Assembly: GCA_964202965.1 (NCBI GenBank)
Contig: CAXNKG010000003.1
Span: 23,032 to 87,031 of the forward strand
DNA length: 64,000 nt
Direction of reading: 5' to 3'
DNA from: Vicinamibacterales bacterium
GTDB taxonomy: Bacteria; Acidobacteriota; Vicinamibacteria; Vicinamibacterales; UBA2999
Shown: one piece after another, positions 1-64,000 of the stretch
Layout: the number at the start of each line of letters is the position of its first letter
Position numbering within the stretch: the stretch's first letter is position 1
Notes under the pieces: model-generated
Seen by the model: the letters and a program-made list of their open reading frames with translations, nothing else
Database searches by the model: none
What the model was told of the DNA's origin: nothing
Translations under genes and position numbers: made by a program

Positions 1-2825
1 CTGGCAAACTGCGGCGTTTCGACCCCTGCCGTCAGATTGGCGATGTGGGTTCGGTTCGAGGCGCAATTGCCGCGATCGGCGTGTGGGTTGTCAGGGTCCG
101 AGAAGCCGCCAGCGGGCTGCTCGAAGCCCACTGAGATCACGTCGCCGAAGCAGTACGCCCATGTGTAGTTTCCGCTGAGGCTCACACCATTGGTGGCGCG
201 GCGGCGCATGGACAGCTTCAGGCCACGATAACTCTGCGTGCTGATGTCGACGAACTTATCAAGCGTGCCGATGAGCCGCCCCTCCTTCGGGTTCTCCAGC
301 GACAACTGGCGCCGCTCGTTCACGTTGGCGTTGTTGGTGCACGACGCGTAGAACACGCCGTTGAGCGTGCAGGGGCCGAGGCCCAGGAAGACGCCAGGGT
401 TCAAGGCCAGCTTGTTCCAGAAGCGGTCCGAGTACGTGCCCAGATAGCTTGCCGACACCCCCCAGTCCGTCCCAAGCTGCCGTTCGATGGTGACGTTCCA
501 CGACTGCACGCGGGGCGAATTGATGTCTCGGTCCACCGCGCCGAACGCTCCGTAGGGCGGAAACTGCACATCCGCACTGGCGACAACCGGGTGCGGGTCG
601 CCACCGAGGTGTCGATAGGGATTGTCAAACCCGCCCGGCGGATCTTCCAACCGGATGAGGCTGGCGAACGGCGGTGCTGCGACGTGGTGAAGCTGGAACT
701 CCGCGATCGGGAATGTATACGCGAGCGAGTAGGAGGAGCGCAGCGCCATGCGACCGTCCCCGGTCATGTCCCAGGCGATCCCGACGCGCGGAGAAAAATT
801 CCGCCATTGTGTGTCCATGCCCGTCTGGCCGTCAGGAAAGCCAGGGTCGCCTGTGTAGCTGAGACCGGCGGGCGCGTTTCGGTACACGGTGCTCTTGGCG
901 CCCTGTCGGAAGGCGTCGAGACTGAAATTGGAGATGGCGTTGTTCAACATCTTCTGCCCGAAGAACGGCTCCCAGCGAAGACCCGCGTTCACGGTCACCC
1001 GGTCCGTCGCCCTCCAGGTGTCCTGAGCGTACGTCCCCATGTAGAGTTGGGTCATATCCATGAGGATGGGTCCGCCGTGCTCCAAGACAGACACTCTACC
1101 CGCCATAAAGTCTGCGATCCCCAGGCCGGTGATCTGACCGCTGAAGGTCCAGTTGCCGCCGGACCGCGCGTGGGTACGCTGGTCGGACTCCCAATACGCC
1201 ACGTTCGCGCCGATGGCCATCTGGTGGCGCCCCCGAACCAGCGTGAGGTCGTCCGAGACCTGGTAGGAATTGGTCTCGAACAGGCCCGTGGCCGCCGTTC
1301 CCCCTGAAATGTTGAACCCGGTGGTCACCGCGATGACCGTGTGTCCCGGGTCGTAGGTGTACAGGTCGGAGCCCACCGAATAGGGATCGAGAAACGGCGG
1401 GTTGCTGCGATCGACGGCTGTCCGATTGAACACCACGCGCAGCGAGTTGACCCCGTTGGAGCCGAACACGGTCGTATCGCCCAGGGCCAGCGACTGGGCC
1501 AGCGTGTCCCGGCCTGCCACGCTCGTCGTCAGGATGTTATCCGTCTGGGAATAGGGCGGGGGCCTCTTCTCAAAGGTGGCCATATACCGCCCGAACAAGG
1601 TTCGATTGGCGCTCCATTGGAAGTCGACCCTGGCCACCGTCTGCCCCTCTTTCCCGTTCCCCGGCAGGCCGTACCTGATCTCACCACACGGATCGGTCGT
1701 GCTCGGCAGCTTCGCGACGGTCTTCACGGCGGCGGGGCTGAACAGCGCGGGATTGATCCGGTTATTCACGAACGGCGCGCGCAGGGTGATCTGCCGGCCG
1801 CTATTGCACGCGGGCGAGGCGAAGGCGGTAAAGTCGCCGGCCATCATGGCGGCGGTCGGCACGTAGGCGAGGTTGTCGGTGGGCGTCTGTTTGAGCCTCG
1901 TGCCCTGGTACGCGCCAAAGAAGAAGAGCCTGTCGGCGACAATCGGTCCGCCCAGCGTCCCGCCGAACTGGTCGCGCCGCAGACCGTCATCTCTGCGCTT
2001 GCCGCCCGGACCCAGGGCGGCGAACGGAGCGGTCGCGTTGAACCGCTTGTCTCGGAGGAACTCAAACAGATTTCCGTGGAAGGCGTTGGTGCCGGATTTG
2101 GTGACCGCGTTGACAGAAGCTCCTGTGTGCATTCCGCTCTCGGCCGACAAGCCGCTGGTCGCCACCCGGAACTCCTGGAGCGCGTCGGGGAAGGGGAGCG
2201 GCAGGTTCAGGTTGTCATGCGGATTGTTGTGCATCGCTCCGTCGAGCAGGTAGGCCACGCTGGCGCCCTGTCCGCCGGCGACGGCGACGGCCACGCCCCC
2301 GGTGATACTCCGGGCGGACGCGACGCCCGCCTGGACGGCCGCGCCGGCCAGCACGATGAGGTCCGTGACCTGGCGCCCCTGGAGCGGCAGTTCCACGATC
2401 CGCTCGTTCTCGACCACCTCGCTGATGCCGGCGCTCCGGACATCCACGAGCGGCGTGGCCGCTTCCACGGACACAGTCTCTTCCAGGCTCCCGACCGCCA
2501 GCACCGCATTGATGGTCGGCGACGCCGCGACCTGTAGCACGAGGCCGGTCTGGACGTAGGTGCGGAATCCCTGCAGCGACACCTCCAGCCGATACGGGCC
2601 GGTCGGCAGGTTCGGCAGCACGTAGGCGCCGTTCTCATCGGTCACGATGGTGCGCGTGAGCCCGGTGTCGGTCTGCGTCACAGTGACGGTGACGCCAGGT
2701 AGCACGCCGCCGCTCTGATCTCGGACCGTGCCGCTGAACTGCGCGGTGGCCTGCGCCCAGGCGGCCGCGCCGGTCAGCAGAACAATCTGCGCGCCGATGG
2801 CGCATACCCGTAGAATCCGTGTCAT
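1..2825 (-). CDS. TonB-dependent outer-membrane receptor with N-terminal carboxypeptidase-regulatory-like domain (3' end runs off the left edge)
   Basis: Absent from the ORF track because no stop is reached. My translation of the minus strand from ATG 2825 gives MTRILRVCAIGAQIVLLTGAAAWAQATAQFSGTVRDQSGGVLPGVTVTVTQTDTGLTRTIVTDENGAYVLPNLPTGPYRLEVSLQGF..., i.e. signal peptide plus CarboxypepD_reg-type beta-sandwich, then receptor-like sequence open to position 1. GGAGG lies about 8 nt upstream. The + ORFs 591..1307 and 1341..2537 are its antisense shadows. Confidence 0.85.
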   Translation of the reverse strand, partial: MTRILRVCAIGAQIVLLTGAAAWAQATAQFSGTVRDQSGGVLPGVTVTVTQTDTGLTRTIVTDENGAYVLPNLPTGPYRLEVSLQGFRTYVQTGLVLQVAASPTINAVLAVGSLEETVSVEAATPLVDVRSAGISEVVENERIVELPLQGRQVTDLIVLAGAAVQAGVASARSITGGVAVAVAGGQGASVAYLLDGAMHNNPHDNLNLPLPFPDALQEFRVATSGLSAESGMHTGASVNAVTKSGTNAFHGNLFEFLRDKRFNATAPFAALGPGGKRRDDGLRRDQFGGTLGGPIVADRLFFFGAYQGTRLKQTPTDNLAYVPTAAMMAGDFTAFASPACNSGRQITLRAPFVNNRINPALFSPAAVKTVAKLPSTTDPCGEIRYGLPGNGKEGQTVARVDFQWSANRTLFGRYMATFEKRPPPYSQTDNILTTSVAGRDTLAQSLALGDTTVFGSNGVNSLRVVFNRTAVDRSNPPFLDPYSVGSDLYTYDPGHTVIAVTTGFNISGGTAATGLFETNSYQVSDDLTLVRGRHQMAIGANVAYWESDQRTHARSGGNWTFSGQITGLGIADFMAGRVSVLEHGGPILMDMTQLYMGTYAQDTWRATDRVTVNAGLRWEPFFGQKMLNNAISNFSLDAFRQGAKSTVYRNAPAGLSYTGDPGFPDGQTGMDTQWRNFSPRVGIAWDMTGDGRMALRSSYSLAYTFPIAEFQLHHVAAPPFASLIRLEDPPGGFDNPYRHLGGDPHPVVASADVQFPPYGAFGAVDRDINSPRVQSWNVTIERQLGTDWGVSASYLGTYSDRFWNKLALNPGVFLGLGPCTLNGVFYASCTNNANVNERRQLSLENPKEGRLIGTLDKFVDISTQSYRGLKLSMRRRATNGVSLSGNYTWAYCFGDVISVGFEQPAGGFSDPDNPHADRGNCASNRTHIANLTAGVETPQFA

Positions 2826-3069
2826 CACAGGCCTCCTCATGTTCCCGATTCCCGACCGCGCGCGAGCATCGATGAGCCGACGGCAAGAGACTGATGGCAA
2901 GTATTTATGGCTGCTGTGCGCACGGGTAGTATCAAGCCGACATTTCCTATTTGGCTTCCGAAGATCGGCCACATCCTACAACCGTTCGCTCTGCCCTGCT
3001 CGATTGGAGTCGTGCTGGTTCCGGTGGCGATCCACAGAGACGCCGTGCCGCACCTGCTCAGAACGCAGC

Positions 3070-3396
3070 TCACTGTGCCGCGGTGATCGAGTCCACCTGG
3101 ATCGTCTTGGTCCTGCCGTCGAGCACGCCCGTGACCTGCACTTTTTGTCCCGCGAACTTCTCCGGCGTCTGCTGGTCGCTCAGCGTGTAGACGGTTGTGC
3201 CATCACGGAGCACGTACTGGGCGCCGTGCGCGATGACGCAGGCCACCGTGCACTCGGCGTCGGTCGGCCCCATGCGCATGGAGGCATGACCGGCCGTGGC
3301 GCACATGTCGTCGGTGATGACCCCGGTGAACGTCTGCTTCTCCTGCGCCGCCGACAGCGCGCCCACCGCGAGCAGGCCTACGATCAGATGCTTCAT
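3070..3396 (-). CDS. small secreted cysteine-containing protein (DUF5818-like, tentative)
   Basis: 108 aa with signal peptide MKHLIVGLLAVGALSAA. Conserved-looking FTGVITDDMCATAGH...CTVACV...YVL...VYTL...FAGQKVQVTG pattern. Confidence 0.6.
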   Translation of the reverse strand: MKHLIVGLLAVGALSAAQEKQTFTGVITDDMCATAGHASMRMGPTDAECTVACVIAHGAQYVLRDGTTVYTLSDQQTPEKFAGQKVQVTGVLDGRTKTIQVDSITAAQ

Positions 3397-3412
3397 GACG
3401 CCCTCCAGAACA

Positions 3413-3438
3413 CGTGCGCAGGCTCACGCCTGCGCACG
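3413..3438 (-). terminator. perfect GC-rich hairpin downstream of the 3459..4046 gene
   Basis: CGTGCGCAGGC-TCAC-GCCTGCGCACG: 11-bp stem, 4-nt loop, no U tract. Same core as the hairpin at 22187..22206. Confidence 0.45.
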
Positions 3439-3458
3439 GCACACTGGTGAAAACCGGA

Positions 3459-4046
3459 TCAATGTCCAGGAATCATGATGTGCGCGGTCGACGTCCCGGC
3501 ATTCATGATCCACGCACCGCCCATTTTCGGATTGTCGGGCAATCCCGTTGACTGGGTCGTCGCACCCGGTGTGGCGACGGTCATGTGTGGGCGCGCGCGC
3601 GCCTGGTCGGGTCCACTCAGGTTGTGAAACCCGGACCCGTACTCGGGCTTGACGCGGGTTCCGTCCTTTTCCGACGCGTCGAGCATCGCCTGTTTCTTGT
3701 CGCCCATGGCTTCGAATGTCAGATTCTGCGCGACACGGACGAGATTGGCGATGCTGGTGCACTCAATCGAGAACGCCGGCTGTCCGGCCTGTCCCGATCG
3801 GTCGTAGCACACCAGACGGTTCGTGCCCTTCCTCAGCGTGTCGTACGTGAAATCCGGTTTCCACTTGACGACCGTGGCCTGGTCGCGCTGGTTGGCGGGA
3901 GCCGCGAGCACGGCCTTGTCGACGTCGGCCTGCGACGCCCCCTGCTCCAGTGGCGGGAGCGGCGGGGCTGCGCCGCGGCCCTCCTGCGCAAAAACGCTGG
4001 TCGAAACGAGCAGCGCACCAACAATGAGAGTAACGAGACGTGTCAT
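3459..4046 (-). CDS. secreted hypothetical protein
   Basis: 195 aa with signal peptide MTRLVTLIVGALLVSTSVFAQ. Coding-like composition; no family recognised. Confidence 0.6.
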   Translation of the reverse strand: MTRLVTLIVGALLVSTSVFAQEGRGAAPPLPPLEQGASQADVDKAVLAAPANQRDQATVVKWKPDFTYDTLRKGTNRLVCYDRSGQAGQPAFSIECTSIANLVRVAQNLTFEAMGDKKQAMLDASEKDGTRVKPEYGSGFHNLSGPDQARARPHMTVATPGATTQSTGLPDNPKMGGAWIMNAGTSTAHIMIPGH

Positions 4047-4269
4047 GGCGTGACCTCCACTTGAATGGCTTGGAACGTTCTTGCCGGCGAGCGAACACTA
4101 TATCGTGGCGCACACTCGCCCGTTGCCGATTGTTGAGGAGCAACGGGCCGGCTCGATGACGCTACAATTTGCCACATTTCTCCCCGCCATCCAGGCGGCA
4201 AATTGCGCTACCCTTCCACCCCGAATTCGTACTGGACCGCGAACCCCACTGCGTCGCTGGAGGCACCCT

Positions 4270-5001
4270 ATGATGCGCACCGCCGCCTTCGTTATTACGT
4301 TCTTCGTTTCGACCGCCGGCCTCGCGGCGGCCCAGGAGTGGGCCGAGTTCCAAAGCATTCGGGACGGCTTCACGGTCACGTTCCCCGGTCAGCCGACCGT
4401 GAAGGACGCCACCTGGAAATCCCAGCAGAACTACGTCCTGCCGGCCCGGCAGTACACCGCCGACCGGGGCCGTGCCCACTACTCGATCACGGTGGTCGAC
4501 TACAGGGGCATCGAGCGGATGGCCCAGGAGCGCGTGAAGACGTGTCCGGCAGGCGCGCCGCTTTGTGTGGGCACCGCTCTGGGGGGATTCGGCATGTGGA
4601 AGCACGACGTGCGGGAGGCGCCTCTCTTCGCCACGATGCAGTTCCTTCAGCGCGACGCGAAGCTGACCGACCTCTCCTGGAGTCAGCACGACATGGTGGT
4701 GGGCCAGGAGTTGCAAATGCTCAACACCGACCAGTCGCGCACCTACGGCTATGTCGCCATGCACGACATGAGGCTCTACATCCTGGAAGCGACGATTCCC
4801 GCTGGGGATCCGCCCGCGACGCTGTTCCAGTCGTCGATGTCCTGGGTGGATGCCAGCGGCAGCGGCATCCGGTACCAGACGATGTACAGCAACGAGTTCC
4901 ACGGTCTGGGGGTGTATCCCGTGCCGGCACGGGCGCCGGCCGCCGTGGGCGCGCCGGCCGCCGCACCGCCGGAGCGGGGCGGCAACGCCGGGGCCCGCTA
5001 G
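4270..5001 (+). CDS. secreted hypothetical protein
   Basis: In-frame ATG at 4270 inside track ORF 4081..5001, preceded by GGAGG. Starts MMRTAAFVITFFVSTAGLAAAQEW (signal peptide). Pro/Ala-rich C-terminus. Confidence 0.6.
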   Translation: MMRTAAFVITFFVSTAGLAAAQEWAEFQSIRDGFTVTFPGQPTVKDATWKSQQNYVLPARQYTADRGRAHYSITVVDYRGIERMAQERVKTCPAGAPLCVGTALGGFGMWKHDVREAPLFATMQFLQRDAKLTDLSWSQHDMVVGQELQMLNTDQSRTYGYVAMHDMRLYILEATIPAGDPPATLFQSSMSWVDASGSGIRYQTMYSNEFHGLGVYPVPARAPAAVGAPAAAPPERGGNAGAR

Positions 5002-5057
5002 GCCAGCCGGCCATGACTACACCCGCCGGAAGGCGGTTACGAGAGGAGTTGCCCATC

Positions 5058-5576
5058 ATGCACAGCCGCCAGTTTCGGATTCGTGTCGCGACGATGACCC
5101 TGCTCCTCGGCCTGGCCTCGACGGCAATGGCGCGGGCGCAGCAGCCGGCGATGACGGACGCAGACGTCGCCCGGGTCAAGACCGAAGTGACCGCCGCCCT
5201 GGACACGTACTACGCCTACTTCTCGGCGCGCAACCTGAAGGCGCTGCCCGAGGAGATCTTCAACATCCCGTGGATCGTGATCGACGGGTCCGGACCGCAG
5301 GCGGATCTGACCAGGGAGCAGGCGCTGGCGCGATTCGAGGGCTCTGTGAAGACCCTGGTCGCCAGCGGCTGGGGCAAGTCGGTGTTCACCACCCAGAGCG
5401 TATGCGTGCTGAACGCCAGCGCGGCGATCGCCAGCGGCTACAATACGCGCTACAAGGCCGATGGCAGCGTGATGTCGGTAGGCGGCGTGTCGTACCTGTT
5501 CGGCCGGACGACGCAAGGATGGCGCGTGGTGTCCTACACGGGCCACGCCCGCGACAAGGTGGTGCGCTGTGACTGA
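5058..5576 (+). CDS. NTF2-like (SnoaL/DUF4440-type) secreted protein
   Basis: Only the last 172 aa of track ORF 4203..5576 look real. ATG 5058 follows GAGAGGAG. Signal peptide MTLLLGLASTAMARAQ, then an NTF2-fold-like sequence ending WRVVSYTGH. Confidence 0.55.
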   Translation: MHSRQFRIRVATMTLLLGLASTAMARAQQPAMTDADVARVKTEVTAALDTYYAYFSARNLKALPEEIFNIPWIVIDGSGPQADLTREQALARFEGSVKTLVASGWGKSVFTTQSVCVLNASAAIASGYNTRYKADGSVMSVGGVSYLFGRTTQGWRVVSYTGHARDKVVRCD

Positions 5577-5656
5577 GTCGCGCTCCCGGCATGGATCGGC
5601 GCATCGGCCGCCGTCTGCAGAGAATGTGTGAGCAGGTTCACAACAGCAGGCCCGGG

Positions 5657-5959
5657 CTACTGACCGGCGCGGCGACGGACTTCAGCTAAGAGCGGGTCCT
5701 CGGCAGCTTTCGCACGGATGTTGAGATAGACGCGGTATGACTCGGCACACTCCGCGCTGTTGAGGCCCTGCCGGGCTCGGCCCTGGTAGTAATAGACCCA
5801 CGGGAGATACCCAAAGGCGGGCTCCTCGTCCAGGAACAGCTCGCCGCGGCTGTTGAGGCTCCGGTCACACTCGGAATCGGCCTGCAGGAACAGACCGGCT
5901 GCCACATACGCTCGCCCAAGGTCGAAGCGGCCAATCCATGTAGGGAACAGAACGTCGGC
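5657..5959 (-). pseudogene. remnant of the C-terminal TPR-like end of a larger protein
   Basis: Open frame ADVLFPTWIGRFDLGRAYVAAGLFLQADSECDRSL...YYYQGRARQGLNSAECAESYRVYLNIRAKAAEDPLLAEVRRRAGQ. It is bounded upstream by an in-frame TAG (5960..5962), with more similar-looking sequence beyond. No credible start or RBS. Confidence 0.3.
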
Positions 5960-7154
5960 CTACTCATCCTCGAGTCCCGCCTCCATGTTGAATCGTACCG
6001 GGGTCGCAAGAACAGGGACAAGACGAGAATCCGACCACCAGAGGCGCGCAACGACCGAGTTCCAGGCCCGCTCTAATGCCGTTGCTGGCGTTTATCGGCC
6101 TGGCGGCGGGCATCGCCTTCTCCGGGACCTACTACTACCTAAGAACCGAGCAGCGCTTCCGGCTTGCGGCAGAACAGGAACTCCTCGCCATCGCCGATCT
6201 GAAGGTGGGTCAACTGGTGTCGTGGCGTGACGAACACATCATGGATGCGAGGGTCCTGGGCACTGTGTGGGAGAGGGGCGACGCGGCGCGCTTCGTTGCG
6301 CAGCCGAACGACGCAGCCGCGCGACGTGCACTGACGGAGGTGCTGGAGCAGGTCACGGCAGCATACGGCTATGAAGAGGCTCAGGTGTTGGATAGCAAGG
6401 GGGTCTCGCTCCTTACCGTGCGCGCCGTGGGCAGCCAAGCAGACTCCACGCTGGTCCAGACAGCCACCGATGCCCTGCGGGCCGGTCAGGTCACGATTGA
6501 GGACCTTTACCGAAGCGACTCCGACCAGCAGATCTATCTGCGGGTGATAGCTCCGTTCTTCAGTATGGCGGATGCCAGCCAACCGCTGGGCGTGATCGCT
6601 CTGCGCCTGAAGCCGACGGCCTTCCTCTATCCGTTCATTCAGTCCTGGCCGGTGCCCAGTGAGACCGGCGAGACGCTGCTCGTTCGACGAGATGGAGACA
6701 GCGTCCTGTACCTGAACGACCTGCGGTTCCAGGCGCAAGCGGCCCTCAACGTGCGGGGCTCACTCCGAGGGAACGACCTCCCGGCGGCCCGGGCGGTCAT
6801 GGGGCAGACGGGAATCATGGAGGGAATGGACTACCGCGGCGTGCGGGTGATGGCCGCCCTGCGCATGGTTCCGGATTCGTCCTGGTTTCTGGTGGCGAAG
6901 AAGGACCTGGCGGAGGTGACTGCACCGGGCAGGGCGCTGCTGTGGCCGGTGGTCTTACTGATGGGCGTTACGATCCTCGGTGCCGGCCTCGGCGTGAATC
7001 TGTCCTGGCAGCGACAGGCTCTCCACCACTACCGGCAGCAGGCGGGGGCAGACGAAAAGATGCGCGACAGCGAGCTGAAATTCCGCACCTTGTTCGACAC
7101 AACGACCGACGCCCACATGTTGCTTGCCGACGGTCTCTTCGTGGACTGCAACGC

Positions 7155-7312
7155 CACGACGGCCCACTGGGAGGGGTGCTCAGCGCCGTGCTCCCTGACC
7201 ATCCGGATCGCCCGCTCTCGGACCTCCGGGGAATATCGACTCTGTCGTGCCATGGGCTCCATCCTCTCAAGGAATGAGCCCTCCCACGATCCCGGTACGA
7301 TTCAGAGAGTCA
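7155..7312 (-). mobile_element. IS3-family insertion sequence remnant (left end plus first ~30 codons of orfA)
   Basis: Minus-strand ORF 7029..7262 begins [34 protein letters not shown], typical of the IS3-family OrfA HTH N-terminus. It then runs into antisense kinase sequence. The outer end reads TGACTCTCTGAATCG... on the minus strand (TGA terminus typical of IS3 inverted repeats) and ends at 7312. The inner boundary is approximate. Confidence 0.55.
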
Positions 7313-7484
7313 CGTGGGCGAGTCCCCGGCGATCGTGCCCTGCGGATCGTACGTCATGCTTGCCATACGCGATTCCGGCGTCGGCATGGACGAGGCCACG
7401 CGCGCGCGCGCGTTCGAGCCGTTCTACACGACCAAGCCGCAGGGCAAGGGCACGGGGCTGGGGTTGTCTACCGTGTACGGCATC

Positions 7485-7526
7485 GTCAAGCAGAGCTCAG
7501 GCTTCGTCAAGCAGAGCTCAGGCTTC
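7485..7526 (+). repeat. perfect 21-bp tandem duplication inside the kinase ATP-binding domain
   Basis: GTCAAGCAGAGCTCAGGCTTC occurs twice back to back (7485..7505 and 7506..7526). This gives the in-frame [14 protein letters not shown]. Confidence 0.9.
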
Positions 7527-8082
7527 GCCTGGATCGACAGCACGGTCGGCCGCGGGACGACTGTCACGGTCTACCTGCCACGTGCGACCGGGGAGGCGCT
7601 GTCCCCCGGCGCGCCCAAAAAGACTGCAGCGCCCGGAGGGACCGCCGTAGCGCCACGCCCCGGCACCGGCACCATTCTCGTCGTTGAAGACAATCCCTCG
7701 CTTCGCAAGGTCGCCACTCGTATGCTCGAGTCCGGCGGCTACACCGTGCTTGGGGCCGGCACGGGGCCGGAGGCACTGAGCCTTCTGGCCCGCCAGGCAG
7801 GCCCGGTGTCCCTGGTGCTGACCGATGTGGTGATGCCCGGCATGAACGGGCGGGAACTCGCGGAGCAGATTGCGGAGTCCCACCCGGAGATCAGGGTGGT
7901 CTTCATGTCTGGGTACACCGAGGACGCCGTGTTGCTGCGCGGAGTGTCGGAGGCACACATGGCCTTCATCGGCAAGCCGTTCTCCAAGCCGCAGTTACTC
8001 GAGAAGGTTCACCAGGTTCTCAATTCGTAGACTGGCGCTGGCGTCCACCCCGCTTGAGTCGCACTCGGCTTTAGGCGTCGTC

Positions 8083-9345
8083 CTACTGCTTCTTGCCCTG
8101 ATCGTGCGGCACGACGACGCCCACGTTCGCCGTCGCCCTGTTGCCGGTGTCATCCGTGCACGTGACGGTCACCGTATACACCCGCCCGCTGCCATTGCCA
8201 CTGCGGGCCGCCCGCAGCCGAACGGACAGCGGACCGGTCACGGCGAGGTCGCCGGAGTCGCCCTCGTTGCTGGTCACTGACGTGACTTCGCAGGTCGGAT
8301 TGGCAGTGAAATCGTCAGTGGCGGTAACGGTGATTGAGACGTCCTTCATCGTGTCGTCTGGCGGCCACAGCGCATCGGGCGACGCCGACGTCGCCGTGAT
8401 CACGGGCGGCGTTGTGTCCACGACGCAGCCCTCAAAATCGCACGCCTGGTAGGCGGCGGTCTCGCCCGCCAGAGTGGAGATCATGTTGGGAGCATTGCCG
8501 CCGCTACGCCAGGCGATGAAGTTCGTGACCTTGTACGGCCCGTCGAGACCGCTCGAGCCGATGGCCGTACCGTCGAAGCGGAGGGGAAGGGTCCTCGCCC
8601 CAGCGGAAAAGAACCCACTGCCAGTCGCCATGCCGAGGTTCGTTCCGTCCGGAGCCTCGATCGCCGCGCTCCAGCGGTAGGTACCTGCTGCCGGATCTTC
8701 CAGGTTGACCAGGAAGCTGACGTCCAGATGCTCATACTTGCCATTGGAGTTCGTATCGACGCCGTGTTCGTCGATCCCGATCAGTGACATGCCGTGGCTG
8801 GTGGTCACCTCCTCCAGGATCAGGGCCGCCCAGTCGATGGCCGTGCACCAGACAAATTCTGCGTTGGCCGTATCGATCTCGATCGTCACGTCATTGCTCA
8901 CCGCTCCTGAGCCGCCGGTCGGAAACACGACCTTCGCGATCGGCACGTAGAACGAATTCAGGGTCCAGGCGTTGTTGATGCCCAGAAGATGTCCCAGGTT
9001 GAGCCCATTGAACGAGACGATGTCGACCTCCGGCTGGTAGCCAGGCACGTTCGCCTTGTCATCGACATCGAACGCCGGCATCAACAGTTTCGCGGTGGCC
9101 GGCAGGACGCTCGGGAGGCTATCGACCGGGATCTGAATGCGGAGCGGACTGCCATTGCGGAAGGTGCAGCCGGTATCGAGCCCGCCGCCGGAATCAATCA
9201 CGAAGACGTTGTTCGAGGGATTGGGCGGATCGATTGGCGCACTGCCGCTATGCGCTGCCCAGACGACGGCTGGCAGCGCCATCGTGAGAGCCGCGATACC
9301 GGCGAGTATCGACCTCGAAAGGGTCCTGCTTGCGAGTATTCGCAT
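8083..9345 (-). CDS. secreted protein with C-terminal Ig-like module
   Basis: ATG 9345 (MRILASRTLSRSILAGIAALTMALPAVVWA) follows AAGGAGG. The C-terminus carries the recurring LWPPDDTM...SNEGDSGD...LRAARSGNGSGRVYTVTVTCTD...VVVPHDQG module seen in many secreted bacterial proteins. Confidence 0.7.
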   Translation of the reverse strand: MRILASRTLSRSILAGIAALTMALPAVVWAAHSGSAPIDPPNPSNNVFVIDSGGGLDTGCTFRNGSPLRIQIPVDSLPSVLPATAKLLMPAFDVDDKANVPGYQPEVDIVSFNGLNLGHLLGINNAWTLNSFYVPIAKVVFPTGGSGAVSNDVTIEIDTANAEFVWCTAIDWAALILEEVTTSHGMSLIGIDEHGVDTNSNGKYEHLDVSFLVNLEDPAAGTYRWSAAIEAPDGTNLGMATGSGFFSAGARTLPLRFDGTAIGSSGLDGPYKVTNFIAWRSGGNAPNMISTLAGETAAYQACDFEGCVVDTTPPVITATSASPDALWPPDDTMKDVSITVTATDDFTANPTCEVTSVTSNEGDSGDLAVTGPLSVRLRAARSGNGSGRVYTVTVTCTDDTGNRATANVGVVVPHDQGKKQ

Positions 9346-9430
9346 CGGGAAATCCTCCTTACTCCTCAGATTGGCCACGCCGTAATACAGATTGCCACGG
9401 TACACCGTAAGTTATCGCTCTAAACCCGCC

Positions 9431-9949
9431 CTATTGCTTCTTGGGCAGCTCTGCGTCGCCCCGCTTGAGCACTTCGCGCATGTCCAGCGGATTCTGCATG
9501 GCGCCGTCGGGGCCGAGGGGTGAGGCCTTGGTTGCGGATCCGGCGTGGCTCTGCGGCTCGGCAGACGGACGCACCTTCAGCTGACCGGCCGCGCGATCGA
9601 GCGCCTGCTGCAGGAGGGCCGTGTCAAACGGCTTGGTCACGTACGCGACCGCGCCCATGAGCCGGCTCGTGCGAATCGTCGTGGGGTCGTCCCGGCCGGT
9701 GCTCATGACGACCGCCGTCTCAGGCCAGCAGGTCTCCACCTGCTCGACCAGCCACAACCCGTTGTACTCCGGCATGTTGATGTCGCAGAGCAGAATGTCG
9801 GCCGGGTCGGCCTTCATGGCGTCCATGGCGTCCATGGCGCTACCGACAGCCCGGACGTGTCCATATCCCCAACTCGTGAGCCAGCGCGACAGAAGCTGGC
9901 GAACCTGCGCCTCATCGTCGACGATCAGTACCTTCTTGTCGTGGGACAT
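9431..9949 (-). CDS. single-domain response regulator (REC) with C-terminal extension
   Basis: KVLIVDDEAQVRQLL..., phospho-acceptor context ILLCDINMP, and YVTKPF. Confidence 0.85.
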   Translation of the reverse strand: MSHDKKVLIVDDEAQVRQLLSRWLTSWGYGHVRAVGSAMDAMDAMKADPADILLCDINMPEYNGLWLVEQVETCWPETAVVMSTGRDDPTTIRTSRLMGAVAYVTKPFDTALLQQALDRAAGQLKVRPSAEPQSHAGSATKASPLGPDGAMQNPLDMREVLKRGDAELPKKQ

Positions 9950-9991
9950 CGTTTCTCCTCCAGCCTCCGGCGCGGCGCGTCACCGGCCGGC

Positions 9992-11593
9992 TCAGGCCGA
10001 CTGCCGTCCTTCATCGGATGTGCCGCCGCTGCGCGAGCGCAACTGGCGGATGCTCTGTTCGATACGCTCGGCCAGCTCCCGTTCCTGGCTCAGCATGCGC
10101 AGCGTGTTCTGCGCCTCCTGCATCACGAACTGCACGCTCGACAGCTTCTCGGTGAGATGGTCGACCATCGCCTTCTGCTCGCCGACGGTCTCGAGATTAA
10201 CCCGGACGTCCTCGAGCAGGTTGGTGATGAGCGCAGTCTTCGACTGGACTTCGTCCACGTCGCGCCGGCGCGCCTCGATGGACGCGATCGCGTCGTCGGC
10301 GGCGGTCGCCAGCGCGAGCAGTTCCTGCACCTGCCGCCGGAGCCCCGTGACCTGGTCGCGGTGGTCGGTGACGAACAGCAGATCCTCGCGGCTCTTCGCG
10401 CTGATCGCGTGTACGGCCTCAAGCTCGGTGCGCACCGACGCGAGGACCGCTTCGCGGTCCGCGAGCCCCTTGAGCCGGTCGTCGATGTCGGTGGACGCCT
10501 GGGCCAGCTCGGCCATCTTCATCTCGACGCCCGAGAGCTTCTTCTCCGAGAAGGCCAGCTGGGATCGGCGCTGCTCAAGCTGGCGGTACATCGCGTCAGC
10601 GCGCCGCAGCTGCTCCTCGACGGTCTCGGCCTGTGCCACCGCCTCGCGCTGCCGCGCCTGGATGCGGGCGAGATCACCGAGGAGTTCCTCCTTGACGGCG
10701 CCGGAGCGCTCCAGCTCCTGCCGCAGCGTCTGCATCTGCTTCATGCGGTCGTCGGCCTCGTCCGCCAGCGCGCGGCTGGTATCGGACAGCTCGATGAGCC
10801 GCGCCTCCTGTTGCGCGAGGGCCTCCTCGTCGCGCTGGACGTCCTTGACGCGCGCCCCGGTCTTCTCGACGCGGTCTTCGAGAATCGACATGCGCACATC
10901 GAGCGGCGCGAGCTTTGCCTGCGACGCGATGACGGCATCGACCTTCTGCTGCGCGTCCAGCATCTGCGTAATGACGCCGTCGCAATCGGTCCTGAGCGCG
11001 TCGAGCTCGGCGCGCCGTTCCAGCTGCGTCGCAAGCCTGCGGTCCACCTCGCTCGCGACCTCATGGAGGCCGTTGAGGCGCCCCTCCACGGCCTCGACGA
11101 ACTGGATGCGCTCGGATACACGGACGACCTGGCCTTCAAGCGCGACCGACATCTCCGCCAGGCGCGAGGCGTGACGGAGGCCGTCGTCAATCTCCCCCAG
11201 CCGCCCGGTGATGGCGGTCATGGTCGCCTCGAGCTCCGGCGTCCGTGCACGGAATGACGACACACGGTCGGCGAACGATTCGAGCGCCGCCCGATCCGCC
11301 GTCAGCCGGTCGCGCAGCTGGGCGGCCTCCGCGTAGGACTGGTGGAAATCCTGGATCTCCTTGCGGAGCGTTTCGAGATCCGCGCGGCTCTGGCGCAGGC
11401 TCTCGTGCTGCGCCGCGGTCTTTGTGGACATGTCCTGCACGAGCGCGAGATGTTCGCGCAGCGATTCCAGGCTGGCCTGCCGCTGGCCCAGCTCGTCGGC
11501 CTGCTCGAGCAGGCGCTGAAACATGACGCTGAACTCCCCCATGCGGGCCGGGAGGTGCGACAGCTGGCGCTCGCGGGCCGCCAGCGTCTCCAT
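9992..11593 (-). CDS. large coiled-coil protein
   Basis: 533 aa, E/R/L/A/Q-rich heptad-like sequence throughout. Coiled-coil-like sequence continues upstream of the first ATG in the same frame. Confidence 0.7.
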   Translation of the reverse strand: METLAARERQLSHLPARMGEFSVMFQRLLEQADELGQRQASLESLREHLALVQDMSTKTAAQHESLRQSRADLETLRKEIQDFHQSYAEAAQLRDRLTADRAALESFADRVSSFRARTPELEATMTAITGRLGEIDDGLRHASRLAEMSVALEGQVVRVSERIQFVEAVEGRLNGLHEVASEVDRRLATQLERRAELDALRTDCDGVITQMLDAQQKVDAVIASQAKLAPLDVRMSILEDRVEKTGARVKDVQRDEEALAQQEARLIELSDTSRALADEADDRMKQMQTLRQELERSGAVKEELLGDLARIQARQREAVAQAETVEEQLRRADAMYRQLEQRRSQLAFSEKKLSGVEMKMAELAQASTDIDDRLKGLADREAVLASVRTELEAVHAISAKSREDLLFVTDHRDQVTGLRRQVQELLALATAADDAIASIEARRRDVDEVQSKTALITNLLEDVRVNLETVGEQKAMVDHLTEKLSSVQFVMQEAQNTLRMLSQERELAERIEQSIRQLRSRSGGTSDEGRQSA

Positions 11594-11667
11594 CCGCTGC
11601 TCGGCCTGCTGGACCGAGCCGTCGAGGACACCCAGCTCGGCGTGGAGAAGAAGGGGCTGGAGACGCT

Positions 11668-11886
11668 TCAGCGTGTGGCAAGTGCCTCGAGGCTGCTGGT
11701 CGCCTCCGCCGCTTTCCTGTCGACCTGCTCGAGGGCCCTTCCGGTTTCGATCAGCGTCGCGCTACGCGTTGTGACCTGCGTGAGCATGGTGCTGAGCGCC
11801 GTCCGCTCCTCGCGCGCGGTCTTGATCACCGCGTCGAGCTCCTCGAGCTGTTGCTGGCGTTTGCGTCCGGTGAAGGCGTCGAGCAT
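11668..11886 (-). CDS. short coiled-coil ORF, possibly the detached N-terminus of the 9992..11593 protein
   Basis: ATG 11886: MLDAFTGRKRQQQLEELDAVIKTAREERTALSTMLTQVTTRSATLIETGRALEQVDRKAAEATSSLEALATR. This is the tail of track ORF 11668..12822, the rest of which is antisense to comM. Confidence 0.4.
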   Translation of the reverse strand: MLDAFTGRKRQQQLEELDAVIKTAREERTALSTMLTQVTTRSATLIETGRALEQVDRKAAEATSSLEALATR

Positions 11887-12039
11887 GCGACAAAGAATAC
11901 CTGCCGACGCGCCTAAGCTCAAGTGCTGATTGCAGTTACGAACACATCGAGGCGTGCGGGATGGTGACGATTCTGCGGTCCCGATGCGCGGCGGACCGGG
12001 AATGCCCGTGTTCGGCGCTGGCGGGCGCTGATCGCCATC

Positions 12040-13581
12040 TTGCATCCTCGAGGCAGTGTGCTCGCCAGTCTTTGCAGCGCCGCCGTCTTCGGCATCGATG
12101 CCTATCCGGTCCAGATTGAGATTGACGTGTCGTTCGGGCTGCCGAACTTCACGATGGTGGGCCTGCCGGACGCCACCGTCCGGGAAAGCCGCGATCGCGT
12201 CCGGGCGGCGATTCGGAATTCGGGGTTCGAGTTCCCCTCGCATCGGATTACCGTCAACCTGGCGCCCGCCGACGTCCGGAAGGCGGGATCTTCGTTCGAC
12301 CTGCCCATTGCGCTCGGCCTGCTCGCCACATCCGGCCAGCTGTCCCGCCGATCGATCGACGACACCATCGTTCTCGGCGAGCTCTCGCTCGACGGCGGAA
12401 TCAACGGCATTCGCGGTGTTCTCCCGATTGCCATCGCGGCCCGGCGCCTCGGGCTGCGCCGCCTGCTGCTGCCGCCGCAGAACGCGGCGGAAGCCTGCGC
12501 GGTTGAGGGGGTCGAGGTCTGCGTCGCGCGCTCGCTGCCGGAGGCGCTGACTGCGCTCAACTATCCGGACCGGGCGGAACGCGCGTCGGCCGGTCCCCCG
12601 CCGCCCCCGCCGTCCGCGATCGACAGTGCCGCCGACGGCGACCTCTCGGATGTTCGCGGCCAGGCGCTTGCGCGGCGCGCGTTGGAGGTGGCGGCGGCGG
12701 GCGGCCACAACCTGCTGATGTGCGGCCCGCCGGGCGCGGGCAAGACGATGCTGGCACGACGGCTGGCGGGTGTCCTCCCGCCCTTGAGTTTCGACGAGGC
12801 GCTCGAATGCACCGCGATTCATTCGGTGGCCGGCACGCTGCGCCCAGGGGCAGGGCTACTCACGGCGCGTCCCTTCCGTGCGCCGCATCACACGATCTCC
12901 AACGTCGCCCTCGTGGGCGGGGGTGCCATCCCGCGGCCTGGAGAGATTTCGATGGCACACAACGGGGTGCTGTTTCTGGACGAGATGCCGGAGTTCGACC
13001 GCCGCGTCCTCGAGGTGCTTCGTCAGCCGCTGGAGGAAGGACACGTGACGATCGCCCGCGCCGCGCGCACGGTCGCCTTCCCTGCCCGCTTCGTGCTCGT
13101 GGCGGCCATGAATCCATGCCCGTGCGGGTACCAGGGCGATACGCGTCGCCTGTGCCGCTGCACGCCACCGCAGATCGATCGCTATCGCGGCAGGATTTCA
13201 GGGCCGCTTCGCGACCGGATCGATCTGATCGTTGACGTACCCGCCGTTCCCCTCGCCGCGATCACGGACGGCCAGCCGGGCGAACCCACCCGCATCGTCC
13301 GTCAGCGCGTGTCCGCTGCGCGCAGTGCGCAGCAGGTGCGATACGAGGGACTGCCGCCGCGCATGAATGCGGAGCTCCGGGGTGCGCTGGTGCCGCGCTT
13401 CTGCGCGCCCACGGCGGCCGGGCGCGAACTCCTTCGCCGCGCCATCGATCGGCTCGGTCTCAGCGCGCGCGGCTACGACCGCGTTCTCAAAGTCGCGCGC
13501 ACGATCGCCGACCTTGCGGATTCGGCCGTCGTCGACAGCGATCACGTGGCGGAAGCGCTTCAGTATCGATCGCTCGAGTAG
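12040..13581 (+). CDS. comM: YifB/ComM family Mg-chelatase-like ATPase
   Basis: ChlI/MCM-type AAA+ core (NLLMCGPPGAGKTMLARRL, GVLFLDEMPEF) and a Lon-protease-like N-domain. TTG 12040 or GTG 12058 are possible starts. Confidence 0.9.
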   Translation: MHPRGSVLASLCSAAVFGIDAYPVQIEIDVSFGLPNFTMVGLPDATVRESRDRVRAAIRNSGFEFPSHRITVNLAPADVRKAGSSFDLPIALGLLATSGQLSRRSIDDTIVLGELSLDGGINGIRGVLPIAIAARRLGLRRLLLPPQNAAEACAVEGVEVCVARSLPEALTALNYPDRAERASAGPPPPPPSAIDSAADGDLSDVRGQALARRALEVAAAGGHNLLMCGPPGAGKTMLARRLAGVLPPLSFDEALECTAIHSVAGTLRPGAGLLTARPFRAPHHTISNVALVGGGAIPRPGEISMAHNGVLFLDEMPEFDRRVLEVLRQPLEEGHVTIARAARTVAFPARFVLVAAMNPCPCGYQGDTRRLCRCTPPQIDRYRGRISGPLRDRIDLIVDVPAVPLAAITDGQPGEPTRIVRQRVSAARSAQQVRYEGLPPRMNAELRGALVPRFCAPTAAGRELLRRAIDRLGLSARGYDRVLKVARTIADLADSAVVDSDHVAEALQYRSLE

Positions 13582-13632
13582 GGCCACAGAGGCGCGGGCT
13601 TCGTGTCTTCTGTCCGTATCCGCCCCTGGAGG

Positions 13633-14490
13633 CTACGTCCGGGAACTGGCTGACCGACGGCCGAACATGGCCTGCGCGGCACTCGCCGCGATGACGACCG
13701 CGCCTCCGAGGAGCGTCCAGCGGCCCGGCGTCTCGGCATGCACCAGCCATGTCCAGATTGGATTCAGCACGGGCTCCAGGAGAAGGAGCAGTGACAGTTG
13801 GAGTGCCGGCAGGTGGCCGACCGCGCTCGTCAGCAGGATGTACGCGAGGCCGATCTGGAACACGCCAAGGTAGACAAGCGTGGCCCATTCGGCGGGCGAC
13901 GCAGCCGGGAGGGGGAGCAATACCGGAATGCCCGACGCGAACGCGAACACGTTGCCCGCAATGACGGCCGCGAGGGCTGTGCCTGGCGCGCGCTGTTCGC
14001 CCCAGCGCAAGCCCAGGAGCGTGAACGCCCACGTGACACTGCAGGCCGCACCCAGCACATTGCCCAGGACCGGGTCAGGCGCGGTGGCCGTGGCTGCCGG
14101 CTGCCCGAGGAAGCAGAATGCGAGGCCGGCCGCCGCCGCCGAGACGAAGAGCAGGTCCCGCCGATCGAAGCGTTCGCGAAGCAGGAGAGGCGCCAGGGCC
14201 ACGATGAACAGCGGCGCCGTCGACTGCAGGAAGATCGCGCTGGCCGCCGTCGTGAGCTTCGTCGACGTGACAAACAGCACGAGGGTCGCGGCGTAGACGA
14301 TGGCGATCGGCAGGACGCGCCAGGACCATCGCGCCCCGCCCCGGATCCACAGGATGAGCGCCAGGGCGGCCACGCCGGACCTGAGCGACGCCACCTGCAT
14401 ACCCGAGAACGCGCCTGTCTTGATGGCCGCGCCACCCGTGGAGAACAACAGGGCCGCGCCGATGACGCGCCAGGCTGAGGATTGCCACAT
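13633..14490 (-). CDS. EamA/DMT-family transporter
   Basis: 285 aa, about 10 hydrophobic helices, two EamA-like halves. Confidence 0.85.
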   Translation of the reverse strand: MWQSSAWRVIGAALLFSTGGAAIKTGAFSGMQVASLRSGVAALALILWIRGGARWSWRVLPIAIVYAATLVLFVTSTKLTTAASAIFLQSTAPLFIVALAPLLLRERFDRRDLLFVSAAAAGLAFCFLGQPAATATAPDPVLGNVLGAACSVTWAFTLLGLRWGEQRAPGTALAAVIAGNVFAFASGIPVLLPLPAASPAEWATLVYLGVFQIGLAYILLTSAVGHLPALQLSLLLLLEPVLNPIWTWLVHAETPGRWTLLGGAVVIAASAAQAMFGRRSASSRT

Positions 14491-14574
14491 TCGTCTGATT
14501 TTCGCCTCCCCAGTTTCCTTTTGTCGAGCCGGGAACCCGTGTGGTAGCCTCGGGTTTTCCCTGCTCAGCTCCCA

Positions 14575-15510
14575 ATGAAGCCTTCAACGCGATACACGAT
14601 TCTTGTGGCCGATCGCACCAGCGGACTGGTGCGCCGAGCGACGATCGCCTCTCGGCCAGTCGCGGTCGCGGTGTCGGTCGTGCTCGCGACGCCCATTCTT
14701 ATCGGCTTTGGTGCGGCGTGGAAGGGCTGGAGCGATGTATCGGACCTCTACGCCAGCCACCGTGCGCTCGAGGTGGAGAACGCCAATTATCGGCAGGCCA
14801 CTGAAGCCCTCGCCGGCCAGATCAACTCCCTGCAGAGCGCCATCAGCAACCTGAGCGAAAAGTCGACGCTCGATCCGAACCTGGCGCGCGCGATGAGCCG
14901 CCTGCCCGCGATCACCAAGTCGCGCGCCATGGGTGGTACCACGACGGCGCCCTCCAAGGATCAGGAACTGTCGTACGCCAAGACCTTGTCCGCGCTGGCG
15001 GCACCGGACGACACATTCGGGCTGCTGCGGTCGGTGCTCGAAGGGCTCCAGGATCGTCTCAATGTCGTCGCGCGGAACGTCGATCGCCGGAATGCGCTCG
15101 CCAATGCTACCCCGTCGATGTGGCCGGCCTACGGCTGGCTGTCGTCCGGGATGGGCCCGCGTCGTGACCCGGTGACCGGCGGTCCGGACTATCACTCGGG
15201 CCTCGACATTGCCGGTGAGCGCGGCCAGCCCGTCTACGCGACGGCGGCGGGCACCGTGCGGCATGTCGGCTATCAGGGCGCGTACGGCAACCTGATCGTC
15301 CTCGACCACGGGTTCGGACTCGAAAGCCGCTACGGCCACCTCCTCAAGTACCAGGTGAAACCGGGCGCGAAGGTGAAGCGCGGCGACATCATCGGCCAGG
15401 TCGGCGCCACGGGCCGTGCGACCGGGTACCACCTCCACTACGAAGTGTTTGCCAACGGCCGCCTCATCAATCCGCTCCAGCTGCTCACGCAAAACCCGCG
15501 CGACCGATAA
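14575..15510 (+). CDS. M23 family metallopeptidase
   Basis: N-terminal TM and coiled coil. HSGLDIAGERGQPVYATAAGTV...YGNLIVLDHG...YGHL...GDIIGQVGATGRATGYHLHYEV matches the HxxxD and HxH motifs. Confidence 0.87.
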   Translation: MKPSTRYTILVADRTSGLVRRATIASRPVAVAVSVVLATPILIGFGAAWKGWSDVSDLYASHRALEVENANYRQATEALAGQINSLQSAISNLSEKSTLDPNLARAMSRLPAITKSRAMGGTTTAPSKDQELSYAKTLSALAAPDDTFGLLRSVLEGLQDRLNVVARNVDRRNALANATPSMWPAYGWLSSGMGPRRDPVTGGPDYHSGLDIAGERGQPVYATAAGTVRHVGYQGAYGNLIVLDHGFGLESRYGHLLKYQVKPGAKVKRGDIIGQVGATGRATGYHLHYEVFANGRLINPLQLLTQNPRDR

Positions 15511-15594
15511 CCTCCCTGCAATCTGCGGTCTCCTTGCCGGTTCGTAGCCTCGCGGCTAGAATCGGTGGATCCATCTCTCTCCGCCACTCAGGAC

Positions 15595-20134
<4,540 letters not shown>

Positions 20135-20169
20135 CCGGTAGTGAGTAGGCGGTAGGCGGAAGTCAGTAG
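20135..20169. repeat. heptanucleotide tandem array (5 units, NNNGTAG)
   Basis: CCGGTAG TGAGTAG GCGGTAG GCGGAAG TCAGTAG fills the gap between the convergent guaB and tsaE stops. It overlaps the tsaE stop. Confidence 0.8.
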
Positions 20170-20570
20170 GTTATTCGGCGCGAGGTCTCGTCCACAATCT
20201 CCATCGTCACCGTCGTCGCGCCCGCCAGCGTGTGAGAGAGGCGCTCGGGCCATTCAATCGCCAGCACGCCGTCCCGCACGCCCATCTCTTCCAGTCCCAG
20301 GTCGTTCGTCGCCGCACTGTCCAGCCGGTACAGGTCTACGTGATACAGCGTGAGCCGCCCGCCGCGGTACTCGTGAATCAGGGTGAAGGTGGGGCTGCTG
20401 ACTTCCCGTGTGTCGATGCCAAGGCCCGCAGCCAGGCCGCGGGCGAACGCGGTTTTCCCCGCTCCGAGGTTGCCCGACAGCAGCACGACGTCGCCGGCCG
20501 TGAGGGTGGCGGCGAGCTCGCGCGCCACCGCCTGCGTCTCGTCCTCGGACTTCGTGAGATGTGTGGTCAT
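20163..20570 (-). CDS. tsaE: tRNA t6A biosynthesis ATPase TsaE
   Basis: 135 aa; LSGNLGAGKTAFARGL, SPTFTLIHEY, LYHVDLYRL. Confidence 0.9.
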   Translation of the reverse strand: MTTHLTKSEDETQAVARELAATLTAGDVVLLSGNLGAGKTAFARGLAAGLGIDTREVSSPTFTLIHEYRGGRLTLYHVDLYRLDSAATNDLGLEEMGVRDGVLAIEWPERLSHTLAGATTVTMEIVDETSRRITY

Positions 20571-20596
20571 CTGCAGGTGGACCGGGAGGCCCGCCC

Positions 20597-22162
20597 CTAC
20601 GAGGTGGACTCTTCGTCGCAGAGCCGGCTGAGCGCCTTGCCGAGAAGCGCGGCAACGTCGGTGGCGGTCATGGACACCTGCCCTTCGGCCGTCTCGGCAA
20701 GATCGCCAGCGGCGCCGTGCAGGAACACCGCAAGGCGGCAGGCCGCCTCCGCGTCGAGGAGCTGCGCGAGCCAGGCGGTAATCATGCCGGTCAGCAGGTC
20801 GCCGGTGCCGCCGGTCGCCATGCCGGCGTTGCCGGTCGGGTTGATGAAGACGCGCCCCTCCGGCGTGGCGATGATGGTGCGATGCCCTTTGAGGACCACG
20901 TACACACGCCGTGTCGCGGCGAACGTGGAGGCGACGTCGATACGGTGTGCCTGCACGTCATCGACCGACGCGCCAATCAGTCGTGCCATCTCTCCCGGAT
21001 GCGGCGTGATGATGACGTCGCGCTCCTCCCTGCCGACCAGGCTTGACGGATCATCGGCAAGAACAGCCAGCGCGTCGGCATCGAGCACGAGCGGCACCGT
21101 GGAACGCTCGAGCAGCGCCCGTACGAACTCCCCGACCGACGACTCGCGGCCAAGTCCGGGGCCGCAGGCGATGACGTCGTGCCGCATGTCCAGGATCGCG
21201 GCGACCGACGCCGCGGTGACGCACCCCGCCTTCGAGTCGGCCAGCGGCTCGGTCATGAACTCGGCGCCCATCGACGCGATGATCGGCAGGCAGGACGCTG
21301 GCGTCGCGACGGTCACGAGGCCTGTCCCTGACCGGAGCGCGCCGACGGCCGCGAGAAACGCGGCGCCCGTCTTTCCGCGCGACCCGGCCACAATCGTCAC
21401 GCGCCCGAAATCGCCCTTATGCGAGTCGGCCGCCCGCGGTTCCACGAGGAGCTTGAGCGACTCGGGCGTCAGCAGCTCGATGTACGGCCCCTCCAACCCT
21501 TCGACGACCTCAGATGGAATGCCGATGTCGGCAATCACCACGTCGCCCGCATGCGTCTCGCCTGGCGGCAGCACAAGCGGCAGCTTGGGGGTCGCGAGCG
21601 TGACCGTCATCGACGCGTCAATGCAGTCGCCGATGAGATGCGGCGTATCGGCGGACAGGCCGCTCGGAAGGTCGATGGACACGATCGGGATCCCGGACGC
21701 ATTCACATCCGCGACGACCGTTTCCATCATGCCGGCAAGCGCCGACTTCAAGCCGGTGCCGAACATCGCGTCGACGATCAGCGTGCACTGCGAGATTTCG
21801 GAGAAATGCAGCTCCCAGGTCTGCTCGTCGCCGATCTCGACGACGGTCGCGCCGACGCGACCGAGGATGTCGAGATTCGAGCGGGCGTCCCCGCGGACGT
21901 CCGACACCGATCCCAGCAGGAACACCGCCACCTCGACCCCGCGCTGCATCAGCGTGCGGGCGACGACGAAGCCGTCCCCGCCGTTGTTGCCGCGCCCGCA
22001 CAGCACGGCCACGCGCCCCTCGAGGCGCGACTCGTACGCCGCTTCGAGCGCGGCGACGACCTGACGGCCGGCATTCTCCATGAGCACCAGCGACGGAATG
22101 CCGATGTCTTCGACTGTGAAGCGATCGGCCTCGCGCATCTGCGCGGCATTGAGGATCCGCAT
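20597..22162 (-). CDS. nnr: bifunctional NAD(P)H-hydrate epimerase / ADP-dependent dehydratase
   Basis: YjeF N-terminal domain (VLCGRGNNGGDGFV) plus a C-terminal carbohydrate-kinase domain (GTGDLLTG). Confidence 0.9.
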   Translation of the reverse strand: MRILNAAQMREADRFTVEDIGIPSLVLMENAGRQVVAALEAAYESRLEGRVAVLCGRGNNGGDGFVVARTLMQRGVEVAVFLLGSVSDVRGDARSNLDILGRVGATVVEIGDEQTWELHFSEISQCTLIVDAMFGTGLKSALAGMMETVVADVNASGIPIVSIDLPSGLSADTPHLIGDCIDASMTVTLATPKLPLVLPPGETHAGDVVIADIGIPSEVVEGLEGPYIELLTPESLKLLVEPRAADSHKGDFGRVTIVAGSRGKTGAAFLAAVGALRSGTGLVTVATPASCLPIIASMGAEFMTEPLADSKAGCVTAASVAAILDMRHDVIACGPGLGRESSVGEFVRALLERSTVPLVLDADALAVLADDPSSLVGREERDVIITPHPGEMARLIGASVDDVQAHRIDVASTFAATRRVYVVLKGHRTIIATPEGRVFINPTGNAGMATGGTGDLLTGMITAWLAQLLDAEAACRLAVFLHGAAGDLAETAEGQVSMTATDVAALLGKALSRLCDEESTS

Positions 22163-22186
22163 TCAAACAGTAGGATACTCGGTCAC

Positions 22187-22206
22187 GCGCAGGCTGACGC
22201 CTGCGC
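22187..22206 (-). terminator. perfect GC-rich hairpin right after the gcvP stop
   Basis: GCGCAGGC-TGAC-GCCTGCGC: 8-bp stem, 4-nt loop, one nt from the gcvP stop. No U tract. Confidence 0.45.
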
Positions 22207-22207
22207 T

Positions 22208-25087
22208 CTACTCAAGCGGTGGGCAGGAACAGAACAGATTCCGATCGCCGTAGGGATTGTCGATCCGCCCGACCGACGGCCAGAACTTCCTCTCCCGGAC
22301 AAACGGCAACGGAAAGGCCGCCTCCTCACGCGAATACCGGTGAGGCCACTCGGACGCGGAGACCGCTTCCGCGGTGTGCGGAGCGTTCTTGAGCGGGTTG
22401 TCCACCCTGTCCGCACGGCCAGACACGACGTCTTCGATTTCCTTGCGGATCTGAATCATCGCGTCGCAGAACCGGTCGAGCTCCGCCTTGTCCTCGCTCT
22501 CGGTCGGTTCGACCATCAGCGTCCCGGCCACCGGGAACGACACCGTGGGCGCGTGAAAACCGTAATCCATCAGGCGCTTCGCGACGTCCATCTCCTCCAC
22601 GCCTGCCGCCTTGAACTGGCGCAGGTCGAAGATCAGCTCGTGGGCGACGCGGCCAGTGTCGCGCGCGTACAGCACCGGGTAATGTGTCTCGAGCCGCGCC
22701 TTCACGTAGTTCGCGTTCAGGATCGCGTAGCGTGTGGCGTTTGTCACGCCGTCGGCGCCGAGCATCCGGATGTAGCCATAGGAGATCAGCAGGATGCTCG
22801 CGCTGCCCCACGGCGCCGCCGAGATCGCATGGATAGCACGCTCGCCGCCGGTCGCGACGACGGGATGGCCTGGCAGATACGGCGCCAGGTGCTTCCCTAC
22901 CCCAATCGGGCCCATGCCCGGACCGCCGCCGCCGTGAGGGATCGCGAAGGTCTTGTGCAGGTTCAAGTGGCAGACGTCGGCGCCGATCGACGCCGGACTC
23001 GTGAGTCCGACCTGCGCGTTCATGTTGGCGCCGTCCATGTACACCTGGCCACCCTGCTCATGCACGATGTCGCAGATCGCGCGAATCTCGTCCTCGAAGA
23101 CACCGTGCGTCGAGGGGTACGTGATCATCAGGCACGCCAGCCGGTCGCGATGCTCGGCGGCCTTCTTCCGCAGATCCCCGACGTCGACGTTGCCGTTGGG
23201 CGCCGTCGCCACGACGACGACGCGCCATCCGGCCATGGCCGCCGTCGCCGGGTTCGTGCCATGCGCGGACGCCGGAATCAGCACCACGTCCCGGCGCGTA
23301 TCGCCGCGGGCGTGGTGATACGCGCGAATCACCATGAGGCCGGCGAATTCGCCCTGGGCGCCTGAATTCGGCTGGAGCGAGATGGCCGCGAAGCCGGTGA
23401 TCGCACAGAGCGCGGACTCGAGGTCACGGAAGATCTCGGCGTATCCCTGTGCCTGATCGACAGGTGCGAAGGGGTGCAGGCGGCCGAAGTGCTCCCAGGT
23501 GACAGGCAGCATCTCGGTGGCCGCGTTGAGCTTCATCGTGCACGACCCAAGCGGGATCATCGAGGTATCGAGGCCGATGTCCTTCCGCTCGAGGCCGCGG
23601 ATATAGCGCATCATCTCGGTTTCGGACTTGTGGGTGTTGAACACCGGATGTGTCAGGAACGCGGAGGCGCGTTTCAGCCCTGACGGATATCGCGCGTCAG
23701 GAATCCGGTCGAGCCGCACATCGGGAGCCCGCTTTCCAAGCGCCTTTGCAAACACCCCAACCACGTCCCGAATGTCCTCGGTCGAGACTGTTTCATTGAG
23801 CGAGACGCCAATCGTCCGCCCGTCCGGATACCGGAAGTTGATGCCGGCGGCGAGTGCGGCCTCACGAACGGCCCCGGCGTCCGGGACGTCGGCGAGGACG
23901 GTGTCGAAGTAGTGCGCGTGCCGCTGCGTGAGTCCGAGCGCCTTCAACTGCGCTTCGAGAAGCGCGGCCAGCGCATGGACGCGGGTGGCGATCGCCCGGA
24001 GGCCGTCCGGTCCGTGATACACGGCGTACATCGCCGCCATGTTCGCCAGCAGCGCCTGCGCCGTGCAGATATTGGAGGTCGCCTTCTCGCGGCGAATGTG
24101 CTGTTCGCGCGTGGCGAGCGCCATGCGATACGCCCGCTTGCCGTGCACATCGACCGACACCCCGATGATGCGCCCGGGCATCTGGCGGACGAAGCTGCTG
24201 CGGGTCGCGAAGAAGGCTGCATGCGGCCCGCCGTAACCGAGCGGCACGCCAAATCGCTGGGAGTTGCCGAACACCACGTCGGCGCCCATGTCGCCAGGAG
24301 ACGTCAACAGCGCGAGCGCCAGCAGATCCGTTCCGACGGCCACCAGCGCGCCCGCGGCATGCGCCCGATCGATGATGGGGGTCAGGTCCTCGACGAGGCC
24401 GTCGGCGTCGGGGTACTGCAGCAGGACGCCGTACGGACATCGGCCGCCGCTCGGCTCGAACGACATCGTCCGGGCGGGCGCCACCTCGACGTCAATACCC
24501 AGCGGCTCTGCGCGGCCTTTGAGAAGGTCGATAATCTGCGGCAAGCACCGGTCGCTCGCCACGAACAGCGGACGCTGTCCGTCTCCCGCCTTCTGCGTCC
24601 GCACCCGATGCAGCAGCGTCATGGCCTCGGCGGCCGCGGTCGCCTCATCGAGGAGCGACGCGTTCGCCACCTCCATTCCCGTCAAGTCGGCGACCATCGT
24701 CTGGAAATTGATGAGCGACTCGAGGCGCCCCTGGGCGATCTCCGCCTGGTACGGCGTGTAGGGGGTGTACCAGCCTGGATTCTCCATGACCATCCGCAGG
24801 ACGACGCTCGGGGTAATGGTGTCGTGATAGCCGAGACCGATATACGAACGGAACGTCCTGTTGCGCCCGGCCACGCGGGTGAGCCGCCGGAGGTACTGGT
24901 GCTCGCTCTCGGCCGGGGGCAGCACCAGCGGCGTCTTCAGCCGGATCGAGGCGGGGATCGTCTCGTCGATGAGGGCGTCGAGCGACGCGGCGCCGATGGC
25001 GGCGAGCATCGCATCCCGTTCGTCTGGCGAGGGACCGATGTGCCGCGGCGCGAACCAGTCGTTCGCGTCGAGTGACGGATTAGCCAA
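22208..25087 (-). CDS. gcvP: glycine dehydrogenase (aminomethyl-transferring), single-chain P protein
   Basis: 959 aa, full-length P-protein similarity (FAPRHIGPS..., [35 protein letters not shown]). Confidence 0.97.
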
Positions 25088-25454
25088 GGAGCTCCTGATA
25101 CTGCTTGCTGTCGAGGAGCGCGCCCCCCTCGCCTGGATTCGACACCTTCACCTTGATCATCCAGGTGTCATGCGGGGCCGTGTTGACGACCTCCGGGTGC
25201 GCCTTGACGTGCTCGTTCACCTCGACCACCTCACCGGTAATCGGCGCGAACAGCTCGGAGGCCGCTTTGACCGACTCGATATTGCCGAACGACTGCCCGG
25301 CCGTGACCGTCGTGCCTGCGTCGGGCAGTTCGACGTAGACCACGTCGCCGAGCTGCTGCTGCGCAAAGTCCGTGATGCCTATCTCGGCCGTGTCGCCGGA
25401 GAGACGAATCCACTCGTGATCGTTCGTGTACTTGCGGTCGTCCGGATACGCCAC
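25080..25454 (-). CDS. gcvH: glycine cleavage system H protein
   Basis: GTG 25454 lies one nt after the gcvT stop and gives a 124-aa protein (V)[17 protein letters not shown]...[19 protein letters not shown] with the lipoyl-lysine motif. The longer track ORF to 25520 overlaps gcvT. Confidence 0.9.
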
Positions 25455-25455
25455 G

Positions 25456-26559
25456 TCACCCTCGCTTATAAAACGGCATCGGCACCACGCGCGCCTTGAG
25501 CGCGCGGCCGCGCACGTCAATCTCGATTTCGCTGCCCGCCTTCGACACGTGTGTCGGCACGTACGCCATGCCGATCGCCTTCTTCAGGAACGGCGTCTGC
25601 GTGCCGCTCGTGACCACGCCAACCGGCCGTCCGTCGCGGACGACCTGATGCCCGTGCCGCGCGATGCCGCGGTCGATCATCTCGAATCCCACGAGCTTCT
25701 TCGTGACGCCGGCATCCTTCTGCTTCTTCAGGGCCTCGCGGCCGATGAACTGTTCGTTTGTCCAGCCGATCATCCAGCCGAGACCGGCCTCGAGCACGGT
25801 CGTGGATTCGTCCATGTCGTTGCCGTACAGGCGCATCGAGGCTTCCAGCCGAAGCGTGTCGCGGGCACCGAGTCCGGCGGGCACGATGTCGACCGAGCGG
25901 CCGGATTCAAGGATGGCGTCCCAGACGCGCTCGGCGACGTTCGGCGGCACGAAGATCTCGAAGCCGTCCTCGCCGGTGTAGCCGGTTCGTGAGATCGTGG
26001 CGCGCGCGCCCGCCACTTCTCCATGGGCGAACCAGTAGTACTTGATGTCGGCGAGCGGCACGCCGGTGAGCGGCTGCACGACGTCGATGGCTGCGGGGCC
26101 CTGTACGGCGATCAAGGCGTAGCGGTTGCTGGAGTCGACGACGGCCGCGTCGGAGACGGCTTTGACCTGCTCGACGATCCAGGCGTAATCCTTCCCGGCG
26201 TTCGAGGCATTCACGACGAGCATGAAATGACTGGGCGCCATGCGGTAGACGAGCATGTCGTCGAGGAAGGTGCCGTCGGGCGTCAGGAGCCCCGCGAGAT
26301 GCGCCTGCCCGACCTCGAGGACGGACGGATCGCTACACGCGATGCGCTGGACCGCCCTGACGGCGTCCTTGCCGGCGATTTCAATCTCACCCATGTGGCT
26401 GACGTCGAAGACACCGGCGCACGTGCGCACGGCCATATGCTCGGCGGTGATGCCGCTGTATTCCACGGGCATGTCCCAGCCGGCAAACGGCACCATCCTG
26501 GCGTTCAGCGCGCGATGACGGGCGTTAAGCGGGGTCTTTCGGAGGTCGGCGGTGGTCAG
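25456..26559 (-). CDS. gcvT: glycine cleavage system aminomethyltransferase T
   Basis: Track ORF 25456..26496 starts at MVPFAGWDMPVEY. The conserved N-terminal LRKTPLNARHRALNAR lies upstream in frame, bounded by TAG at 26569..26571. The only plausible initiator there is CTG 26559. The minimal ATG start is 26496. Confidence 0.88.
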   Translation of the reverse strand: MTTADLRKTPLNARHRALNARMVPFAGWDMPVEYSGITAEHMAVRTCAGVFDVSHMGEIEIAGKDAVRAVQRIACSDPSVLEVGQAHLAGLLTPDGTFLDDMLVYRMAPSHFMLVVNASNAGKDYAWIVEQVKAVSDAAVVDSSNRYALIAVQGPAAIDVVQPLTGVPLADIKYYWFAHGEVAGARATISRTGYTGEDGFEIFVPPNVAERVWDAILESGRSVDIVPAGLGARDTLRLEASMRLYGNDMDESTTVLEAGLGWMIGWTNEQFIGREALKKQKDAGVTKKLVGFEMIDRGIARHGHQVVRDGRPVGVVTSGTQTPFLKKAIGMAYVPTHVSKAGSEIEIDVRGRALKARVVPMPFYKRG

Positions 26560-26593
26560 GCTCTTTGACTATAGTTTCGGCGCGCCGCCCTAT

Positions 26594-28024
26594 TCAAGCG
26601 CGATCGGGCGTCTGAGCCGACTCCCGCGCCCACGCCGGCACGCGCTTGCCTGCGGGACGCGGCGAATGCCCATATCGAAGGTAGGCGTCCAGCGTGTGAT
26701 AGCTGATGTCGAGCGTCTGGCTGGCGCGGCGCTTGTTCCGGCCGCATCGCTCGAAGACGATCCGGGCGTACCGGCTCGCCCACGCTCGCATGGAATGCCC
26801 GGCGGCGACCGACGGTGCGAGCACCTCGCCGTAGTCACCCCGCACATGTGGCGGCAGATCGTCGGGCTCGATGCGGCGCGAGTCCGCCAGCGCGACGGCG
26901 CGCTCGACCATGCGTTCCAGCTCCCGGACGTTCCCGGGCCAGTCATACACGCGCAGTGCGTCGAGGGCCGCCTCGGACATGGACAACTCGCTCCTCGACC
27001 GGTGGCGGGCCAGGAAATGGGCGGCCAGGTCCGGAATGTCGCCGCGACGCTCGCGCAGCGCCGGCACCTGAATCTCAACGCCGCCAAGGCGATAGAACAG
27101 GTCCGCGCGGAACATCTTGCGCGAGACGAGTTCCGCGAGCGGCCGGTTGGTGGCGGCGACGATCCGGGTATTGACCCGTCGCGTGCCGGTCGTGCCGACG
27201 CGCTCCACAGCCAGATCCTGAATCGCCCGGAGCAGCTTGGCCTGGGCCGAGAGCGACAGGTCAGATACTTCGTCGAGGAAGAGCGTGCCGCCGTCGGCGT
27301 GCTCGAACTTGCCCCGCCGCCCGCGAACCCCGGTCGCCGTCCGTTCTTCGATGCCGAAGAGTTCCGCCTCGAGCAGCGTTTCGACGAGCGCGGCACAATT
27401 CACCGGTACGAACGGCCCCTTCCGGCGCCGGCCGAGGTCGTGAATCTGCCGCGCCACGAGTTCCTTTCCGGTTCCGCTCTCGCCCTCGATCAGTACCGTG
27501 AAATCGGTCTGCGCCACCCGCGCGATCCGCTCGCGTAGCGCGGCGAGAGCGGGGCTGGAGCCGACAAGCGGCGTCGCCTGCACGGTCGCGCCTGGCGACA
27601 CCGGACGGGTTCGTGCCGCTTCGAGCACGAGGCCGCCGAGCTGAGCGGCGGCGGTCAGCAGTTCGAAGTCATGGTCGTCGAGGGTTCGCCCCCGATCGAA
27701 CGACGCCTCGAGCACGGCCTGCACAGTGGGATCGGCCGTCGGCACGCCGAGCACCACGGATTCGGCCGTCCGCGTCGGCGTCACGAGCCGCGCCTGGTAT
27801 CGCGACGGAATCTCCCGCAGGCGGATGGTGCGGACGGCCAGCAGCCGTTGCACGTGCTGCTCGAAGATCGCGGACAGGTGCCCCTCGACATACGGCTGTG
27901 CGAGGGCGGCGCTCACGGCGGCGACCACCTCGCGAAGGTCGGTGTTCGGCTGAGGATGCATAGGCGAGGGCATAACAAGTCTGATGCCACCGGCCGTCGT
28001 TGACTGGCCGCGCGTTTGTGGCAC
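26594..28024 (-). CDS. GAF-domain AAA+ enhancer-binding-protein-like transcriptional regulator (Fis-type HTH) with a degenerate GAFTGA loop
   Basis: Walker A GESGTGKE, GGTLFLDEV, RVYDWPGNVRELE, C-terminal HTH (NKRRASQTLDISYHTLDAYL). The start is uncertain: GTG 28024, ATG 27973 or ATG 27961. Confidence 0.85.
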   Translation of the reverse strand: MPQTRGQSTTAGGIRLVMPSPMHPQPNTDLREVVAAVSAALAQPYVEGHLSAIFEQHVQRLLAVRTIRLREIPSRYQARLVTPTRTAESVVLGVPTADPTVQAVLEASFDRGRTLDDHDFELLTAAAQLGGLVLEAARTRPVSPGATVQATPLVGSSPALAALRERIARVAQTDFTVLIEGESGTGKELVARQIHDLGRRRKGPFVPVNCAALVETLLEAELFGIEERTATGVRGRRGKFEHADGGTLFLDEVSDLSLSAQAKLLRAIQDLAVERVGTTGTRRVNTRIVAATNRPLAELVSRKMFRADLFYRLGGVEIQVPALRERRGDIPDLAAHFLARHRSRSELSMSEAALDALRVYDWPGNVRELERMVERAVALADSRRIEPDDLPPHVRGDYGEVLAPSVAAGHSMRAWASRYARIVFERCGRNKRRASQTLDISYHTLDAYLRYGHSPRPAGKRVPAWARESAQTPDRA

Positions 28025-28122
28025 GCCTGTCGCGCCAGACGCTCGGGCATGGGTATGGCGGGCATGACCTTCCCTTCGGCTGGGCGGCGATTGGCCCCCG
28101 GCCAGGGAATCCGCTACCCCGC

Positions 28123-28695
28123 TCAGAAGGAAGCGACCCAGCTCTTCGACGTCGCGTCGTATCGGAGGAGGCGGGTCCTTCCGGTTGAGCCGACCACGCG
28201 CAGCGCCAACTGCAACCCGTCACCGCCGCGGATGAAGATGGACCCTGGTGTCGCGGTTCCGAGCGGCGTAAACGACAGCAGGTTGGTGCTGCCGATTCGG
28301 ATCGGATCATCCCCATCGGCGGCGGCGATCGTCACGTCCGGGAAGAGGGCCGACAACGCAACCGGCTGGTCCAGGGGAACATCGACGCCCGCGGTGATAT
28401 CGGCATTCCGGACGCCGTTGCCGTTACCGTCCGCGAACATCTGAAATGTTGCGTCGGAGCCGGTCTCGTTGAATCGGATCGCGACGTTGGCGGAGCGGGT
28501 CACGGCATAGGTGCGCGTCATCGCCATCCGGCTGCCAAGATAGCGGGCCGCCGCGATGGTTCTGGAACGCGTGAGCGCCGCGTGTACCGCGGGCGCCGTG
28601 AACCCGGCCAGGATGGCCGCGAGGGCACCGACGAAGAGCAACTCGATGAGCGTGTAGCCGTGGGACCGCAGCAGCAGGCCGCCGCGGCCCCACAC
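28123..28695 (-). CDS. GspH/FimT-like pseudopilin with prepilin-type N-terminal cleavage/methylation signal
   Basis: GTG 28695 gives (M)WGRGGLLLRSHG/YTLIELLFVGALAAILAGF, a class III signal with Glu at +5. The rest of track ORF 28123..29061 overlaps comEA out of frame. Confidence 0.7.
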   Translation of the reverse strand: MWGRGGLLLRSHGYTLIELLFVGALAAILAGFTAPAVHAALTRSRTIAAARYLGSRMAMTRTYAVTRSANVAIRFNETGSDATFQMFADGNGNGVRNADITAGVDVPLDQPVALSALFPDVTIAAADGDDPIRIGSTNLLSFTPLGTATPGSIFIRGGDGLQLALRVVGSTGRTRLLRYDATSKSWVASF

Positions 28696-28700
28696 GTGGA

Positions 28701-29030
28701 TTACTGCGCGGCCGCGCGATCGGCGCGCGGCGCCGTGATCGCGATGAGCGCCTTCAGCTTCAGGAAGCTCACCTCGCCGATGCCCCGGACGTTCATCAGC
28801 TCCTCGACCTTCTTGAACCCGCCGTTCTGCTGGCGGTAGTCGACGATCCGCTGCGCGACCGCCGGGCCGATCCCCGGCAGCGTCTCGAGCTGGGCCATCG
28901 TCGCCGTATTGAGATTCACCGGCCCGGCAGCGACCGACGCCGCCGGTTTCGGCGCGGGACGGGCCTCCTGCGCCGCGAGGGTCGGAATTCCGAGAACGAG
29001 GACCAGCAGGGTCGCAACTATCATTCGCAT
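28701..29030 (-). CDS. comEA: ComEA-like helix-hairpin-helix DNA-binding protein
   Basis: ATG 29030 follows GGAGGAG. Signal peptide [21 protein letters not shown], then [48 protein letters not shown]. Confidence 0.8.
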
Positions 29031-29265
29031 CGCATCTCCTCCTGTGTTGAGCGATTGGCATGTGAACGCTCCCGACGGGCCGGTGCGGGCGAGGTCAGCC
29101 GCCAGCAGCCGGTTCACCCCGCCGGGACGCACCCGCAGGTGGCAAGGACGCCGCCGCGAGGCTGGTGGCGGAGCTGGCAGCCTAACGTGCTGATGTCGCA
29201 GGGGTTGAACGAATGGAAAGGAACGGCGAAGCGCGCGCGGCGCCGCGGCGCGTGAACTGGAGTAC

Positions 29266-30690
29266 CTACCGCGGCGCTTTCACCTGCGCCCGAATAGCAG
29301 ACGTCCGCTGAATGGCGGAGGCTCGTCGTCTTTCGGCGTCAGCAACCGAGCGTTGATGCGAGGCGATCTGCCGGGCGTTCGTCCGGGCGTCGGCTTCCGT
29401 GGCAGCCAGCTGCTCTACGGCCTTGGTCCCCGTCTCGATGGCGAGCGTGAAGCACTGCTCGGCATGCTGGAAGGCCGCAAGGCTGTCTTCCCACCGCCGC
29501 CGCTCGGCACGTGCCTCGCCAAGATAGAGCGCCGCTTCGCAGTAGCCGAAGTCGGCCGACAGCGCCGCTTCGAACTCGGTTTCCGCGAACGGCACCTGCT
29601 TCTCGCGCCACGCGATGACGCCCGACAGGAGCAGCGCGGCCGGCGATCGGAACCCGGCCTTCGAGCGGTCGACGTCAGCCCGGGCCGCCATGACGTCGTT
29701 CATCTGATACGCGTTCCACGCCCTCCAGTAGTAGGCGTCGGAGATGAACCAGCTCCCCAGCTCGATCAGGGTCGTCGCCGTCGCCATCGCTTCGGGATGA
29801 CGCGCCAGTCGCGACAGGCTGACGGTTCGCCCAAGCAGCGCGTCCCGGTGGGTGGGGACCGCCGCCAGCGCCGCATCGTAGGCCTCGAGGGCGTCCTCCC
29901 ACTCCTCCCGATCGTGGCGGACCGATCCGATAGCCGACGCGATCGTCGCCGATGCCGGAAACGCACGATGAGCGGCCGCGAATCGGCGCAGCGCGTCCTC
30001 GTGGTCAGCGCGTTCGCGCTGCAGCGCGGTCCGGCCCAGCTCGAACTCGGCATCCGCAAAGTCCGGGTCCCGCTGGAGAAGGTCGGTCAGCAGCGCCGTA
30101 CGGCCGCAGATCCCCACCCGGTACTGCACAAGCGCGGCATCCGGATGCAGGTCGAGCGCGGCGTCGGAGGCCACGTCACGCGCCTCGTACAGGAGCGGTC
30201 CGCAGGCCAGCGACAGGTCGAGATAGGTGCGCAGGAGGCTGCTGCCAGGGCCGGCGGCAAGGCCCCGCCGCCACTGCTCGAGGATCGGCCGCGACCGCCT
30301 CGTGGAGGCGTTCTCGATCAGCAGCGCGTCACGGTCCGCGCTGAAGGGATCGAGTGGAATGCTGAGGACGATGCCGATGAACGCCTCCCAGCCGGCGCCT
30401 GTCACGGGCACCGCTCCCCGCGCGGCCTCGATCCAGCGGGCATGCGGAAGCCCAAGCTCCTTCGCTCTGGCAGCCAGCAGGAGCGCGGATTCAAACGCCT
30501 GTTCGCGGAGACCGGCGGCCGCCGCCTTCGCGAACGCGGACTCCAGGCATCGGAAACAGCCCCGGGAGACGAGGCGCTCGACCTCGGCCGCCACCACCCG
30601 GGAGGTGTCGACAACGGGTGCCGGACGGGCAGCGCAGCCCCCAAGGACGCAGGCCGTCGTCAGAGCAAACGCCGCCAGGGCGCGAGTCAC
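29266..30690 (-). CDS. TPR-like repeat lipoprotein, function unknown
   Basis: Lipobox [19 protein letters not shown]. Helical-repeat sequence with TPR-like spacing. Confidence 0.6.
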
Positions 30691-30706
30691 TGAATCTCCC
30701 GCGAGG

Positions 30707-31186
30707 CTATTTCAGGTACTCAGCGACCTTCGCGATGCCGGCGTTGGCGCACTTCTCTTCGACCACTTGACCGCCCATCGCGCCGCTCAGGCCGACACCG
30801 CCAATCGTGTCCTCGCCGGCCTTGATCGGCATGCCGCCGCCGAGCGCGATGACATCCATCAGCTCTCGCTGGCCCGCATTGGCGGTTTCAGTCCGCTTGG
30901 CCCATTCAGACGACGGCGCCCGGAACGTGCGCGCCGTATACGCCTTGCGGCGTGCGAGCTCGGCGTTGTGGGGACTGGCGTTGTCGCCCTCGAGCAGGAC
31001 GCGCACGCGTCCCGCGCGATCGACAACCGCGATCGACGTGGTGTTGCCGCAGACCTCGAGCGCCGCCTGCGCAATCGTCAGCGCCATCTTCAGGGAGAGG
31101 TCGCGGTGGGTAATGAGCTGCGCGTGCGAGGTGTGGGGAACGCCCGCGAGAACCGCGGCCGCCAGGACCGCTACTCGAATCGACAT
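30707..31186 (-). CDS. GlcG/HbpS-like (DUF336) haem-binding-family protein, secreted
   Basis: Signal peptide, then AVVDRAGRVRVLLEGDNASPHNAELARRKAYTA...GGMPIKAGEDTIGGVGLSGA. Confidence 0.75.
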   Translation of the reverse strand: MSIRVAVLAAAVLAGVPHTSHAQLITHRDLSLKMALTIAQAALEVCGNTTSIAVVDRAGRVRVLLEGDNASPHNAELARRKAYTARTFRAPSSEWAKRTETANAGQRELMDVIALGGGMPIKAGEDTIGGVGLSGAMGGQVVEEKCANAGIAKVAEYLK

Positions 31187-31274
31187 AACACGCCCCTTTC
31201 GGGGCGGATTATGCCACGAAGGGTGTCAGGCGATGGGTTGACAGATCCGGGACAGGTGGCGTCCCCTAGCAGGG

Positions 31275-32162
31275 ATGAGGAAGCTGGCGGCAGTCGTCGC
31301 GGGCGTGACCGGAGCCATCGCCCTTCTGGTGGCGATACATTTTCCCTTCGACCGGGATGCGGTTGCCGATCCGGACGAGTGGTTAGAGCGTGCAGACTAC
31401 CGGCGCTTTTATGACTCGTTGTACGCTCAGCCTCGCGTCTCGTCCGAGAGCGACAGCGGGACGCACCTGTTCGACGGACCGGTAGGGGAGTTTGTCCGCT
31501 CGTATCGCCTCGAGCATGCCCGCGTGCTGGAAGTAGGAGCCGGCTCAGGCGATCTACAGGACGTTGTTGCCGACTATACAGGTCTCGACATTTCCGAGAG
31601 CGCGGGGCGCAACTTCCACAAGCCATTTGTTCGAGCCTCCGCTACCGCGATGCCTTTTCGCTCGGATGAGTTCGACGCGGTCTGGACGATCGATACGCTG
31701 GAGCACGTGCCCCGCCCTGAACTCGCGCTGAGCGAGATCAGGCGTGTCGTCAAGGACGGGGGCCTGGTGTACCTCAAGGCGGCGTGGCAATGTCGGCCCT
31801 GGGCGGCCCAGGGGTACCATGTCCGGCCCTACAGGGACCTCGAGATCGACGAGAAGATCGTCAAGTTGTCCATTCCGCTGCGCGAATCGGTGGCGTTTCG
31901 CGCTCTTTATACGTTTCCGATCCGCCTCATCCGCTTAGCGACCGCGCTCGCAAGCCCCCAGCCGACATCATTCCGGTACAGGAGGCTCGCGCCTAACTAC
32001 GAGCACTATTGGGACGCCGACAGTGACGCGATCAATTCGATGGATCCCTATGAAGCGATCTTGTGGTTTCGCAGCCGCGGTGACGAGGTCCTGTCTTTCG
32101 ACGGGCCAATCGCACCTCTCTGGGTGCACAGCGGGCCGATTGTGTTGAGGATTCAGAAGTGA
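31275..32162 (+). CDS. class I SAM-dependent methyltransferase
   Basis: VLEVGAGSGD (motif I), DEFDAVWTIDTLEHV, VVKDGGLVYL. Confidence 0.8.
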   Translation: MRKLAAVVAGVTGAIALLVAIHFPFDRDAVADPDEWLERADYRRFYDSLYAQPRVSSESDSGTHLFDGPVGEFVRSYRLEHARVLEVGAGSGDLQDVVADYTGLDISESAGRNFHKPFVRASATAMPFRSDEFDAVWTIDTLEHVPRPELALSEIRRVVKDGGLVYLKAAWQCRPWAAQGYHVRPYRDLEIDEKIVKLSIPLRESVAFRALYTFPIRLIRLATALASPQPTSFRYRRLAPNYEHYWDADSDAINSMDPYEAILWFRSRGDEVLSFDGPIAPLWVHSGPIVLRIQK

Positions 32163-32183
32163 CCGTCGCTCCGGACCCGGGCT

Positions 32184-33128
32184 TTATGCGGCAGTGCCCT
32201 GTGACGACCGGAACCACTCGACCGTCTGCTTCAACCCGGTCTGCAGATCGACAGTAGGCCGATAGCCGAGAATCCGCTCGGCCTTCTGAATATCGGCCTG
32301 CGAGTCCTTGACGTCGCCGGCGCGCGGTGCGGCGTAGATCGGCTCCGCCGTGGCGCCGGTCAACCCCTTGATCGTCTTGCACAGGTCGTTCAGCGAGATC
32401 CGGCCGGCCGTGGCGACGTTGATGACTTCCCCGCTCGCCTTCGGCGCCTGGCAGGCTCGCAGCACGCCGTCCACCACGTTCGCGACGTACGTGAAATCGC
32501 GGGTGTGCTCGCCGTCGCCGTAAATGGTCGGCTGACGGTTCTCGACGAGCGCGCTGATGAAGAGCGAGATGACGCCGGAGTAGGGCGACGAAGGATCCTG
32601 CCGCGGACCGAACACGTTGAAGTAGCGGATCGTCACCGTCTCGAGGCCGTAGAGCTGCGTAAAGAGCCGGCAATACTCCTCGGCCATGAACTTCTGCAGC
32701 GCATACGGCGACAGCGGCGATGCGCGCATCGTCTCGACCTTGGGAAGCGTCGGCGTGTTGCCGTAGGCGGACGAGGAGCCGGCGTAGACGACACGCGTCA
32801 CGCCGGCATCGCGCGCGGCAATGAGGACGTTGAGCGAGGCGTCCACGTTGGCGCGATGCGAGGTCAGCGGGTCCTTCACCGATCGCGGTACCGACGGGAT
32901 CGCCGCCTGGTGCAGCACGTAGTCGATACCCGCCACGGCGCGCTGCGCCACCGCCAGGTCGGCCAGGTCGCCTTCGATGAATTCGACGCCCGGGATATGG
33001 GCGAGGTTGCGCCGCTTCCCGGTAATCAGGCTGTCGACGACGCGGACGCGCTCCCCGCGCCGGACAAGCTCTTCGGCAAGGTGGGATCCGATGAAGCCCG
33101 CGCCGCCGGTGACAAGGTAATGAGACAT
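32184..33128 (-). CDS. NAD-dependent sugar-nucleotide epimerase/dehydratase (extended SDR)
   Basis: VTGGAGFIGSHL, catalytic YALQK, GalE/WbpP-like over the full length. Confidence 0.9.
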   Translation of the reverse strand: MSHYLVTGGAGFIGSHLAEELVRRGERVRVVDSLITGKRRNLAHIPGVEFIEGDLADLAVAQRAVAGIDYVLHQAAIPSVPRSVKDPLTSHRANVDASLNVLIAARDAGVTRVVYAGSSSAYGNTPTLPKVETMRASPLSPYALQKFMAEEYCRLFTQLYGLETVTIRYFNVFGPRQDPSSPYSGVISLFISALVENRQPTIYGDGEHTRDFTYVANVVDGVLRACQAPKASGEVINVATAGRISLNDLCKTIKGLTGATAEPIYAAPRAGDVKDSQADIQKAERILGYRPTVDLQTGLKQTVEWFRSSQGTAA

Positions 33129-33170
33129 TCCGACCGAAACCTCAGCGCAAATACTGCCGGGAGATAAGAA

Positions 33171-33589
33171 AAGCGTCGCAGCTTTCCGTAAGCCGAATCC
33201 TGTCCAGCCGTCGCGGCCTTGCGGCCGCTATGACCTGGACGACCATTCCTCTAGGCCCGCGATTGCTCGCGGGCTCAAGCGACCTACCCGGTGGCTTCGG
33301 ACGGGCCGTCCTCAAACGCCACCCTATTTGGTCTTGCTCCGTGCGGGGTTTTGCCTGCCACCCGTGTTGCCACGGGCGCGGTGCGCTCTTACCGCACCTT
33401 TTCACCCTTACCCACCATAGCGCCGAGGCGCGACGGTGGGCGGTATTTTTTCTGTGCCACTATCCGTCAAGTTGCCCTGCCCGGGCGTTACCCGGCGCAC
33501 TGCCCTCTGGAGTTCGGACTTTCCTCCCGCCTCCGCCGTTGGCCGTGAAGCCCGCGCGGAGACCGGCGGTCGTCTGGATTACTGCGACT
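33171..33589 (-). ncRNA. rnpB: RNase P RNA, bacterial type A
   Basis: The minus strand contains the universal cores GGAGGAAAGTCCGAACTCC, AAGGGTGAAAAGGTGCGGTAAGAGCGCACC and ACAGGATTCGGCTTAC. P1 pairing is GTCGCAG (33588..33582) with CTGCGAC (33181..33175). Only junk ORFs occur on both strands. The ends are approximate. Confidence 0.92.
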
Positions 33590-33594
33590 CCACG

Positions 33595-33600
33595 ATTATG
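33595..33600 (-). promoter_or_regulatory. candidate -10 box (CATAAT) for rnpB
   Basis: CATAAT ends 6-7 nt upstream of the predicted 5' end of the P1 helix. It lies between the regulator stop (33605) and rnpB. No good -35 was seen. Confidence 0.3.
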
Positions 33601-33604
33601 GCAC

Positions 33605-35038
33605 CTACCCGTCGAGTTCCTGCTTGATCCCGTGCTGTTCCAGCTTCTTGTACAGGTTGCTGCGGGGCGTATCGATCACCTCAGCCGTCTTCGAGATGTT
33701 CCAGTTGTTCTCCCGGAGCTTCTGCACGAGGAAGGCCCGCTCCGCCACATCCTTGAACTCGCGCAGGGTGCCGGCGCCCGTCCCCGCGATGTCCGCGGGC
33801 GCTGCTTCCGCCGGGGCTTCGAGCCGGCTGACGCCCGGCTCTGCATCAGCGTCCGGCGGGCGCGCCGCGCCCTCTCCCCTCATGTCCCGCGGCAAGTCCT
33901 CCGTGCGTACGCTGTCGCCCGCAGCCATGATCAGCACGCGCTCGACGGTGTTGCGCAGCTCGCGGATGTTTCCCCGCCAGCGGTACCGCTGGAGCGCCTC
34001 CAGCGCGCGCGCGTCGAAGCGCTTGGGCCGGAGGTTGTGCTCCTCGCTGATGCGCTTCGCGAAGTGCTGCACGAGCGCCGGAATGTCGGCCTTCCGGTCG
34101 CGCAGCGGCGGCACGACGATCGGGATGACATTCAGCCGGAAGAAGAGATCCTCACGGAACTCGCCCCGCGCGATCGCGTCCTCGAGGTCCTTGTTGGTGG
34201 CCGCGATGACGCGCACGTCCACCTTGATGGTACGCGCCGACCCGAGCCGTTCGACTTCCTGCTCCTGCAGCACCCGCAGGACCTTGGCCTGCGTCTTGGG
34301 GCTCATGTCGCCGATTTCATCCAGGAAGATCGTGCCGCGGTCGGCCTGCTCGAACTTGCCGATCTGCTTCTCGGTCGCGCCGGTGAACGATCCCCGTTCG
34401 TGCCCGAAGAGCTCCGACTCGATGAGTTCCTCCGGAATCGCCGCGCAGTTCACCTGGACGAACCGCTGCCCCGCCCTGGAGCTGTTCCGGTGAATCGTCC
34501 TGGCTACGAGCTCCTTCCCCGCACCGCTCTCGCCGAGCAGCAGCACGGTCGCATTGGTGGGGGCGGCACGTCTGACGTCCTCGAGCACCCGCCGGAGCGC
34601 CGGGCTGTCCCCGACGATCTCGTACTTCGCCTCCATCGCGAGCTTCAGCTCACGGTTCTCCTGCCGCAGATCCTGGGTCGCGAGCACGTTCTGGAGCGTG
34701 ACGATGACGCGCTCGCTGCTGAGGGGCTTGTCCAGGAAGTCGACCGCGCCGGACTTGATCGCGTCGACGGCGGTGCTGGTCGTGCCATGGCCGGAAATCA
34801 TCACCACAGGCATGGTGTCGTCGATGGCGCGGATCTGACGCAGCGTCTCCATGCCATCCATCCCTGGCATTTTGATGTCGAGCAGCACCACGTCCGGCCG
34901 TTCGCGCCGGAGGGCGGCGAGCCCCTCCTGCGCTGATCCCGCGCCGGTAAACCCGTAGTGTTCGTACTCGAGGATCATCCGCAACGAATCACGGATCGCC
35001 GGCTCGTCGTCGATGACCAGAATTTTGGGTTTCATCAC
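33605..35038 (-). CDS. NtrC-family sigma-54-dependent response regulator (REC-AAA+-HTH)
   Basis: KILVIDDEPAIRDSL...VLLDIKMPGMDG; GESGAGKE; near-canonical ELFGHERGSFTGA; GNIRELRN; C-terminal Fis-type HTH. Confidence 0.92.
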   Translation of the reverse strand: MMKPKILVIDDEPAIRDSLRMILEYEHYGFTGAGSAQEGLAALRRERPDVVLLDIKMPGMDGMETLRQIRAIDDTMPVVMISGHGTTSTAVDAIKSGAVDFLDKPLSSERVIVTLQNVLATQDLRQENRELKLAMEAKYEIVGDSPALRRVLEDVRRAAPTNATVLLLGESGAGKELVARTIHRNSSRAGQRFVQVNCAAIPEELIESELFGHERGSFTGATEKQIGKFEQADRGTIFLDEIGDMSPKTQAKVLRVLQEQEVERLGSARTIKVDVRVIAATNKDLEDAIARGEFREDLFFRLNVIPIVVPPLRDRKADIPALVQHFAKRISEEHNLRPKRFDARALEALQRYRWRGNIRELRNTVERVLIMAAGDSVRTEDLPRDMRGEGAARPPDADAEPGVSRLEAPAEAAPADIAGTGAGTLREFKDVAERAFLVQKLRENNWNISKTAEVIDTPRSNLYKKLEQHGIKQELDG

Positions 35039-35043
35039 AAACA

Positions 35044-35129
35044 GGTTCCGGGTTCCACGTTCCGGGTTCCGGGTTCGATCGCAACGCCGAACATGAACCT
35101 GGAACCCGGAACCTGGAACTCGGAACTGT
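35044..35129. repeat. inverted pair of heptanucleotide arrays (GGTTCCG units) forming a long imperfect hairpin
   Basis: GGTTCCG GGTTCCA CGTTCCG GGTTCCG GGTTCGA - tcgcaacgc - CGAACAT GAACCTG GAACCCG GAACCTG GAACTCG GAACTGT. It fills the gap between the protease stop (35136) and the regulator start (35038). Confidence 0.85.
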
Positions 35130-35135
35130 CGAAGT

Positions 35136-36617
35136 TCACCGTTCCAGTGTGACGGTTTCGAGCGTGCGCTGGCCGAGCTCGGGCTTGTAGACGTACATCG
35201 TGAGAATGTCGCCGGGCGAGACGCGGTCGGTCAGCCGCCGGTAGTCGTCCACGCCCGCCACGCGCTGGCGATTGATTTCGAGCACCACATGGCCGCGCTC
35301 GATGTCGGCGTCGAACGCGGGACTCATCGCCTCGACGCGCGACACGATGACGCCGCGCATGCCGTCCGGCAGGCGGTACCGGCCCGCTGACTCCTCGTCG
35401 AGTTCGCGGACCGACAGTCCGATCGGCGAACCTCGATACGTCGACGGCTCAGGCCGTGAGCCCTCCGTGGCCGGGCGATCCCGTCCCGGCCGCTCGGCGA
35501 GCTTCACCGTGACGTTCAGGGAGCGGCCGTCGCGCAGCACCTGCAGCGTCGCGGCCGAGCCTGGCTCGCGGGCCGCGATCAGCTGGATGAGCGAATCGTT
35601 GCTCTCAATGGAGCGGCCGTCCACCGCGACAATGACGTCGTAGGTCCGGATGCCGGCGCGGGCCCCTGGCGAATCGGGGGTCACGTCCTGGACGAGCGCG
35701 CCGGTGGCGGACGCGAGGTTCAGCGACTGCTGGAGGTCCCGATCGACGTCCCGGAGCGTCACGCCGATGTAGCCGCGCGACACCCGTCCCTTGTCGCGCA
35801 ATTGCGGCAGGATCTCGCTGGCCTGGTTGATCGGCACGGCAAAACCGATGTTCGCCGCGCGCGAGCTGATCGCCGAATTGATCCCGATGACGTCGCCGTC
35901 GGCATTGATCAGCGGCCCGCCGCTGTTGCCGAAGTTAATGGCCGCGTCCGTCTGGATGTAGCGATCCAGCGACCGGTCGAACAGCTTCCGGCCGATGAAG
36001 CTGACCACGCCCACCGTCACGGTGTGCTCGTACGCCAGCGGGTTGCCGATCGCGATGACCCACTCGCCTACCCGCAGCGCATCGGAGTTGCCCAGGGGCG
36101 CATGCGGCAGCGGCCCGGCCGCCTCGACCTTGACGAGGGCGATGTCGGTATCGGGATCCGAGCCGACCGTGGTGCCGCGCAGCTCGCGGCCGTCACTGAG
36201 GCGAACCATGATCCGGTCGGCGCCTTCGATCACGTGATGATTCGTGAGGATGAACCCCTCGGCATCGATGAGGAAGCCGGTCCCCGCGCCGCGGCGGGGT
36301 CCGTCAGGATCCTGAGGCTGTGGCCGCTGGAAGATGTCGGGCCCGTTCGGAAAGGGCGACGTCCGCCGCCGGCGCGGGGCCTCACCGCGGGTGGTCGCGC
36401 CGATGTTGACGACCGTCGGATTCAGGCGCTCGGCGACGTCGGCAAAGGACGCGGTCGCGATGGCTATGCGGGTCGCCGGCGTGTCGGCGACGCGCGGCGC
36501 GGGCGGCGTGGCGGAGATGGCCGGCGCGGGGGTCATGGAGCCCGCGACAACAAGGCCGACGAGAAACGCGACCGTCGCGGCCAACGCCGACGTCACCGCC
36601 AGGAACCGCCGGGTCAT
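35136..36617 (-). CDS. DegP/HtrA-family periplasmic serine protease with two PDZ domains
   Basis: ATG 36617 (MTRRFLAVTSALAATVAFLVG). Catalytic triad contexts TNHHVIEGA, DTDIALVKV, GNSGGPLIN. The upstream part of track ORF 35136..36731 overlaps ligA. Confidence 0.9.
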   Translation of the reverse strand: MTRRFLAVTSALAATVAFLVGLVVAGSMTPAPAISATPPAPRVADTPATRIAIATASFADVAERLNPTVVNIGATTRGEAPRRRRTSPFPNGPDIFQRPQPQDPDGPRRGAGTGFLIDAEGFILTNHHVIEGADRIMVRLSDGRELRGTTVGSDPDTDIALVKVEAAGPLPHAPLGNSDALRVGEWVIAIGNPLAYEHTVTVGVVSFIGRKLFDRSLDRYIQTDAAINFGNSGGPLINADGDVIGINSAISSRAANIGFAVPINQASEILPQLRDKGRVSRGYIGVTLRDVDRDLQQSLNLASATGALVQDVTPDSPGARAGIRTYDVIVAVDGRSIESNDSLIQLIAAREPGSAATLQVLRDGRSLNVTVKLAERPGRDRPATEGSRPEPSTYRGSPIGLSVRELDEESAGRYRLPDGMRGVIVSRVEAMSPAFDADIERGHVVLEINRQRVAGVDDYRRLTDRVSPGDILTMYVYKPELGQRTLETVTLER

Positions 36618-36627
36618 CGTCTGTCCA

Positions 36628-39686
<3,059 letters not shown>

Positions 39687-39704
39687 AGCCGTCGATTTTA
39701 GCAG

Positions 39705-40490
39705 CTACGGCTTGAAGAGCCGTACGAAGTTGTCGCGCGTGGCCGCGGCGATGTCGCCCGCCGTGGTGCCGCGGAGAGCGGCGACCGCGCTGGCGACGTG
39801 GATCACCCGAGCCGGCTCGTTGCGGGTTCCCCGGTGCGGCACCGGCGCCAGGAAGGGGCTGTCGGTTTCGATGAGGAGCCGATCGATCGGCACGAGCCTC
39901 GCGACGTCATGGAGCTCGTGTGCCCGCGGGAATGTCACGATGCCCGCCAGCGAGAGGTAGAAGCCGAGATCGAGCGCGCGCGCCGCCATGGCGCGGTCGC
40001 CCGTGAAGCAGTGCAGGACCACGCCGGTGTCGCCGGCGGATTCCTCCGCCAGTACGCGGAACGTATCCTCCTCTGCCTCCCGGGTATGGATGATGATGGG
40101 CAGCGCCAGGCGGCGGGCGGCGCGGATCTGTTCGCGGAAGACCGCCTGCTGCACATCGCGCGGCGCGAAGTCGTAGTGGTAGTCGAGCCCAATCTCCCCA
40201 AGTGCGCGGGCGGCGGGCCGGCCGGCGATGCGCGCCTCCACCAGGCGGGCCGCGCGGCCCGGGTCGTCCGCAAACTGCGCAGCGGCGTGGGGGTGGACCC
40301 CAACGGACAGCCTGATCGCGTCCCAGGCGGCGGTCACGACGTTGGCGCGCTCGTACTCCGCCTCGTCATCCGCCGCGATGATGACGAGCGCCCCCGTCAG
40401 CCCGGCGGCCCGGGCGCGCTCGATGACGGCTGGAAGATCGGCCTCGAACTCCTCGCCGGCCAGGTGGCAGTGCGAGTCAACGAAAGTCAA
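39705..40490 (-). CDS. tatD: TatD-family metal-dependent hydrolase
   Basis: TTG start giving (M)TFVDSHCHLAG; IIHTREAEEDT; LLIETDSPFLAP. Confidence 0.9.
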   Translation of the reverse strand: MTFVDSHCHLAGEEFEADLPAVIERARAAGLTGALVIIAADDEAEYERANVVTAAWDAIRLSVGVHPHAAAQFADDPGRAARLVEARIAGRPAARALGEIGLDYHYDFAPRDVQQAVFREQIRAARRLALPIIIHTREAEEDTFRVLAEESAGDTGVVLHCFTGDRAMAARALDLGFYLSLAGIVTFPRAHELHDVARLVPIDRLLIETDSPFLAPVPHRGTRNEPARVIHVASAVAALRGTTAGDIAAATRDNFVRLFKP

Positions 40491-40520
40491 AGGTCAAAAG
40501 TCAAAAGTCAAAAGTCAGGG
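40486..40520. repeat. heptanucleotide tandem array (GTCAAAR x5)
   Basis: GTCAAAG GTCAAAA GTCAAAA GTCAAAA GTCAGGG lies in the 38-nt gap between the metG stop and the tatD start. The tatD TTG codon lies in the first unit. Confidence 0.85.
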
Positions 40521-40528
40521 AGTCGGCG

Positions 40529-42493
40529 TCATCGAACTCGAGCACCTGGCGGCACGTCCTGCTCGAAGCTCACGAGAACAGGCTTCCCGCCGTCGATGCT
40601 CCCGGCGAGCACCATGCCGTTCGACTCGATCCCCATCAACGTGGCAGGCTGCAGATTCGCCACGATGACGATCGTCCGGCCGACGAGCTGCTCCGGCTGA
40701 TACGCCTCCGCGATGCCGGCGACAATCGTCCGCTGATCCTGGCCGGTGTCGACCGTGAGCTTGAGGAGCTTTTTCGATTTCGGGACAGCCTCGGCTGTGA
40801 GGACCTTTGCCACGCGCAGCTCCACCTTCATGAACTCGTCGATGGTGATGCGTGAATCGGCCTTGGGCACTGGAGGCGGAGCGCTGACAGGCGCCGAGTC
40901 AGTGGGTGAAGGTTGTGACGGTTGTTCGGGCGATGTCATAGCTCGCAGCTCCTCGACTGTCTTTTCAATGCGTGGAAACAATGGCTCGGTTGGACCGAGA
41001 CGTGTGCCCGGGGCAAGCGTCCCCGCCTTCAGGCCCGTCCACGGCTCCTGCGGGATCCCCAGCATCGTCCGAATCCGCTCGGCCGCCTGGGGCATGACCG
41101 GGTCGATCAGCGCCGCGGTCACGCGAAGCGCGTCGGCCGAGTGGTACAGCGTGGCGTCCAGCAGCGCCTTCGCGTCCGGCCGCTTGGCGAGGGACCAGGG
41201 CTCGCGCTTCACGATGTACTGGTTCACCGATCGAATCAGCTCCCACGTGTCCTGCAGCGCGAGCGTGATCTGAAACGTGGCGAAATTCCGAACGACGCCA
41301 TCAATGGCGCGCGCCAGCTGCATCTCGAGATCGCGGTCGAGCGGTCCACGGGCGGCCTCTGGCGAGTCGGGCACTATCCCGCCGCTGTACCGGTGGATCA
41401 TCGTTGTCGTGCGGCTGACGAGGTTGCCGAGATCGTTGGCAAGGTCCGCGTTGAACCGCGTCAGGACGCCTTCGTCCGAGAAGTTCGCGTCGAGCCCCAG
41501 CGGCATTTCGCGCATGACGAAATACCGCAGCGCGTCGAGGCCGAAGACGTCCACGTAGTCCTGATACCGGGCGACATTCCCCACCGACTTCGACATTTTC
41601 GCGCCGCCCATCAGCCACCAGCCATGTGCGACGACGCGGTCCGGCGGCTTCAGGCCGGCCGCCATCAGGAACGCCGGCCAGTACAGCGCATGCTGGCGAA
41701 GGATTTCCTTGCCGATCAGGTGCGTCACGCCGGGCCAGAACCGCTGCATGCGCGACTCTGCCTGGGGATCGCCGGATCCAAAGCCAAGAGCGGTGAGGTA
41801 ATTCGTCAGCGCGTCGAACCAGACGTACATGACGTGCGCCGGGTCGCCGGGAACAGGAATCCCCCACTGACACGACGTGCGGCTGATGCTCAGGTCCTGC
41901 AACCCGGCCTCTACAAACGCGCGCACTTCGTTGAAGCGGAAATCGGGCTGGACGAACGTCGGATTCGCCGCGTAGAAGTCGAGGAGCGGCTGCTGGTACT
42001 TCGAAAGGCGAAAGTAATAACTCTCCTCCTTCAGCCGCTCCACTTTGCTGCCGCAGGTTGGACACTTCCCTTCCACCAGCTGCGTTTCGGGGACGAAGAT
42101 CTCGTCAACGGTGCAGTACCACCCCTCGTAATCACCCTTGTAGATATCCCCCCGGTCCGCGACACGCTTCCACAATTCCTGCGCCGCCCGGTGGTGACGC
42201 GGTTCCGTCGTCCGGACGAAATCGTTGTTCGAGATCTGGAGGTCCCCGCACATCTGCTGGAAGGACGCCGCAACCTCGTCGGCAAAGACCTTCGTCGCCT
42301 GGTGTCCCGCCTTCTGCGCCGCCCGCTCCACCTTCTGGCCGTGCTCGTCGGTGCCGGTCAGGAAGAAGACGTCGTCGCCCAGGAGCCGGCGCGACCGCGC
42401 GATCGCATCGGCGACCATCGTCGTGTACGCATGGCCGATGTGCGGTCGGGCATTGATGTAGTAGATCGGGGTCGTGATGTAGAACGGTTTCAT
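40529..42493 (-). CDS. metG: methionine--tRNA ligase with C-terminal tRNA-binding (EMAP/Trbp111-like) domain
   Basis: FYITTPIYYINARPHIGHAYT (HIGH), KMSKS present, zinc knuckle CPTCGSKV, C-terminal VAKVLTAEAVPKSKKLLKLTVD. Confidence 0.97.
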   Translation of the reverse strand: MKPFYITTPIYYINARPHIGHAYTTMVADAIARSRRLLGDDVFFLTGTDEHGQKVERAAQKAGHQATKVFADEVAASFQQMCGDLQISNNDFVRTTEPRHHRAAQELWKRVADRGDIYKGDYEGWYCTVDEIFVPETQLVEGKCPTCGSKVERLKEESYYFRLSKYQQPLLDFYAANPTFVQPDFRFNEVRAFVEAGLQDLSISRTSCQWGIPVPGDPAHVMYVWFDALTNYLTALGFGSGDPQAESRMQRFWPGVTHLIGKEILRQHALYWPAFLMAAGLKPPDRVVAHGWWLMGGAKMSKSVGNVARYQDYVDVFGLDALRYFVMREMPLGLDANFSDEGVLTRFNADLANDLGNLVSRTTTMIHRYSGGIVPDSPEAARGPLDRDLEMQLARAIDGVVRNFATFQITLALQDTWELIRSVNQYIVKREPWSLAKRPDAKALLDATLYHSADALRVTAALIDPVMPQAAERIRTMLGIPQEPWTGLKAGTLAPGTRLGPTEPLFPRIEKTVEELRAMTSPEQPSQPSPTDSAPVSAPPPVPKADSRITIDEFMKVELRVAKVLTAEAVPKSKKLLKLTVDTGQDQRTIVAGIAEAYQPEQLVGRTIVIVANLQPATLMGIESNGMVLAGSIDGGKPVLVSFEQDVPPGARVR

Positions 42494-43686
42494 ACTGGCT
42501 GGGGACCTTGTCCCGCGCGCCGATCGAGGAAGGCCTTGATGGCAGCCGCGTGGACTTCCTTGACGGGTCTGCCGGCCGCGGCTGCGACGCGGACGCAGTC
42601 GTCGAATTCCGGTGAGGCGTTGAGAATCTCCCCATCACGCCGCGCCACTTTGACGGCCACCGGGCCGTACGGCGTCTGCACCGTCACGCTCTCGCGCTCG
42701 AGACATTCCCGCTTCATTTCGTGGTAGCGCACCCCGATCGTCGTCGTCTCCCGAAAGACGATGGAGGTCAGTGCTTCGCGTGCGCCCGGAGCCGCGACGA
42801 TCGACAGGAGCGTGCCCGGGCGGTTCTTCTTCATCTGAATGGACGTATAGAACACGTCCAGGGCGCCCGCCGCCAGGAGCTGGTCGATGAGCACCCCGAA
42901 GATCTGCGGGTTCATGTCGTCGATCTCGGCCTCGATCAGCACGACGCTGTGGGTGTGCGCGCGGTTCTCGGTCTGCCCCACCAGCACCCTGAGGACGTTC
43001 GGCGTGTCCTTGAAGTCACGCGACCCGGCGCCGTACCCCACGCGATCGAGGCGCATCGGCGGCACCGGACCATAGTGGCCGGCGTAGTGGGTAATCAGCA
43101 GCGCACCCGTCGGCGTGACAAGTTCGCCCTGCCCGCCGGCGTAGATGGGCGCCCCCGCCAGGAGTCTCGCGGTCGCCGGCGCCGGGACCGGATAGAGGCC
43201 GTGAGACGTCTGCACGGTGCCGCTGCCGACATTCAGCGGCGACGCAGACACCTCGTCGACGCCAAGCTGCTCCATGGCGAACACGGCGCCGACGATGTCG
43301 ATAATCGAATCAAGCGCGCCCACCTCATGCAGATGCACCTTCTCCACCGGCATCGCGTGAATCGCGGCTTCAGCCTCCGCCAGGCGGGCAAACAGGCCCT
43401 TGGCGGTGTCCCTCGCGGCCGGCGAGAGCGCCGACCCGTCAATCAGCCGGTAGACCTCGGCGACGTGACGATGGGGGTGCGCCTTCGTCTGTTCATCGCG
43501 CACCTGGAACTTCGTGGCGGATATGCCCGCGCGCGTCACGCGCTCGGTCCAGACCTCCTCATGCCCGATCGGCAGGCTTCCGAGGGCCGCGCGTACGTCC
43601 GCGAGCGGCACTCCGGAATCGAGCAGCGCGCCGAGGATCATGTCGCCGGATGCGCCGGAGAAGCAGTCGAAGTGCAGGTGGGTCAC
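42490..43686 (-). CDS. larC: nickel insertion protein LarC (DUF111 family)
   Basis: MTHLHFDCFSGASGDMILGALLD..., full-length DUF111 architecture. ATGA overlap with metG. Confidence 0.85.
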   Translation of the reverse strand: MTHLHFDCFSGASGDMILGALLDSGVPLADVRAALGSLPIGHEEVWTERVTRAGISATKFQVRDEQTKAHPHRHVAEVYRLIDGSALSPAARDTAKGLFARLAEAEAAIHAMPVEKVHLHEVGALDSIIDIVGAVFAMEQLGVDEVSASPLNVGSGTVQTSHGLYPVPAPATARLLAGAPIYAGGQGELVTPTGALLITHYAGHYGPVPPMRLDRVGYGAGSRDFKDTPNVLRVLVGQTENRAHTHSVVLIEAEIDDMNPQIFGVLIDQLLAAGALDVFYTSIQMKKNRPGTLLSIVAAPGAREALTSIVFRETTTIGVRYHEMKRECLERESVTVQTPYGPVAVKVARRDGEILNASPEFDDCVRVAAAAGRPVKEVHAAAIKAFLDRRAGQGPQPV

Positions 43687-43695
43687 ACCTGACCA

Positions 43696-44403
43696 TTATT
43701 CCCCGCAGGGGTGCAGGCGTCCAGCTTCGACGAGTGAAAAGTAGCGCTGATCGGCCAGGATCACGTGATCGACGACGTCGATGCCCATGATGGTCCCGGC
43801 ACTGACCATGCGCGTGGTGAGGACGAGATCGTCGGGGCTCGGCGTCGGATCCCCCGACGGATGGTTGTGGAAGAGGACGATCGCCGCCGCCGACGCGGAC
43901 GCCGCCTCCCTGAACACCTCGCGTGGGTGGACCACGGTCGCGTCGAGCGAGCCGATCGACACGATCTTGATGCGAATGACCCGATGCCGGGTGTCAAGCA
44001 TCACGATCCCGAACTGCTCGACACTGCCGCCGCCGTACTGCGGCAGCAGATACGCCGCGAGCTCCCCGGGGGTTGTCAGCCGCGGCCGCTCCGCGGCGCC
44101 GCGCACGAGCGTACGGCGGCCGAGCTCTACGGCCGCAAGGACTCTCGCCGCGCGGACCGGTCCGACGCCGCGCACGTTCCGGAGATGGTCGAGCCCGAGT
44201 TTGGTCAGGCCGTGAACGCCGCCGGTATGCTCGATGAGTTCGTTGGCGACGCCGAGCGCATTCAGGTCCCGCGATCCGCTGCCGATGAGGACGGCAATCA
44301 GCTCGTTGTCGCCGAGGCCGCACGCGCCGAGGCGTTCGAGCTTCTCGCGCGGCCGATCGTGTGGTGCGACGTCTTTCATCGACGCTATACTCAATCTGCT
44401 CAT
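43696..44403 (-). CDS. radC: RadC-family JAB/MPN domain protein
   Basis: DRPREKLERLG...NELIAVLIGSG and LFHNHPSGDPTPSPDD (JAMM-like motif). Start is ATG 44403 or ATG 44379. Confidence 0.85.
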   Translation of the reverse strand: MSRLSIASMKDVAPHDRPREKLERLGACGLGDNELIAVLIGSGSRDLNALGVANELIEHTGGVHGLTKLGLDHLRNVRGVGPVRAARVLAAVELGRRTLVRGAAERPRLTTPGELAAYLLPQYGGGSVEQFGIVMLDTRHRVIRIKIVSIGSLDATVVHPREVFREAASASAAAIVLFHNHPSGDPTPSPDDLVLTTRMVSAGTIMGIDVVDHVILADQRYFSLVEAGRLHPCGE

Positions 44404-44986
44404 GACGCGGTCGTACCTGCCTGCCGTTCTGCTCTGCGCCGCCCTGCTCGTCACACCCGGATGCGCCGCACCACCCAACAAAGAGATGGACATGGCCCAG
44501 GGGGCGATCGACGCCGCGCGCGCGGCCGGGGCGGAGCAGTACGCGACGCCGGAGTACACGGCCGCGACCTCGTCACTCCAGAGCGCCCACGAGGCGGCGT
44601 CCGCCGGCGATTACCGGCTCGCCCTGAACCACGCGCTGACGAGTCACGAGCGTGCCCAGAACGCGGCCCGCGAAACAGCTAACTCCAAAGCGGCCATGCG
44701 TGCCGGCGTCGAGCGCACCATCGCCGAGCTGGACATGGCCGTCGCCCAGGCGGAGACCCGGCTGACGGCGGCGCGGGGATCCCGGGTGCCGCAGCGGCTT
44801 CTGGCCGGGCCGGTCGAGGCGCTCGCCACAATCCGGACGGATGTGCAAGAAGCGCGCACGGCGGTTGGCGAGGGTAATTACCTCGCCGCCGAAAAGGGTC
44901 TGGAAGGAATACGCGCACGAATTGACGCGGTCCTGGCCGCGATCGCGGAGGCCTCGACACCACCAGCCGCGCGACGCCGTCGTTAG
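44402..44986 (+). CDS. DUF4398-like helical lipoprotein
   Basis: MTRSYLPAVLLCAALLVTPGC lipobox, then an Ala-rich helical domain (YATPEYTAATSSLQSAHEAASAGDYRLA). Confidence 0.6.
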   Translation: MTRSYLPAVLLCAALLVTPGCAAPPNKEMDMAQGAIDAARAAGAEQYATPEYTAATSSLQSAHEAASAGDYRLALNHALTSHERAQNAARETANSKAAMRAGVERTIAELDMAVAQAETRLTAARGSRVPQRLLAGPVEALATIRTDVQEARTAVGEGNYLAAEKGLEGIRARIDAVLAAIAEASTPPAARRRR

Positions 44987-45011
44987 GCAGTACGCCGGAA
45001 CGTCGTCAGCT

Positions 45012-45824
45012 TTACAGGGCGGGGCCTTTCGGACCCGCCAACCACCGGCCCTCGAACAGCACCTCGGCCCACCCGGTCAGAAAGATCCCCTCTTCGCGCC
45101 ATTCAACCCGCTGCGTGCCGCCAGGGGCAATGACGTCCATCTCCCGCGCGGCGCCGCCGTGGGCGGCCGCGGCGACCGCTGACGCGCAGGAGCCGGTCCC
45201 CGAGGAGGTGGTCGGCCCGACTCCCCGCTCCCAGATCGTGATGCGTACCCGGTCGGGCGCTTCCACCTGCACGAATTCGACGTTTGTACCCACCGGAAAC
45301 ATCGGGTGGGTGGCGATCGCGGGTCCAAGCCGGTTGAAACGCTCGGCGTCCGGGAGGGGGCCCAGCAGCACGCACTGGGGATTCCCCGTGCGGAGCACCG
45401 TGGCCGTGACCGTCTCGCCGCCGATTTGAATCTGCACCTGCCGGATATCTTCCGGGGCGCCCATGTCGGCACGGAACGTCAGGCGCTGACCTTCCCGGCC
45501 GCGCAGCTCGAGGCGTTTCGTGCCGGCGTCCGTCGCGATCGTGATGACGTCGCCCGGCTTCGAGTGCTGATCGCGGGCGACAAGCGCAGCGAGACACCGA
45601 AGCCCGTTTCCCGAGAGCTCGGATGGGCTGCCGTCGGCGTTGAGGAGCCGCATCGTGGCGCCGCCACGCTGTATCCGGTACAGCAGCAGGCCATCGGCGC
45701 CGACGCCGGAATGCCTGTGGCACAGGGCGCGCGCAAGCCGGGACTCGTCCGAACCCGCCAGGCCATCCTCGACGAGCAGAAAGTCGTTGCCGTACGCATG
45801 GGCCTTGACGACCGGGACGGGCAT
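45012..45824 (-). CDS. dapF: diaminopimelate epimerase
   Basis: KAHAYGNDFLLV; both catalytic Cys contexts are present (SGNGLRC and GSCASA-type). Confidence 0.93.
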   Translation of the reverse strand: MPVPVVKAHAYGNDFLLVEDGLAGSDESRLARALCHRHSGVGADGLLLYRIQRGGATMRLLNADGSPSELSGNGLRCLAALVARDQHSKPGDVITIATDAGTKRLELRGREGQRLTFRADMGAPEDIRQVQIQIGGETVTATVLRTGNPQCVLLGPLPDAERFNRLGPAIATHPMFPVGTNVEFVQVEAPDRVRITIWERGVGPTTSSGTGSCASAVAAAAHGGAAREMDVIAPGGTQRVEWREEGIFLTGWAEVLFEGRWLAGPKGPAL

Positions 45825-46669
45825 CAGGGGAACTGGAAGGCATTGAACACGTACGTGAAGCCCGCGGCAAAGCCTATTGTCGGGTCCGTCGTGGCCATGC
45901 CGAACATGATCGCCGCGTCGGCTCGAAACGCCCCGATGGTGTGCCGGGCGCCAAACCGGAGCATGCTGCGGGACTCGGTTCCCGGCGGCGGGTCGCCTTC
46001 GCGGGTGTCTTTCCGGCCGTTAATCTCGCCGACGACCTCGCTGTTTGCCGCAATGGCACGCGCGAACGAGACGCCGTACATGATGACGTCGTTCTGCCGG
46101 TCACCGCGCGTCGGGTCGCCCAGAATCCCAAGGCCGATGTTGCCCACGAACCGGACCGACTGGACCGTTTTGGCGACCAGCAGCGTCGAATAGAAGTCCA
46201 TCGTGTCGAGGCCGAGGCCCCTCTCGTTCCCGGCCATCGGCAGCCGGGTGGCCGATCGCAGCGCGATGGAGGGTCGCGACGTGCCTTCCGACACCAGGCG
46301 GACCTTGGTGCCGACGGTCATGTCCTCAACGTCGGTCGTGGTGCCACCAGGCACGACCAGGAAGTGTGAGAGCGGCGCCGGGCGCCGATCCGTGATCGTA
46401 AGCCGGTTGCGGAGGCCGCCGTCGATCTGCACTTCGCCGATCTCTCCGATCCCCATGCTCAACCCGATGAGCGGCGCCCGCAGCAGGTTGCCGCGTAATC
46501 CCGACGCTGGATAGTCCACGTCGCGGGCGTAATCAAACCCCGCTTCGATGAGCATCCGGCCGGCGCCGATCGTCTCCGGGTCCTCCGTCACGAGGGGCCG
46601 CTGCTGCGCGGCGGACGTCAGCGGCATGGCGCAGAGCGCGGCGGTCACGATTCCTGTTCGTAGAGACAT
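45824..46669 (-). CDS. outer-membrane beta-barrel protein (Phenol_MetA_deg-like transporter family, tentative)
   Basis: Signal peptide ending SAAQQ, RPLVTEDPETIGAGRMLIEAGFDY, alternating beta-strand pattern, aromatic C-terminus. Confidence 0.65.
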   Translation of the reverse strand: MSLRTGIVTAALCAMPLTSAAQQRPLVTEDPETIGAGRMLIEAGFDYARDVDYPASGLRGNLLRAPLIGLSMGIGEIGEVQIDGGLRNRLTITDRRPAPLSHFLVVPGGTTTDVEDMTVGTKVRLVSEGTSRPSIALRSATRLPMAGNERGLGLDTMDFYSTLLVAKTVQSVRFVGNIGLGILGDPTRGDRQNDVIMYGVSFARAIAANSEVVGEINGRKDTREGDPPPGTESRSMLRFGARHTIGAFRADAAIMFGMATTDPTIGFAAGFTYVFNAFQFP

Positions 46670-46673
46670 ATGG

Positions 46674-47126
46674 TCAGAACTGCCGTTTGCTGTCGATGAG
46701 GATCGTGACGGGACCGTCGTTCACCAGCTCGACGTGCATCATCGCCTGAAACTCACCGGTCGCCACCTCGAGCGGCACGTCGCGCAATTCTCTCACGAGG
46801 GATTCGTACAGCGATCGAGCCGACTCAGGCGACGCCGCCGCGTCGAACGACGGCCGGCGTCCCCTGCGCAGGTCCCCATAGAGCGTGAACTGCGAAACGA
46901 CCAGCACGGCCCCGCCGACCTCGGCGACCGACCGGTCCATCAGGCGCCCCTCGTCACCTTCGAAGACCCGTGCGTCGCGAACCTTGCCGACCACATACCG
47001 CACGTCCTCGCCCGCATCGTCCTTTGCGACCCCAAGAAGCACGACAAGACCGGGGCCGATCTGCCCGACAACCCGGTCGCCGACGCGGACGGAGGCGCCG
47101 GTCACGCGCTGGATGACGGCCCGCAT
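46674..47126 (-). CDS. dtd: D-aminoacyl-tRNA deacylase
   Basis: MRAVIQRV...VLVVSQFTLYGD...GRRPSF...LVNDGPVT. Confidence 0.93.
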   Translation of the reverse strand: MRAVIQRVTGASVRVGDRVVGQIGPGLVVLLGVAKDDAGEDVRYVVGKVRDARVFEGDEGRLMDRSVAEVGGAVLVVSQFTLYGDLRRGRRPSFDAAASPESARSLYESLVRELRDVPLEVATGEFQAMMHVELVNDGPVTILIDSKRQF

Positions 47127-47127
47127 G

Positions 47128-47955
47128 CTAGTGGCGGATCTGAATGAGGTTCGTGGCTTCCTCTTCGACCCGCAGCGCCGCGCTGTCGCGCAGTTCGCCG
47201 CTTGGATTGAGGCGGGTGTCGAGGAGGTGGCGTGGCATCACGTTGCCGAGCGCCTTCAGCATCGACGGCTTGACGCCCGGGTGCTCGCGCTCGAGATCGA
47301 GAATGAGCCGCTTCACGCGCTGGCGCTGGAGGCTCAGGTCGCCGCACGCGGGACAGCAGCAGCCGATGATCGGGAGGTTCGACTCCTTCGCGAACTGGCG
47401 CGCCTCGTCTTCGGTGACGTACACGAGCGGCCGGATGACGACGTGCTCGCCGTTATCGGACACGAGCCGGGCCGGCATGGCCTTGAGGGCGCCGGCGAAA
47501 AAGAGATTCAGCAGGAGCGTCTCGACGAAGTCGTCGAGATGGTGGCCGAGGGCGATCTTCGTGGCGCCCACCTCCCCCGCCAGGCGGTACAGCACCCCGC
47601 GCCGCAGCCGGGCACACAGCGAGCACGGCGTGGCATTCGCTGCGAGGATGTCGTCCATGACGTCGCCGATCGACGTGTGCTGGATTCGAAGCTCCCAGCC
47701 GCGCTCCTCGCACGTGCGGGCGATGACGTCGTGCTTGAAATCCTTGTAGCCCGAGTCGACGTTGACCGCGATGAGCGAAAAATCGATCGGCGCGCGCTGC
47801 CGCAGCAGGTCGAGTGTCTGGAGCAGCGCCCAGCTGTCCTTGCCGCCGGACAGGCCGACCATCACGCGGTCGCCGTCTTCAATCAGGTTGAAGTCGACGA
47901 TCGCCTTCGTGGTCTTCTTCGCGATACGGGATTCGAGCGGGGTCCGGTACGACAT
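47128..47955 (-). CDS. ttcA: tRNA 2-thiocytidine(32) synthetase
   Basis: PP-loop LSGGKDSW, with Cys clusters CSLCARLRRG and CCCPACG. Confidence 0.9.
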   Translation of the reverse strand: MSYRTPLESRIAKKTTKAIVDFNLIEDGDRVMVGLSGGKDSWALLQTLDLLRQRAPIDFSLIAVNVDSGYKDFKHDVIARTCEERGWELRIQHTSIGDVMDDILAANATPCSLCARLRRGVLYRLAGEVGATKIALGHHLDDFVETLLLNLFFAGALKAMPARLVSDNGEHVVIRPLVYVTEDEARQFAKESNLPIIGCCCPACGDLSLQRQRVKRLILDLEREHPGVKPSMLKALGNVMPRHLLDTRLNPSGELRDSAALRVEEEATNLIQIRH

Positions 47956-48089
47956 TCACAAGAGTGTAACAGCCACGAACGGCGTACCTGCCACGCCTCT
48001 CGTATCGTCGCTACTGCAACACGCGGTGCTCCCGTTCATGAGATCTTCAAGGTTCCGCGTCGGCACGTCACTGGCTTCGCCGTTCGACG

Positions 48090-48290
48090 ATGGTAGGATT
48101 GACCGGAGAACAGCGCCGAATGCTCATCGACAAGCTTCCTGACGCCGCCAACCTCGCGCTCGGCGGGCTCGTATTCGGACAGTTCCTCGGCGATCGCACG
48201 TTCTCGATCGCGATCGCGATTCTCGGAGTTGTCACGTGGAGCGCATTCATCGGTGGCGCCTTCGTCCTTGGCAGGAAGAAGGACGTATGA
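48090..48290 (+). CDS. small two-TM membrane protein, function unknown
   Basis: 66 aa with two hydrophobic segments. ATGA overlap with the next small ORF. Confidence 0.4.
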   Translation: MVGLTGEQRRMLIDKLPDAANLALGGLVFGQFLGDRTFSIAIAILGVVTWSAFIGGAFVLGRKKDV

Positions 48291-48409
48291 CCGGGCTGTA
48301 CATCATCTTTGGCGGAATGCTTCTCTTCGTCACGGTTGTCGTGACCTACGACCTCCTCGCGCGCCGCCAACACCGGCGGCAGCGCGAGCAGGAGCGCCGC
48401 TCGGCATAA
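48287..48409 (+). CDS. 40-aa single-TM peptide, function unknown
   Basis: My translation: MTGLYIIFGGMLLFVTVVVTYDLLARRQHRRQREQERRSA. Below the track size cutoff; coupled to the upstream ORF. Confidence 0.3.
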   Translation: MTGLYIIFGGMLLFVTVVVTYDLLARRQHRRQREQERRSA

Positions 48410-48427
48410 GGGCGGCGGTGAGTGACC

Positions 48428-48805
48428 TCAGCGCAGCCCCGACCAGTTCAGAAGCAGCGTGATTGGCGAGACCCCGGTATCACCGATCGATTTCGTCGTC
48501 AGGAAGCGTCCATCGGGCGCCACCGCGTAATTCGTCCGAGCGACCAACGCGAAGCTGATCCTCGTCTGAAAGAGCGCTGTGGCATGGAGGCGCGTGCCAT
48601 CGGGCGACCACACAGGGTCCGTTTCGGTGGTGCTCCCGAACGTAGCGCGCGCCGTGGCGATGGTCGGCCGTCTGCCCGCGCGCGTGCGCCGCCGCGAGTC
48701 CCTGAGCGATCTGCACCGCGTAGTCGATCGCCTTGCGCGGCCGCCGGCGCCCAGGGCGGACTGGATCTCACACGGGCCGAGACGTGTGCCTGCCGTCAGC
48801 GACAT
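48428..48805 (-). pseudogene. heavily deleted remnant of a Ser/Thr kinase - TolB-like beta-propeller gene
   Basis: It starts with the kinase N-terminus MSLTAGTRLGPCEIQSALGAGG. A second frame holds the catalytic-lobe fragment AIDYAVQIAQGLAAAHARG. The tail is propeller-like: TDPVWSPDGTRL...YAVAPDGRFL...PITLLLNW. About 125 codons survive of what is normally a very large protein. Confidence 0.55.
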
Positions 48806-48874
48806 TCGTGGGGAATACGAGCAGCGGAATTTATAGGCCGGTCCGCATGTCTCGGCGGTGGGACGATGCCACCA

Positions 48875-49636
48875 TCATGTGAAGGGCTCGGCGCCAGCCT
48901 CCAGGACCTGTTTCACTGTGTAGAGCCGTGAGGCATCGGTCGCCGAATCGATTGCCCGCCCCATCAGGCGGCGCAGGCCGATGATGTCGCGCAGCACACC
49001 GAACGTCCGCGACAGGCCGTACTTCGACCGGCCAGACCGGCGGGGGCGGTGATTCACCACGACCTCGGTCACCCGGCTTCCGAGCTGGCTGGCCAGCGCC
49101 GGCAGGTACCGGTGCATCCCGGGGGCGAGCTTCAACGGTTTGACGACGGCCGCCCGAAAGACCTTCAAGGAGCAGCCGTTGTCGTGGAGCCGGATGCCGC
49201 TGACGATGCCGAGCAGCCAGTTGGCGGCGACTGACGGGACGTGCCGGGTCAGGAACGCATCCTTCCGGTTCCTGCGCCAGCCGCAGACGATATCGTGCGT
49301 CCTGGCCAGGTCGAGCAGGCGCGGGATGTCCGCCGGGTCGTTCTGGAGGTCCCCGTCGAGCGTGACGATGAGCGTTCCGCGAGCATGCGCGAAGCCGGCG
49401 GCAAACGCCGCCGTCTGGCCGAAGTTCCGCTCGAACTGAATGACCCGCAGATGCGGGTCCCCGGCCTGCAGGCGGCGCAGCGTCGCGAACGTCGCATCCT
49501 CGCTCCCGTCGTCAATGAGGATCACCTCGTAGGGCCGGCCAATCGACTGCATGACGCCGGTCAGCTCGGTGATGAGCGGCTCGACGTTGCCCTCCTCATC
49601 GCGAAGGGGGATGACGATGGAGATGTCCGGGGCCAA
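48875..49636 (-). CDS. family 2 glycosyltransferase (polyprenyl-phosphate sugar transferase, ArnC/GtrB-like)
   Basis: ISIVIPLRDEEGNV, ILIDDGSED, VTLDGDLQNDP, and a C-terminal membrane-associated segment. TTG start. Confidence 0.88.
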   Translation of the reverse strand: MAPDISIVIPLRDEEGNVEPLITELTGVMQSIGRPYEVILIDDGSEDATFATLRRLQAGDPHLRVIQFERNFGQTAAFAAGFAHARGTLIVTLDGDLQNDPADIPRLLDLARTHDIVCGWRRNRKDAFLTRHVPSVAANWLLGIVSGIRLHDNGCSLKVFRAAVVKPLKLAPGMHRYLPALASQLGSRVTEVVVNHRPRRSGRSKYGLSRTFGVLRDIIGLRRLMGRAIDSATDASRLYTVKQVLEAGAEPFT

Positions 49637-50287
49637 TTAGGTGATTCTATCCGGCGGGTCCGCCGCTCGATGCGGCCGCGACTCGCGGCGAGACCCGCCC
49701 CACGCACCGAATCGCCGTACGAGCCACCAGGCGAAGGCGCCGGCCACGATCAGGCCTGCGAGCCAAAGCGCCACCTCCCGGCCGCGTGTGCGCATCACCT
49801 CCAGAGCCACGTCGCCGTACCAGACAGCCAGGAAACCGAGCAGCGTGTACCGGAAGCCGCGGGCGACCGCGATGGCGCCGACGAAATGCAGCGGCCGCAC
49901 GCCGGCGACACCGGCCATCAGCACGAAGAGCTTGAATGGCGCGGGCGGCGGCAGGAGCGCCGGCACGATCAGGGCGAGCAATCCGTACCGCCTGTAGAGC
50001 GCCAGGGCGCGCTCCGTATGGCCGGGCCGCAGGCGTTTCCTGAGGAAGGCGTCCCCGCCGCGCTCGGCCAGAGAGTAAATGACGTAGCAGCCGGCAATCG
50101 AGCCGAGGGTCGCCATCGCGACGTAGTACGGCATGAGCGCCTTGTGCTGCGTGACCATCAGCACCACGAGGATGTCGTTGATCTGGGGGAGAGACAGGAA
50201 GGACGAGTCGAGAAAGGCGATCGCCAGAAGGCCCGGCCCGCCGATGGCAAGGGCGAACCCGTACAGCCAGTTGATCAACGCCTTCAC
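49637..50287 (-). CDS. DedA/YqaA-family membrane protein
   Basis: 216 aa, multiple TM helices, SNARE-associated-type core. GTG start. Confidence 0.78.
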   Translation of the reverse strand: MKALINWLYGFALAIGGPGLLAIAFLDSSFLSLPQINDILVVLMVTQHKALMPYYVAMATLGSIAGCYVIYSLAERGGDAFLRKRLRPGHTERALALYRRYGLLALIVPALLPPPAPFKLFVLMAGVAGVRPLHFVGAIAVARGFRYTLLGFLAVWYGDVALEVMRTRGREVALWLAGLIVAGAFAWWLVRRFGAWGGSRRESRPHRAADPPDRIT

Positions 50288-50316
50288 GGAGCAGCTAGGC
50301 TACCTTAGGTCGCCCA

Positions 50317-50372
50317 CCTTTGACCTTTGACCTTTGACCTTTGACCTTTGACCTTTGACTTCTGACTTTTGA
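50317..50372. repeat. heptanucleotide tandem array (CCTTTGA x6 perfect, then 2 degenerate)
   Basis: CCTTTGA x6, CTTCTGA, CTTTTGA. It starts one nt after the stop of the 50374..51081 gene and ends 30 nt before the DedA start. It is the reverse complement of the unit at 40486..40520. Confidence 0.9.
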
Positions 50373-50373
50373 C

Positions 50374-51081
50374 TTAAAAACGAACCCCCACCGTCGCCTG
50401 ATACGTCCAGCCGCCCAGATCGATTCGCAGATCCGGATCGACGGCCGCGAACCGGTCACCGAGCGGCGCGTCGGCGCTCTGATACCGCACCTCGAATCCT
50501 CCGCTCAGCGCATCGCCGGCGAATCGCAGCCCGCCAAGGATGACGGGGCCGGTCGCGTTGCCTGAGGCGACATATTGCTGCCGGAAGATCGCGTTGCGGC
50601 GCTGGAAGTCGACGAACTCCCCGAATTCACTGTAACGCCACGCGACCACGCCGAGGCCGCCCCCGAGGTACGGCTGCACCGGCGACGTCTGGCCGAGCGG
50701 CAGCACGCGGACGGTGAAGGCGACTGGCATCAGCCGCATCCGCGACTCCTGGTCGATCTCTGTACCATCGTGATCGACGAACTCCGCGTACACCGACGGC
50801 ACCGTCCGCCGGGAGAAGGACACCCCGGCGCCCGCCTCGACGTAATTGCCGAGGGGCATCAACCACTCGACCCCAATCGAGCCGGTGTTGAACTCGCTGA
50901 TCTCGAATTCGCGGAAGTTACGGTTGTCGATGAGGACGTCGTGTTCGACGCGGGCATCCTCGCCCTGAACGGCGAAGTATCCGAACGTGAAGTTCAGCGT
51001 CTGCTGGGCGGCGGCGGGTGCGGCCGTGCCGAGGAGCAGGGCGGCTGCGGCCGCCGTGAGAGCTCGAGCGTATGTGCACAT
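50374..51081 (-). CDS. small outer-membrane beta-barrel protein
   Basis: Signal peptide ending AAAQQ, amphipathic beta strands, terminal ...ATVGVRF. Confidence 0.65.
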   Translation of the reverse strand: MCTYARALTAAAAALLLGTAAPAAAQQTLNFTFGYFAVQGEDARVEHDVLIDNRNFREFEISEFNTGSIGVEWLMPLGNYVEAGAGVSFSRRTVPSVYAEFVDHDGTEIDQESRMRLMPVAFTVRVLPLGQTSPVQPYLGGGLGVVAWRYSEFGEFVDFQRRNAIFRQQYVASGNATGPVILGGLRFAGDALSGGFEVRYQSADAPLGDRFAAVDPDLRIDLGGWTYQATVGVRF

Positions 51082-51113
51082 GCCTTGGCTGTGTGCACGG
51101 CGGGTGCCAGCGG

Positions 51114-51929
51114 TTATGTCCTGTCTGGAGCACGCTGGCCGCGGTATCCGGCGATCAGGCTGGTCATCTCGTCATGGATGTGTCCGTTGGAGGCGACGAG
51201 GTGCGCCGCGGCCGAATCGAAGGGAGTGCCGTCCATTCCAGTCACCCTGCCGCCAGCCTCCTCGACGATCAGCGCCCCCGCCGCCACGTCCCACGGTTTG
51301 AGGTGCTGCTCCCAGAAGGCATCAAAGCGCCCCGCGGCGACATAGCAGAGGTCCAGCGCTGCCGAGCCGAGCCGGCGGACCGCGCGGGATCGCGACAGGA
51401 AGAGCGCGAACAGCTCCACGAGCGACGTAGCGTTCTGGTGCACGTCGTACGGAAATCCCGTCACCAGAAGGGCCTCGCTGACCGCTGTGGTCGCCGACAC
51501 CGCGAGCGGCGTGCCGTTGAGAAAGGCTCCCCCACCGCGCTCCGCCGTGAACAGCTCGCGCCTGGTCGGGTCGTAGATCGCGGCCACTTCCCGCTGACCG
51601 TCACGCTCGAGGCCCAGCGATGAGCAGTAGATAGGCAGGCCGTGTGCGTAGTTCGTGGTCCCGTCGAGCGGGTCGAAGACCCAGCGCCAGCGGGACGGTG
51701 CGCGGTCGGTGGGGACGCTGCCCAGTTCCTCGGCGAGCACGTCGTGCTCCGGGAAGCGCTCGGCGATCACGGCGCGGCACATGCGCTCGCACTCGAGGTC
51801 GACCTCGGTGACCAGATCGATCGCGCTCTTCTTCGAGATGGTAAAACCGGACGCCTGGCGTGCGAGCTGAATCTCGCCGGCACGGAGCACGATGTCGACA
51901 GCTGTGGCGAGGAGGGCCGGATCGGGCAA
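51114..51929 (-). CDS. inositol monophosphatase family protein
   Basis: AEEL...WVFDPLDGTTNY, AALDLCYVAAGRFDAFWE. Confidence 0.88.
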   Translation of the reverse strand: MPDPALLATAVDIVLRAGEIQLARQASGFTISKKSAIDLVTEVDLECERMCRAVIAERFPEHDVLAEELGSVPTDRAPSRWRWVFDPLDGTTNYAHGLPIYCSSLGLERDGQREVAAIYDPTRRELFTAERGGGAFLNGTPLAVSATTAVSEALLVTGFPYDVHQNATSLVELFALFLSRSRAVRRLGSAALDLCYVAAGRFDAFWEQHLKPWDVAAGALIVEEAGGRVTGMDGTPFDSAAAHLVASNGHIHDEMTSLIAGYRGQRAPDRT

Positions 51930-52403
51930 TCAGGCGCTTTGGTGCTGGACTCGCTTGACCATCCGCAGTTCCATCCCGCCCTCGGAGGCGCGTTCGAGAA
52001 CGAATTCGTCCATGAAGCTGCGAATCAGGAAGATGCCGCGGCCGCTGCCCTTGAGGAGATTCTCCGGGGCCACGCAGTCCGGGAGCGTGGCGGGATCGAA
52101 CCCCGGTCCTTCGTCACGGACGCGAATGGCCAGTCCAGGCAGATCCTCGTTCTCGATAGGGGTGAACTCGACGAAGACGCGTTTGCGGACGTCGCCGCCG
52201 TTGCCATGCTTGATCGCGTTGATGACCGATTCGCGGACGGCGACGGCCACCCAGTGCAGCGACTCGTCGTCGAGTCCGGCCGCACGGCCAATCTGCTCGC
52301 TGACCGATTGCGCGACGTCGAGCATCTCAAGGGTGCTCGGGAACTCGAGGCGGACGGGGGCGCCGCGCGGCATCGTGTCCCCGATTATGACCTCACCCGC
52401 CAC
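51930..52403 (-). CDS. anti-sigma regulatory factor (RsbW/SpoIIAB-like HATPase kinase)
   Basis: 157 aa; ESVINAIKHGN (N-box), VRDEGPGFD, GSGRGIFLI. Confidence 0.75.
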   Translation of the reverse strand: MAGEVIIGDTMPRGAPVRLEFPSTLEMLDVAQSVSEQIGRAAGLDDESLHWVAVAVRESVINAIKHGNGGDVRKRVFVEFTPIENEDLPGLAIRVRDEGPGFDPATLPDCVAPENLLKGSGRGIFLIRSFMDEFVLERASEGGMELRMVKRVQHQSA

Positions 52404-52438
52404 TAATTAACCACCAACCACGAACCATTGCTATAGTC

Positions 52439-53752
52439 GTGGGCATGGCCAGCGTAGCGGCTGTCGTCCACCCCGCGCCGCGCGTGCGTGGCCGCGTTCG
52501 TCCTCCCGGCGACAAGTCCATCTCGCACCGCTATGCCCTGCTGGCCGCGATTGCCGACGGCCCGTCGCTGATTCGCGGCTACTCCACCGGCGCGGATTGC
52601 GCCTCGACGCTTCGGTGCCTGCGCGGGCTTGGCGTCAACGTGGAGCAGGCGACACGGCTGTCGGGCGATGGAACGGACGTCTGCATCACGGGACTTGGGC
52701 CGAGAGGCTTCCGGCGACCGGGCGGCGTGCTTGACGCTGGCAATTCCGGGAGCACCATGCGGATGCTGGCCGGGATCCTCGCGGCACAGCCCTTTCCGGC
52801 ATCGATCACCGGCGACGAGTCCCTGTGCCGGCGTCCGATGCGCCGCATCATCGTCCCGCTCGAGCGGATGGGCGCCCGAATCACGTCCCAGGACGGGCGG
52901 CCGCCCCTCACAATCGAGGGCTCTTCGGTGCTGGCCTCTCTTGATTTCACGCCTGAGGTGCCGAGCGCACAGGTCAAGAGCGCGGTGCTCCTGGCGGGGC
53001 TCCATGCGAACGGCACCACCCGCGTGCATGAAGCGATCACCACCCGGGACCATACCGAGCGCGCGCTGGCGACGTTTGGAGCGCGTGTCACGCAGGTGGA
53101 CGGAACGGTCGCCGTTGATGGCGGGCAGCGCCTCAGCGGCCGTGACCTTCTGGTGCCCGGTGATATTTCGTCCGCAGCCTTCTGGATGGTGGCGGCGGCG
53201 GCGCTGCCAGGCTCGGAGGTCGTCATCGACGAAGTGGGCCTCAACCCCACCCGGACCGGGATCATCGCGATCCTGGAGCGGATGGGTGCGGCGGTCTCGG
53301 TCGAACAGGGATCCGTCGAGGACGCCGGCGAGCCGATCGGCACGATCACGGTGCGCCACGGGGCTCTGCGGGCGACGCATATCGCGCCGGCCGACGTCCC
53401 GGGCGTGATCGATGAACTGCCGGTGCTGGCGGCGCTTGCGACGCACGGCGGCGCACTGTCCGTGAGCGGCGCCGAGGAGCTGCGGGTCAAGGAAAGCGAC
53501 CGCATCTCCGCCCTGGCGGATGGCCTGCGGCGGATGGGCGCGGATATCGATGAGCAGCCCGACGGATTCCACGTCCGCGGGACGCGGCGGCTGCGCGGAG
53601 GCGAGGTCGACGCGCAGAACGATCACCGGCTGGCGATGGCGTTCGCCATCGCGGCGCTCGGCGCCACGGGCCCGACAACCATCCACGACGCAGGCGCCGC
53701 GGCGGTTTCGTACCCGGAGTTCTTCTCCGTGCTCGAATCGCTTCGCGCGTGA
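52439..53752 (+). CDS. aroA: 3-phosphoshikimate 1-carboxyvinyltransferase
   Basis: PPGDKSISHRYALLAA, NSGSTMRMLAGIL, LRVKESDRI. Confidence 0.95.
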   Translation: MGMASVAAVVHPAPRVRGRVRPPGDKSISHRYALLAAIADGPSLIRGYSTGADCASTLRCLRGLGVNVEQATRLSGDGTDVCITGLGPRGFRRPGGVLDAGNSGSTMRMLAGILAAQPFPASITGDESLCRRPMRRIIVPLERMGARITSQDGRPPLTIEGSSVLASLDFTPEVPSAQVKSAVLLAGLHANGTTRVHEAITTRDHTERALATFGARVTQVDGTVAVDGGQRLSGRDLLVPGDISSAAFWMVAAAALPGSEVVIDEVGLNPTRTGIIAILERMGAAVSVEQGSVEDAGEPIGTITVRHGALRATHIAPADVPGVIDELPVLAALATHGGALSVSGAEELRVKESDRISALADGLRRMGADIDEQPDGFHVRGTRRLRGGEVDAQNDHRLAMAFAIAALGATGPTTIHDAGAAAVSYPEFFSVLESLRA

Positions 53753-54246
53753 AAACCGACAAGCTCTATCTGGTGGGCTTCATGGGAGCGGGCAAATCGA
53801 CCGTCGCCGCCGCGCTCGGTCGACGCATCGGCTGGCGCACGGAGGATGTCGACGCGCGCATCGAGGCGCGCGAGCGGCGCTCGGTGGCGGCGATCTTTAC
53901 CCAGGACGGCGAGCCGTATTTCCGCGACGTGGAGCGTCAGGTCGTGCGCGACCTGCTCCCGGAGCGGAACGTGATCGTCGCCGCCGGCGGCGGGACGTTT
54001 GCCGAGCCGGAGAACCGCGCCGCCATGCTCTCGGATGGCGCCGTCGTCTGGCTCGATCTCCCGCTGGACGAAGTCGTCAAGCGGGTTCCCGCGGACGGCC
54101 GCCGGCCGCTCGCCGCCGACCTCGTGCAGCTCGAGCAGCTGTACCTGCGCCGACGCGCCTCCTACCAGCAGGCCCATGTCCGCGTCGATGCGTCGAAGCC
54201 GGTCGCCGAAGTGGTCGAGCGGCTCCTCGAATGGATTGGGTATTAG
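53749..54246 (+). CDS. aroK: shikimate kinase
   Basis: LVGFMGAGKSTV, FRDVERQVV. GTGA overlap with aroA. Confidence 0.92.
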   Translation: MKTDKLYLVGFMGAGKSTVAAALGRRIGWRTEDVDARIEARERRSVAAIFTQDGEPYFRDVERQVVRDLLPERNVIVAAGGGTFAEPENRAAMLSDGAVVWLDLPLDEVVKRVPADGRRPLAADLVQLEQLYLRRRASYQQAHVRVDASKPVAEVVERLLEWIGY

Positions 54247-55016
54247 TGCGTTATCTCGTCATCAGCGACATTCACGCGAACCTGGAAGCGCTCGACGCGA
54301 CGCTGGCCGCCGCTGACGGCGCCTATGACCAGGTCCTCATGCTGGGCGATCTGGTTGGCTACGGCGCGGACCCGAATGCGGTGATCGACCGTGTCCGCGA
54401 GCTGCCCCTGGCAGCCGTCATCCGCGGCAACCATGACAAGGTGGCGGCCGGGATCGAGGGCACCGACGGCTTCAACGCCGTGGCCCGCGCGGCTGTGGCC
54501 TGGACGGCCACGGCGCTCACGCCGGCCAACCTCGCATGGCTGGCTTCGTTGCCGGCCGGCCCCGTCGTCATCGACGACAACATTGAAATCTGCCACGGCA
54601 CGCCTTACGACGAAGACGTCTACGTGTTTGACGACATGGACGCCTTTCAGGCGATCCGCGCCGCGGCGCGCCCCCTCTGCCTGTACGGCCACACGCACGT
54701 GCCGGCGGTCTTCCGGCTGATCGACGGATCCGCACCAGGGGACGACCATCGGGATCCGTCACTCGACTTGCTGGGGCCGACAGGCGGTCCCCGGTTCAAG
54801 GTCCAGATGGACGCTGACGCCAGGTTTCTGGTGAATTGCGGAGCGGTCGGTCAACCCCGCGACGGGGACCCGCGCGCGTCCTACGGCCTTGTGGACACCG
54901 ACGCGCGGCTCGTGACGATCGCGCGCGTGGAGTACAACATCCCTGTCGCGCAGAAGAAGATCATCAACGCGGGCCTGCCAGACGTCCTTGCGCGCCGGCT
55001 CGCTGTCGGCCGATAA
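54231..55016 (+). CDS. metallophosphoesterase family protein
   Basis: Only the tail of track ORF 53520..55016 is real. VISDIHAN, LGDLVGYG, GNHD, GHTH. Start is ATG 54231 or GTG 54246. Confidence 0.85.
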   Translation: MDWVLVRYLVISDIHANLEALDATLAAADGAYDQVLMLGDLVGYGADPNAVIDRVRELPLAAVIRGNHDKVAAGIEGTDGFNAVARAAVAWTATALTPANLAWLASLPAGPVVIDDNIEICHGTPYDEDVYVFDDMDAFQAIRAAARPLCLYGHTHVPAVFRLIDGSAPGDDHRDPSLDLLGPTGGPRFKVQMDADARFLVNCGAVGQPRDGDPRASYGLVDTDARLVTIARVEYNIPVAQKKIINAGLPDVLARRLAVGR

Positions 55017-55038
55017 AACGGGGTCCCCGACCCCGTTT
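55016..55038. terminator. bidirectional intrinsic terminator between convergent operons
   Basis: AAACGGGGTC-CCC-GACCCCGTTT, flanked by A/T runs. It overlaps the stop of the + gene (55014..55016) and the stop of the last ccm-operon ORF (55037..55039). Confidence 0.7.
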
Positions 55039-55183
55039 ATTTGGCGGAGGGTCTTGAGGCGCCCTGGCGGCGCGCCTGCGCGGCATAGGCATCCGCCGCG
55101 GCACGCGATCCGAGGATCCACCCAATCACGACCCCGAGAATCAGAATGCCCGGGATGTAAATGAAGTGGGCCGCGTTCGGCAT
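55037..55183 (-). CDS. 48-aa single-TM peptide, last ORF of the ccm operon
   Basis: My translation: MPNAAHFIYIPGILILGVVIGWILGSRAAADAYAAQARRQGASRPSAK. The ATG overlaps the upstream stop (TGATG). Below the track cutoff. Confidence 0.4.
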   Translation of the reverse strand: MPNAAHFIYIPGILILGVVIGWILGSRAAADAYAAQARRQGASRPSAK

Positions 55184-55467
55184 CAGGGGCGTCCGCCGCG
55201 CTTCAGATCCGACTCGAGACGCTCCAGTTCGCGCTGCACCGTGGCCATACGGCGGGCCACCGAGACGACGTAGGCGAAGAGCGCCAGCGCCACGAACGAG
55301 TACGCGGCAACCAGGAGCGGCGCGGCCGGGAGCTGATCCTGCGCAGGCAATTCGTCGATCGGGACGAATTCCTCCTGCTGCTGCGGCGCCTGTGCATAGA
55401 GCGCGGCGGAGCCGACGGCTAGTGGAGATATCACGGCCAGCAGAGCGATCAGTCCGAGTGTTCGCAT
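55183..55467 (-). CDS. ccmD: alternative-type CcmD-family membrane protein
   Basis: ATG 55467 (MRTLGLIALLAVISPLAVGSAALYAQ). TM plus basic/coiled tail LLVAAYSFVALALFAYVVSVARRMATVQRELERLE, typical of the alternative CcmD family. It lies directly after ccmC. Confidence 0.55.
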   Translation of the reverse strand: MRTLGLIALLAVISPLAVGSAALYAQAPQQQEEFVPIDELPAQDQLPAAPLLVAAYSFVALALFAYVVSVARRMATVQRELERLESDLKRGGRP

Positions 55468-55468
55468 T

Positions 55469-56125
55469 CTAGTTATCCGCGGAAAGATACAGGGCATCGA
55501 GCCGTGTCCGCTGCTCCTCGAGGCGCACGCGCATCCGCAGCAGCAGCACGAACATCAGCAGGAACGTCACCGCACTGAACCAGAGCGGCAGTCCGAAGGA
55601 GGTCGGCAGCGTCGGCACGACGCTGGTCGTCGGGTGAATCGTCCGCCAGTAGTTCACCGAAATGTAGATGAACGGCACGTTCGCCATCCCGAACATCGCG
55701 AGGCCGGCCCCGAGCTTATCCGACCCTGGCCCGCCGTACTTTCGCAGCAGCATGTAGGCAACCGCGACCATCCATCCCATCAGGCTGGACGTCAGCCGGA
55801 CGTCCCATTGCCACCAGACGCCCCACGCCTTGCGGGCCCACAGAGGACCGGTGATCAGCGTGATGGCTCCGAACAGCACGACCAGCTCCGCCGCAGCCCA
55901 CGCCGTTCGGTCATGGCGCGGGTTGCCCCCGAAGAGATACCGGACGCTCGCAATGCCGCAGACGATGGCCGACAGGAGGAAGACCCAGGCGGACGGAAGA
56001 TGCACGTAGAAGATCTTCTGCACGAGCCCCATCGTGGACTCGTACGGCGCCTGGGCGATGAGCACCGGCGCAACCGCGAACATCAGGCCGCAGACGACCG
56101 CGGCAGGAGTGAACCATGTAGGCAT
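55469..56125 (-). CDS. ccmC: haem exporter / haem lyase subunit CcmC
   Basis: ATG 56125 (MPTWFTPAAVV). WWD-type motif WGVWWQWDVRL and conserved His contexts. The extra N-terminus in track ORF 55469..56185 is translated repeat DNA. Confidence 0.92.
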   Translation of the reverse strand: MPTWFTPAAVVCGLMFAVAPVLIAQAPYESTMGLVQKIFYVHLPSAWVFLLSAIVCGIASVRYLFGGNPRHDRTAWAAAELVVLFGAITLITGPLWARKAWGVWWQWDVRLTSSLMGWMVAVAYMLLRKYGGPGSDKLGAGLAMFGMANVPFIYISVNYWRTIHPTTSVVPTLPTSFGLPLWFSAVTFLLMFVLLLRMRVRLEEQRTRLDALYLSADN

Positions 56126-56126
56126 A

Positions 56127-56204
56127 GGCTTTGGGCTTTGGGCTCTGGGCTTTAGGCTTTGGGCCGGCCAAGGGCCGAGAGCCAAAAGCCTAGCGCCTAG
56201 AGCC
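56127..56204. repeat. inverted pair of heptanucleotide arrays (GGCTTTG units) around a GGCCGGCC centre
   Basis: GGCTTTG GGCTTTG GGCTCTG GGCTTTA GGCTTTG GGCCGGC | CAAGGGC CGAGAGC CAAAAGC CTAGCGC CTAGAGC. It fills the ccmB-ccmC gap up to 1 nt from the ccmC ATG. Confidence 0.85.
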
Positions 56205-56207
56205 CTT

Positions 56208-56885
56208 TCAGTCTGTCATCAACGGCTCGAACGTCCAGAGCGCCAGTGTCACGAACACCACGTCGAAGCATGCCAGTAGCGCCAGCCAGAAGCCGATGAT
56301 GCTGGCGTCCACCTCTGGCTGCAGCAGCGCGGCGGTCGCGCGAACCCCGGCAATGATGACCGGAACGGTGATCGGATACAACAGCACCGGCAGCAGCACG
56401 TCGCGGCTGCGGGCGCGCACGAGCATGGCGGCGAACAGCGTGCCGACGGCCGCGAAGCCAATCGTCCCGAACACCAGGACGATCGCCAGCCAGCCCGGCC
56501 TCTCAAGCAGCGGCGCCTGGAACAGCAGCGCAACGAGCGGCACCAGGATCATCTCTGCGCCGATGAGCAGGACCACGACGCCGAGCAGTTTGCCGACATA
56601 AATCGCAGGCCGGGACGCCGGCGCCAGCAGAAGCGCGCGCAGCGTCTCGGACTGGCGCTCGCGCTCGAACGTCCGGCCCAGCGCCAGCGTCCCCGCAAAC
56701 GCGATCGCGATCCAGAGGATGCCCGCGGCGCCACCCTCCGGCGCGCGTCCCTCCTGGACCAGCGCGAACGCGAAGATCAGGACGCAGGAGACGGCGAAGA
56801 AGAGCATGGTGTACGCGATCTCCAGGCTCCGGACCTCCACCGTGAAGTCCTTGCGCAGCACCAGCCACACGATGCGCCCGAACAC
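56208..56885 (-). CDS. ccmB: haem exporter permease CcmB
   Basis: 225 aa, six TM helices, CcmB-like over the full length. Confidence 0.9.
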   Translation of the reverse strand: MFGRIVWLVLRKDFTVEVRSLEIAYTMLFFAVSCVLIFAFALVQEGRAPEGGAAGILWIAIAFAGTLALGRTFERERQSETLRALLLAPASRPAIYVGKLLGVVVLLIGAEMILVPLVALLFQAPLLERPGWLAIVLVFGTIGFAAVGTLFAAMLVRARSRDVLLPVLLYPITVPVIIAGVRATAALLQPEVDASIIGFWLALLACFDVVFVTLALWTFEPLMTD

Positions 56886-57586
56886 TACGTCGCCATCACT
56901 TTCCGGTACAGCGTCCTGAGCTCTTCAGGCCGGTCCGCCGAGCCCACCATCCGCCCATCCCGCAAAAAGATCGCGTGGTCGAGCAGGTCGCCCGCCAGAT
57001 CGAGGTCGTGCGTGGCGAGCACGATGATCGCGCCGGAATCGCGGAGCGCACGGAGTCGCGCCAGCAGCGCCGACCCGGACGCATCGTCGAGACCCGTGAA
57101 CGGCTCGTCGAGCAGCAGCAGCGTCGGCCGGTGAATCAGCGCGCGCTCCAGCGCCAGCCGCTGGCGCATCCCGCGCGAGAACGTCGACACCGGATCATCA
57201 GCGCGCTCCCCCAGGCCGGCGTGCGCCAGCGCCTCGGTGGCGGCGGCACGCGCATCCGGCACGCTGTAGAGCCCCGCGAAGAACTCCAGGTTCTCCCGCG
57301 CCGTGAGCTCGGGATAGAGGAAGAGGTCGTGGCCGAGCACGCCGATCGACCCACGAAGGGCCGCGCCATCCTGCCGGGGGTCGATCGTGCCGTAGCTGAT
57401 CAGCCCGCTCGTCGGACGAAGCAGGGTCGCCAGCATCGCAAGCATCGTCGACTTCCCTGCTCCGTTGGGACCAAGCAGGCCCAGGATGGTGCGACGGGGG
57501 ACGGTGAATGTGACATGAGAAACGGCCCTGCGGCGGCCGAAGTGGCGGGAGACGTCGTCAACCTGGAGCTCGTCGAAGGCGCTCAC
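56885..57586 (-). CDS. ccmA: haem exporter ATP-binding protein CcmA
   Basis: GTG 57586 overlaps the upstream stop (GTGA). Walker A GPNGAGKST, signature FSRGMRQRL, Walker B LLLLDEP. Confidence 0.9.
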   Translation of the reverse strand: MSAFDELQVDDVSRHFGRRRAVSHVTFTVPRRTILGLLGPNGAGKSTMLAMLATLLRPTSGLISYGTIDPRQDGAALRGSIGVLGHDLFLYPELTARENLEFFAGLYSVPDARAAATEALAHAGLGERADDPVSTFSRGMRQRLALERALIHRPTLLLLDEPFTGLDDASGSALLARLRALRDSGAIIVLATHDLDLAGDLLDHAIFLRDGRMVGSADRPEELRTLYRKVMAT

Positions 57587-58812
57587 GCGGCGACGTCCCT
57601 GCCGCCTCCCCTCGGGCCTGGATCGACATGATCCAGCTCGCCATAAATCTGTTCGAGTTCGGCAACGATGCGCTGGTGCCGCGCGTCGTCGGATCCGGAA
57701 GGCGCCCGTCGCCTCCGTTTGTATTCGAGCCCCGCAAGCTCCGCGAGGAGCTTCTCTCGTCGCGCGGCCAGGCGGCCTGCGGACCCATCCACGCGCGTGC
57801 GCCCGCTGAACCCGAGCCACAGGCCTCCCGCAATGACGAGGCCTGCGATCCCGAGCGCGGTGAACACGGGCGTGCGGCTATGCACCGGCAGGTCGGACAG
57901 CTCCATCGTCAGCGTCGAGCCAGCGGGCATCGCGTTGCCGCTGGCCAGGAGAAACGGCGTGCCCGTTTCTGGCGCCGTCACATCACCCACCGTCGAAAAT
58001 TGCGGCGACGATATCGAGACGGCTCCGACCTTCTCGATGGCGACGCTCAACTGCTCCAGCGCGACAGGCCAGGCCTGTTCAACGGTGATGTCCGCACTGG
58101 TGTACGGAAGCTGAAAGCCGACCTGGACGGACGTGAGCCCTGCGGCGAACGGTCCGACGACGGTCACGACGTCCCCGCTGATCGTCGCGCTGGGCGAAGA
58201 TCCTTCGAGCGTCGACGCGCCCGCCGCGCCCGTCGGGAGCTGCAGGATCAATGGACCACCGATGTCAACGCGCGCACGCGCGTTATTGACGATGTCGAAA
58301 ATGTAGAAGACGCGCAGCGTGTCGTCCCGGAACTCCATGAGGATGCGCGAATTCGGCCCAAGGACGACCGAGCCTTTGACGGGCGGCGCCGCGGCAGCCG
58401 CCGCGTCCTCCTGCGATTTTCGCGCGGCGGCGTCTTTCATCCCCGCCACGAGAATCACGCGGAGACCACCGGTCGCAGGCACCGTGAAGGAGTCGGAGGT
58501 CAGCGCCTCGCCGCCGATCGTGGCGTCGGCGCGCACTTCCGCGCCGGCTGTCAGGCCGGGAAACTCGGCACGGCCCTCCGCATCGGTCGTGGCTGTGCGC
58601 GGCTGTCCGTTGACCGTGAGGCGGACGCTCTGGCCGGTGATGTTGTTGCCGATGGCTTCACGGACGACGCGGACGGTCACCGTGCCTGGAGCGAGATCGC
58701 CCGCCGGGATCGCCCGGCCGTGAATCAACGACGGATCCGGCATGGCAATCTGGGCGAACAGCACCCCAAATCCCAGAAGCCACATCCCACAACCCAAAAC
58801 GACCCGCGTCAC
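57583..58812 (-). CDS. uncharacterised exported protein with CarboxypepD_reg-like N-domain, C-terminal TM anchor and cytoplasmic coiled-coil tail
   Basis: 409 aa. Signal-like N-terminus, GTVTVRVV...GQSVRLTVNGQPRTATTDAEGRAEFPGL beta-sandwich, TM ALGIAGLVIAGGLWLGF, then RREKLLAELAGLEYKRR...IVAELEQIYGELD. GTGA overlaps on both sides. Confidence 0.6.
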   Translation of the reverse strand: MTRVVLGCGMWLLGFGVLFAQIAMPDPSLIHGRAIPAGDLAPGTVTVRVVREAIGNNITGQSVRLTVNGQPRTATTDAEGRAEFPGLTAGAEVRADATIGGEALTSDSFTVPATGGLRVILVAGMKDAAARKSQEDAAAAAAPPVKGSVVLGPNSRILMEFRDDTLRVFYIFDIVNNARARVDIGGPLILQLPTGAAGASTLEGSSPSATISGDVVTVVGPFAAGLTSVQVGFQLPYTSADITVEQAWPVALEQLSVAIEKVGAVSISSPQFSTVGDVTAPETGTPFLLASGNAMPAGSTLTMELSDLPVHSRTPVFTALGIAGLVIAGGLWLGFSGRTRVDGSAGRLAARREKLLAELAGLEYKRRRRAPSGSDDARHQRIVAELEQIYGELDHVDPGPRGGGRDVAA

Positions 58813-59348
58813 GCTTTCACCAGTCCGCCGCCACAGTTCTTACAGAACCGCGCGTCGACTTCGTTCGCGGTCCCGCAGCTCGCGCAGGTCGGAATCGCGG
58901 GCGCGGTGACCCGCCTGGCGAGTTCATCCTCGATCTGCTGCCGATAGCTCGCGCCGGCGTCGAGTTGCCGCAGGAGGCCGGCAGCGCGGAGGCGGAGCCG
59001 CGCGCCCATCTCCGCACAATCCTTCTCCGAGACCTTGCCCATGGCGCGGTCGAATTCCAGATCCTTGATGGCCCGCAGCACGAGCGTCTTCTCGCGCTCG
59101 AGCGCCGCACGGGTACGGCCGCCGAGCATCTGCGGTGCCATGGGATCCTCCGCGCTGCCGAACGGCGCGAACGTGCGCCAGGCCGCGTAACCCACGAGCG
59201 CCGCGCCAAAAATAATCAGGCTGAGGAGGATGACGCCGGCAGGCGTCTCGCCGCGGGACATGAACACGACGACCGTCGCACCGATCAGGCCGGCGAGGGT
59301 GAAGAGCTGCCAGGGTTGAAACGCGTCAGTCGAGGTTTCGGAGCTCAT
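58809..59348 (-). CDS. uncharacterised two-TM protein with coiled coil and C-terminal zinc ribbon
   Basis: ATG 59348 (MSSETSTDAFQPWQLF...), overlapping the end of ccmF-H by 23 nt. Two TM helices, LEREKTLVLRAIKDLEFDRAMGKVSEKD, C-terminal CASCGTANEVDARFCKNCG. The rest of track ORF 58809..59738 is out-of-frame overlap. Confidence 0.6.
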   Translation of the reverse strand: MSSETSTDAFQPWQLFTLAGLIGATVVVFMSRGETPAGVILLSLIIFGAALVGYAAWRTFAPFGSAEDPMAPQMLGGRTRAALEREKTLVLRAIKDLEFDRAMGKVSEKDCAEMGARLRLRAAGLLRQLDAGASYRQQIEDELARRVTAPAIPTCASCGTANEVDARFCKNCGGGLVKA

Positions 59349-61788
59349 CGTCGAGACGGGCGCTCGTGGTCGCGTCCATTCCGGCGTCGCCGGCGGCCGC
59401 CGGAACCGCGCGCGTCGACCAGCGGCGCGCAGTGACGAAGATGCCGGCGAGGGCGGCAAGCGCGACGAGATACGGCACAATCCAGGCGAGGCGATTGAAC
59501 CCGCGATCAATCGGCGCGGCCAGGATGGCCTGGCTCCCGAACTCCGCGGCGAACGCGTCCCGAACCTCGTCATAGCCCTTGCCTTCCGCGAGGAAGGCTT
59601 CGAGCCGCGCCGCCTGCTGATCGTAGTGCCCGCAATTCGGGCGCATCGGGCAGCTGCCCATCGGCGACTGGCAGCCGCAGGTGCACATGATGTCACCCTC
59701 GAGCTGCCGATGCAGCTCGCTGCGCTGGTTCGGGGCAACGGTTTCGGTGGTTTGCGCGATCACCGACGCCGGCCACAGGAGCAGCGAGAACAGCAGCAGC
59801 GATGACGTGACGGCATTCGACGGCACCTTCGCCAGCGCGAATCCGAGCGCCGCTTCCGGCAGGAGCGCGATGCCGGTGCCGAGCGCAAGAATGCCGAACC
59901 CGGCCCACACCCAGTTCACCAGGGGGTTGACGACAATCTCCATGCTGGCGCTCTGCTCCTGCAGGTCGAACGCGGGCAGGACGAGGTAGAGGTCTTCAGA
60001 GAACGTGCGGCGGATCGCCACCTCGGTGGTGGGCTGATCCTCATGCTTCCGGAAATACCACTTCGCCGGATACATCTTCCCGATCTCTTCCCCGTCGCGG
60101 AACACGGTGGTGTGCGCCGTGATCATCTGCTTCTGGCCGTCGTCGGTGACGCGGACGGTGTCGAGGCGGACGGTGAAGTCGCCGACCTGGGCCTGCTGCC
60201 CGGGTTTGAGCAGTAACTGCTCGTCCTGCTTGAATCCCTCACCCGCGAAGCCCAGGAACATCAGAACGATGCCGATATGGACGATGTAGCCGCCGTACCG
60301 GCGCTTGTTGCGTGCCACGAGGCCGATGAGCGCCGTGAAGACGTCCGTGCCAGTGGCGTCCTGGCGAACCCGGGCGCCGCGCCAGAACTCCTGGCCGATC
60401 GTTCCCACGACGAAGCCGCAGAGTGCAAAGCAGATCCCAGAGGTCCAGACGCGCACGCCGAGCGCGACGAGCGCCCCGCCGACGACGAGCGCGGTCGCCA
60501 CGGGAATGAGGAACTGCTGCCGCAGATTCGTCACCGTCGTCTTCCGCCACGCGAGCAGCGGGCCCACGCCCGTGAGCACGAGCAGGATGAGGCCGACCGG
60601 GAGCATCCACTTGTTGAAGAACGGCGGACCCACGGTCAGCCGTTCGCCCGTGACTGCCTCACTGATCGTCGGAAAGAGCGTCCCGAACGCGATGAAAAAC
60701 GCCGAGAAGAGCAGGATCCAGTTATTGGCGAGAAAGGCGGCTTCGCGCGACATCCACGAATCGAGCTCGTTCCGCGCCCGCAGCAGCGGCAGCCGGTAGA
60801 TGACGAACCCGAAACTGACGGTCAGGATGGTCACCATGAAGATGATGAACATCCGGGCAAGCTCGGGGTCTTCGCCAAACGCATGGACCGACTGCACGAT
60901 TCCCGACCGCGTCAGGAACGTGCCGAAGATCGTCAGGAAGAACGTGAGGATGACGAGCGTGACGTTCCAGACGCGCAGCATGCCGCGCTGCTCCTGCACG
61001 CGCACCGAATGCAGGAACGCGGTCGCAGTGAACCACGGCAGCAATCCCGCGTTCTCGACCGGGTCCCAGCCCCAGTAGCCGCCCCATCCGAGCTCTTCGT
61101 ACGCCCAGATCATCCCGAGCCCGAGTCCGACCGACAGGAACAGCCACGAGATCATCGTCCAGCGGCGGACGGCGCGCAGCCACGAGTCGTCCAGATACCC
61201 GGTGATGAGCGCCGCCATGCCGAACGCGAACGGAATCGTCAGGCCGACGAACCCCGTGTACATGGTGGGCGGGTGAATCACCATGTAGAAGTTCTGCAGC
61301 AGCGGGCTGAGGCCGGCGCCGTCGGTGGGGCTCTCGGTCAGGTACGTCGAGAACGGGTTGTTGTGGACGATCATCAGGAACAGGAAGAACATCTGAACCG
61401 TCGAGATGACCGCCACCACATACGGGATCAATTCCCTGTGGCGTTCCCTGTTCACGAAGACCGCGGCGCTGCCGAAGCAGGACAGCAGGAACACCCAGAA
61501 CATGATCGAGCCGTCGAGCCCGCCCCAGTACGACGTGATCTTGAAGAAGAGCGGCTGGACCGAATCCGAATAGCGCTGGACGTACTTGATCGAATAGTCG
61601 CCGACGACGAAGGCGTAGACGATGATGGCTGACGCGGCCGTCATGATGGCCGCAACGAAATAGAACGCCCCGATACCGCTTTCAATCAGTCGTGTGGAGC
61701 GCCGGCGTGCGCCCGCGACCGATGCCGCGAAGGCATACGCGCACACCACGAACGCGCTGAGAAGAAGGTAGTAGCCGAGGGATGCCAT
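59326..61788 (-). CDS. ccmF: cytochrome c haem lyase CcmF fused in frame to a CcmH-like domain
   Basis: 820 aa. CcmF core with WGGYWGWDPVENA. The last ~165 aa have a signal-like segment SSLLLFSLLLWPASVIAQ, IMCTCGCQSPMGSCPMRPNCG, LAEGKGYDEVRDAFAAEFGSQAILAAP and a TM helix, which is the CcmH/NrfF-like layout. Confidence 0.9.
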   Translation of the reverse strand: MASLGYYLLLSAFVVCAYAFAASVAGARRRSTRLIESGIGAFYFVAAIMTAASAIIVYAFVVGDYSIKYVQRYSDSVQPLFFKITSYWGGLDGSIMFWVFLLSCFGSAAVFVNRERHRELIPYVVAVISTVQMFFLFLMIVHNNPFSTYLTESPTDGAGLSPLLQNFYMVIHPPTMYTGFVGLTIPFAFGMAALITGYLDDSWLRAVRRWTMISWLFLSVGLGLGMIWAYEELGWGGYWGWDPVENAGLLPWFTATAFLHSVRVQEQRGMLRVWNVTLVILTFFLTIFGTFLTRSGIVQSVHAFGEDPELARMFIIFMVTILTVSFGFVIYRLPLLRARNELDSWMSREAAFLANNWILLFSAFFIAFGTLFPTISEAVTGERLTVGPPFFNKWMLPVGLILLVLTGVGPLLAWRKTTVTNLRQQFLIPVATALVVGGALVALGVRVWTSGICFALCGFVVGTIGQEFWRGARVRQDATGTDVFTALIGLVARNKRRYGGYIVHIGIVLMFLGFAGEGFKQDEQLLLKPGQQAQVGDFTVRLDTVRVTDDGQKQMITAHTTVFRDGEEIGKMYPAKWYFRKHEDQPTTEVAIRRTFSEDLYLVLPAFDLQEQSASMEIVVNPLVNWVWAGFGILALGTGIALLPEAALGFALAKVPSNAVTSSLLLFSLLLWPASVIAQTTETVAPNQRSELHRQLEGDIMCTCGCQSPMGSCPMRPNCGHYDQQAARLEAFLAEGKGYDEVRDAFAAEFGSQAILAAPIDRGFNRLAWIVPYLVALAALAGIFVTARRWSTRAVPAAAGDAGMDATTSARLDDELRNLD

Positions 61789-61800
61789 GTCAGCCCTCGG

Positions 61801-62316
61801 CTAGTACGACGTACTAGGGGTTCCTGAAGTTCCTAGGGTTCCTGAGGTTCCTAGGGTTCCTGAGGTTCCTAGGGTTCCTGAGGTTCCTAGGGTTCCTGGG
61901 GTTCCTGGAGTGCCTGAAGTTCCTGGGGTGCCGCCGACCTGGGGCTCGTATTTCGACGGGCACTTCGCGGTCATGCTGGTCGCGTGGAAGCCGTCCTCCG
62001 CGAGCGTGCCCTGAAGCACCACCTCAGACTCGTTCTTGAACGTGTCGGGAACGACGCCCGTATACGTGGCGCGTACCACGTGCCCCTTGCTGTGCATCTC
62101 GAAGCTGTAGTCGAGGGAGTCGCGCTTGCGGCGGATGTCCCTGGCGTAGCCGTGAATCTGGAGCGGCTTGCCGTACCAGGGTGCCGGCTGGACCATCACT
62201 TCCTCGACGTGCTTGTAGTACTGCGCGCTCTCGCCGAGCGTGGAATAGAGCAGCCCCCCGAAGGCGAGGGTCAGCACCACGCCGGTGATCCCGATTTTCG
62301 CGGCTTTGTGACTCAT
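61801..62316 (-). CDS. ccmE: haem chaperone CcmE, CxxxY variant with Gly-Thr-X repeat tail
   Basis: ATG 62316 ([23 protein letters not shown]). OB-fold core. MTAKCPSKY aligns where canonical CcmE has the HxxxY haem-binding motif. The tail is [43 protein letters not shown]. Confidence 0.88.
61818..61934. repeat. 13 tandem 9-bp units (GGTTCCTNR) inside the ccmE 3' end
   Basis: The 18-bp unit GGTTCCTGAGGTTCCTAG occurs about 4 times, flanked by degenerate 9-mers. It shares the GGTTCC core with the array at 35044..35129. Confidence 0.9.
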
Positions 62317-62345
62317 AGGTAAGGACTTCTGCCCCTCAGGTGCCC

Positions 62346-62909
62346 TCAGGATACCAATATTCCCGCGTTCTTGCACAGGTCGTAGACAAGGCCAACCGGC
62401 AGCCCGACCACATTCGTATAGGGGCCGGAAATCGTCGTCACAAAGCGCGAGGCCAGCCCCTGGATCGCATACGCGCCCGCCTTGTCCGAGGGCTCGCCAG
62501 ACGCCACGTACCAGTCGATGTCCCCGTCCGTGAGCGGCGCGAAGTGGACGGTGGTGGATGCGATCTCCGTCTGGAGCGCCCCAAACGCGAGGCAGACCCC
62601 CGTCAACACCACGTGCGCTCGCCCCGACAGCATCCGCAGCATCCGCTTCGCGTCCGCTGCGTCAGCCGGCTTTCCGAGAATGTCGTCCCCGCAGACGACC
62701 ACCGTATCGGCCCCGAGCACCGGCCGCCCCGCTGCCCTGTCAATCACCGCGCGTGCCTTGGCTTCGGCGAGCCGCGCGACGTAGGCGTCCGCAGCTTCGC
62801 CGTCGCGCCGCGTCTCGTCGACGTCCGCCGTCAGCACGTCGAACGCGATGCCCGCCGCGCGGAGCAGCTCGGCTCGTCTGGGTGACGCCGACGCCAGGAC
62901 TAGCCGCAC
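62346..62909 (-). CDS. maf: Maf-family nucleoside triphosphate pyrophosphatase
   Basis: [29 protein letters not shown]. Confidence 0.9.
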
Positions 62910-62919
62910 CGTCGCACCA

Positions 62920-64000
62920 CTACCGTGCCGTGTCTGGCGTCCAGTTTTGGATGAGCGTGATCGGTGCGGTCGCCTCGTCCAGGCCCGTGTTGATCAGGAT
63001 CCGGCCGTCCCGGGCGATGTCGTAATTCGTTCCCACACCCAGGTCCGTGCCGACCCCGACGATCCGGGTCCGAAAGAGCGCCACCGGCCGGCCGGGTTCC
63101 AGCGTCGCGCCGCGGACGGCGATCGGCGCCGCCATCAGGGTCCCATCCGGCGCGAGGTACAGGATCTCCCTGCCCCCGGGCCCCCACCGGGGAGTGATCC
63201 CGCCCGTCGTCGACACCTGCCACTGCCCGCCGCCGCGTCCTTCGGCCGCGCCTGGAGCGGCGGGTCCCGAAAAGGGCCGCACATGAATCTCAAACCGTCC
63301 CGATTCGTTCGACTGATACGCCACCCAGCGCCCATCCGTGGAAAACTGGGCCCGCCGTTCATCGAACGGCGTCTTCAGCCACACCACCGGCGTGCGATCG
63401 CCGGCCAGGGGGACGACCCAGAGGTCCCACGATGTTTGCGGATCGAGGCTGTGATAGAGGAGGAACCGGCCGTCGGACGACCAATCACTCGCAGACTTGT
63501 CCTGCGGCGATGCCACCAGCAGGTCGTCGCTCCCGCCGCCGCTCGCGAGCTTCTGATAGAGATCGCGGCGGCCCGTCCGATTCGAGTCGAAGACGATCCG
63601 GCTCCCATCCGGCGACCAGAGGGGAAAGAGATCGAGACTGGGGTCGAAGGTGACGCGGGTCGTCCGGTCCGCGTCCAGGAGCCAGATGTCGATGTTACCC
63701 TGCACCCTGCGGCGAACCACCACCCGGCGGCCGTCGGGGGACAAACGCGGATTCAGGAGACCGTTCTCATCCGGCGCGCCCACTGTGCCCAGTACCTGGC
63801 CCGCGCGGTCGAACCAGGTCAGTTGACGCCGGGTGCTCCCGCCCGACCGGTACGCCACCAAGCCGGTCGCCGAAACCGACACGGCTCTGGCAAGAGAATT
63901 CCCGTCGATCGCGATCTGGTCGGCCACGGTGACCGGATCGCCGGTCAGCGCCCGCCGCGTCAGGTCCAGGCGCTGGGCCAGCAAGGTGCCGCCGCGGACA
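62920..64000 (-). CDS. TolB-like beta-propeller C-terminal region of a large protein (5' end beyond the right edge; probably a Ser/Thr kinase fusion)
   Basis: Repeated PxxSPDGxxxxF blades ([40 protein letters not shown]). C-terminal PITLIQNW as in the remnant at 48428..48805. The frame stays open to position 64000. Confidence 0.8.

Follow-up and report, generated by a model that had tools for sequence, protein, structure and literature searches.

An IS3-family remnant between two fragments of a hybrid sensor histidine kinase gene: a probable case of insertion followed by deletion

Two kinase fragments and the DNA that separates them

The window, that is, the whole stretch of 64,000 nucleotides that was analysed, belongs to an uncultured, probably acidobacterial genome and carries between positions 6076 and 8030 two fragments of sensor histidine kinase coding sequence; the sole DNA separating them is a 144-bp remnant of an IS3-family element. 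Genes for DUF6841, DUF5818 and a TonB receptor lie on one side of the locus, and 440-aa, receiver and coiled-coil genes on the other. The features of the locus are as follows (evidence in brackets).

6076..7160, plus strand: kinase N-terminal remnant (ORF list, dCache_1 match, family identity, PAS alignment)
~6079-6141, plus strand: TM1 of the N-terminal remnant (hydrophobic helix opening ORF 6076-7650)
~6934-7002, plus strand: TM2 of the N-terminal remnant, followed by a linker
~7081-7160, plus strand: start of the PAS domain (alignment to P0002 and P0303)
7161..7304, minus strand: IS3-family remnant, element positions 1-144 (blastn, alignments A1 and A2, OrfA identity)
7304 down to ~7279, minus strand: left inverted repeat (IRL), which starts TGAATCGTACCGGG (alignment to IS ends)
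ATG 7253-7251, or in-frame ATG 7262-7260, minus strand: start of OrfA
7253-7161, minus strand: OrfA codons 1-31, ending ...SQWA (30/31 identity to OrfA proteins)
7305..8030, plus strand: kinase C-terminal remnant (Pfam HATPase_c and Response_reg; alignment A3)
~7305-7586, plus strand: last two thirds of HATPase_c, followed by a linker
7485..7526, plus strand: perfect 21-bp tandem duplication, GTCAAGCAGAGCTCAGGCTTC twice (Tandem Repeats Finder and exact-match check)
7674-8009, plus strand: complete receiver domain (Response_reg 1-110/111)
8028-8030, plus strand: stop codon of the C-terminal fragment

The ORF at 6076-7650 begins with TM1, after which comes a periplasmic/extracytoplasmic domain of ~260 residues with a weak match to dCache_1 in Pfam (E 0.003). 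The family of this sensor domain is very large (11,444 matches in the representative library), and the best identity of its members to the N-terminal fragment is 42-46% over ~350 aa, reached by Cache-TM-PAS sensor kinases. Only the first ~27 residues of the PAS domain are present, as judged from the alignment to the PAS domains of P0002 (residues 345-457) and P0303 (residues 363-471), and the domain stops at the exact onset of the IS DNA. The frame itself stays open through the IS remnant and into out-of-frame sequence, up to a stop codon at 7648-7650.

The C-terminal fragment lies in a different frame from the N-terminal one, (7314-6076) mod 3 being 2. In Pfam, the stretch 7314-8030 matched HATPase_c at profile positions 36-110/111, so that the ATPase domain is incomplete, and Response_reg with an E value of 5.5e-23; a match to HisKA was found in neither kinase fragment. 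Alignment with six homologues (A3) places the beginning of the C-terminal fragment at column 185, directly after the N-box/'QLTIET' block and ~150 residues past the H-box (GIAHDFNN) of the homologues. As can be seen from the same alignment, the G1 (DSGVGM), F (FEPFYTTK) and G2 (GTGLGL) boxes are kept and the N-box (NLAVNARDAM in the homologues) is absent; identity over the three boxes and the full receiver ranges from 38 to 62%. Within the receiver, E128, D129, D174, S202 and K224 are invariant columns, and the acidic pair, the phospho-acceptor Asp and the conserved Ser and Lys are all retained.

The open frame of the C-terminal fragment may begin at GTG 7314; in public databases it is called as P0035, a 224-aa protein read from ATG 7356 (7356-8030). 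CA-domain structures of CckA in the PDB, 5idj and 5idm, match residues 14-69 of the fragment, and CckA-type kinases are also its nearest NCBIfam models. The fragment is not CckA itself: it scored 211 and 171 bits with the equivalog models NF046020 and NF046026, far below the cut-offs of 1000 bits, and its likeness to these kinases is limited to the CA-REC type of module.

An earlier note on this DNA, made from the sequence alone, had described the same three parts (sensor and PAS, an IS3-type spacer, HATPase and REC), and all its main elements are present within 8 bp of where it had put them. The sensor, the TM helices and the start of PAS, which were said to extend to ~7155, were recovered with their end at 7160 instead. 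The middle of the HATPase domain and the REC domain are indeed in another frame, and their onset is not at ~7313: the kinase frame runs already from 7305, the residues E-S-H of 7305-7313 being in frame with the C-terminal fragment and aligning with the homologues in A3. The spacer of ~158 bp was shortened to 144 bp by alignment to IS relatives, and the TGA-type terminus proposed at 7312 gives way to the IS end TGAATCG at 7304, 8 bp off, in every alignment. The open frame from GTG 7314 with an intact receiver was found as described, with the receiver profile matched at 1-110/111 and the invariant residues kept.

Comparison with full-length hybrid kinases

The full-length homologue P0303 (860 aa) contains PAS (363-471), HisKA (498-559), HATPase (603-723) and REC (744-855) domains according to Pfam. 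It matches the N-terminal fragment at its residues 36-388 with 42% identity and the C-terminal fragment at its residues 644-860 with 38% identity, so that, from one end to the other, the two fragments are collinear with P0303 in the order sensor-TM-PAS-HisKA-HATPase-REC. P0288 (986 aa) has the same domain order with two PAS domains. The sensor of the window, both its TM helices and its PAS start match this family at 42-46%; unlike in hybrid kinases of the P0303/P0288 type, the two halves in the window are in different frames and have IS DNA between them.

With P0303 as the measure, the window falls short by about 250 residues (~750 bp). The greater part of PAS is gone, the linker and HisKA (with its H-box) are lacking entirely, and the ATPase domain lacks its first third, N-box included. 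The loss of the PAS remainder, the H-box and the N-box that the earlier note had postulated is thus given a size, with HisKA and the N-box among the roughly 250 aa lost.

No close intact orthologue was found: the best matches reach 46% for the sensor and about 60% for the C-terminal fragment, and they come from different proteins. The origin of both fragments from a single gene is therefore a matter of parsimony and not of proof. One can also imagine that a larger IS-anchored deletion fused two kinase genes, an upstream Cache-PAS sensor and a downstream CckA-like hybrid kinase, having taken the 3′ part of the sensor gene, any genes between and the 5′ part of a PAS-HisKA-HATPase-REC kinase. The different origin of the best relatives would fit such a fusion, as would the fact that relatives of the sensor mostly have no receiver, that the proteins most similar to the C-terminal fragment, at about 60% identity, are kinases with PAS arrays, e.g., the one encoded by the split gene in L004, and that P0303 is only 38% identical to this fragment. 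Yet members of the sensor family with the combined architecture are known (P0303 and P0288), and, as sensor kinases exchange their output modules freely, differing best matches are to be expected. Since the two fragments share strand and order, one deletion in one gene is the simpler history, and we regard a fusion of two genes as unlikely.

It may further be argued that nothing is broken at this locus, and that the ORF for an ATPase tail plus receiver and the ORF for a sensor plus PAS are separate natural genes. Public gene callers do list the 224-aa HATPase_c+Response_reg protein P0035, and many database homologues of about 240-300 aa carry the same two Pfam domains. However, both examples on long contigs that were checked (L004 and L044) are frameshift-split genes, and most of the other short homologues come from contigs of 1-3 kb and are cut. 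The ATPase domain in the window, moreover, is present only from profile position 36, without the N-box, and PAS ends after ~27 residues exactly where the IS DNA begins. We find this explanation hardly credible.

A natural short HATPase+REC architecture was also considered as such and rejected, because L004 and L044 have HisKA and the N-box just upstream in the other frame. Orthologues with the truncated architecture, which would have meant that no domains are missing, were looked for and not found, these two loci being full-length kinases split by frameshifts.

The IS3-family remnant and its junctions

Read on the minus strand, the DNA between the kinase fragments is 70-75% identical to annotated IS3/IS51-family transposase loci on plasmids (blastn). 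With 30 copies of one IS in MAGs (Acidobacteriota/Vicinamibacterales and a few others) the identity is 82-91%, the nearest DNA relatives found being 91% identical over the remnant. In the 30 copies, the similarity always extends from TGAATCG at 7304 to 7160-7162, and the left repeat aligns base by base with the termini of annotated IS3/IS51 elements and those of the MAG copies. The edge of the remnant on the side of the deletion is ambiguous by at most 1-2 nt (7160-7161). Thirty of the 31 OrfA residues are identical to those of OrfA proteins that carry PF01527, e.g., P0156 and P0158; for this protein search the 31 residues were extended with the consensus continuation, and identities were counted on the genuine 31 residues only. 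The Pfam match of the remnant OrfA to HTH_Tnp_1 covers positions 1-25/75 with an E value of 0.012, which is below the cut-off. The proposal that the minus strand of the spacer encodes the start of an IS3-type OrfA is accordingly upheld by the 30/31 identity, and the IS3-family nature of the DNA by blastn, by the alignments and by OrfA alike.

Like IS3/IS51 elements (e.g., IS51 of Pseudomonas), the remnant has a left repeat that starts 5′-TGAA-CG--CCGGG, a leader of ~50 nt with a conserved TTGAGAGGATGGAG block and an OrfA N-terminus of the form (R/K)YSPEVRERA(I/V)RMV...SQWA, which would belong to an HTH_Tnp_1 fold. The terminal repeats of the IS3 family begin with 5′-TG and end with CA-3′. Relatives that are complete measure 1308-1427 bp, with inverted repeats of ~26 bp, an HTH_Tnp_1 OrfA, an OrfB in the -1 frame with HTH_21/rve, and a right end reading ...CCCGGTACGATTCA; the general features of the IS3 family fit these relatives (PMC6211511). 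Unlike such elements, of about 1300-1400 bp, the remnant keeps no more than the first 144 bp, or ~11%; about 1.16-1.28 kb have gone, OrfB and the right inverted repeat among them. Of the 3-4 bp target-site duplication that is typical of the family, one copy would have gone with the flank on the deleted side. Since OrfB with its DDE (rve) domain is absent from the window, since the IS similarity ends at 7160-7162, and since there is no second IS copy within the 64 kb, what the window holds is a remnant and not a functional IS3 member. Without OrfB, the DDE domain and the right inverted repeat, this remnant is inert and cannot move.

No full copy of the exact element was found in the window, in GTDB genomes (38-mer search) or in JGI metagenomes; related copies are abundant, with 35 loci retrieved by a 27-mer search and more than 30 copies of this family, which is common in related soil Acidobacteriota, in one Vicinamibacterales MAG, and contig breaks imply an identical copy, as set out below.

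The junctions were compared with independent assemblies of the two ENA samples that yielded the contigs of P0035 (ERZ27280310 and ERZ27280224), both made by MEGAHIT with k=141. Three contigs cover the region.

Contig L003, ERZ27280310: window 7166-16629, 100% identity
Contig L005, ERZ27280224: window 7165-16629, two differences
Contig L006 (k141_818603), ERZ27280224: window 1-7300, reverse complement, 99.986% identity

L006 crosses the junction of the kinase N-terminal fragment with the IS by 140 nt and then stops; L003 and L005 begin within the IS, 139-140 nt from its junction with the kinase C-terminal fragment, and run across that junction. Each junction is therefore real and separately present in an independent assembly. 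An artefact of assembly, which might be suspected since the 144-bp remnant is close in length to the MEGAHIT k of 141 and L003 starts at 7166, was rejected because the three contigs cross the junctions.

The independent contig breaks lie k-1 from each junction, which is the pattern that a de Bruijn graph produces if 7161-7304, which contains four 141-mers, is shared with another locus. Thus, the same samples contain at least one further IS copy that has the identical 144 bp and extends beyond them into the interior of the element.

The same breaks raise the question of whether the two junctions belong together. It could be that both are real but that the kinase halves are not neighbours and were joined by the assembler via the shared 144 bp; the C-terminal half would then lie beside a full-length IS, and the N-terminal half with its 144-bp remnant beside another flank. 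In favour of such mis-pairing is that two k=141 assemblies are interrupted to either side of the remnant, one break being at 7300 and the other at 7165/7166, so that the 144 bp must be repeated exactly elsewhere in those samples. No independent contig with both junctions was found, as is to be seen against k = 141 and a remnant of 144 bp; nor did the junction pattern have a match in JGI metagenomes, and the 524-aa read-through product was not on record when looked up.

Against mis-pairing, a 150-nt read and its mate together reach beyond a repeat of 144 bp, and pair-aware or long-read assemblers resolve such repeats; the source contig, reported to be 133 kb long, runs through the other MEGAHIT break, at 16629, as well. 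The halves, furthermore, share one strand, stand in the correct order and complement each other in the P0303 architecture, a coincidence that is unlikely for a random mis-join. Even then, the kinase would still be disrupted by the IS, and its N-terminal side would bear a truncated IS. We hold mis-pairing to be quite unlikely. The adjacency of both kinase halves rests on the window's own assembly, that is, on the 133-kb contig, and is very likely correct, since the halves agree in strand and order and are collinear with P0303.

Probable history of the locus and its meaning

Insertion of an IS followed by a deletion is a textbook route to pseudogenes. We consider it probable, with good though not complete confidence, that the locus is a dead hybrid sensor histidine kinase gene produced by an IS3-family insertion and a subsequent deletion of about 1.9-2.0 kb.

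The ancestor would most likely have been a protein of about 850-900 aa with the order TM - Cache-like periplasmic sensor - TM - PAS - HisKA - HATPase - receiver. An IS3-family element of about 1.3-1.4 kb would have inserted in the part coding for the ATP-binding domain, in the orientation opposite to the kinase; its left end would be the one at 7304|7305. The deletion that came later, with one end in the IS after OrfA codon 31 (IS position 144) and the other ~27 residues into PAS, would have taken about 1.2 kb of the IS and, on the kinase side, what was left of PAS, the dimerisation/phospho-acceptor domain HisKA in full with its H-box, and the N-box. The total loss would come to about 1.9-2.0 kb (the kinase part plus 1.16-1.28 kb of IS) and would be larger still for an ancestor with additional PAS domains.

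The geometry of the locus agrees with this scheme. It is the intact IS end (IRL) that adjoins the ATPase fragment, and the end broken off after OrfA codon 31 adjoins the PAS fragment, as expected for an insertion in the CA domain and then a deletion from the IS interior back into the kinase. An insertion in the ATPase domain followed by a deletion had been put forward in the earlier note as well; the orientation of the IS end and the comparison with P0303 argue for it. We infer from these data the single-gene origin, the order of events, the mechanism of the deletion and the loss of function.

As in other IS-associated deletions, the IS edges a deletion that took host DNA and killed a gene, and an IS at the edge of a deletion that kills the neighbouring gene is a routine route of genome decay (PMC11708052). 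Adjacent deletions made by transposase normally keep the IS intact (PMC11708052). Unlike in these classical cases, where the IS is whole and the deletion starts at its end, the deletion in the window starts inside the IS. It looks like a secondary, transposase-independent deletion that also disabled the IS. Since the IS itself is truncated, ordinary illegitimate recombination would be the most likely mechanism rather than a transposase-made adjacent deletion.

In kinases of the HisKA class, autophosphorylation requires the H-box and the N-box. Since both are absent, the remnant kinase is predicted to be incapable of autophosphorylation.

The kinase remnant bears signs of further change. The 21-bp duplication, seen in all three assemblies, adds a second VKQSSGF just past the G2 box of the ATPase remnant, in the ATP-lid region. 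This extra 7-residue segment sets the window apart from hybrid kinases of the P0303/P0288 type, being absent from P0303, P0288 and all six A3 homologues. Over 9.5 kb, L005 differs from the window at two positions only, both inside the kinase remnant, and one of these alters the G2 box from GLGL to GLGV (Leu>Val). A duplication and a Leu>Val polymorphism are what one would expect of a gene that selection has ceased to maintain; the duplication suggests further decay and is probably a secondary lesion in an already dead gene. The event looks recent, because the frames of both remnants are otherwise still uninterrupted and because another copy identical to the IS remnant exists.

One may ask whether the C-terminal ORF, of 224-238 aa, is transcribed from in or near the IS remnant and acts as a free receiver, taking phosphoryl groups away from other kinases or relaying them. 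If so, the insertion and deletion would have released a domain and rewired a phosphorelay; we think this very unlikely. A promoter scan of 5600-8300 returned no promoter-like site and is uninformative on expression of this ORF, and a terminator scan of the same region returned one terminator-like site, at chance level.

Taken together, the finding of the earlier note is real and its interpretation supported, with small corrections of coordinates, and the event is of an ordinary kind. The locus is an ordinary IS-associated pseudogene and not a new system. It should be annotated as a pseudogene with an IS3-family remnant and has little significance beyond annotation, and the public 224-aa "HATPase_c + Response_reg" protein ought not to be taken for a functional signalling protein. 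Contig breaks at k-1 from the edge of a repeat provide a way to check junctions without reads. The identity of the remnant to another copy in the same samples points to recent activity of this IS in the population.

Sequence differences and contig ends at the kinase remnant

The part of the window (+ strand) that encodes the ATPase remnant of the hybrid histidine kinase probably split by the IS3-family remnant carries, directly 3′ of the G2 box, a perfect 21-bp tandem duplication (7485-7526) that results in two consecutive copies of VKQSSGF. The duplication, which was not found in any homologue examined, is common to all three assemblies, i.e., that of the window itself and the MEGAHIT contigs from ERZ27280310 and ERZ27280224. 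Alignment of the ERZ27280224 contig L005 with the window over 9465 nt revealed two mismatches only, both inside the kinase remnant, at window positions 7464 and 7484 (L005 positions 300 and 320). Relative to the window, one (T>G) turns a Leu of the G2-box motif GLGL into Val, and the other (C>A) is synonymous. These mismatches could reflect relaxed selection, or could be k-mer noise beside the tandem duplication.

The independent MEGAHIT contigs (k=141; two ENA samples) end at window positions 7165/7166, 7300 and 16629. The breaks at 7165/7166 and 7300 lie k-1 from the edges of the IS remnant. The break at 16629 falls within a SecA-like gene and may be due to strain variation.

Other features of the window

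A complete bacterial RNase P RNA of class A (33174-33585, minus strand; 288 bits) is present, and the window is therefore chromosomal. Immediately upstream of the kinase, an 82-aa ORF (5657-5905, minus strand), annotated as a gene in public data, had no Pfam match. This ORF, whose sequence may resemble the C-terminal end of a TPR-type protein, is possibly the remnant of a further gene. Immediately 3′ of the long SecA-like ORF (end at 18522), there is a palindrome of 45+45 nt without a spacer (18527-18616; 84% complementary) that had no match in Rfam and may act as a terminator or represent a repeat element. Five short tandem arrays with units of 7 or 9 nt appear to sit at gene boundaries; the array at 40483 is nearly the reverse complement of that at 50316, 9.8 kb away.

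Short tandem arrays in the window
35044-35126, GGTTCCG, then its inverse GAACCCG
40483-40517, AAAGTCA
50316-50373, ACCTTTG
56127-56164, GGCTTTG
61817-61929, GGGGTTCCT, 12.6 copies

Related IS copies in other genomes

Related copies were found in other MAGs. One, in locus L007, is itself split by an IS110-family element, and another (L040, ca. 5263-6285) lies within or adjacent to a gene for a Ser/Thr protein kinase. A 1308-bp IS3-family element with 82-84% identity to the IS remnant is present in more than 30 copies in one long-read Vicinamibacterales MAG (loci L009-L043; GTDB contigs CBDDJX010000001-3). Several copies contain frameshifts, which may be long-read errors. Among the few that were inspected, none showed a clear target duplication of 3-4 bp. 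The copy number in this Vicinamibacterales MAG is a marked expansion of the IS.

Follow-up and report, generated by a model that had tools for sequence, protein, structure and literature searches.

REP and BIME elements of enterobacteria and pseudomonads are intercistronic operon hairpins that are able to stabilise the upstream mRNA; REPs are present in hundreds of copies, share a single consensus of ~35 nt and are linked to RAYT transposases. Tandem heptamers in intergenic DNA are represented by the STRR sequences of heterocystous cyanobacteria, which to our knowledge have not been characterised as hairpin pairs. STRR heptanucleotide repeats are also mentioned in a study of Xanthomonas (Rehm 2015, PMC4692102), which found an excess of GGGAATC arrays between ORFs of the same strand, at most 50 bp from a start or stop codon. 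Each Xanthomonas genome carries 70–75 convergent array pairs capable of forming a stem-loop or cruciform; related species differ in array length but keep the same type, single array or inverted pair, no tie to surface genes was seen, and the authors assign no function and propose slippage as the origin (PMC4692102). Among long simple-sequence repeats (LSSRs), heptanucleotides are the most frequent class in many bacteria, including the GC-rich Burkholderia and Xanthomonas, with polymerase slippage on a 7-nt contact as proposed cause: so the survey of Mrazek 2007 is summarised in PMC4679880, a summary in which Acidobacteriota do not appear and inverted pairs are not mentioned. TAACTGA sets occur in marine Beggiatoaceae, some cyanobacteria and Bacteroidetes (MacGregor 2015, PMC4679880), where direct sets stop one to a few nt short of a start codon and the genes in question, housekeeping operons included, have no Shine-Dalgarno motif, and Geobacter metallireducens carries 49 copies of elements built from four GGACCGG units (PMC2700814). 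Our literature search for heptamer repeats in Acidobacteria or Vicinamibacter returned no report.

Here we analyse a stretch of 64,000 nt (the window) that comes from a MEGAHIT-type metagenome assembly and belongs to a metagenome-assembled genome of a soil bacterium in the Vicinamibacterales (Acidobacteriota). At 35044–35129 it carries an 86-nt hairpin of tandem heptamers and their inverted copy, read directly from the sequence, and this hairpin exemplifies a class of heptanucleotide simple-sequence repeats that lie between genes across the Vicinamibacterales. By analogy it may work like REP/BIME elements, from which it differs in its unique sequence and in being built from tandem units. The original prediction had likened it to STRR sequences, aptly in that both consist of tandem intergenic heptamers; STRR sequences form defined unit families (three heptanucleotides in Calothrix) in another phylum with AT-richer genomes.

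The three features of the heptanucleotide class of prokaryotic LSSRs were all found: head-to-tail units past chance, over-representation in the lineage in mostly non-coding DNA, and copy-number variation at orthologous sites. Units of 5–11 nt, arrays past chance and a patchy phylogenetic distribution, as summarised from Mrazek 2007, are likewise shared with the window arrays. The view of the original prediction that such repeats are not a described feature of GC-rich genomes does not hold: tandem heptamers are described from GC-rich genomes, among them Burkholderia and Xanthomonas (Mrazek 2007, via the summary in PMC4679880), and an array with its inverted copy between same-strand genes is the design of the 70–75 pairs per Xanthomonas genome (PMC4692102). 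The Xanthomonas/Nostoc repeats (GGGAATC/GGGGAYT, PMC4692102) share with the window a GC-rich host, a strongly intergenic position and inverted pairs, and the inverted arrays of the window likewise lie between same-strand ORFs near start or stop codons; a G-tract unit (GGGNATC) with G-quadruplexes and a four-unit preference was not found. In Xanthomonas a single G-tract unit dominates the genome, arrays of four units are preferred and G-quadruplex formation has been demonstrated (PMC4692102), whereas the window, from an acidobacterium, has its own unit at each locus (GGTTCCG, AAAGTCA, ACCTTTG, GGCTTTG and others) and no canonical G-quadruplex motif. Like TAACTGA sets, the window arrays at TatD and ccmC adjoin or include the start codon; TAACTGA sets, however, consist of one unit with a fixed orientation towards the downstream gene, and just one of 170 cases is inverted (PMC4679880), whereas the arrays of Vicinamibacterales vary in unit, face either way and often stand in inverted pairs. 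The Geobacter elements (PMC2700814) likewise consist of short heptamer tandems, some of them between operon genes, in a genome of fairly high GC content, but have one dispersed consensus, a fixed number of four units and copies inside genes as well.

Anatomy of the hairpin and its junction

A protease gene and a regulator gene of the same strand flank the hairpin, as originally described and as borne out by Pfam for both. The features of the junction are as follows:

33605–35035, minus strand: sigma-54-dependent (NtrC-type) response regulator, downstream gene (Pfam Response_reg, Sigma54_activat, HTH_8)
35044–35076, minus strand: arm beside the regulator start, GGTTCCN ×4.7 on the plus strand (TRF, repeat search, folding)
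35077–35094, minus strand: non-repeat loop of 18 nt, GATCGCAACGCCGAACAT on the plus strand (sequence, repeat search, folding)
35095–35129, minus strand: arm beside the protease stop, GTTCCNG × about 5 in mRNA sense (TRF, repeat search)
35136–36617, minus strand: DegP/HtrA-family serine protease, upstream gene (Pfam Trypsin_2 and two PDZ; homologue names; database gene call in L001, a second assembly)

The plus strand of 35044–35076 consists of the units GGTTCCG, GGTTCCA, CGTTCCG, GGTTCCG and GGTTC; this is the 3′ arm in mRNA sense, and the transcript here reads GAACCNG-type units. The 5′ arm in mRNA sense (35095–35129) consists on the plus strand of GAACCTG, GAACCCG, GAACCTG, GAACTCG and GAAC (35095–35126), and the loop between the arms holds remnants of degenerate units and an AUG in the sense strand. 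TRF assigned period 7 to both arms (4.7 and 4.6 copies, 84% matches), and a repeat search returned arms of 32 nt each with 91% complementarity and 18 nt between them. Direct reading, TRF and repeat search thus agree with the predicted anatomy of a heptamer array and its inverted copy; the predicted 9-nt spacer and six units are obtained only when the degenerate GCCGAAC and ATGAACC are counted, and otherwise the loop is 18 nt with about five units. The 20-mer of the GGTTCCG unit has six matches in the window, all within the element, where shuffled sequences lead to an expectation of 0.01. Variant units of one arm are not mirrored in the other. The GTTCCAG unit is the exact reverse complement of CTGGAAC, the last codons of the protease, and the repeat search found 35099–35127 to be complementary to the 3′ end of the protease (35129–35147). 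No flanking duplication is evident by eye at the hairpin.

The hairpin occupies nearly the whole gap: the protease stop codon (35138–35136) lies 5 nt ahead of the stem base and the regulator ATG (35035–35033), which has no Shine-Dalgarno motif, 4 nt past it, with only 8 nt from array to ATG. With this homology-supported ATG the gap is 100 nt; the 97 nt given originally apply only if the GTG at 35038 is the start. Subtracting the hairpin leaves about 9 nt, equal to the gap in two of the closest relatives compared (L082 and L087).

RNA folding, a check proposed with the original prediction, gave −60.4 kcal/mol (z −6.8) for the sense, minus-strand RNA and −64.0 kcal/mol (z −8.5) for the plus-strand RNA, and DNA parameters gave −33 to −35 kcal/mol (z about −6.9): the fold is well past chance level. 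The sense-strand tail of the hairpin is UUUGUGAUGAAA. An intrinsic terminator scan made no call at the hairpin and there is no U-tract directly after the stem; a terminator or attenuator, one of the roles suggested originally, is rejected on these two grounds. A sigma-70 promoter scan likewise made no call at the hairpin. Rfam 15 at gathering threshold had no match at this site, its only match in the window being RNase P RNA (33174–33585), and a known RNA family is therefore rejected. The sequence GGTTCCNGGTTCC was found neither elsewhere in the window nor in 181 other loci; a dispersed REP or MITE is rejected because the unit pair is confined to this junction within the 64-kb window and those loci.

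The protease–regulator junction in relatives

Relatives were gathered by exact-protein look-up, and five junctions of the syntenic MetRS-TatD-polyprenyl synthase-LigA-protease-regulator block were compared in about 20–22 lineages, with L184 and L186 added for the protease–regulator junction. Junction coordinates were anchored by tblastn and database gene calls, GC3-based gene calling being imperfect; all loci belong to a single syntenic block, and the lineages do not count as independent. The protease–regulator junction takes the following forms:

4-nt stop/start overlap (TTGA or GTGA): L089, L091, L169, L179, L183, L184 and L004 (seven lineages)
5-nt overlap: L095
Gap of 9–10 nt without repeat: L082, L083 and L087, the closest relatives compared (89–93% protease identity)
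One GTTCC unit: L093
Two GTTCC units: L088 and L186
About four GTTCC units: L002
About 11 irregular GTTCC-type units, inverted orientation: L003
Plain GGGCCGTTCC...GGAACGGCCC hairpin: L092
5 + 5 inverted units: window

Since the closest relatives have no repeat and the other lineages show either an overlap or 1–11 units, the hairpin appears from this comparison to be a recent, lineage-specific expansion and not a conserved element. The left flank of the junction is homologous between the window (TTCGACAGTTCC) and L088/L002 (GACGACCGTTCC). This homologous flank, the graded unit numbers and the match of the seed to protease codons make the element look as if it had grown in place from an old local seed through lineage-specific expansion and loss. 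Lineages with an overlap or a gap of at most 10 nt start the regulator with TTG or GTG, and ATG is used in six of the seven with a gap of at least 19 nt: this shift of start codon with gap length would fit a loss of translational coupling, but is only suggestive given that the lineages are not independent.

The arrays anticipated in relatives were thus found, and the originally suggested “slippage-prone spacer” holds on long time scales, with copy number varying among species-level relatives, but not at the strain scale, where arrays were identical in 10 and 4 contigs with identical protease. For the window hairpin itself the strain-level comparison consists of two assemblies, which are identical. 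A conserved RNA stabiliser or processing site, also suggested originally, is unlikely because the closest relatives are without the element and there is no sense-strand folding preference (see below).

Period-7 arrays in the window and across the clade

A lag-autocorrelation scan of the window over periods 5–12 gave six matches for period 7 and 0–2 for each other period. The arrays are present in only 6 of ~37 gaps of at least 25 nt and flank housekeeping genes. Besides the hairpin described above they comprise:

20145–20170, no strand assigned: weak array GTAGGCG ×3.7 with 73% matches, between convergent IMPDH and TsaE genes (TRF)
40483–40517, minus strand: direct array AAAGTCA ×5 (sense TGACTTT), MetRS–TatD (TRF, Pfam)
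50316–50373, minus strand: direct array ACCTTTG ×8.3 (TRF, Pfam)
52409–52427, no strand assigned: weak array AACCACC ×2.7, in a 35-nt gap of divergent genes (TRF)
56127–56204, minus strand: second inverted heptamer pair, GGCTTTG ×5.4 and GCCTAGA-type ×4.4, ccmB–ccmC (TRF, Pfam, folding)

TRF and folding confirm that the inverted design recurs with a different unit at 56127–56204, as originally noted: this pair fills the 82-nt ccmB–ccmC gap, begins 1 nt from the ccmC ATG, has five GGG tracts on the plus strand and shows no U-tract whatever. The simple arrays predicted at 40486 and 50317 also stand, whereas those at 20135 and 52404 are only weak (TRF 3.7 and 2.7 copies). The 40483–40517 array fills the MetRS–TatD gap, with the TTG start of TatD within it, and the 50316–50373 array adjoins the stop codon of an outer-membrane beta-barrel gene, the next same-strand gene being 28 nt on. 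A canonical G-quadruplex motif (four runs of at least three G with 1–7 nt between them) is absent from both strands of the four array gaps, and a G-quadruplex model is rejected for the window units on account of this absence and of the heterogeneous units.

In both window hairpins the antisense strand gives the more stable fold (−62.6 against −46.0 kcal/mol for ccmB–ccmC). Among ten inverted-heptamer hairpins no sense-strand folding bias was found, the antisense fold being the more stable in six, the sense fold in three, and the two equal in one; there is thus no G·U-type signature of selection on the mRNA.

An array census (TRF score at least 40, at least three copies) was made over 337 kb of Vicinamibacterales-like DNA and 2.04 Mb from other phyla retrieved in the same searches; in the protease-based scans of public genome and metagenome contigs, mostly distant phyla were returned, which serve as negative control, with about 14 Vicinamibacterales-like among the matches listed. 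The Vicinamibacterales-like DNA holds 21 period-7 arrays (62 per Mb), which make up 21 of its 29 arrays of period 2–12, compared to 11 (5.4 per Mb) in the other phyla: an ~11-fold density, which at a score of at least 50 becomes 35.6 against 1.5 per Mb. Intergenic position applies to 37 of 41 period-7 arrays. Sixteen arms have an inverted partner within 200 nt, which together with L082, missed by the probe, gives about nine hairpin loci, and about half of the intergenic arrays stand in inverted pairs. The distribution is uneven, with no arrays in three long-read-style contigs and L005 (21 kb each).

Units differ between genomes at the same site, the MetRS–TatD junction carrying TGACTTT, CCCAAAN, TTGMATT, CAACTNC, CCGACTC or CGGGGCT depending on the genome. 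The CAGTAGG unit at the LigA–protease junction is shared by L088 (4.4+4.4 copies) and L091 (11.6+8.3 copies), and the inverted-pair type is common to both despite the change in copy number. The LigA–protease gap of relatives also holds a REP-like 44-nt hairpin unit in one to three copies. The TGACTTT array of the MetRS–TatD junction is also present in L179–L182, whose protease is 76% identical, and its fourth unit is the same variant there; this persistence hints at constraint or at least slow turnover. No copy-number differences were seen in 10 and 4 contigs with identical protease from different samples; a phase-variable contingency locus is rejected in view of this lack of strain-level variation and of the housekeeping context.

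Origin of the hairpin and its meaning for operon junctions

In our view the hairpin is probably a simple-sequence repeat made by slippage and template switching, tolerated in an operon spacer and with an incidental effect on coupling; judged from these comparisons, we would read it as a mutational by-product rather than a conserved regulatory device. The protease and regulator genes would at first have overlapped (TTGA) or been only about 10 nt apart, and a short GTTCC seed would then have arisen in the spacer as an inverted copy of the protease codons CTGGAAC. Replication slippage in a 7-nt register could have extended this seed into a direct array, for which the unit counts of relatives (1, 2, 4 and about 11) can be cited, and an intrastrand or fork template switch (fold-back copying) in the window lineage may have supplied the second, inverted arm and so turned the array into a quasi-palindrome. 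The polycistronic mRNA would then contain a ~36-bp stem (−60 kcal/mol) that reaches from the protease stop to the regulator AUG and would break the old termination-reinitiation coupling, so that the regulator would have to start independently at an ATG beside a very stable helix. With Shine-Dalgarno motifs at only 13 of 67 starts in the clade, such a helix 4 nt from the AUG should matter for initiation. Translation of the regulator is thus probably lowered relative to that of the protease, and the stem is likely to act as an incidental barrier to 3′ exonucleases or as an RNase III substrate.

Some observations sit uneasily with simple slippage. Inverted pairs make up nearly half of the intergenic arrays, which is more than slippage predicts, and the hairpins may therefore be selected or made by a specific mechanism. 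The retention of the TGACTTT array at 76% protease identity and the lack of visible strain-level copy-number variation also count against this reading.

It is possible, if rather unlikely, that the hairpin is instead a functional intercistronic RNA structure comparable to a REP or an RNase III site, selected in this lineage for the protease:regulator ratio. It could then protect the upstream cistron from 3′ exonucleases, be cleaved by RNase III or mask the initiation region of the regulator, with the heptamer arrays as mere raw material. The very stable stem spanning exactly from stop to start would suit such a role, as would the position of the clade's roughly nine hairpin loci at junctions within operons, the ATG start of the regulator in six of the seven lineages with gaps of at least 19 nt and the scarcity of Shine-Dalgarno motifs, which should let structure near the AUG dominate initiation; nonetheless, the closest relatives and the majority of lineages lack it at this junction, its arms do not mirror each other's variant units, a U-tract is absent, and folding favours the antisense strand both here (−64.0 against −60.4 kcal/mol) and at ccmB–ccmC. 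In favour of this explanation stand the frequency of inverted pairs and the fact that L088 and L091 share the pair type at different copy numbers, a pattern also known from Xanthomonas. An element acting at the DNA level on transcription or replication, be it a cruciform, a G-quadruplex or a set of tandem binding sites, for instance for the adjacent sigma-54 activator, appears improbable: no canonical G-quadruplex motif occurs in the four array gaps in spite of the five GGG tracts of the ccmB–ccmC hairpin and the in vitro G-quadruplexes of Xanthomonas heptamers, and no single binding protein fits units that vary by locus and genome, although DNA folding is past chance (z about −6.9). A sigma-54 promoter would not fit into the 8 nt from array to ATG, the promoter scan made no call, and close relatives with the same regulator lack the hairpin; an autoregulatory site for the sigma-54 activator is accordingly rejected on geometry, absence in close relatives and heterogeneous units.

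A mobile palindrome (REP/BIME-like or MITE-like) inserted into the spacer is highly improbable. The junction does resemble a clean ~90-nt insertion into a spacer of ~9–10 nt, the remainder of ~9 nt matching L082/L087, and the 44-nt unit in the LigA–protease gap of relatives is truly REP-like; yet GGTTCCNGGTTCC is confined to this site, the unit changes from hairpin to hairpin, there are no terminal repeats or target duplications apart from the array itself, and the graded seed copies at one site in relatives point to growth in place, not transposition. That the hairpin is an artefact of short-read metagenome assembly is very unlikely, to the point of being barely credible, because the element is shorter than a read and the same arrays are present in a second assembly. 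The MEGAHIT-type origin of the window and the array-free long-read-style contigs speak for an artefact, but 86 nt is below both read length and k=141, and the independent assembly L001 of the same population, 99.983% identical with 2 mismatches over 11,788 nt, has an identical hairpin. Comparable arrays moreover occur in many assemblies from differing pipelines and samples, are identical across 4–10 samples, and two GTTCC units are present at the protease–regulator junction of a long-read contig (L186).

A bolder view, which we hold to be distinctly doubtful, is that Vicinamibacterales make 7-nt arrays and inverted arms at operon junctions in a sequence-independent manner, with the hairpins retuning gene ratios. 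The array maker would be a property of the replisome or of repair, or a dedicated enzyme, and the hairpins would be modular intercistronic RNA structures, such as RNase III/exonuclease checkpoints or stop-to-start stems, in a clade largely without Shine-Dalgarno motifs.

The repeats described here differ from those of Xanthomonas in their phylum, in the number of unrelated units and in having no G-quadruplex potential; nothing points to a new mechanism. The occurrence of many unrelated units in one form argues against a G-quadruplex or a single binding protein and favours general 7-nt slippage. If the origin by slippage and template switching is true, heptanucleotide repeats, including the inverted-pair form known from Xanthomonas, would extend to a major and poorly studied soil phylum. 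With start codons inside them, the arrays can lead gene callers astray; they would mark junctions of broken translational coupling and may coincide with recombination breakpoints. If the hairpins do set cistron ratios, they would be a simple and evolvable device for tuning operons.

Translation starts and promoter-like sequences

The protease starts were compared in the window (36618-36640) and the loci L088, L089, L090, L091, L093, L094, L095, L169, L179, L183 and L186: in most of these lineages, TATAAT or CATAAT lies 8-12 nt 5' of the protease ATG. Shine-Dalgarno-like motifs precede only 13/67 starts, and this scarcity, taken together with the placement of the TATAAT/CATAAT hexamers, suggests near-leaderless transcripts in a clade with few Shine-Dalgarno sites. 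The gap between the TatD and polyprenyl synthase genes, which is about 75 nt in most relatives, carries a conserved promoter-like TTGACAC-N17-(G)ATATGGT there (L088, L095, L093, L003, L179, L169, L183 and L004, with a more diverged version in L091); the window clade retains only 18 nt of this gap (window 39687-39704).

Coding potential within the repeats

In the hairpin between the protease and regulator genes, an AUG in the loop starts a 19-codon ORF, MFGVAIEPGTRNVEPGTCL (window 35091-35033, minus strand), which traverses the 3' arm and ends in a UGA that overlaps the AUG of the regulator as UGAUG. If translated, this ORF could unfold the stem and bring the regulator back under translational coupling; the probability of such an arrangement occurring by chance is estimated at about 0.1. 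Directly 3' of the regulator gene lies a structured RNA:

33174-33585, minus strand: bacterial RNase P RNA class A (288 bits)

Start and stop codons can also fall within the heptamer arrays. The called TTG start of TatD does so in three lineages (window 40488-40490, L088 1752 and L179 1923), and the start codon is therefore provided by the repeat unit itself; similarly, in L088, L091 and L095 the first unit of the array contains the stop codon of LigA. A further array is found at the 3' end of ccmE, shortly before the ccmF start:

61817-61929, within the minus-strand gene 61801-62376: 9/18-nt tandem array of GGGTTCCTG, 12.6 copies

This array shares a GGTTCC core with the hairpin unit and encodes a (GTP/GTS/GTL)n tail C-terminal to the CcmE domain; its period being divisible by three, it does not shift the reading frame.

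Repeat-bearing junctions and the distribution of arrays

Comparison of L082 and L083, two loci with an identical protease, reveals 96% identity downstream of the array-bearing MetRS-TatD junction and only 85% upstream of it. At this junction, a 14-nt duplication of the TatD start is present three times in L083, and L082 has the following feature:

L082, about 6070-6135: CCCAAAN heptamer hairpin

The step in identity is due to recombination with its breakpoint at the repeat, or else to a chimeric assembly.

The gap between LigA and the protease contains a distinct REP-like element with a unit of about 44 nt that includes the hairpin GTCCGGCTTCAGCCGGAC, present as three tandem copies in L179 (5868-6000), two in L089 and one in L183. 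Between polyprenyl synthase and LigA, L004 (7800-7980) displays inverted CACGAAG(G)-type arrays with a period of about 7-11 around a loop of about 90 nt, an arrangement loosely related to the heptamer hairpins. Several loci from other phyla (L053 and L064, Pirellulales; L162; L036), in particular the Pirellulales pair, have heptamer arrays as well, two or three per locus. The heptamer-array phenomenon is patchy, and the Vicinamibacterales are not its sole carriers.

Follow-up and report, generated by a model that had tools for sequence, protein, structure and literature searches.

A run of 7-base units stands between an outer-membrane protein (OMP) gene and a DedA-family gene in a 64-kb stretch of Vicinamibacterales DNA, and the locus raises the question of what kind of repeat this is, how it came to stand at that junction, and whether it acts on either gene. 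The whole 64-kb stretch is henceforth referred to as the window. The array proved to be a 7-base tandem repeat that expanded recently, and the genes on either side of its spacer run in the same direction.

Sequence and setting of the array

On the plus strand, six perfect CCTTTGA units at 50317-50358 are followed by CTTCTGA (50359-50365) and CTTTTGA (50366-50372). TRF reported the array as 50316-50373, with a period of 7, 8.3 copies, 94% matches and a score of 95. A preliminary description of this DNA had counted six perfect and two degenerate units after the OMP stop and called the array the longest heptamer array of the window; both points were confirmed by the coordinates and the TRF copy number. 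Features of the window that are discussed here are collected in Table 1.

Table 1 Features of the array locus and of other heptamer arrays in the window.
Feature	Coordinates	Strand	Details
Hairpin of heptamer arrays	35044..35126		(GGTTCCG)x4.7, 18-nt loop, (GGAACCY)x4.6; TRF and folding
Second array of the same family	40483..40517	-	(TGACTTT)x5 in transcription direction; between metG stop (40529) and tatD
DedA/VTT-domain membrane protein gene (downstream gene)	49637..50287	-	GTG start 50285-50287
DedA leader, 28 nt	50288..50315	-	GTGGGCGACCTAAGGTAGCCTAGCTGCTCC; between array end and DedA GTG
Perfect period-7 run, 6.3 copies	50316..50359	-	(GTCAAAG)x6 in transcription direction, CCTTTGA on plus strand; exact period-7 run
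Two degenerate units	50360..50373	-	GTCAAAA, GTCAGAA; directly after OMP stop TAA (50374-50376)
Outer-membrane beta-barrel protein gene (upstream gene), 235 aa	50374..51081	-	Pfam OMP_b-brl E 7e-5, below gathering score
Short array, AACCACC/TGGTTGG unit	52409..52427		2.7 copies; L002 orthologous spacer (8608-8670), 8.9 copies
Hairpin-type array	56127..56204		(GGCTTTG)x5.4 with partial inverted partner; between ccmB and ccmC
Degenerate array, TTTGGGA/CCCAAAT unit	58772..58800		L002 orthologous spacer (2297-2330), 4.9 cleaner copies

In transcript orientation, the 86 nt that separate the OMP stop from the DedA start read TAA GTCAAAA GTCAGAA (GTCAAAG)x6 GTGGGCGACCTAAGGTAGCCTAGCTGCTCC GTG, and the array lies wholly inside this spacer, ending 28 nt before the DedA GTG. 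Homologues of the OMP carry the JGI names 'opacity protein-like surface antigen' and 'outer membrane protein W', and those with a taxonomic name are assigned to Vicinamibacterales or Acidobacteria. The DedA N-terminus, MKALINWL, is kept in relatives, and the CCTAAGGTAGCCTA core of the leader is kept upstream of the DedA GTG in close relatives, array present or absent. In the more distant relatives L085, L092, L096, L030, L023, L024 and L027 a consensus TATAAT (TATAATCACGRG) was noted ~30 nt ahead of the DedA GTG; members of the window clade are without that TATAAT, and CCTAAGGTAGCCTA is conserved there instead. Small ORFs running over the array (50295-50459, minus; 50133-50330, plus) were dismissed as frame artefacts of the repeat.

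Chance was ruled out as the source of the array by comparison with 200 first-order Markov versions of the window. The longest period-7 self-match run covers 37 positions; in the simulations it averaged 8.7 and never exceeded 14. Two perfect arrays of at least three copies were observed in the 64-kb window where 0.005 were expected. Upon scanning periods 5-15 in the window, perfect arrays of at least three copies were found only at period 7, and both are of one unit family. The GC content of the window is 66.7%. An identical locus with an identical array is present on the ENA soil-metagenome contig L001, and the OMP protein is identical on two further contigs.

Local history of the OMP-DedA junction

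Orthologous junctions were collected from 80 species genomes, 80 metagenome contigs and selected close relatives, and five configurations were found among them. In many relatives the OMP gene is followed by a hairpin with inverted heptamer arrays as its arms, then by a convergent gene, referred to as geneX, that encodes a 487-aa membrane protein without a Pfam match, and then by DedA. In L167 and L168 (OMP 89% identical) the stop is followed by GGAAAAG GGTAAAG GGTAAAG GGAAAAT, a loop, ACCCTTT TACCTTT TCCCTTT GACCTT and geneX, and this hairpin folds far better than its shuffles (z -4.3). GTCAAAR arrays paired with YTTTGAC arrays precede geneX in L030, L084 and L086 (OMP 66-72%), with folding z of -4.9 in L030 and -5.8 in L084, and a long GTCAAAG array directly follows the OMP TAA in L090. 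In L002, L162 and L163 (OMP 89-90% identical) there is no array; the OMP stop overlaps the convergent geneX, and DedA begins 26 nt beyond the geneX start. L164 (OMP 92%) lost geneX by a clean internal deletion that left both gene ends and no array.

The same geneX-less OMP-DedA order as in the window is present in L165 and L166 (92% amino acid and ~89% nucleotide identity to the window). Their 51-nt spacer, TAA GCAAAAG GCCACGA GTCAAAG GTCGGGCT CCTAAGGTAGCC, is homologous to that of the window, which for comparison is written TAA GTCAAAA GTCAGAA (GTCAAAG)6 GTGGGCGA CCTAAGGTAGCC. The window spacer holds eight units in 86 nt, compared to one GTCAAAG among three degenerate units in the 51 nt of L165/L166, and is longer by exactly 35 nt, or five units, which indicates that the window array expanded by five units. 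The recent expansion and length variability claimed in the preliminary description are thereby shown between species: the unit number is not fixed across relatives but differs between the window and L165/L166.

The window and L165/L166 have neither geneX nor the distal hairpin arm, and keep the proximal A-rich arm beside DedA. At least two independent losses of geneX took place, differing in their end points, one in L164 (858-937) and the other in the window/L165 lineage (window 50288-50373 compared with L002 10698-12187); L096 (about 3688-3800) retains remnants of the geneX 3' end together with the distal hairpin arm. No inverted partner was found for the 50316 array or the 40483 array, and partner arrays are present at the orthologous OMP-DedA site in L030, L084, L086 and L167, so that the window copy is a half-element. 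An array or hairpin of some kind follows the OMP stop in relatives whose OMP identity ranges from 92% down to about 50%. The units at this place are, by lineage, GTCAAAG, CACGAAG/CACGACG, AAATGCA, AAAGGTA, GGTTAAA, AACTCCC, GCAGAAG and GGTCTTC; thus period and place persist while the sequence changes.

Judged from these comparisons, the 50317 array sits at the geneX deletion junction and is most likely what remains of the proximal arm of an ancestral hairpin, and its expansion in the window lineage is shown by the homologous spacers. From the few lineages available we infer that the deletion came before the expansion. Alternatively, the array may have been born de novo at the deletion junction, since the nearest geneX-bearing relatives (L002, L162) are without the hairpin.

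Two further observations were made on the same loci. L165/L166 carry a PIN/PhdYeFM toxin-antitoxin pair between a GT2 glycosyltransferase gene and tilS (L165 5069-5870); the GT2-tilS interval of the window (about 47986-48885) is ~900 nt that are non-homologous to L165 and contain small ORFs only (40 and 56 aa in L001). The MAGs L002, L027, L028 and L038, which are GTDB species representatives, are labelled Candidatus Sulfopaludibacter, Bifidobacteriaceae or Bifidobacterium despite a Vicinamibacterales-type syntenic locus, and these bins are probably mislabelled or chimeric.

A second array of the family between metG and tatD

The array at 40483-40517 reads AAAGTCA/AAGGTCA on the plus strand, which is the reverse complement of the 50317 unit, and the two arrays are therefore of one family. 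Because metG and tatD also lie on the minus strand, the two arrays are opposite in orientation relative to transcription, and the statement that the heptamer family occurs in both orientations was borne out. The (TGACTTT)x5 array supplies the TTG start of tatD (40488-40490) and the first two tatD codons, and the Pfam TatD match begins at residue 4 of the product. Relatives for this junction were reached through TatD homologues, since only L001 among the 80 genome loci covers it. The array is absent from relatives with TatD 86-90% identical (L169-L177, about 1470-1515), in which the TatD reading frame opens with GTG ATT GAT TCG (M I D S H). In these relatives the metG stop and the tatD start are both covered by a tandemly duplicated 14-nt sequence, GGTGATTGATTCGC, in two to three copies, and the C-terminus encoded by metG also differs from that of the window. 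The existence of further arrays of the TTTGAC family also held: 26 matches to the GTCAAAG family were found in 17 loci, compared to 0-4 in shuffles.

A MITE- or REP-like mobile element that spread GTCAAAG arrays and caused the geneX deletion would account for the presence of the unit family at non-orthologous sites in several species, for both perfect window arrays being lineage-specific insertions with respect to relatives, and for the position of the array exactly at the deletion junction. Such an origin is nevertheless highly improbable. The flanks of the 40483 and 50317 arrays, compared by reading, are dissimilar beyond the heptamer, and neither terminal inverted repeats nor target-site duplications were seen on reading. 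The independent geneX deletion in L164 took place without an array, and a degenerate proto-array is already in place in L165, which favours growth in situ. Of the traits of REP/BIME elements, which are imperfect palindromes of 20-40 nt, present in many copies and associated with a RAYT transposase, the palindrome was looked for in the 50316 array, and the array itself is not palindromic.

Heptamer arrays across Vicinamibacterales

Tandem repeats with a TRF score of at least 40 were collected from 1.53 Mb, consisting of the 80 species loci and the window. Period 7 leads by a wide margin, with 114 arrays (about 74 per Mb) compared to 15 arrays of period 6, 30 of period 8, 19 of period 10 and 13 of period 11; periods in multiples of three are mostly coding repeats. 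By a rough GC3-based gene caller, 95 of the 114 period-7 arrays (83%) lie outside confident coding sequence. A reverse-complement partner array is present within 150 nt for 68 of the 114 (60%), and 33 start at most 15 nt from a stop codon. The mean GC of the period-7 arrays is 55%, compared to 68% overall. Certain units recur at non-orthologous sites, namely AACTCCC (nine times), AAAAGTC/AAAGGTC (eight) and AAAGCCC (five), and the family of both perfect window arrays makes up only ~7% of the order-wide sample.

Between the window and L002 (~85% nucleotide identity), arrays at orthologous positions have unequal copy numbers, and those at 52409-52427 and 58772-58800 (Table 1) show that arrays grow and shrink at fixed sites. 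Longer arrays occur in relatives, including (GGTCTTC)8(GGTCTAC)4 directly after the OMP stop in L118 (about 1290-1400), CACGACC x18 (L029 58-181), ATTGACG x13.7 (L032 5452-5545) and GTTCGAA x11.6 (L010 4471-4555). The window itself contains paired arrays. The hairpin at 35044-35126 is flanked by two minus-strand genes, for a DegP-like protease (35136-36731) and a sigma-54 response regulator (33605-35038), and 35035-35135 folds to -64 kcal/mol (z -10) as a near-perfect hairpin of ~40 bp. The 56127-56204 array takes up the ccmB-ccmC spacer, stopping a few nt short of the ccmC start (z -3.3 for 56120-56210); it is absent in L002, whose orthologous spacer has unrelated GC-rich palindromes. No general polarity rule was apparent for paired arrays, as the terminator-like order (A-rich arm first, U-rich arm second) was split 27 vs 20. 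Nor did the sense-strand RNA of paired arrays appear generally more stable than the antisense (G-U vs C-A asymmetry), with 12 vs 14 by rough gene calls.

These pairs could belong to an order-wide, as yet undescribed intergenic class of hairpins with complementary heptamer-array arms drawn from a limited unit set. The two arms of such a hairpin would evolve in concert, for example by template switching, and the hairpins would function at 3' ends or as insulators, or be recognised by a factor peculiar to the lineage. In that case the array at 50317 would represent a half-site, with an unpaired arm that can expand freely. This reading is tentative and on the whole doubtful. Membership of the array in the heptamer-armed hairpins was itself rejected, as the 50316 and 40483 arrays are without a reverse-complement partner within ~150 nt.

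Among other features of the window, a 9/18-nt array of 12.6 copies at 61817-61929 is coding and specifies the (G-T-[S/P/L])n tail at the C-terminus of a CcmE homologue (61801-62376, minus; Pfam CcmE E 5e-20, with a weak collagen-repeat match on the tail). The Rfam 15 search gave no family match at gathering score for the array; the sole Rfam match of the window is bacterial RNase P RNA class A (288 bits, 33174-33585, minus). No tRNA genes were found in the 64-kb window.

Structure, promoters and possible function

No sign of regulatory-switch action was seen for the 50316 array in promoter, terminator and folding scans. Both strands of 49500-51300 were scanned, and neither sigma-70-like promoters nor terminator-like sites were found (0 of each). 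RNA of the OMP-DedA spacer folded no better than shuffles (z 0.08), and the metG-tatD array is nearly structure-free, at -2.4 kcal/mol for 66 nt. An intrinsic (Rho-independent) terminator was rejected on the terminator and folding results. A phase-variable contingency locus was also rejected, given that the array is outside any ORF and has no promoter hexamer pair on either strand.

The lack of structure of both single arrays in a 67% GC genome is a property that an RNA-level cis element would have, in the form of an unstructured A-rich leader (U-rich for tatD) acting as a ribosome standby site or translational enhancer, or of an S1/Csp/CsrA-like platform. Both arrays are located just upstream of, or on, a start codon; no Shine-Dalgarno sequence is suitably placed for DedA, and the TTG start of tatD falls within its array. 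A precedent is provided by the hypothesis put forward for TAACTGA heptamers upstream of start codons in Beggiatoaceae (PMC4679880). However, the arrays give complementary RNAs, GUCAAAG and CUUUGAC, so that a single RNA-binding factor cannot serve both, and neither the close relatives that share the DedA leader (L164, L002, L162) nor those that share tatD (L169-L177) have the arrays. Copy number is not conserved either, and by the rough gene calls the sense strand of hairpin-type arrays does not appear to be preferentially the more stable one. An RNA-level role is therefore considered unlikely.

Orientation indifference would be accounted for by a DNA-level element, that is, tandem transcription-factor sites, an AT-rich UP-like element or repeated TTGAC(C/T) -35-like hexamers, with copy number tuning or phase-varying DedA or an antisense RNA into OMP. 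The TTGACC in each plus-strand unit matches five of six positions of the -35 consensus, the array is AT-rich relative to the genome, and it took the place of the sequence that in relatives stands ahead of the conserved DedA leader. This possibility was judged distinctly unlikely, as there is no -10 partner at 16-18 bp on either strand, the units were added distally, which leaves the spacing next to DedA unaffected by expansion, and the unit sequences at the same site are wholly different between lineages. The host is also a soil bacterium with hundreds of such arrays predicted per genome, to which surface-antigen logic is not applicable.

The explanation we regard as probable is near-neutral slippage of an orphaned hairpin arm, with probable read-through from OMP to DedA. 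An ancestral heptamer-armed hairpin would have stood after the OMP gene, and a single deletion in the common ancestor of the window and L165 would have taken the loop, the distal arm and geneX. The surviving proximal arm would have grown by five units (35 nt) through slipped-strand mispairing in the window lineage. Having lost its partner arm, the array could not form a hairpin, and would persist as 58 nt of unstructured, A-rich sequence between the OMP and DedA cistrons that presumably neither terminates nor initiates transcription and whose copy number would drift with little fitness effect. The host lineage provides the context, being one in which 7-nt arrays are the dominant intergenic tandem repeat and commonly form both hairpin arms just after stop codons.

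Near-neutrality is favoured by the absence of promoter, terminator and fold in the scans, by relatives that are without arrays, by the complementary RNAs of the two arrays and by the apparent lack of consistent polarity or sense-strand bias. It is strained by the finding that both lineage-specific perfect window arrays share a family that is a small minority order-wide. The limited set of recurrent units, this shared family and the persistence of arrays after the OMP stop hint at a sequence- or structure-specific constraint beyond neutral slippage.

Discussion

The array is a heptanucleotide long simple-sequence repeat (LSSR), an already described kind of bacterial repeat. Its head-to-tail units, within the 5-11 nt size range of LSSRs, form an array longer than chance allows (8.3 copies, 94%; run of 37 vs 14), its location is non-coding, copy number varies between related genomes (the window vs L165/L166; other arrays vs L002), and period 7 is in excess in the lineage (114 arrays in 1.53 Mb). 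As cited in PMC4679880 and PMC4692102, the long SSRs of most prokaryotic genomes are most often heptanucleotide repeats, an excess that has been attributed to polymerase slippage and to how much DNA the polymerase holds (Mrazek, Guo and Shah 2007). The arrays described here resemble prokaryotic LSSRs in having tandem 7-nt units beyond chance, an intergenic location, over-representation of period 7, and variation in both copy number and sequence. Unlike LSSRs as described, most arrays here are inverted hairpin-forming pairs and the unit set is lineage-specific. No description of such heptamer repeats for Vicinamibacterales was found in the literature searched.

Several more specific classes were compared. 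Iteron, CRISPR and coding-repeat readings were rejected from the sequence itself, and a G-quadruplex heptamer repeat was rejected since GGTCAAA/TTTGACC has at most GG and no G3 run. The unit here, GTCAAAG/CTTTGAC, also excludes assignment to the TAACTGA repeats or to the cyanobacterial STRR. The units of STRR1-3 are CCCCAGT, TTGGTCA and CAACAGT. STRR of Calothrix and Anabaena, as cited in PMC4692102, are similar in being tandem heptanucleotide arrays dispersed in intergenic DNA, but they come from another phylum and have unit sequences other than that of the GTCAAAG array. The G-rich heptamers of Xanthomonas and Nostoc (GGGAATC and GGGGA(T/C)T) lie between the same genes in related species and vary extensively in length, and, as here, some are inverted pairs able to form stem-loops (PMC4692102). 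Those G-rich units form G-quadruplexes, whereas GTCAAAG/CTTTGAC is without a G3 run and the single array is structure-free.

TAACTGA repeats of marine Beggiatoaceae and some Cyanobacteria and Bacteroidetes are likewise intergenic, present in 2-6 copies, near start codons and associated with many unrelated operons (PMC4679880). They consist of one unit genome-wide, in one orientation to the downstream gene and with almost no inverted copies (PMC4679880), whereas the Vicinamibacterales arrays include many unit families, both orientations and frequent inverted partners. The four-heptamer elements of Geobacter metallireducens (GGGACCG x4, 49 copies; MTYCTGA x5) are also multicopy tandem heptamers of a soil/sediment bacterium, for which a regulatory role was suggested (PMC2700814). 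In that organism copy number is fixed at 4 or 5, each family has one consensus and some elements lie within genes, in contrast to the variable copy number observed here.

Taken alone, the array is an ordinary hypermutable repeat and at most a strain marker. It also offers a clean natural case of growth in place, in which one unit became six over a nucleotide divergence of ~11%. More valuable is the wider pattern: heptamer arrays dominate the intergenic tandem repeats of an abundant and poorly studied soil order, many of them within ~15 nt after stop codons as inverted hairpin-forming pairs, and they turn over fast, to the extent of supplying a start codon (tatD). The class of heptamer-armed hairpins is the more interesting by-product of this analysis and may deserve its own description. 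The pattern bears on how 3' ends and operon boundaries are constructed in high-GC Acidobacteriota, on gene calling at starts overlapped by repeats, and on the long-standing, unexplained excess of period-7 repeats in bacteria.

Follow-up and report, generated by a model that had tools for sequence, protein, structure and literature searches.

We analysed a window of 64,000 nucleotides on contig CAXNKG010000003.1 of a Vicinamibacterales bacterium (GenBank assembly GCA_964202965.1), in which an operon of tightly coupled cytochrome c maturation (ccm) genes occupies the minus strand at 55037-62316. The first-pass annotation had described a variant System I operon with a CxxxY CcmE and non-canonical gene content, and this description is supported; open reading frames and domain profile searches likewise agree with the earlier gene list and family assignments. 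Labelling the 179-aa protein x, the 409-aa protein y and the 48-aa peptide P48, the features in operon order are:

61801-62316, minus strand: ccmE, cysteine-type (CPSKY) haem chaperone (PF03100, 4.6e-20)
61818-61929, minus strand: 18-nt tandem repeat, 6.2 copies (TRF score 175, 91% matches)
59326-61788, minus strand: ccmF::ccmH-like fusion, 820 aa (CcmF_C 3.9e-54; Cytochrom_C_asm 7.7e-35; TIGR00353 4.6e-124)
59839-61788, minus strand: CcmF core, haem lyase, aa 1-650, with the WWD motif WGGYWGWDPVEN at aa 235-246
59326-59838, minus strand: fused C-terminal module, aa 651-820 (PF03918 CcmH, 36.8 bits against a cut-off of 25, aa 667-812)
58809-59348, minus strand: x, 179 aa, two hydrophobic/TM helices and a C-terminal four-Cys zinc ribbon
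57583-58812, minus strand: y, 409 aa, bitopic (CarboxypepD_reg 7.6e-5, a weak match below cut-off)
56885-57586, minus strand: ccmA, ABC ATPase (ABC_tran 6e-32; TIGR01189 1.7e-34)
56208-56885, minus strand: ccmB, ABC permease (PF03379, 8e-30)
56140-56205, minus strand: long, imperfect ccmB-ccmC intercistronic hairpin of 7-nt repeats (GGCTTTG and its complement)
55469-56125, minus strand: ccmC (PF01578 2.7e-23; TIGR01191 2.1e-30)
55183-55467, minus strand: alternative CcmD (CcmD_alt), 94 aa (TIGR04391, 31.5 bits against a cut-off of 24)
55037-55183, minus strand: P48, 48-aa single-TM peptide with a conserved N-terminal His (AHFIYIP)
55016-55038, minus strand: terminator-like GC hairpin followed by TTTTAT (-20.6 kcal/mol, z = -3.0)

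All junctions listed earlier can be read from the sequence: x and y share GTGA at 58809-58812, the y stop overlaps the ccmA start in a second GTGA at 57583-57586, TAGTG provides a 1-nt overlap at 56885, TGATG forms the junction at 55183, and ccmF and x overlap by 23 nt. Spacers measure 12 nt between ccmE and ccmF and 1 nt between ccmC and ccmD. The overlapping stop and start codons couple translation across x and y. The terminator proposed after the operon was recovered as the terminal hairpin, which a simple terminator scan misses because it has only four T.

The operon is genuine and represents a strictly conserved form, in soil acidobacteria, of the system by which haem is attached to c-type cytochromes. 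In a synteny survey of 82 related loci, drawn from the genomes of about 80 Vicinamibacterales species and reaching y identities as low as 34%, the order Maf-CcmE-CcmF::CcmH-x-y-CcmA-CcmB-CcmC-CcmDalt-P48 is kept in 82 of 82 as far as the contigs reach (57 loci are complete and contig ends cut the remainder); an identical 11-gene order recurs across every related locus examined, and the same ccm order lies on a 3.7-Mb contig. Both inserted genes are thus syntenic with ccm genes wherever examined, and this conservation establishes them, together with the fusion, as genuine. Many spurious long ORFs do arise in GC-rich DNA, yet there is next to no chance that the fusion and the inserted genes are artefacts of assembly, frameshift or ORF over-calling. 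Identical protein sequences are present on three independent contigs, the reported fusion stays within a single frame in 72 of the 81 related loci, with independent gene callers predicting it at 819-820 aa, protein-level conservation of x and y extends across hundreds of genomes, and y yields a confident AF2 model. We therefore rejected an artefactual origin on the grounds of synteny, three-contig identity and the in-frame fusion.

CcmE comprises an N-terminal TM anchor and an OB-fold domain, with alternative starts at 62376 (GTG) and 62280. Its CPSKY motif spans aa 119-123, and all 72 relatives compared retain KCPSKY unchanged. Every NCBIfam CcmE equivalog model remains below its cut-off for this protein, and the best PDB match is the Cys-type CcmE of D. 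vulgaris (2KCT, 1.2e-5). With its cysteine-type CcmE, the locus falls within the known variant System I*, where CPSKY is the commonest CcmE motif and about one third of bacteria keep CcmH (PMC3601427). The co-occurrence of a CxxxY CcmE with CcmH, which the first-pass annotation had contrasted with variants reported to lack CcmH, is thus an already documented combination and not new. The System I* of Desulfovibrio reportedly works without CcmH and CcmG, and CcmI is dispensable there (PMC3601427), so accessory proteins may be non-essential.

In the module fused to the C-terminus of CcmF, a linker TM leads into a periplasmic CcmH-like domain, after which come a further TM and a cytoplasmic tail with RLDDELRNLD at its end. 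The lyase core carries His172, His260, His302 and His504, which we take to correspond to E. coli H173, H261, H303 and H491. The CcmH-like domain has five conserved cysteines, and its family profile matches the CcmH structures of E. coli (2KW0, 1.8e-3) and P. aeruginosa (2HL7, 0.031), with the C-G-x-C of the family aligning on the canonical C-P-K-C. In this genome the motif reads CTCGC (aa 702-706, nt 59671-59685), such that the canonical CxxC is shortened to CGC; among 80 relatives the cysteines are spaced by one residue in 36, by two in 33 and by four in 11. A CcmH fused to CcmF with five conserved cysteines appears to be new.

Among the remaining components, CcmA reaches 119 bits with TIGR01189, just under the cut-off of 131.6, and its position is conserved among relatives. 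CcmC contains the WWD motif WGVWWQWD (aa 101-108), His42 and His164. On the source contig CcmD_alt is annotated at 94 aa; its hydrophobic N-terminal segment is followed by the conserved stretch EFVPID..LP.QDQLPAAPLL, then by a TM helix and, on the cytoplasmic side, the tail VQRELERLE. P48 is also annotated as a gene on that contig; it belongs to no family in Pfam or NCBIfam and was found in 69 loci at 56-95% identity, invariably as the final gene of the operon and with its His retained in 68 of the 69.

Neither CcmG nor a TPR-type CcmI had been noticed in the cluster or window, and searches bear this out: neither the window nor any of the 82 related loci gave a tblastn match to TlpA, redoxin, thioredoxin, CcdA or TPR-CcmI queries, and no plausible window ORF contains a WCxxC motif. 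The contig likewise encodes no CcmG, CcdA or TPR-CcmI for 7.8 kb past the window end, which addresses the concern that canonical ccm genes might lie just outside. A CcmG/CcdA reductant pathway, if used, would be encoded elsewhere in the genome.

Protein x comprises two TM helices, a modelled cytoplasmic helical hairpin (ALEREK..L.LR.IK.LEFDRAMGK) and a CxxC-x10-CxxC zinc ribbon, which has Pfam matches (DUF7577 at 4.6e-7); its relatives are encoded in 493 species genomes. The window's own x matched nothing from CcmI in NCBIfam at E < 0.1, it is absent from the top matches of a Rhodobacterales CcmI-N HMM run over all window ORFs, and hhalign of the Vicinamibacterales x against CcmI-N gives a probability of only about 11%. 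The link to CcmI is therefore transitive, via a Bacillaceae protein, x'. Here hhalign pairs x with x' (probability 95.8%, E = 7.9e-9) and x' with a profile of 113 Rhodobacterales CcmI N-termini (81.7%, E = 1.1e-5). TIGR03142, the NCBIfam CcmI N-domain, matches x' at 1.6e-4 and two x homologues at 0.05 and 0.47 in the same register, and an actinobacterial TPR protein at the CcmI position of a ccm cluster has the same motif (LQDILELEAQVAGGEID) ahead of its TM helix. Judged by these profiles, x is a probable remote homologue of the CcmI N-terminal module, and we propose it as a putative CcmI N-domain-like anchor.

For y, the AF2 model (pLDDT 86.8) shows two β-sandwiches, a TM helix and a helical hairpin; the predicted layout is a signal peptide, the two sandwiches in the periplasm, the TM helix, the hairpin in the cytoplasm and a C-terminal ...VAA. 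The tail hairpin is related to that of x (hhalign 70%, 3.9e-5). Top Foldseek matches are to Ost1/ribophorin I (2.6e-8), a non-catalytic oligosaccharyltransferase subunit and the closest solved fold; they were repeated with the model of a second homologue, at low TM-scores (0.2-0.3). The family numbers 1276 representatives at 50% clustering, all hypothetical, and conserves neither Cys nor His. By its modelled fold, this residue pattern and the Ost1 match, y is predicted not to be an enzyme, and we propose it as a putative periplasmic apocytochrome-handling subunit.

The two proteins appear to be a new linked pair that is integral to the machinery. Some relatives encode natural x::y fusions as single chains of 580-665 aa, ordered as TM, cytoplasmic hairpin, TM and periplasmic domain, the topology described for CcmI (PMC3884852); in unfused x, by contrast, the hairpin follows both TM helices rather than lying between them. 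In a second phylum, Cytobacillus, Metabacillus and Virgibacillus, and likewise one metagenome contig, carry CcmE(KCPSKY)-CcmF-CcmH-x'(116 aa)-y'(310 aa)-CcmA-CcmB-CcmC, the same E-F-H-x-y-A-B-C order as here; the Bacillaceae operons have a separate TlpA/redoxin gene as well. Distant homology connects y to y' (4.6e-5 over 234 columns). The zinc ribbon of x is absent from x' and from some fusions.

Altogether, x and y most likely stand in for CcmI, as a split surrogate that lacks TPR repeats, and not for CcmG. The complete reading, a Vicinamibacterales System I* operon in which x and y act as lyase-module subunits replacing the TPR protein CcmI, has in our estimate a probability of about 0.6. 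Homology and conservation show that CcmA, CcmB, CcmC, CcmD_alt and probably P48 make up the part that exports haem and loads it onto Cys119 of CcmE (CPSKY), and that CcmF, with its complete WWD and four His, is the haem lyase, its partner CcmH being fused at the C-terminus and bearing an invariant cytoplasmic tail. As subunits of this CcmF::CcmH module, x would give a CcmI-N-like membrane anchor and a cytoplasmic helical hairpin, while the double β-sandwich of y would hold or present unfolded apocytochrome beside CcmF/H in the periplasm, its paralogous hairpin lying in the cytoplasm. The x hairpin, the y hairpin and the CcmH tail may bundle and thereby tether the complex, and the five-Cys CcmH variant (CxC-G-x0-3-C...C...C) may handle apocytochrome thiols.

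The first-pass annotation had suggested thiol or chaperone components in the place of x and y. That they replace the absent thiol-redox components, CcmG and CcdA/DsbD, would fit the lack of any thioredoxin-like protein or CcdA in the regions searched and the four cysteines of x. However, mature y is cysteine-free, its sole Cys being in the signal peptide, the cysteines of x form a cytoplasmic zinc ribbon that x' and some fusions lack, and Bacillaceae operons have x' and y' in addition to their TlpA/redoxin gene. The thiol half of the guess is thus largely refuted and very improbable; the chaperone half is the better one, since x is a probable remote homologue of the CcmI N-terminal module. Also unlikely, but worth weighing, is a service of x and y to the haem-export half (CcmABCD-E) instead of the lyase, in which the hairpins and zinc ribbon might, for example, regulate the CcmA ATPase or the release of holo-CcmE while the periplasmic domain of y docks CcmE. 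The pair lies directly upstream of ccmA in both phyla, with the GTGA overlap between y and ccmA, and an ABC-exporter role is therefore equally compatible with gene order; but x also overlaps ccmF::ccmH by 23 nt, so that gene order favours neither half. The CcmD_alt tail VQRELERLE resembles the hairpin motif, and CcmI of R. capsulatus was reported to bind apo-CcmE (PMC3884852). Against this, the detectable relatives of x are CcmI N-domains, CcmI being a partner of CcmFH (PMC3884852), and the canonical CcmABCD complex does not require subunits of this kind.

Rather more doubtful is that x and y act as a module for regulation or quality control and not as a stoichiometric maturase subunit, with the β-sandwiches of y sensing periplasmic apocytochrome or haem load, and signalling or degradation proceeding via the cytoplasmic zinc ribbon and the ssrA-like ...(V/L)AA C-terminus. 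The combination of zinc ribbon and TM helices found in x is common among signalling and anti-sigma proteins, and in 64 of 75 y homologues a GGG(K/R/E)(D/G) stretch precedes a terminal AA (VAA, LAA, AAA or IAA). The dispensability of CcmI in the Desulfovibrio system (PMC3601427) would also be in line with a regulatory module. Yet the surroundings of the operon show no conserved DNA-binding domain, sigma factor or protease gene, Bacillaceae dispense with the zinc ribbon, and the strict translational coupling amid structural genes is of a stoichiometric type.

Two repeat features complete the locus. What had been called a hairpin array between ccmB and ccmC is in fact the single hairpin listed above, which folds at -46 kcal/mol (z = -3.67; 0 of 200 shuffles as stable); this spacer differs among relatives and is often filled by unrelated heptamer hairpins. 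The 18-nt repeat encodes an expanded GT(L/P)GTS tail of CcmE, whereas the tails of relatives are short, variable and rich in G/T/S/A/P.

The minus-strand stretch 55037-62316 holds nine closely packed ORFs, and Pfam and NCBIfam together give a family to seven of them. The products are listed below in operon order, with x standing for the 179-aa two-TM zinc-ribbon protein, y for the 409-aa protein that follows it and P48 for the 48-aa peptide of the last gene.

CcmE, minus strand: PF03100 at 4.6e-20
CcmF, minus strand: CcmF_C at 3.9e-54 and Cytochrom_C_asm at 7.7e-35
CcmH-like C-terminus of CcmF (aa 667-812), minus strand: PF03918 at 36.8 bits, gathering threshold 25
x (179 aa), minus strand: C-terminal zinc ribbon as the sole family-level match
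y (409 aa), minus strand: sub-threshold CarboxypepD_reg match only
CcmA, minus strand: ABC_tran
CcmB, minus strand: PF03379 at 8e-30
CcmC, minus strand: PF01578; TIGR01191 at 2.1e-30
Alternative CcmD, minus strand: TIGR04391 at 31.5 bits, cut-off 24; start 1 nt past the ccmC stop
P48 (55037-55183), minus strand: no match in Pfam or NCBIfam

The three Pfam profiles by which the first-pass annotation had proposed to verify its calls, PF03100 for CcmE, PF03918 for CcmH and PF01578 for CcmF/CcmC, found their match, and the alternative CcmD is identified both by its score over the cut-off and by its position after ccmC. The functional signatures are intact. CcmF carries the WWD motif WGGYWGWDPVEN at aa 235-246 and His172/260/302/504, which we take to be equivalent to E. 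coli H173/261/303/491; CcmC carries WGVWWQWD, His42 and His164; and CcmE carries CPSKY at aa 119-123, which is invariant in 72 of 72 relatives. The two hallmarks of System I are thereby present, namely a CcmABC haem-delivery module with WWD and two periplasmic histidines in CcmC, and a CcmF haem lyase with WWD and four conserved histidines. For haem export and loading the operon encodes a complete set, which supplies a Cys-type CcmE; its CcmF lyase and CcmH-like module are covalently linked.

The tight coupling of the genes described earlier can be read directly from the sequence, with GTGA at x/y and y/ccmA, TAGTG at ccmA/ccmB, TGATG at ccmD/P48 and a 23-nt overlap between ccmF and x. The operon ends in a GC hairpin followed by TTTTAT. 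Where a hairpin array had been claimed between ccmB and ccmC there is indeed a hairpin, but it is a single long imperfect one (-46 kcal/mol, z = -3.7) composed of heptamer repeats. This junction (56126-56207) is a variable hot spot: among the related loci L001-L082 the spacer ranges from 0 to 260 nt, and roughly half of these spacers contain strong hairpins made of short, mostly 7-nt, tandem repeats and their complements. The repeats are unrelated across genomes (GGGCTTT, CTGAGGC, GTTCxxx, CCCAATC and others). Such spacer hairpins may serve in intercistronic processing or stability, or represent REP-like insertions. CcmE likewise has a repetitive C-terminal tail, enlarged by an 18-nt tandem repeat (61818-61929, 6.2 copies, 91% matches) that encodes GT(L/P)GTS units; in relatives, the tails after the invariant KCPSKY(E/D) are short, very variable and rich in G/T/S/A/P.

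System I* was reportedly described by Allen et al. 2006 and Goddard et al. 2010. As reviewed in FEBS J by Stevens et al. 2011, it is the Ccm variant with a cysteine-containing CcmE, in which Cys takes the place of the haem-binding His (CxxxY) and CPSKY is the commonest motif, and its variant CcmE occurs in delta-proteobacteria, Chloroflexi and Firmicutes (PMC3601427). The CPSKY of the window CcmE therefore makes the operon a member of this known class. The absence of CcmH, which does not hold here in view of the PF03918 domain, was an original 2006 criterion and was later withdrawn, about one third of the systems having CcmH; the presence of CcmH is thus compatible with membership (PMC3601427). 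A CxxxY CcmE next to a CcmH, to which the first-pass annotation had drawn attention, is therefore truly present, yet the combination was already known and is not unusual in itself (PMC3601427). The unusual points are the form taken by CcmH and the pair of inserted genes. As in other System I* loci, ccmE and ccmF come first and ccmABC(D) follow, CPSKY replaces the HxxxY histidine, the operon has no CcmG, and the closest solved relative of the window CcmE is the Cys-type protein of D. vulgaris (2KCT). Unlike them, the window has a CcmH-like domain joined to CcmF, with five Cys and with CGC for CxxC, two extra conserved membrane proteins, x and y, between ccmF::H and ccmA, and a 48-aa peptide after ccmD. 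The five-Cys CcmF::CcmH fusion, the x-y pair and P48 were not found in the literature searched and are without a Pfam or NCBIfam model; NCBI and JGI records name x and y 'hypothetical' or 'carboxypeptidase-like regulatory domain-containing'.

The unusual genes are widely conserved. A relative of x is encoded in 493 genomes (motif scan, one genome per species), and over 1,000 relatives of y stand in the 90% collection; all are 'hypothetical', and those with a name come from Acidobacteria or Vicinamibacterales. Exhaustive phmmer gave 1,276 y clusters at 50% identity, 832 of them with E <= 1e-10, and even among representatives at only 31-35% identity those named are Vicinamibacterales. Following distant y representatives in order to widen the taxonomic range led to nothing but short contigs or Vicinamibacterales names. 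For synteny, all eleven window proteins were compared by tblastn with 82 loci, the best 80 of the 493 x-bearing ones and two further contigs. The order Maf-CcmE-CcmF-CcmHdomain-x-y-CcmA-CcmB-CcmC-CcmDalt-P48 was found in every locus, complete in 57, the others ending at contig ends. In 72 of 81 loci an uninterrupted frame runs through the CcmF core and the CcmH-like domain; the remaining nine look like indel-ridden assemblies. Moreover, gene calls identical in sequence to the window proteins (820, 179 and 400 aa) exist on as many as three independent contigs. The single frame, the independent contigs and the shared order led us to reject an assembly artefact as the source of the fusion and the inserted ORFs.

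CcmG, CcdA and a TPR-type CcmI are all missing from the 64-kb window, as had been stated earlier for CcmG and CcmI; no CcmG or CcdA/DsbD was detected in the window, the 82 related loci or the 7.8 kb past the window end, and tblastn with TPR-CcmI queries was negative. The ORF at 6076-7650, considered as a hidden thioredoxin for its GWGCLPC, has no thioredoxin or redoxin Pfam match. The first-pass annotation had named two circumstances that would overturn its reading, inserted ORFs without synteny to ccm genes in any relative, and canonical ccmG/ccmH/ccmI immediately outside the window with the fusion being an artefact. Neither applies, since the ORFs are syntenic with ccm genes in all relatives examined and no CcmG, CcdA or TPR-CcmI was found in the window or the 7.8 kb beyond its end.

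The CcmH-like domain is a divergent but recognizable member of its family. A single-sequence phmmer search against the PDB gave no match; the link to known structures comes through a 12-sequence family profile, whose two best matches are the solved CcmH proteins of E. coli (2KW0, 1.8e-3) and P. aeruginosa (2HL7, 0.031), with the C-G-x-C of the family falling on the canonical C-P-K-C. Like canonical CcmH, the domain scores over the Pfam threshold and keeps the core G(K)xxDEI..FV..YG...L..P and, after it, a TM anchor. It differs in being fused to CcmF rather than free-standing, in an invariant cytoplasmic RLDDELRNLD tail, and in replacing LRCxxC by (I/L)xCxCG(x0-3)C and two further Cys, a motif shared by 80 relatives. 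The CxxC spacing is kept in 33 of these 80, while 36, the window (CTCGC) included, have one residue between the cysteines and 11 have four. The window motif IMCTCGCQ thus has CxC and CxxxC spacing and lacks both CxxC and the redox LRCxxC. In the 12-sequence alignment neither the five Cys nor the C-terminal RLDDELRNLD varies.

The same arrangement exists far from Vicinamibacterales. The best plasmid match to CcmF (tblastn) lies on Cytobacillus firmus p1 (NZ_CP107028), in the order CcmE(KCPSKY)-CcmF-CcmH-hyp116-hyp310-CcmA-CcmB-CcmC-TlpA, where hyp116 and hyp310 are the counterparts of x and y, called x' (116 aa) and y' (310 aa). The order CcmE-CcmF-CcmH-x'-y'-CcmA-CcmB-CcmC recurs in Metabacillus (NZ_CP088246), in Virgibacillus (V. 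oceani) and in one metagenome contig. Profile comparison links x to hyp116 (hhalign probability 95.8%, E = 7.9e-9; 2.6e-5 in an earlier comparison) and also connects y with hyp310, at E = 4.6e-5 across 234 columns; with BLASTP, y and the 310-aa Cytobacillus protein gave no significant match, so that this homology is seen by profile comparison only. The free-standing CcmH of Bacillaceae belongs to the same subfamily as the window domain (tblastn up to 7e-16). Beyond gene order, x'/y' and the CcmH subfamily, the operons differ: in Bacillaceae, the Cys of CcmH number just two (Cx8C), x' crosses the membrane with one TM helix and lacks the zinc ribbon, y' contains a single beta domain, ccmC is followed by a redoxin gene, and there is a CcmD-like peptide of 37 aa but no P48. 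The presence of the same pair in these operons means that the x-y pair is old, and x::y fusions of 580-665 aa, eight among the best 150 y relatives, mean that x and y are functionally linked; they are inherited and translated together, and in some cases fused. System II (ResBC/CcdA/ResA) is the classical route of Bacilli. Some Bacillaceae have a complete System I* operon (L085 = NZ_CP107028, L090, L091 and H42), partly on large plasmids and adjoining qox and cytochrome oxidase assembly genes.

CcmI/CycH is the apocytochrome c chaperone of the CcmFHI complex and binds the C-terminal helix of apocytochrome c. It has two TM helices joined by a cytoplasmic region, which is leucine-zipper-like in R. 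capsulatus, and then a periplasmic TPR domain (PMC3884852). Its defining parts are the N-domain of NCBIfam TIGR03142 (cut-off 29.3 bits) and the TPR domain. Hyp116 matches TIGR03142 at 1.6e-4 (21.9 bits, under the cut-off) and a profile of 113 Rhodobacterales CcmI N-termini with 81.7% probability (E = 1.1e-5). Two x homologues match TIGR03142 weakly in the same register (0.05 and 0.47; 13.9 and 10.8 bits). The window x has no match to TIGR03142 at E < 0.1 and reaches about 11% probability against CcmI-N by hhalign; the HMM of the 113 Rhodobacterales sequences gave no significant match among all 855 window ORFs, with x not among the top ones. As the direct evidence for the window x is weak, its probable remote homology to CcmI is a transitive one, through the x' of Bacillaceae. 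In favour of a likeness, x and x' have the TM-plus-cytoplasmic-helix motif of the CcmI N-domain, the pair adjoins ccmF/H, and x::y fusions reproduce the exact CcmI order (TM, cytoplasmic loop, TM, periplasmic domain), with beta-sandwiches for TPR repeats. In contrast to CcmI, neither x nor y has a TPR Pfam match, the periplasmic portion, all-beta in the model of y, is a double beta-sandwich carried by a different protein from x, x has an additional cytoplasmic zinc ribbon, scores fall under the family cut-off, and in y the hairpin occurs again, behind the TM helix of y itself. A helical motif of the LQDILELEAQVAGGEIDEERARRMRRHY type is found in x, y and proteobacterial CcmI, and also in an actinobacterial TPR protein at the CcmI position of a ccm cluster on a Pseudonocardia plasmid (L088 9443-10231), which begins with cytoplasmic LQDILELEAQVAGGEIDEERARRMRRHY followed by a single TM helix. 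This shared cytoplasmic motif may be a general signature of CcmI-type subunits.

In the AF2 model of y (pLDDT 86.8) a signal helix leads into two beta-sandwiches, which a TM helix connects to a helical hairpin in the cytoplasm. The family has no conserved Cys or His, mature y has no Cys at all, and y is not an enzyme. The tail hairpin is related to that of x, judging from hhalign of Bacillaceae x against it (70% probability, E = 3.9e-5); hhalign of the y family against a CcmI N-terminus returned nothing. Among solved structures, Foldseek ranked Ost1/ribophorin I best (E = 2.6e-8), and the Ost1 matches again came out on top with the model of a 42%-identical fusion homologue (E = 4.1e-8). The TM-scores are low (0.2-0.3), and we therefore take the match as an architectural analogy. 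In the model, y shares with Ost1 a pair of extracytoplasmic beta-sandwiches, a single TM helix and a helical domain in the cytosol, whereas the two have no sequence similarity, with no Pfam Ribophorin_I match for y or 21 family members, and belong to different domains of life and different pathways. Ost1/ribophorin I is a non-catalytic subunit of the eukaryotic oligosaccharyltransferase, accessory to a polytopic enzyme that modifies an unfolded Sec-translocated polypeptide. A 643-aa y homologue (P0206, L084 347-2278) has three tandem CarboxypepD_reg-like beta-sandwich domains instead of one, and a zinc ribbon again closes the product of its upstream gene.

Synteny, fusion and remote homology lead us to infer that x and y together probably form a split CcmI surrogate without TPR repeats. 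In this mechanism, x would anchor the assembly via its CcmI-N-like helix and hairpin, and y would hold or present unfolded apocytochrome beside CcmF/H. The complex would be kept together by three helical elements on the cytoplasmic side (the hairpins of x and y and the CcmH tail), and the five-Cys CcmH variant would handle the CxxCH thiols, with reductant coming from elsewhere in the genome, if at all. We give this mechanism as a whole a probability of about 60%. The first-pass annotation had suggested that x and y occupy the place of accessory thiol or chaperone components. The thiol option we reject as very improbable: y is cysteine-free and the Bacillaceae operons carry a redoxin beside x'/y', so that a thiol role is largely excluded. 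The main rival, that x and y belong with the CcmAB exporter, we regard as unlikely. Still less likely is a regulatory or quality-control role, although the (V/L)AA-type C-terminus of 64 of 75 y proteins would suit it. This C-terminus (57583-57600 here) ends in AA in 64 of 75 relatives (VAA 33, LAA 11, AAA 10, IAA 7), is preceded by a GGG(K/R/E)(D/G) stretch and resembles an ssrA-type degradation tag on a cytoplasmic tail.

The proposed split CcmI surrogate bears on how System I passes unfolded apocytochrome to the CcmF/H lyase and on which accessory subunits are needed. From System I* it was clear that some organisms do without CcmH, CcmG and the CcmE histidine. To this the operon adds a natural, order-wide design in which CcmH and CcmF form one covalent chain, CxC spacing can take the place of the canonical CxxC, and the TPR chaperone would be exchanged for a different fold split over two proteins. 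More speculatively, and with the balance tilting against it, x and y would be a two-protein apocytochrome-handling module new to System I* and common to Vicinamibacterales and Bacillaceae, in which a CcmI-N-like anchor and ribophorin-I-like beta-sandwiches replace TPR-CcmI and a cytoplasmic helical bundle binds them to CcmF::CcmH, with the five-Cys CcmH (CxC here) doing thiol chemistry without an operon CcmG and P48 being a new haem-loading subunit. Vicinamibacterales are abundant soil bacteria. The operon is real, widespread in this order, and offers a concrete candidate for an alternative apocytochrome-handling subunit. Because the y family comprises more than 1,200 clusters (50% identity), all 'hypothetical', assigning x-y to cytochrome c maturation would improve much annotation, and the homologous operon of Bacillaceae plasmids makes the question accessible to genetics.

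With 56-95% identity across 69 loci, P48 ranks with the most strongly conserved proteins of the operon. No known family includes it; an N-terminal His, predicted to face the periplasm, stands in xH(F/V)(I/L/V)(Y/F)IP in 68 of the 69. Some MAG records with the Vicinamibacterales-type operon (L003, L005, L045, L047, L049, L064 and L073) are implausibly labelled as Bifidobacteriaceae, Acidimicrobiia, Gemmatimonadales, Betaproteobacteria or Sulfopaludibacter, which suggests binning or labelling errors. On the other side of the operon, every complete related locus has maf (62346-62909 here) directly before ccmE. In this genome the gene upstream of maf encodes a 909-aa Ser/Thr kinase with PD40/Tricorn beta-propeller repeats (L089 6176-8905); the last ORF of the window (62920-63984) is its C-terminal part, and the gene runs past the window.

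Follow-up and report, generated by a model that had tools for sequence, protein, structure and literature searches.

A conserved protein pair encoded between ccmFH and ccmA in Vicinamibacteria as a possible CcmI-like subunit of System I cytochrome c maturation

Cytochrome c maturation by System I is commonly taken to depend on a fixed set of proteins, CcmA to CcmI. The apocytochrome c chaperone of this system is CcmI (CycH), which consists of an N-terminal domain (TIGR03142) and a periplasmic TPR region and which forms complexes with CcmF and CcmH; in E. coli, the CcmI-like part is fused to CcmH. Among the Acidobacteria of soil, the Vicinamibacteria rank with the most abundant. Apocytochrome handling in lineages with a variant system (Cys-type CcmE, missing CcmI) is an open question, and the replacement of missing CcmH or CcmI by non-orthologous proteins has been posed as another (PMC9084895).

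The window analysed here, a stretch of 64,000 nucleotides from a Vicinamibacterales bacterium, carries a ccm operon (Table 1). Two ORFs on the minus strand, A and B, lie between a ccmF-ccmH fusion and ccmA; their coordinates, lengths and sequences had been given correctly in a preliminary description made from the sequence. The translational coupling to the ccm genes claimed there was also found: ORF A, from its ATG, overlaps the end of ccmF-H by 23 nt, and 4 nt GTGA overlaps are present at both the A/B and the B/ccmA junctions. The ccmF-ccmH fusion combines the haem lyase core with a Cys-rich CcmH domain (aa 667–812). The true start of ccmE is probably the Met codon at about position 62316, and its product ends in a tail of GT[PSL] repeats. 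With its KCPSKY motif, CcmE is of the CxxxY type, as in the variant System I of archaea and Desulfovibrio; the present system differs in that CcmH is present (CcmF-fused and Cys-rich), CcmD is of the alternative type and two proteins are added.

Table 1. Features of the ccm operon in the window; topological assignments are predictions.
Feature	Position	Strand	Basis or remark
ccmE, haem chaperone, CxxxY variant (KCPSKY)	61801..62376	-	Pfam CcmE, E = 4.6e-20
ccmF-ccmH fusion, 820 aa	59326..61788	-	Pfam CcmF_C 3.9e-54, Cytochrom_C_asm 7.7e-35, CcmH 2.8e-9; TIGR00353 4.6e-124
ORF A, 179 aa, first half of pair	58809..59348	-	TM1-TM2 hairpin, cytoplasmic helices, C-terminal zinc ribbon
ORF A TM hairpin (TM1 ~aa 13-31, TM2 ~aa 36-58)	59175..59312	-	hydropathy scan; hydrophobic segments ~aa 12-33 and 33-58
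ORF A post-TM helix-Gly-helix module, aa 82-130 (ALEREK...LEFDRAMGKVS...RQLD)	58959..59105	-	CcmI-loop-like, cytoplasmic
ORF A zinc ribbon, aa 155-173, CxxC...CxxC	58830..58886	-	DUF7577 match
ORF B, 409 aa, second half of pair	57583..58812	-	signal peptide, two periplasmic beta domains, TM, cytoplasmic hairpin
ORF B signal peptide, aa 1-20, predicted cleavage LFA↓Q	58753..58812	-	hydropathy
ORF B periplasmic region: beta-sandwich aa 34-123, linker helix, second beta domain aa 156-306	57895..58713	-	AF2
ORF B C-terminal TM helix, ~aa 314-336/337	57802..57873	-	AF2 and hydropathy
ORF B cytoplasmic helical hairpin, aa 343-396 (RREKLLAELAGLE...ELEQIYGELD)	57625..57786	-	AF2 helices 343-368 and 373-396
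ccmA, ABC ATPase, GTG start	56885..57586	-	overlaps ORF B stop as GTGA
ccmB	56208..56885	-	equivalent gene in relatives has Pfam CcmB; tblastn synteny
ccmC, start codon uncertain	55469..56185	-	equivalent gene in locus L001 has Cytochrom_C_asm
ccmD, alternative type	55183..55497	-	TIGR04391 CcmD_alt_fam, 31.5 bits (cut-off 24)

Related loci, all of the Vicinamibacteria type and covering 20–64 kb per genome, were compared. The order ccmE-ccmFH-A-B-ccmABCD was kept in all 80 species-level genomes (GTDB species representatives), and those of 80 metagenome loci with enough flanking sequence had ccmFH upstream (34 of 34) and ccmA downstream (46 of 46); more than 125 informative loci contained no exception to the position of the pair. 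This order is unchanged while B has diverged down to 33 % identity and CcmFH stays at 60–85 %. The stop codon of B and the start codon of ccmA overlap by 4 nt in 68 of 140 related loci and lie within 20 nt of each other in most of the remainder. In sister lineages A and B are fused into a single protein of 590–620 aa, in the same slot, in 12 of 130 loci (ca. 9 %), and the fused forms make up more than 100 clusters with the same operon position; gene-calling artefacts were ruled out, as the reading frame is unbroken in each of these more than 100 independent clusters and in the 12 loci. The AxA↓Q site is retained in the fused proteins, in which the signal peptide of B corresponds to the predicted TM3. 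No ccm operon split so that A/B lay beside ccmFH or ccmABCD alone turned up in a metagenome scan built around the most divergent fusion. This comparison gives good support to the proposed role in cytochrome c maturation, namely by the invariant slot, the conserved overlaps and the fusions in the same slot. Conserved synteny partly reflects shared ancestry, because the pair was seen in one class only; likewise, the co-occurrence with a CxxxY-type ccmE suggested as a check was found (KCPSKY in the CcmE of 99 of 100 related loci), but within one class it is inseparable from shared ancestry. Rate covariation was weak throughout in a mirror-tree analysis: it was highest for A versus B (partial r = 0.31), and for B it amounted to 0.17–0.21 with CcmE, CcmF, CcmH, CcmB and CcmC, 0.03 with CcmA and 0.01 with Maf. 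For A, the value with the unrelated neighbour Maf (0.19) equalled that with CcmF. These covariations are too weak to separate the lyase side from the ABC side.

The architecture originally read from ORF A, two TM helices followed by a helix and a zinc ribbon, was recovered. The ribbon (CASC...CKNC) was matched by Pfam DUF7577 with 29.8 bits, above the cut-off of 28 bits; Zn_Ribbon_1 scored 22.3 bits, under its cut-off of 25. Apart from the zinc ribbon, Pfam and NCBIfam scans assigned no curated family to A or B above threshold, and a profile of the A family searched against the PDB retrieved zinc ribbons only. ORF A has 5844 database relatives, each unnamed or labelled 'zinc ribbon protein', in more than 5600 clusters at 50 % identity (5640 at E ≤ 1e-3); LEFD is retained in most of the best 150 of these 5640 cluster representatives, which were inspected. 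PWQLFTLAGL...VVF is invariant in the TM hairpin, whose helices were placed at residues 19–37 and 43–71 in the AF2 model of a fused relative. The ribbon occurs as a CxC variant in some relatives and is absent from a few fused forms.

At least 1094 relatives of ORF B were found in the database, all annotated 'hypothetical' and forming more than 1000 clusters at 90 % identity. The AF2 model of ORF B had a mean pLDDT of 79.6, with values mostly of 83–92 in the periplasmic region. The signal peptide, beta-sandwich, second beta domain and TM helix of the preliminary description were reproduced by AF2 and hydropathy, but the carboxypeptidase-regulatory-like assignment stayed below its cut-off: CarboxypepD_reg (PF13620) scored 23.4 bits (E = 7.6e-5, aa 44–117) and did not reach 32.3 bits. 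The beta-sandwich predicted by AF2 is consistent with this match, the first domain being transthyretin/CarboxypepD_reg-like, and precomputed PF13620 matches exist for some database relatives of B. No TPR family was matched in Pfam scans, and the AF2 models give an all-beta periplasmic region. An MPDP motif is conserved after the signal peptide and LPxH (aa 308–311) after the second beta domain, with the His present in 222 of 237 sequences. The sole cysteine, Cys8, lies in the signal peptide, and the mature protein is free of Cys; among the sequences compared, the periplasmic region has no conserved Cys. B ends in -AA in 88 of 140 loci, including loci in which no start-codon overlap imposes this ending, and about one third of the loci lack it. 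In part, conservation of the C-terminal GGGxDVAA follows from its overlap with the Shine-Dalgarno sequence and the GTG of ccmA, and it was therefore not used as functional evidence. An anti-sigma-factor-like reading was rejected, as no sigma gene was found and the domain order was wrong.

The motif described as common to both ORFs immediately after a TM segment is literally present in each, but the similarity of the pair in the window is no better than chance: BLASTP gave E = 31, and hhalign gave a probability of 1.7 % with full profiles and P = 0.17 with trimmed ones. A G-x-[VI]-D...Y core persists in B of the fused lineage, and there the A and B modules align in the register originally proposed (hhalign P = 0.006–0.01); 5 of 200 and 2 of 150 column-permuted controls reached the score. 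Similarity of the two post-TM modules is suggested by these alignments rather than proven, and the hypothesis that the shared helix is an interaction module may be advanced.

A resemblance to the cytoplasmic loop of CcmI-type proteins had also been noted; it found weak independent support in TIGR03142 matches, which were below cut-off, and in profile alignments with real CcmI. TIGR03142, the CcmI N-terminal domain, was matched by 23 of 50 fused relatives at E ≤ 10 (best E = 0.0012) and was their third most frequent match among 18,950 NCBIfam families; the examples listed scored 7.5–13.2 bits, the curated cut-off of 29.3 bits was reached by no member, and ORF A of the window itself gave no match at E ≤ 1. 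In all four matches inspected, residues ~47–135 of A, comprising TM2 and the post-TM helix, were aligned with profile positions 3/4–70/83. Alignment of the A family with four real CcmI N-termini, obtained via plasmid-borne ccmF matches, gave an hhalign score of 18.8 (P = 0.0099), which was reached by 2 of 200 column-permuted controls; in this register TM falls on TM, and LEFD..GKVS on ELxRD..GLIS. E. coli CcmH, which is without the cytoplasmic motif, was discarded as a comparison. tblastn detected no CcmI homologue in the window, nor at a distance of up to 10 kb from the operon across about 165 loci.

Like ccmI in ccmFGHI clusters, the pair directly follows ccmH. CcmI and A/B may share a TM helix and, behind it, a cytoplasmic helix built round an L-x-E-L-E-x-D-x-x-x-G-[LKx]-[IV]-S-E core; a second TM helix then anchors a periplasmic domain to the membrane, and fused A-B has this predicted layout from its TM2 onwards. 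They differ in that the periplasmic part of A/B consists of two beta-sandwich domains in place of TPR, in that A/B has two additional TM helices, one N-terminal and one C-terminal, the latter carrying a cytoplasmic hairpin, and a zinc ribbon within its loop, and in the split over two genes in the window. TM2 and the post-TM helix of A appear to resemble the N-terminal module of CcmI weakly but consistently; this likeness rests on a TM helix and a short common motif (GvpG-like, SHOCT-like) and could be due to convergence.

We favour, with about an even chance of its being correct, the reading of A and B as two halves of a lineage-specific, four-TM, CcmI-like accessory subunit of the Vicinamibacteria System I. 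A fusion of A and B is topologically possible only if the helices and ribbon of A are cytoplasmic and the beta domains of B periplasmic; the inferred topology is therefore TM1-TM2, cytoplasmic helices (usually with the zinc ribbon), TM3, a periplasmic double beta-sandwich, TM4 and a cytoplasmic hairpin. The pair would fill the CcmI niche: TM2 of A and its cytoplasmic helix-Gly-helix would correspond to the membrane and cytoplasmic-loop module that joins CcmI to CcmF-CcmH, and the periplasmic beta-sandwich domains of B would stand in for the TPR domain. B could then serve as a membrane-anchored platform that keeps unfolded apocytochrome c and/or holo-CcmE beside the CcmF-H active site, and the two similar post-TM modules, together with the zinc ribbon, might form a cytoplasmic bundle holding A and B together.

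Foldseek searches with two independent models returned as top matches (E = 3e-9 to 1e-7, with 4e-9 for the periplasmic region of ORF B; next-best ca. 1e-5) the chains 6ezn_A, 6c26_1, 8pn9_E and 6s7o_E, which, judging by the names and lengths of the entries, we regard as Ost1/ribophorin I. The TM-score was 0.2–0.31 and the sequence identity 8–14 %, and the match, made on predicted models, may reflect generic architecture. The predicted layout of B may correspond to that of Ost1/ribophorin I, in which the signal peptide is followed by two beta-rich domains facing the trans side, one TM helix and a helical tail in the cytosol. Ribophorin I, which has no catalytic role but does have peptide-binding properties, belongs to a membrane enzyme acting on newly translocated chains, and both proteins would be accessory to a membrane-bound enzyme whose unfolded, newly translocated substrates are modified at a short motif (PMC7226087). 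The eukaryotic oligosaccharyltransferase, however, belongs to another kingdom and pathway, and homology with B is not established. A bolder proposal, possible but rather doubtful in our estimation, is that A-B constitutes a new type of apocytochrome/holo-CcmE receptor with a CcmI-type core, in which the TPR domain has given way to an Ost1/ribophorin-I-like double beta-sandwich that has its own TM anchor and cytoplasmic bundle. If so, a CcmF-H-A-B haem lyase would be unique to Vicinamibacteria, and bacteria and eukaryotes would have arrived at one and the same architecture for an accessory subunit that offers unfolded, newly translocated polypeptides to a modifying enzyme in the membrane.

A and B might instead be accessory to the CcmABCD haem export/release module, with the cytoplasmic helices and zinc ribbon docking on or regulating the CcmA ATPase, and the membrane-proximal face of B (LPxH, MPDP) aiding haem loading or release of the Cys-type CcmE. 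B lies directly upstream of ccmA, whose start it overlaps; much of both proteins would be cytoplasmic, where CcmA is the only Ccm partner; a His stands beside TM4, and MPDP follows the signal peptide; and CcmE and CcmD are both of unusual type. We nevertheless consider this unlikely: the covariation of B, itself weak, is lower with CcmA than with the other Ccm proteins, the CcmI resemblance and the position after ccmH favour the lyase side, and solved CcmABCD complexes appear to need no such subunit (PMC9616876, PMC10457321). The alternative that B replaces the thiol-reducing CcmG/DsbE, raised in the preliminary description, did not survive inspection of the sequence, in which the periplasmic part is free of Cys, and the predicted fold is a beta-sandwich and not a thioredoxin. 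In its favour, one thioredoxin-like match (locus L046) was the sole CcmG homologue seen at a distance of up to 10 kb from the operon among about 165 loci. E. coli and Phaeobacter CcmG queries gave no tblastn match in the window. We put the probability of this reading close to nil.

The pair might also serve the assembly, quality control or regulation of the Ccm complexes and be no subunit of the catalytic cycle, for example a scaffold whose zinc ribbon couples the machinery to a partner in the cytoplasm, or a stoichiometry factor controlled by proteolysis. It is not obvious what the zinc ribbon and the long cytoplasmic helices would do in a reaction that takes place in the periplasm, the -AA end of B recalls ssrA-like C-terminal degrons, and the cytosolic domain of ribophorin I contacts the ribosome. 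Against this, the ribbon is dispensable in some lineages (loci L050, L077 and L114), the -AA end is missing in the loci mentioned above, and no regulator or protease gene is linked; the proposal is quite improbable. Slightly less credible again is the view that A and B are envelope proteins unrelated to cytochrome maturation, captured in the ancestor of the class and kept by operon inertia. The restriction to one class means that the synteny could be historical, no curated family ties A/B to Ccm above threshold, and the covariation of A with Maf is as high as with CcmF. Against such inertia speak a position free of exceptions despite the divergence of B, start/stop overlaps kept on both sides, and repeated weak matches that land on CcmI, one family of 18,950.

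If the CcmI-like reading is true, a conserved, non-TPR, operon-embedded subunit would mean that evolution can exchange the part of the haem lyase that handles the substrate, and two large families of 'hypothetical' and 'zinc ribbon' proteins would gain a role. A/B is a defined candidate for deletion or heterologous reconstitution.

The tail of B, with its G-x-[VI]-D-x-x-R-Y...L..QLE pattern, is GvpG-like: PF05120 was matched in 47 of 50 fused relatives, by the C-terminal half of the profile only, with a best E of 3e-5 and listed scores of 12–21 bits, the cut-off of 30.6 bits not being reached. A like layout, with helix-G-E-I-D-E-x-E-F behind a TM helix, is found in small TM proteins with a SHOCT motif. 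The GvpG-/SHOCT-like helix-Gly-helix is a short generic motif and uninformative on function. The small TM + SHOCT proteins were seen to adjoin plasmid-borne ccmF clusters.

A single, closely packed operon lies on the minus strand of the window, with the order maf-ccmE-ccmFH-A-B-ccmA-ccmB-ccmC-ccmD; its ORF A (179 aa) and ORF B (409 aa) encode membrane proteins. The coordinates and peptides quoted in the preliminary description were borne out by the window sequence, as was its claim of translational coupling: the ORF A ATG lies 23 nt within the ccmF-H 3′ end, and GTGA overlaps are present at A/B and at B/ccmA. Both ORFs are genuine genes, conserved, kept under constraint, and translationally linked to ccmF-H and ccmA. 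In the 23-nt overlap (59326-59348) the ORF A N-terminus MSSETSTD is dual-coded with the CcmF-H C-terminus DDELRNLD; this N-terminus is highly conserved, and MSSxTST is kept even in relatives without gene overlap. In the database gene call B starts at Met10 (400 aa); the GTG overlapping the ORF A stop is the preferred start, because relatives keep the longer N-terminus with its basic residue.

Features of the operon, of ORF B and of TM + SHOCT genes in plasmid-borne clusters (window coordinates, residues, or locus coordinates)
Feature	Position	Strand	Remark
ccmE	61801-62376	-	heme-binding motif CPSKY, a Cys-type CxxxY variant
ccmF-ccmH fusion, 820 aa	59326-61788	-	CcmF_C 3.9e-54, CcmH 2.8e-9
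ORF A	58809-59348	-	between ccmF-ccmH fusion and ORF B
ORF B	57583-58812	-	between ORF A and ccmA
ccmA	56885-57586	-	directly after ORF B
ccmB, then ccmC	after ccmA	-	order in operon
ccmD, alternative type	after ccmC	-	TIGR04391, 31.5 bits (cut-off 24)
ORF B beta-sandwich	aa 34-123		CarboxypepD_reg-like, E = 7.6e-5, below cut-off; AlphaFold model
ORF B linker helix	between the two beta domains		AlphaFold model
ORF B second beta domain	aa 156-306		AlphaFold model
ORF B TM helix	aa 314-336		AlphaFold model
ORF B two cytoplasmic helices	aa 343-396		AlphaFold model
TM + SHOCT genes	L086:3130-3435, L088:1821-2135, L090:3130-3435		

Database relatives of A and B are many, and are unnamed, "hypothetical" or "zinc ribbon protein"; the labelled ones are from Acidobacteria or Vicinamibacterales. 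When 1.84 billion cluster representatives were searched by profile, A had 5640 relatives with an E-value of 1e-3 or less, 212 of them with 1e-30 or less. GTDB was scanned with one genome per species; the best 80 loci, all from Acidobacteriota and mostly from Vicinamibacterales, have the order (maf)-ccmE-ccmFH-A-B-ccmA-ccmB-ccmC-ccmD in 80/80 cases, as far as the contigs extend. A second scan, of metagenomes and with the most divergent relative at its centre, added its best 80 loci; those with enough flank have ccmFH upstream (34/34) and ccmA downstream (46/46). No split operon was found among the best 80 loci of either scan, and no A/B relative outside the ccm context among these and the best 150 representatives; A and B always lie within this ccm operon among the loci compared. 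The B stop and ccmA start overlap by 4 nt in 68/140 loci, and the CcmE motif KCPSKY is present in 99/100. Identity among relatives falls to 33% for B and remains at 60-85% for CcmFH (mean distances: B 1.03, CcmH domain 1.05, A 0.79, CcmF 0.34). Loci L021, L022, L027 and L060 are titled "Bifidobacteriaceae" and L041 "Woeseiaceae", yet their operon is of the Vicinamibacteria type, and their CcmFH shares 67-78% identity with the window's; these titles are probably taxonomic mislabels.

The strongest evidence for A and B acting together is gene fusion. Several of the best 150 representatives, 580-665 aa long, contain A followed directly by B, and a search with the fused relative P0255 returned >100 fused clusters, labelled Vicinamibacterales. 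The fused gene occupies the same slot (ccmE-ccmFH-[A-B]-ccmA-ccmB); 130 loci with adequate coverage comprise 12 fused and 118 split cases. These fusions indicate that A and B work as a single unit, and they fix its topology: from an N-terminus on the inside, TM1 leads out and TM2 back in to the cytoplasmic helices (usually with the ribbon), TM3 leads out to the periplasmic beta domains, and TM4 returns to a cytoplasmic hairpin. The ribbon of the fusions leads straight to the hydrophobic segment that is the signal peptide of B in the window; since the signal-peptidase motif A-x-A|Q is kept, cleavage of the fusion behind TM3 is possible.

A hydropathy scan of ORF A shows one hydrophobic segment at about aa 12-33 and a second at about aa 33-58, with a short loop between, followed by a long helical region with ALEREK...LEFDRAMGKVS...RQLD and a C-terminal four-Cys zinc ribbon (DUF7577, 29.8 bits, cut-off 28), the only part of A above a curated cut-off. 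The ribbon is dispensable for core function, because its first knuckle is variable (CxC in many relatives, L029, L010 and L024 among them) and it is missing altogether in a few fused forms (L050, L077, L114).

The signal peptide of ORF B is predicted to be cleaved at LFA|Q, and the AlphaFold model of the protein has a mean pLDDT of 79.6. Across 237 sequences, most positions with little or no variation are Gly, Pro or core residues; also conserved are TD..GRA.F in domain 1, P25-D26 of the MPDP motif directly past the signal peptide, and the His of LP(x)H adjoining TM4 (222/237). Models of the window's B and of P0255 were used as independent Foldseek queries against the PDB; other fused relatives are ~40% identical to B. 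Both gave as top match one eukaryotic oligosaccharyltransferase subunit chain, from yeast and human (6ezn_A, 6c26_1, 7oci_A, 8agb_E, 8pn9_E, 6s7o_E, 8b6l_O; E 3e-9 to 1e-7), followed by the N-terminal beta domain of M1 aminopeptidases (~1e-5). Judged by entry naming and chain length, the oligosaccharyltransferase chains are probably Ost1/ribophorin I, a protein with a single TM helix and two beta-rich domains in the lumen, for which substrate-peptide binding has been reported (PMC7226087). The likeness of the modelled B to Ost1 is one of architecture rather than of established homology, because TM-scores (0.2-0.31) and identity (8-14%) are low. The C-terminus of B (57583-57625; ends compared in L004-L173) is -AA (often VAA, LAA or AAA) in 88/140 loci, among them loci in which stop and ccmA start are not overlapping; this end is reminiscent of ssrA-type degrons. 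The GGGxD codons before it serve also as the ccmA Shine-Dalgarno sequence.

A helix motif shared by A and B after a TM segment had been proposed. For the window's own pair the likeness was not above chance, either by BLASTP (E = 31) or by hhalign, which gave a probability of 1.7% with full profiles and P = 0.17 with trimmed ones, the latter in the expected register. In the fused lineage, the profiles pair the fuller B motif REK..ELVrLEqQRRaG.iDaaRYaeRR.aLiaQLERvYrdLD with REK..LRsIKELEFD.AMgKvs..DyeeM.aRLRsRAvrLl.qLD of A, with a score of 16.8 for the helix (P = 0.006; reached by 5/200 column-permuted controls) and of 18.5 for TM plus helix (P = 0.0098, 29% identity over 45 columns; reached by 2/150 block-permuted controls). 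On these profiles the shared motif is probably real, at about the 1% level; it is a case of a common helix-Gly-helix pattern. 47/50 fused relatives have a B tail that matches Pfam GvpG over the C-terminal half of that profile, at best with E = 3e-5 and below cut-off, and small TM + SHOCT proteins look like the A/B post-TM modules. One of the latter, with the layout "TM then ...RRRFANGEIDEEEF...", resembling these modules, is encoded just upstream of ccmF in plasmid-borne ccmFGHI clusters, after a two-component system; in Phaeobacter and Dinoroseobacter it is the immediate neighbour of ccmF, whereas in Martelella a single hypothetical gene separates the two.

The shared helix module had also been called loosely reminiscent of the cytoplasmic loop of CcmI, a System I helper protein with a TPR domain. 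Among 18,950 NCBIfam models, TIGR03142 (CcmI N-terminal domain) was the third commonest match of fused relatives, behind two zinc-ribbon models (23/50; best E = 0.0012). Four matches inspected align about residues 47-120/135 of A, i.e., TM2 and the following helix, with profile positions 3/4-70/83, i.e., CcmI TM1 and cytoplasmic loop. None of the scores reached the cut-off of 29.3 bits, and ORF A of the window itself gave no match at E <= 1. The N-termini of four real CcmI proteins from plasmid-borne clusters (Rhizobium, Phaeobacter, Martelella, Roseibium) were also compared with the A family by hhalign; the score was 18.8 (P = 0.0099), reached by 2/200 permuted controls, with TM aligned to TM and LEFDrAMGKVSe to ELeRDxexGLISe. 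Position agrees, in that A-B comes directly after the CcmH domain as ccmI comes after ccmH in the plasmid-borne clusters; in E. coli a CcmI-like part is fused to CcmH. From TM2 on, fused A-B has the CcmI topology (TM, cytoplasmic loop, TM, periplasmic domain), whereas the periplasmic domain is all-beta instead of TPR. Canonical CcmI gave no tblastn match anywhere in the window, nor up to 10 kb from the operon at ~165 loci; the same search for CcmG gave one thioredoxin-like match (L046). A CcmG role for A/B, also suggested earlier, is excluded, mature B having zero cysteines.

We infer that A and B together make up an accessory subunit with four TM helices that fills the CcmI niche of the maturation machine; A would supply a CcmI-like membrane and cytoplasmic module, and B would offer apocytochrome and/or holo-CcmE a platform in the periplasm. 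In the main rival reading, they would serve the CcmABCD heme-release module, for which the overlap of B with ccmA, the large cytoplasmic parts of A/B and the conserved membrane-proximal His of B speak; rate covariation tips slightly against this rival, with values for B of 0.17-0.21 with CcmE/F/H/B/C, but 0.03 with CcmA and 0.01 with Maf, while the values of A are no different from control. That A/B are a regulatory or quality-control factor, or hitch-hikers in the operon, is less likely than either. No published description of these proteins was found in a literature search; non-orthologous replacement of CcmH/CcmI in variant System I lineages is a stated open question (PMC9084895). With A/B as an accessory subunit, this would be a System I with a new, lineage-specific component, and is directly testable.

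The CcmH domain of the fusion (59326-59830) is Cys-rich, with C-T-C-G-C...C...C in the window, not canonical LRCxxC; most relatives (region compared in L004-L173) have C-x-C-G-x-C...E-C-x-C, i.e., a CxxC with one more Cys two positions before it, and a further CxC pair. CcmE of the window has a C-terminal, collagen-like tail of GT[PSL] repeats (61801-61930), and CcmE of relatives (L001, L084) is about 135-140 aa long, without this tail. A 58-aa ORF was called directly after ccmD in one relative (L001:13781-13957).
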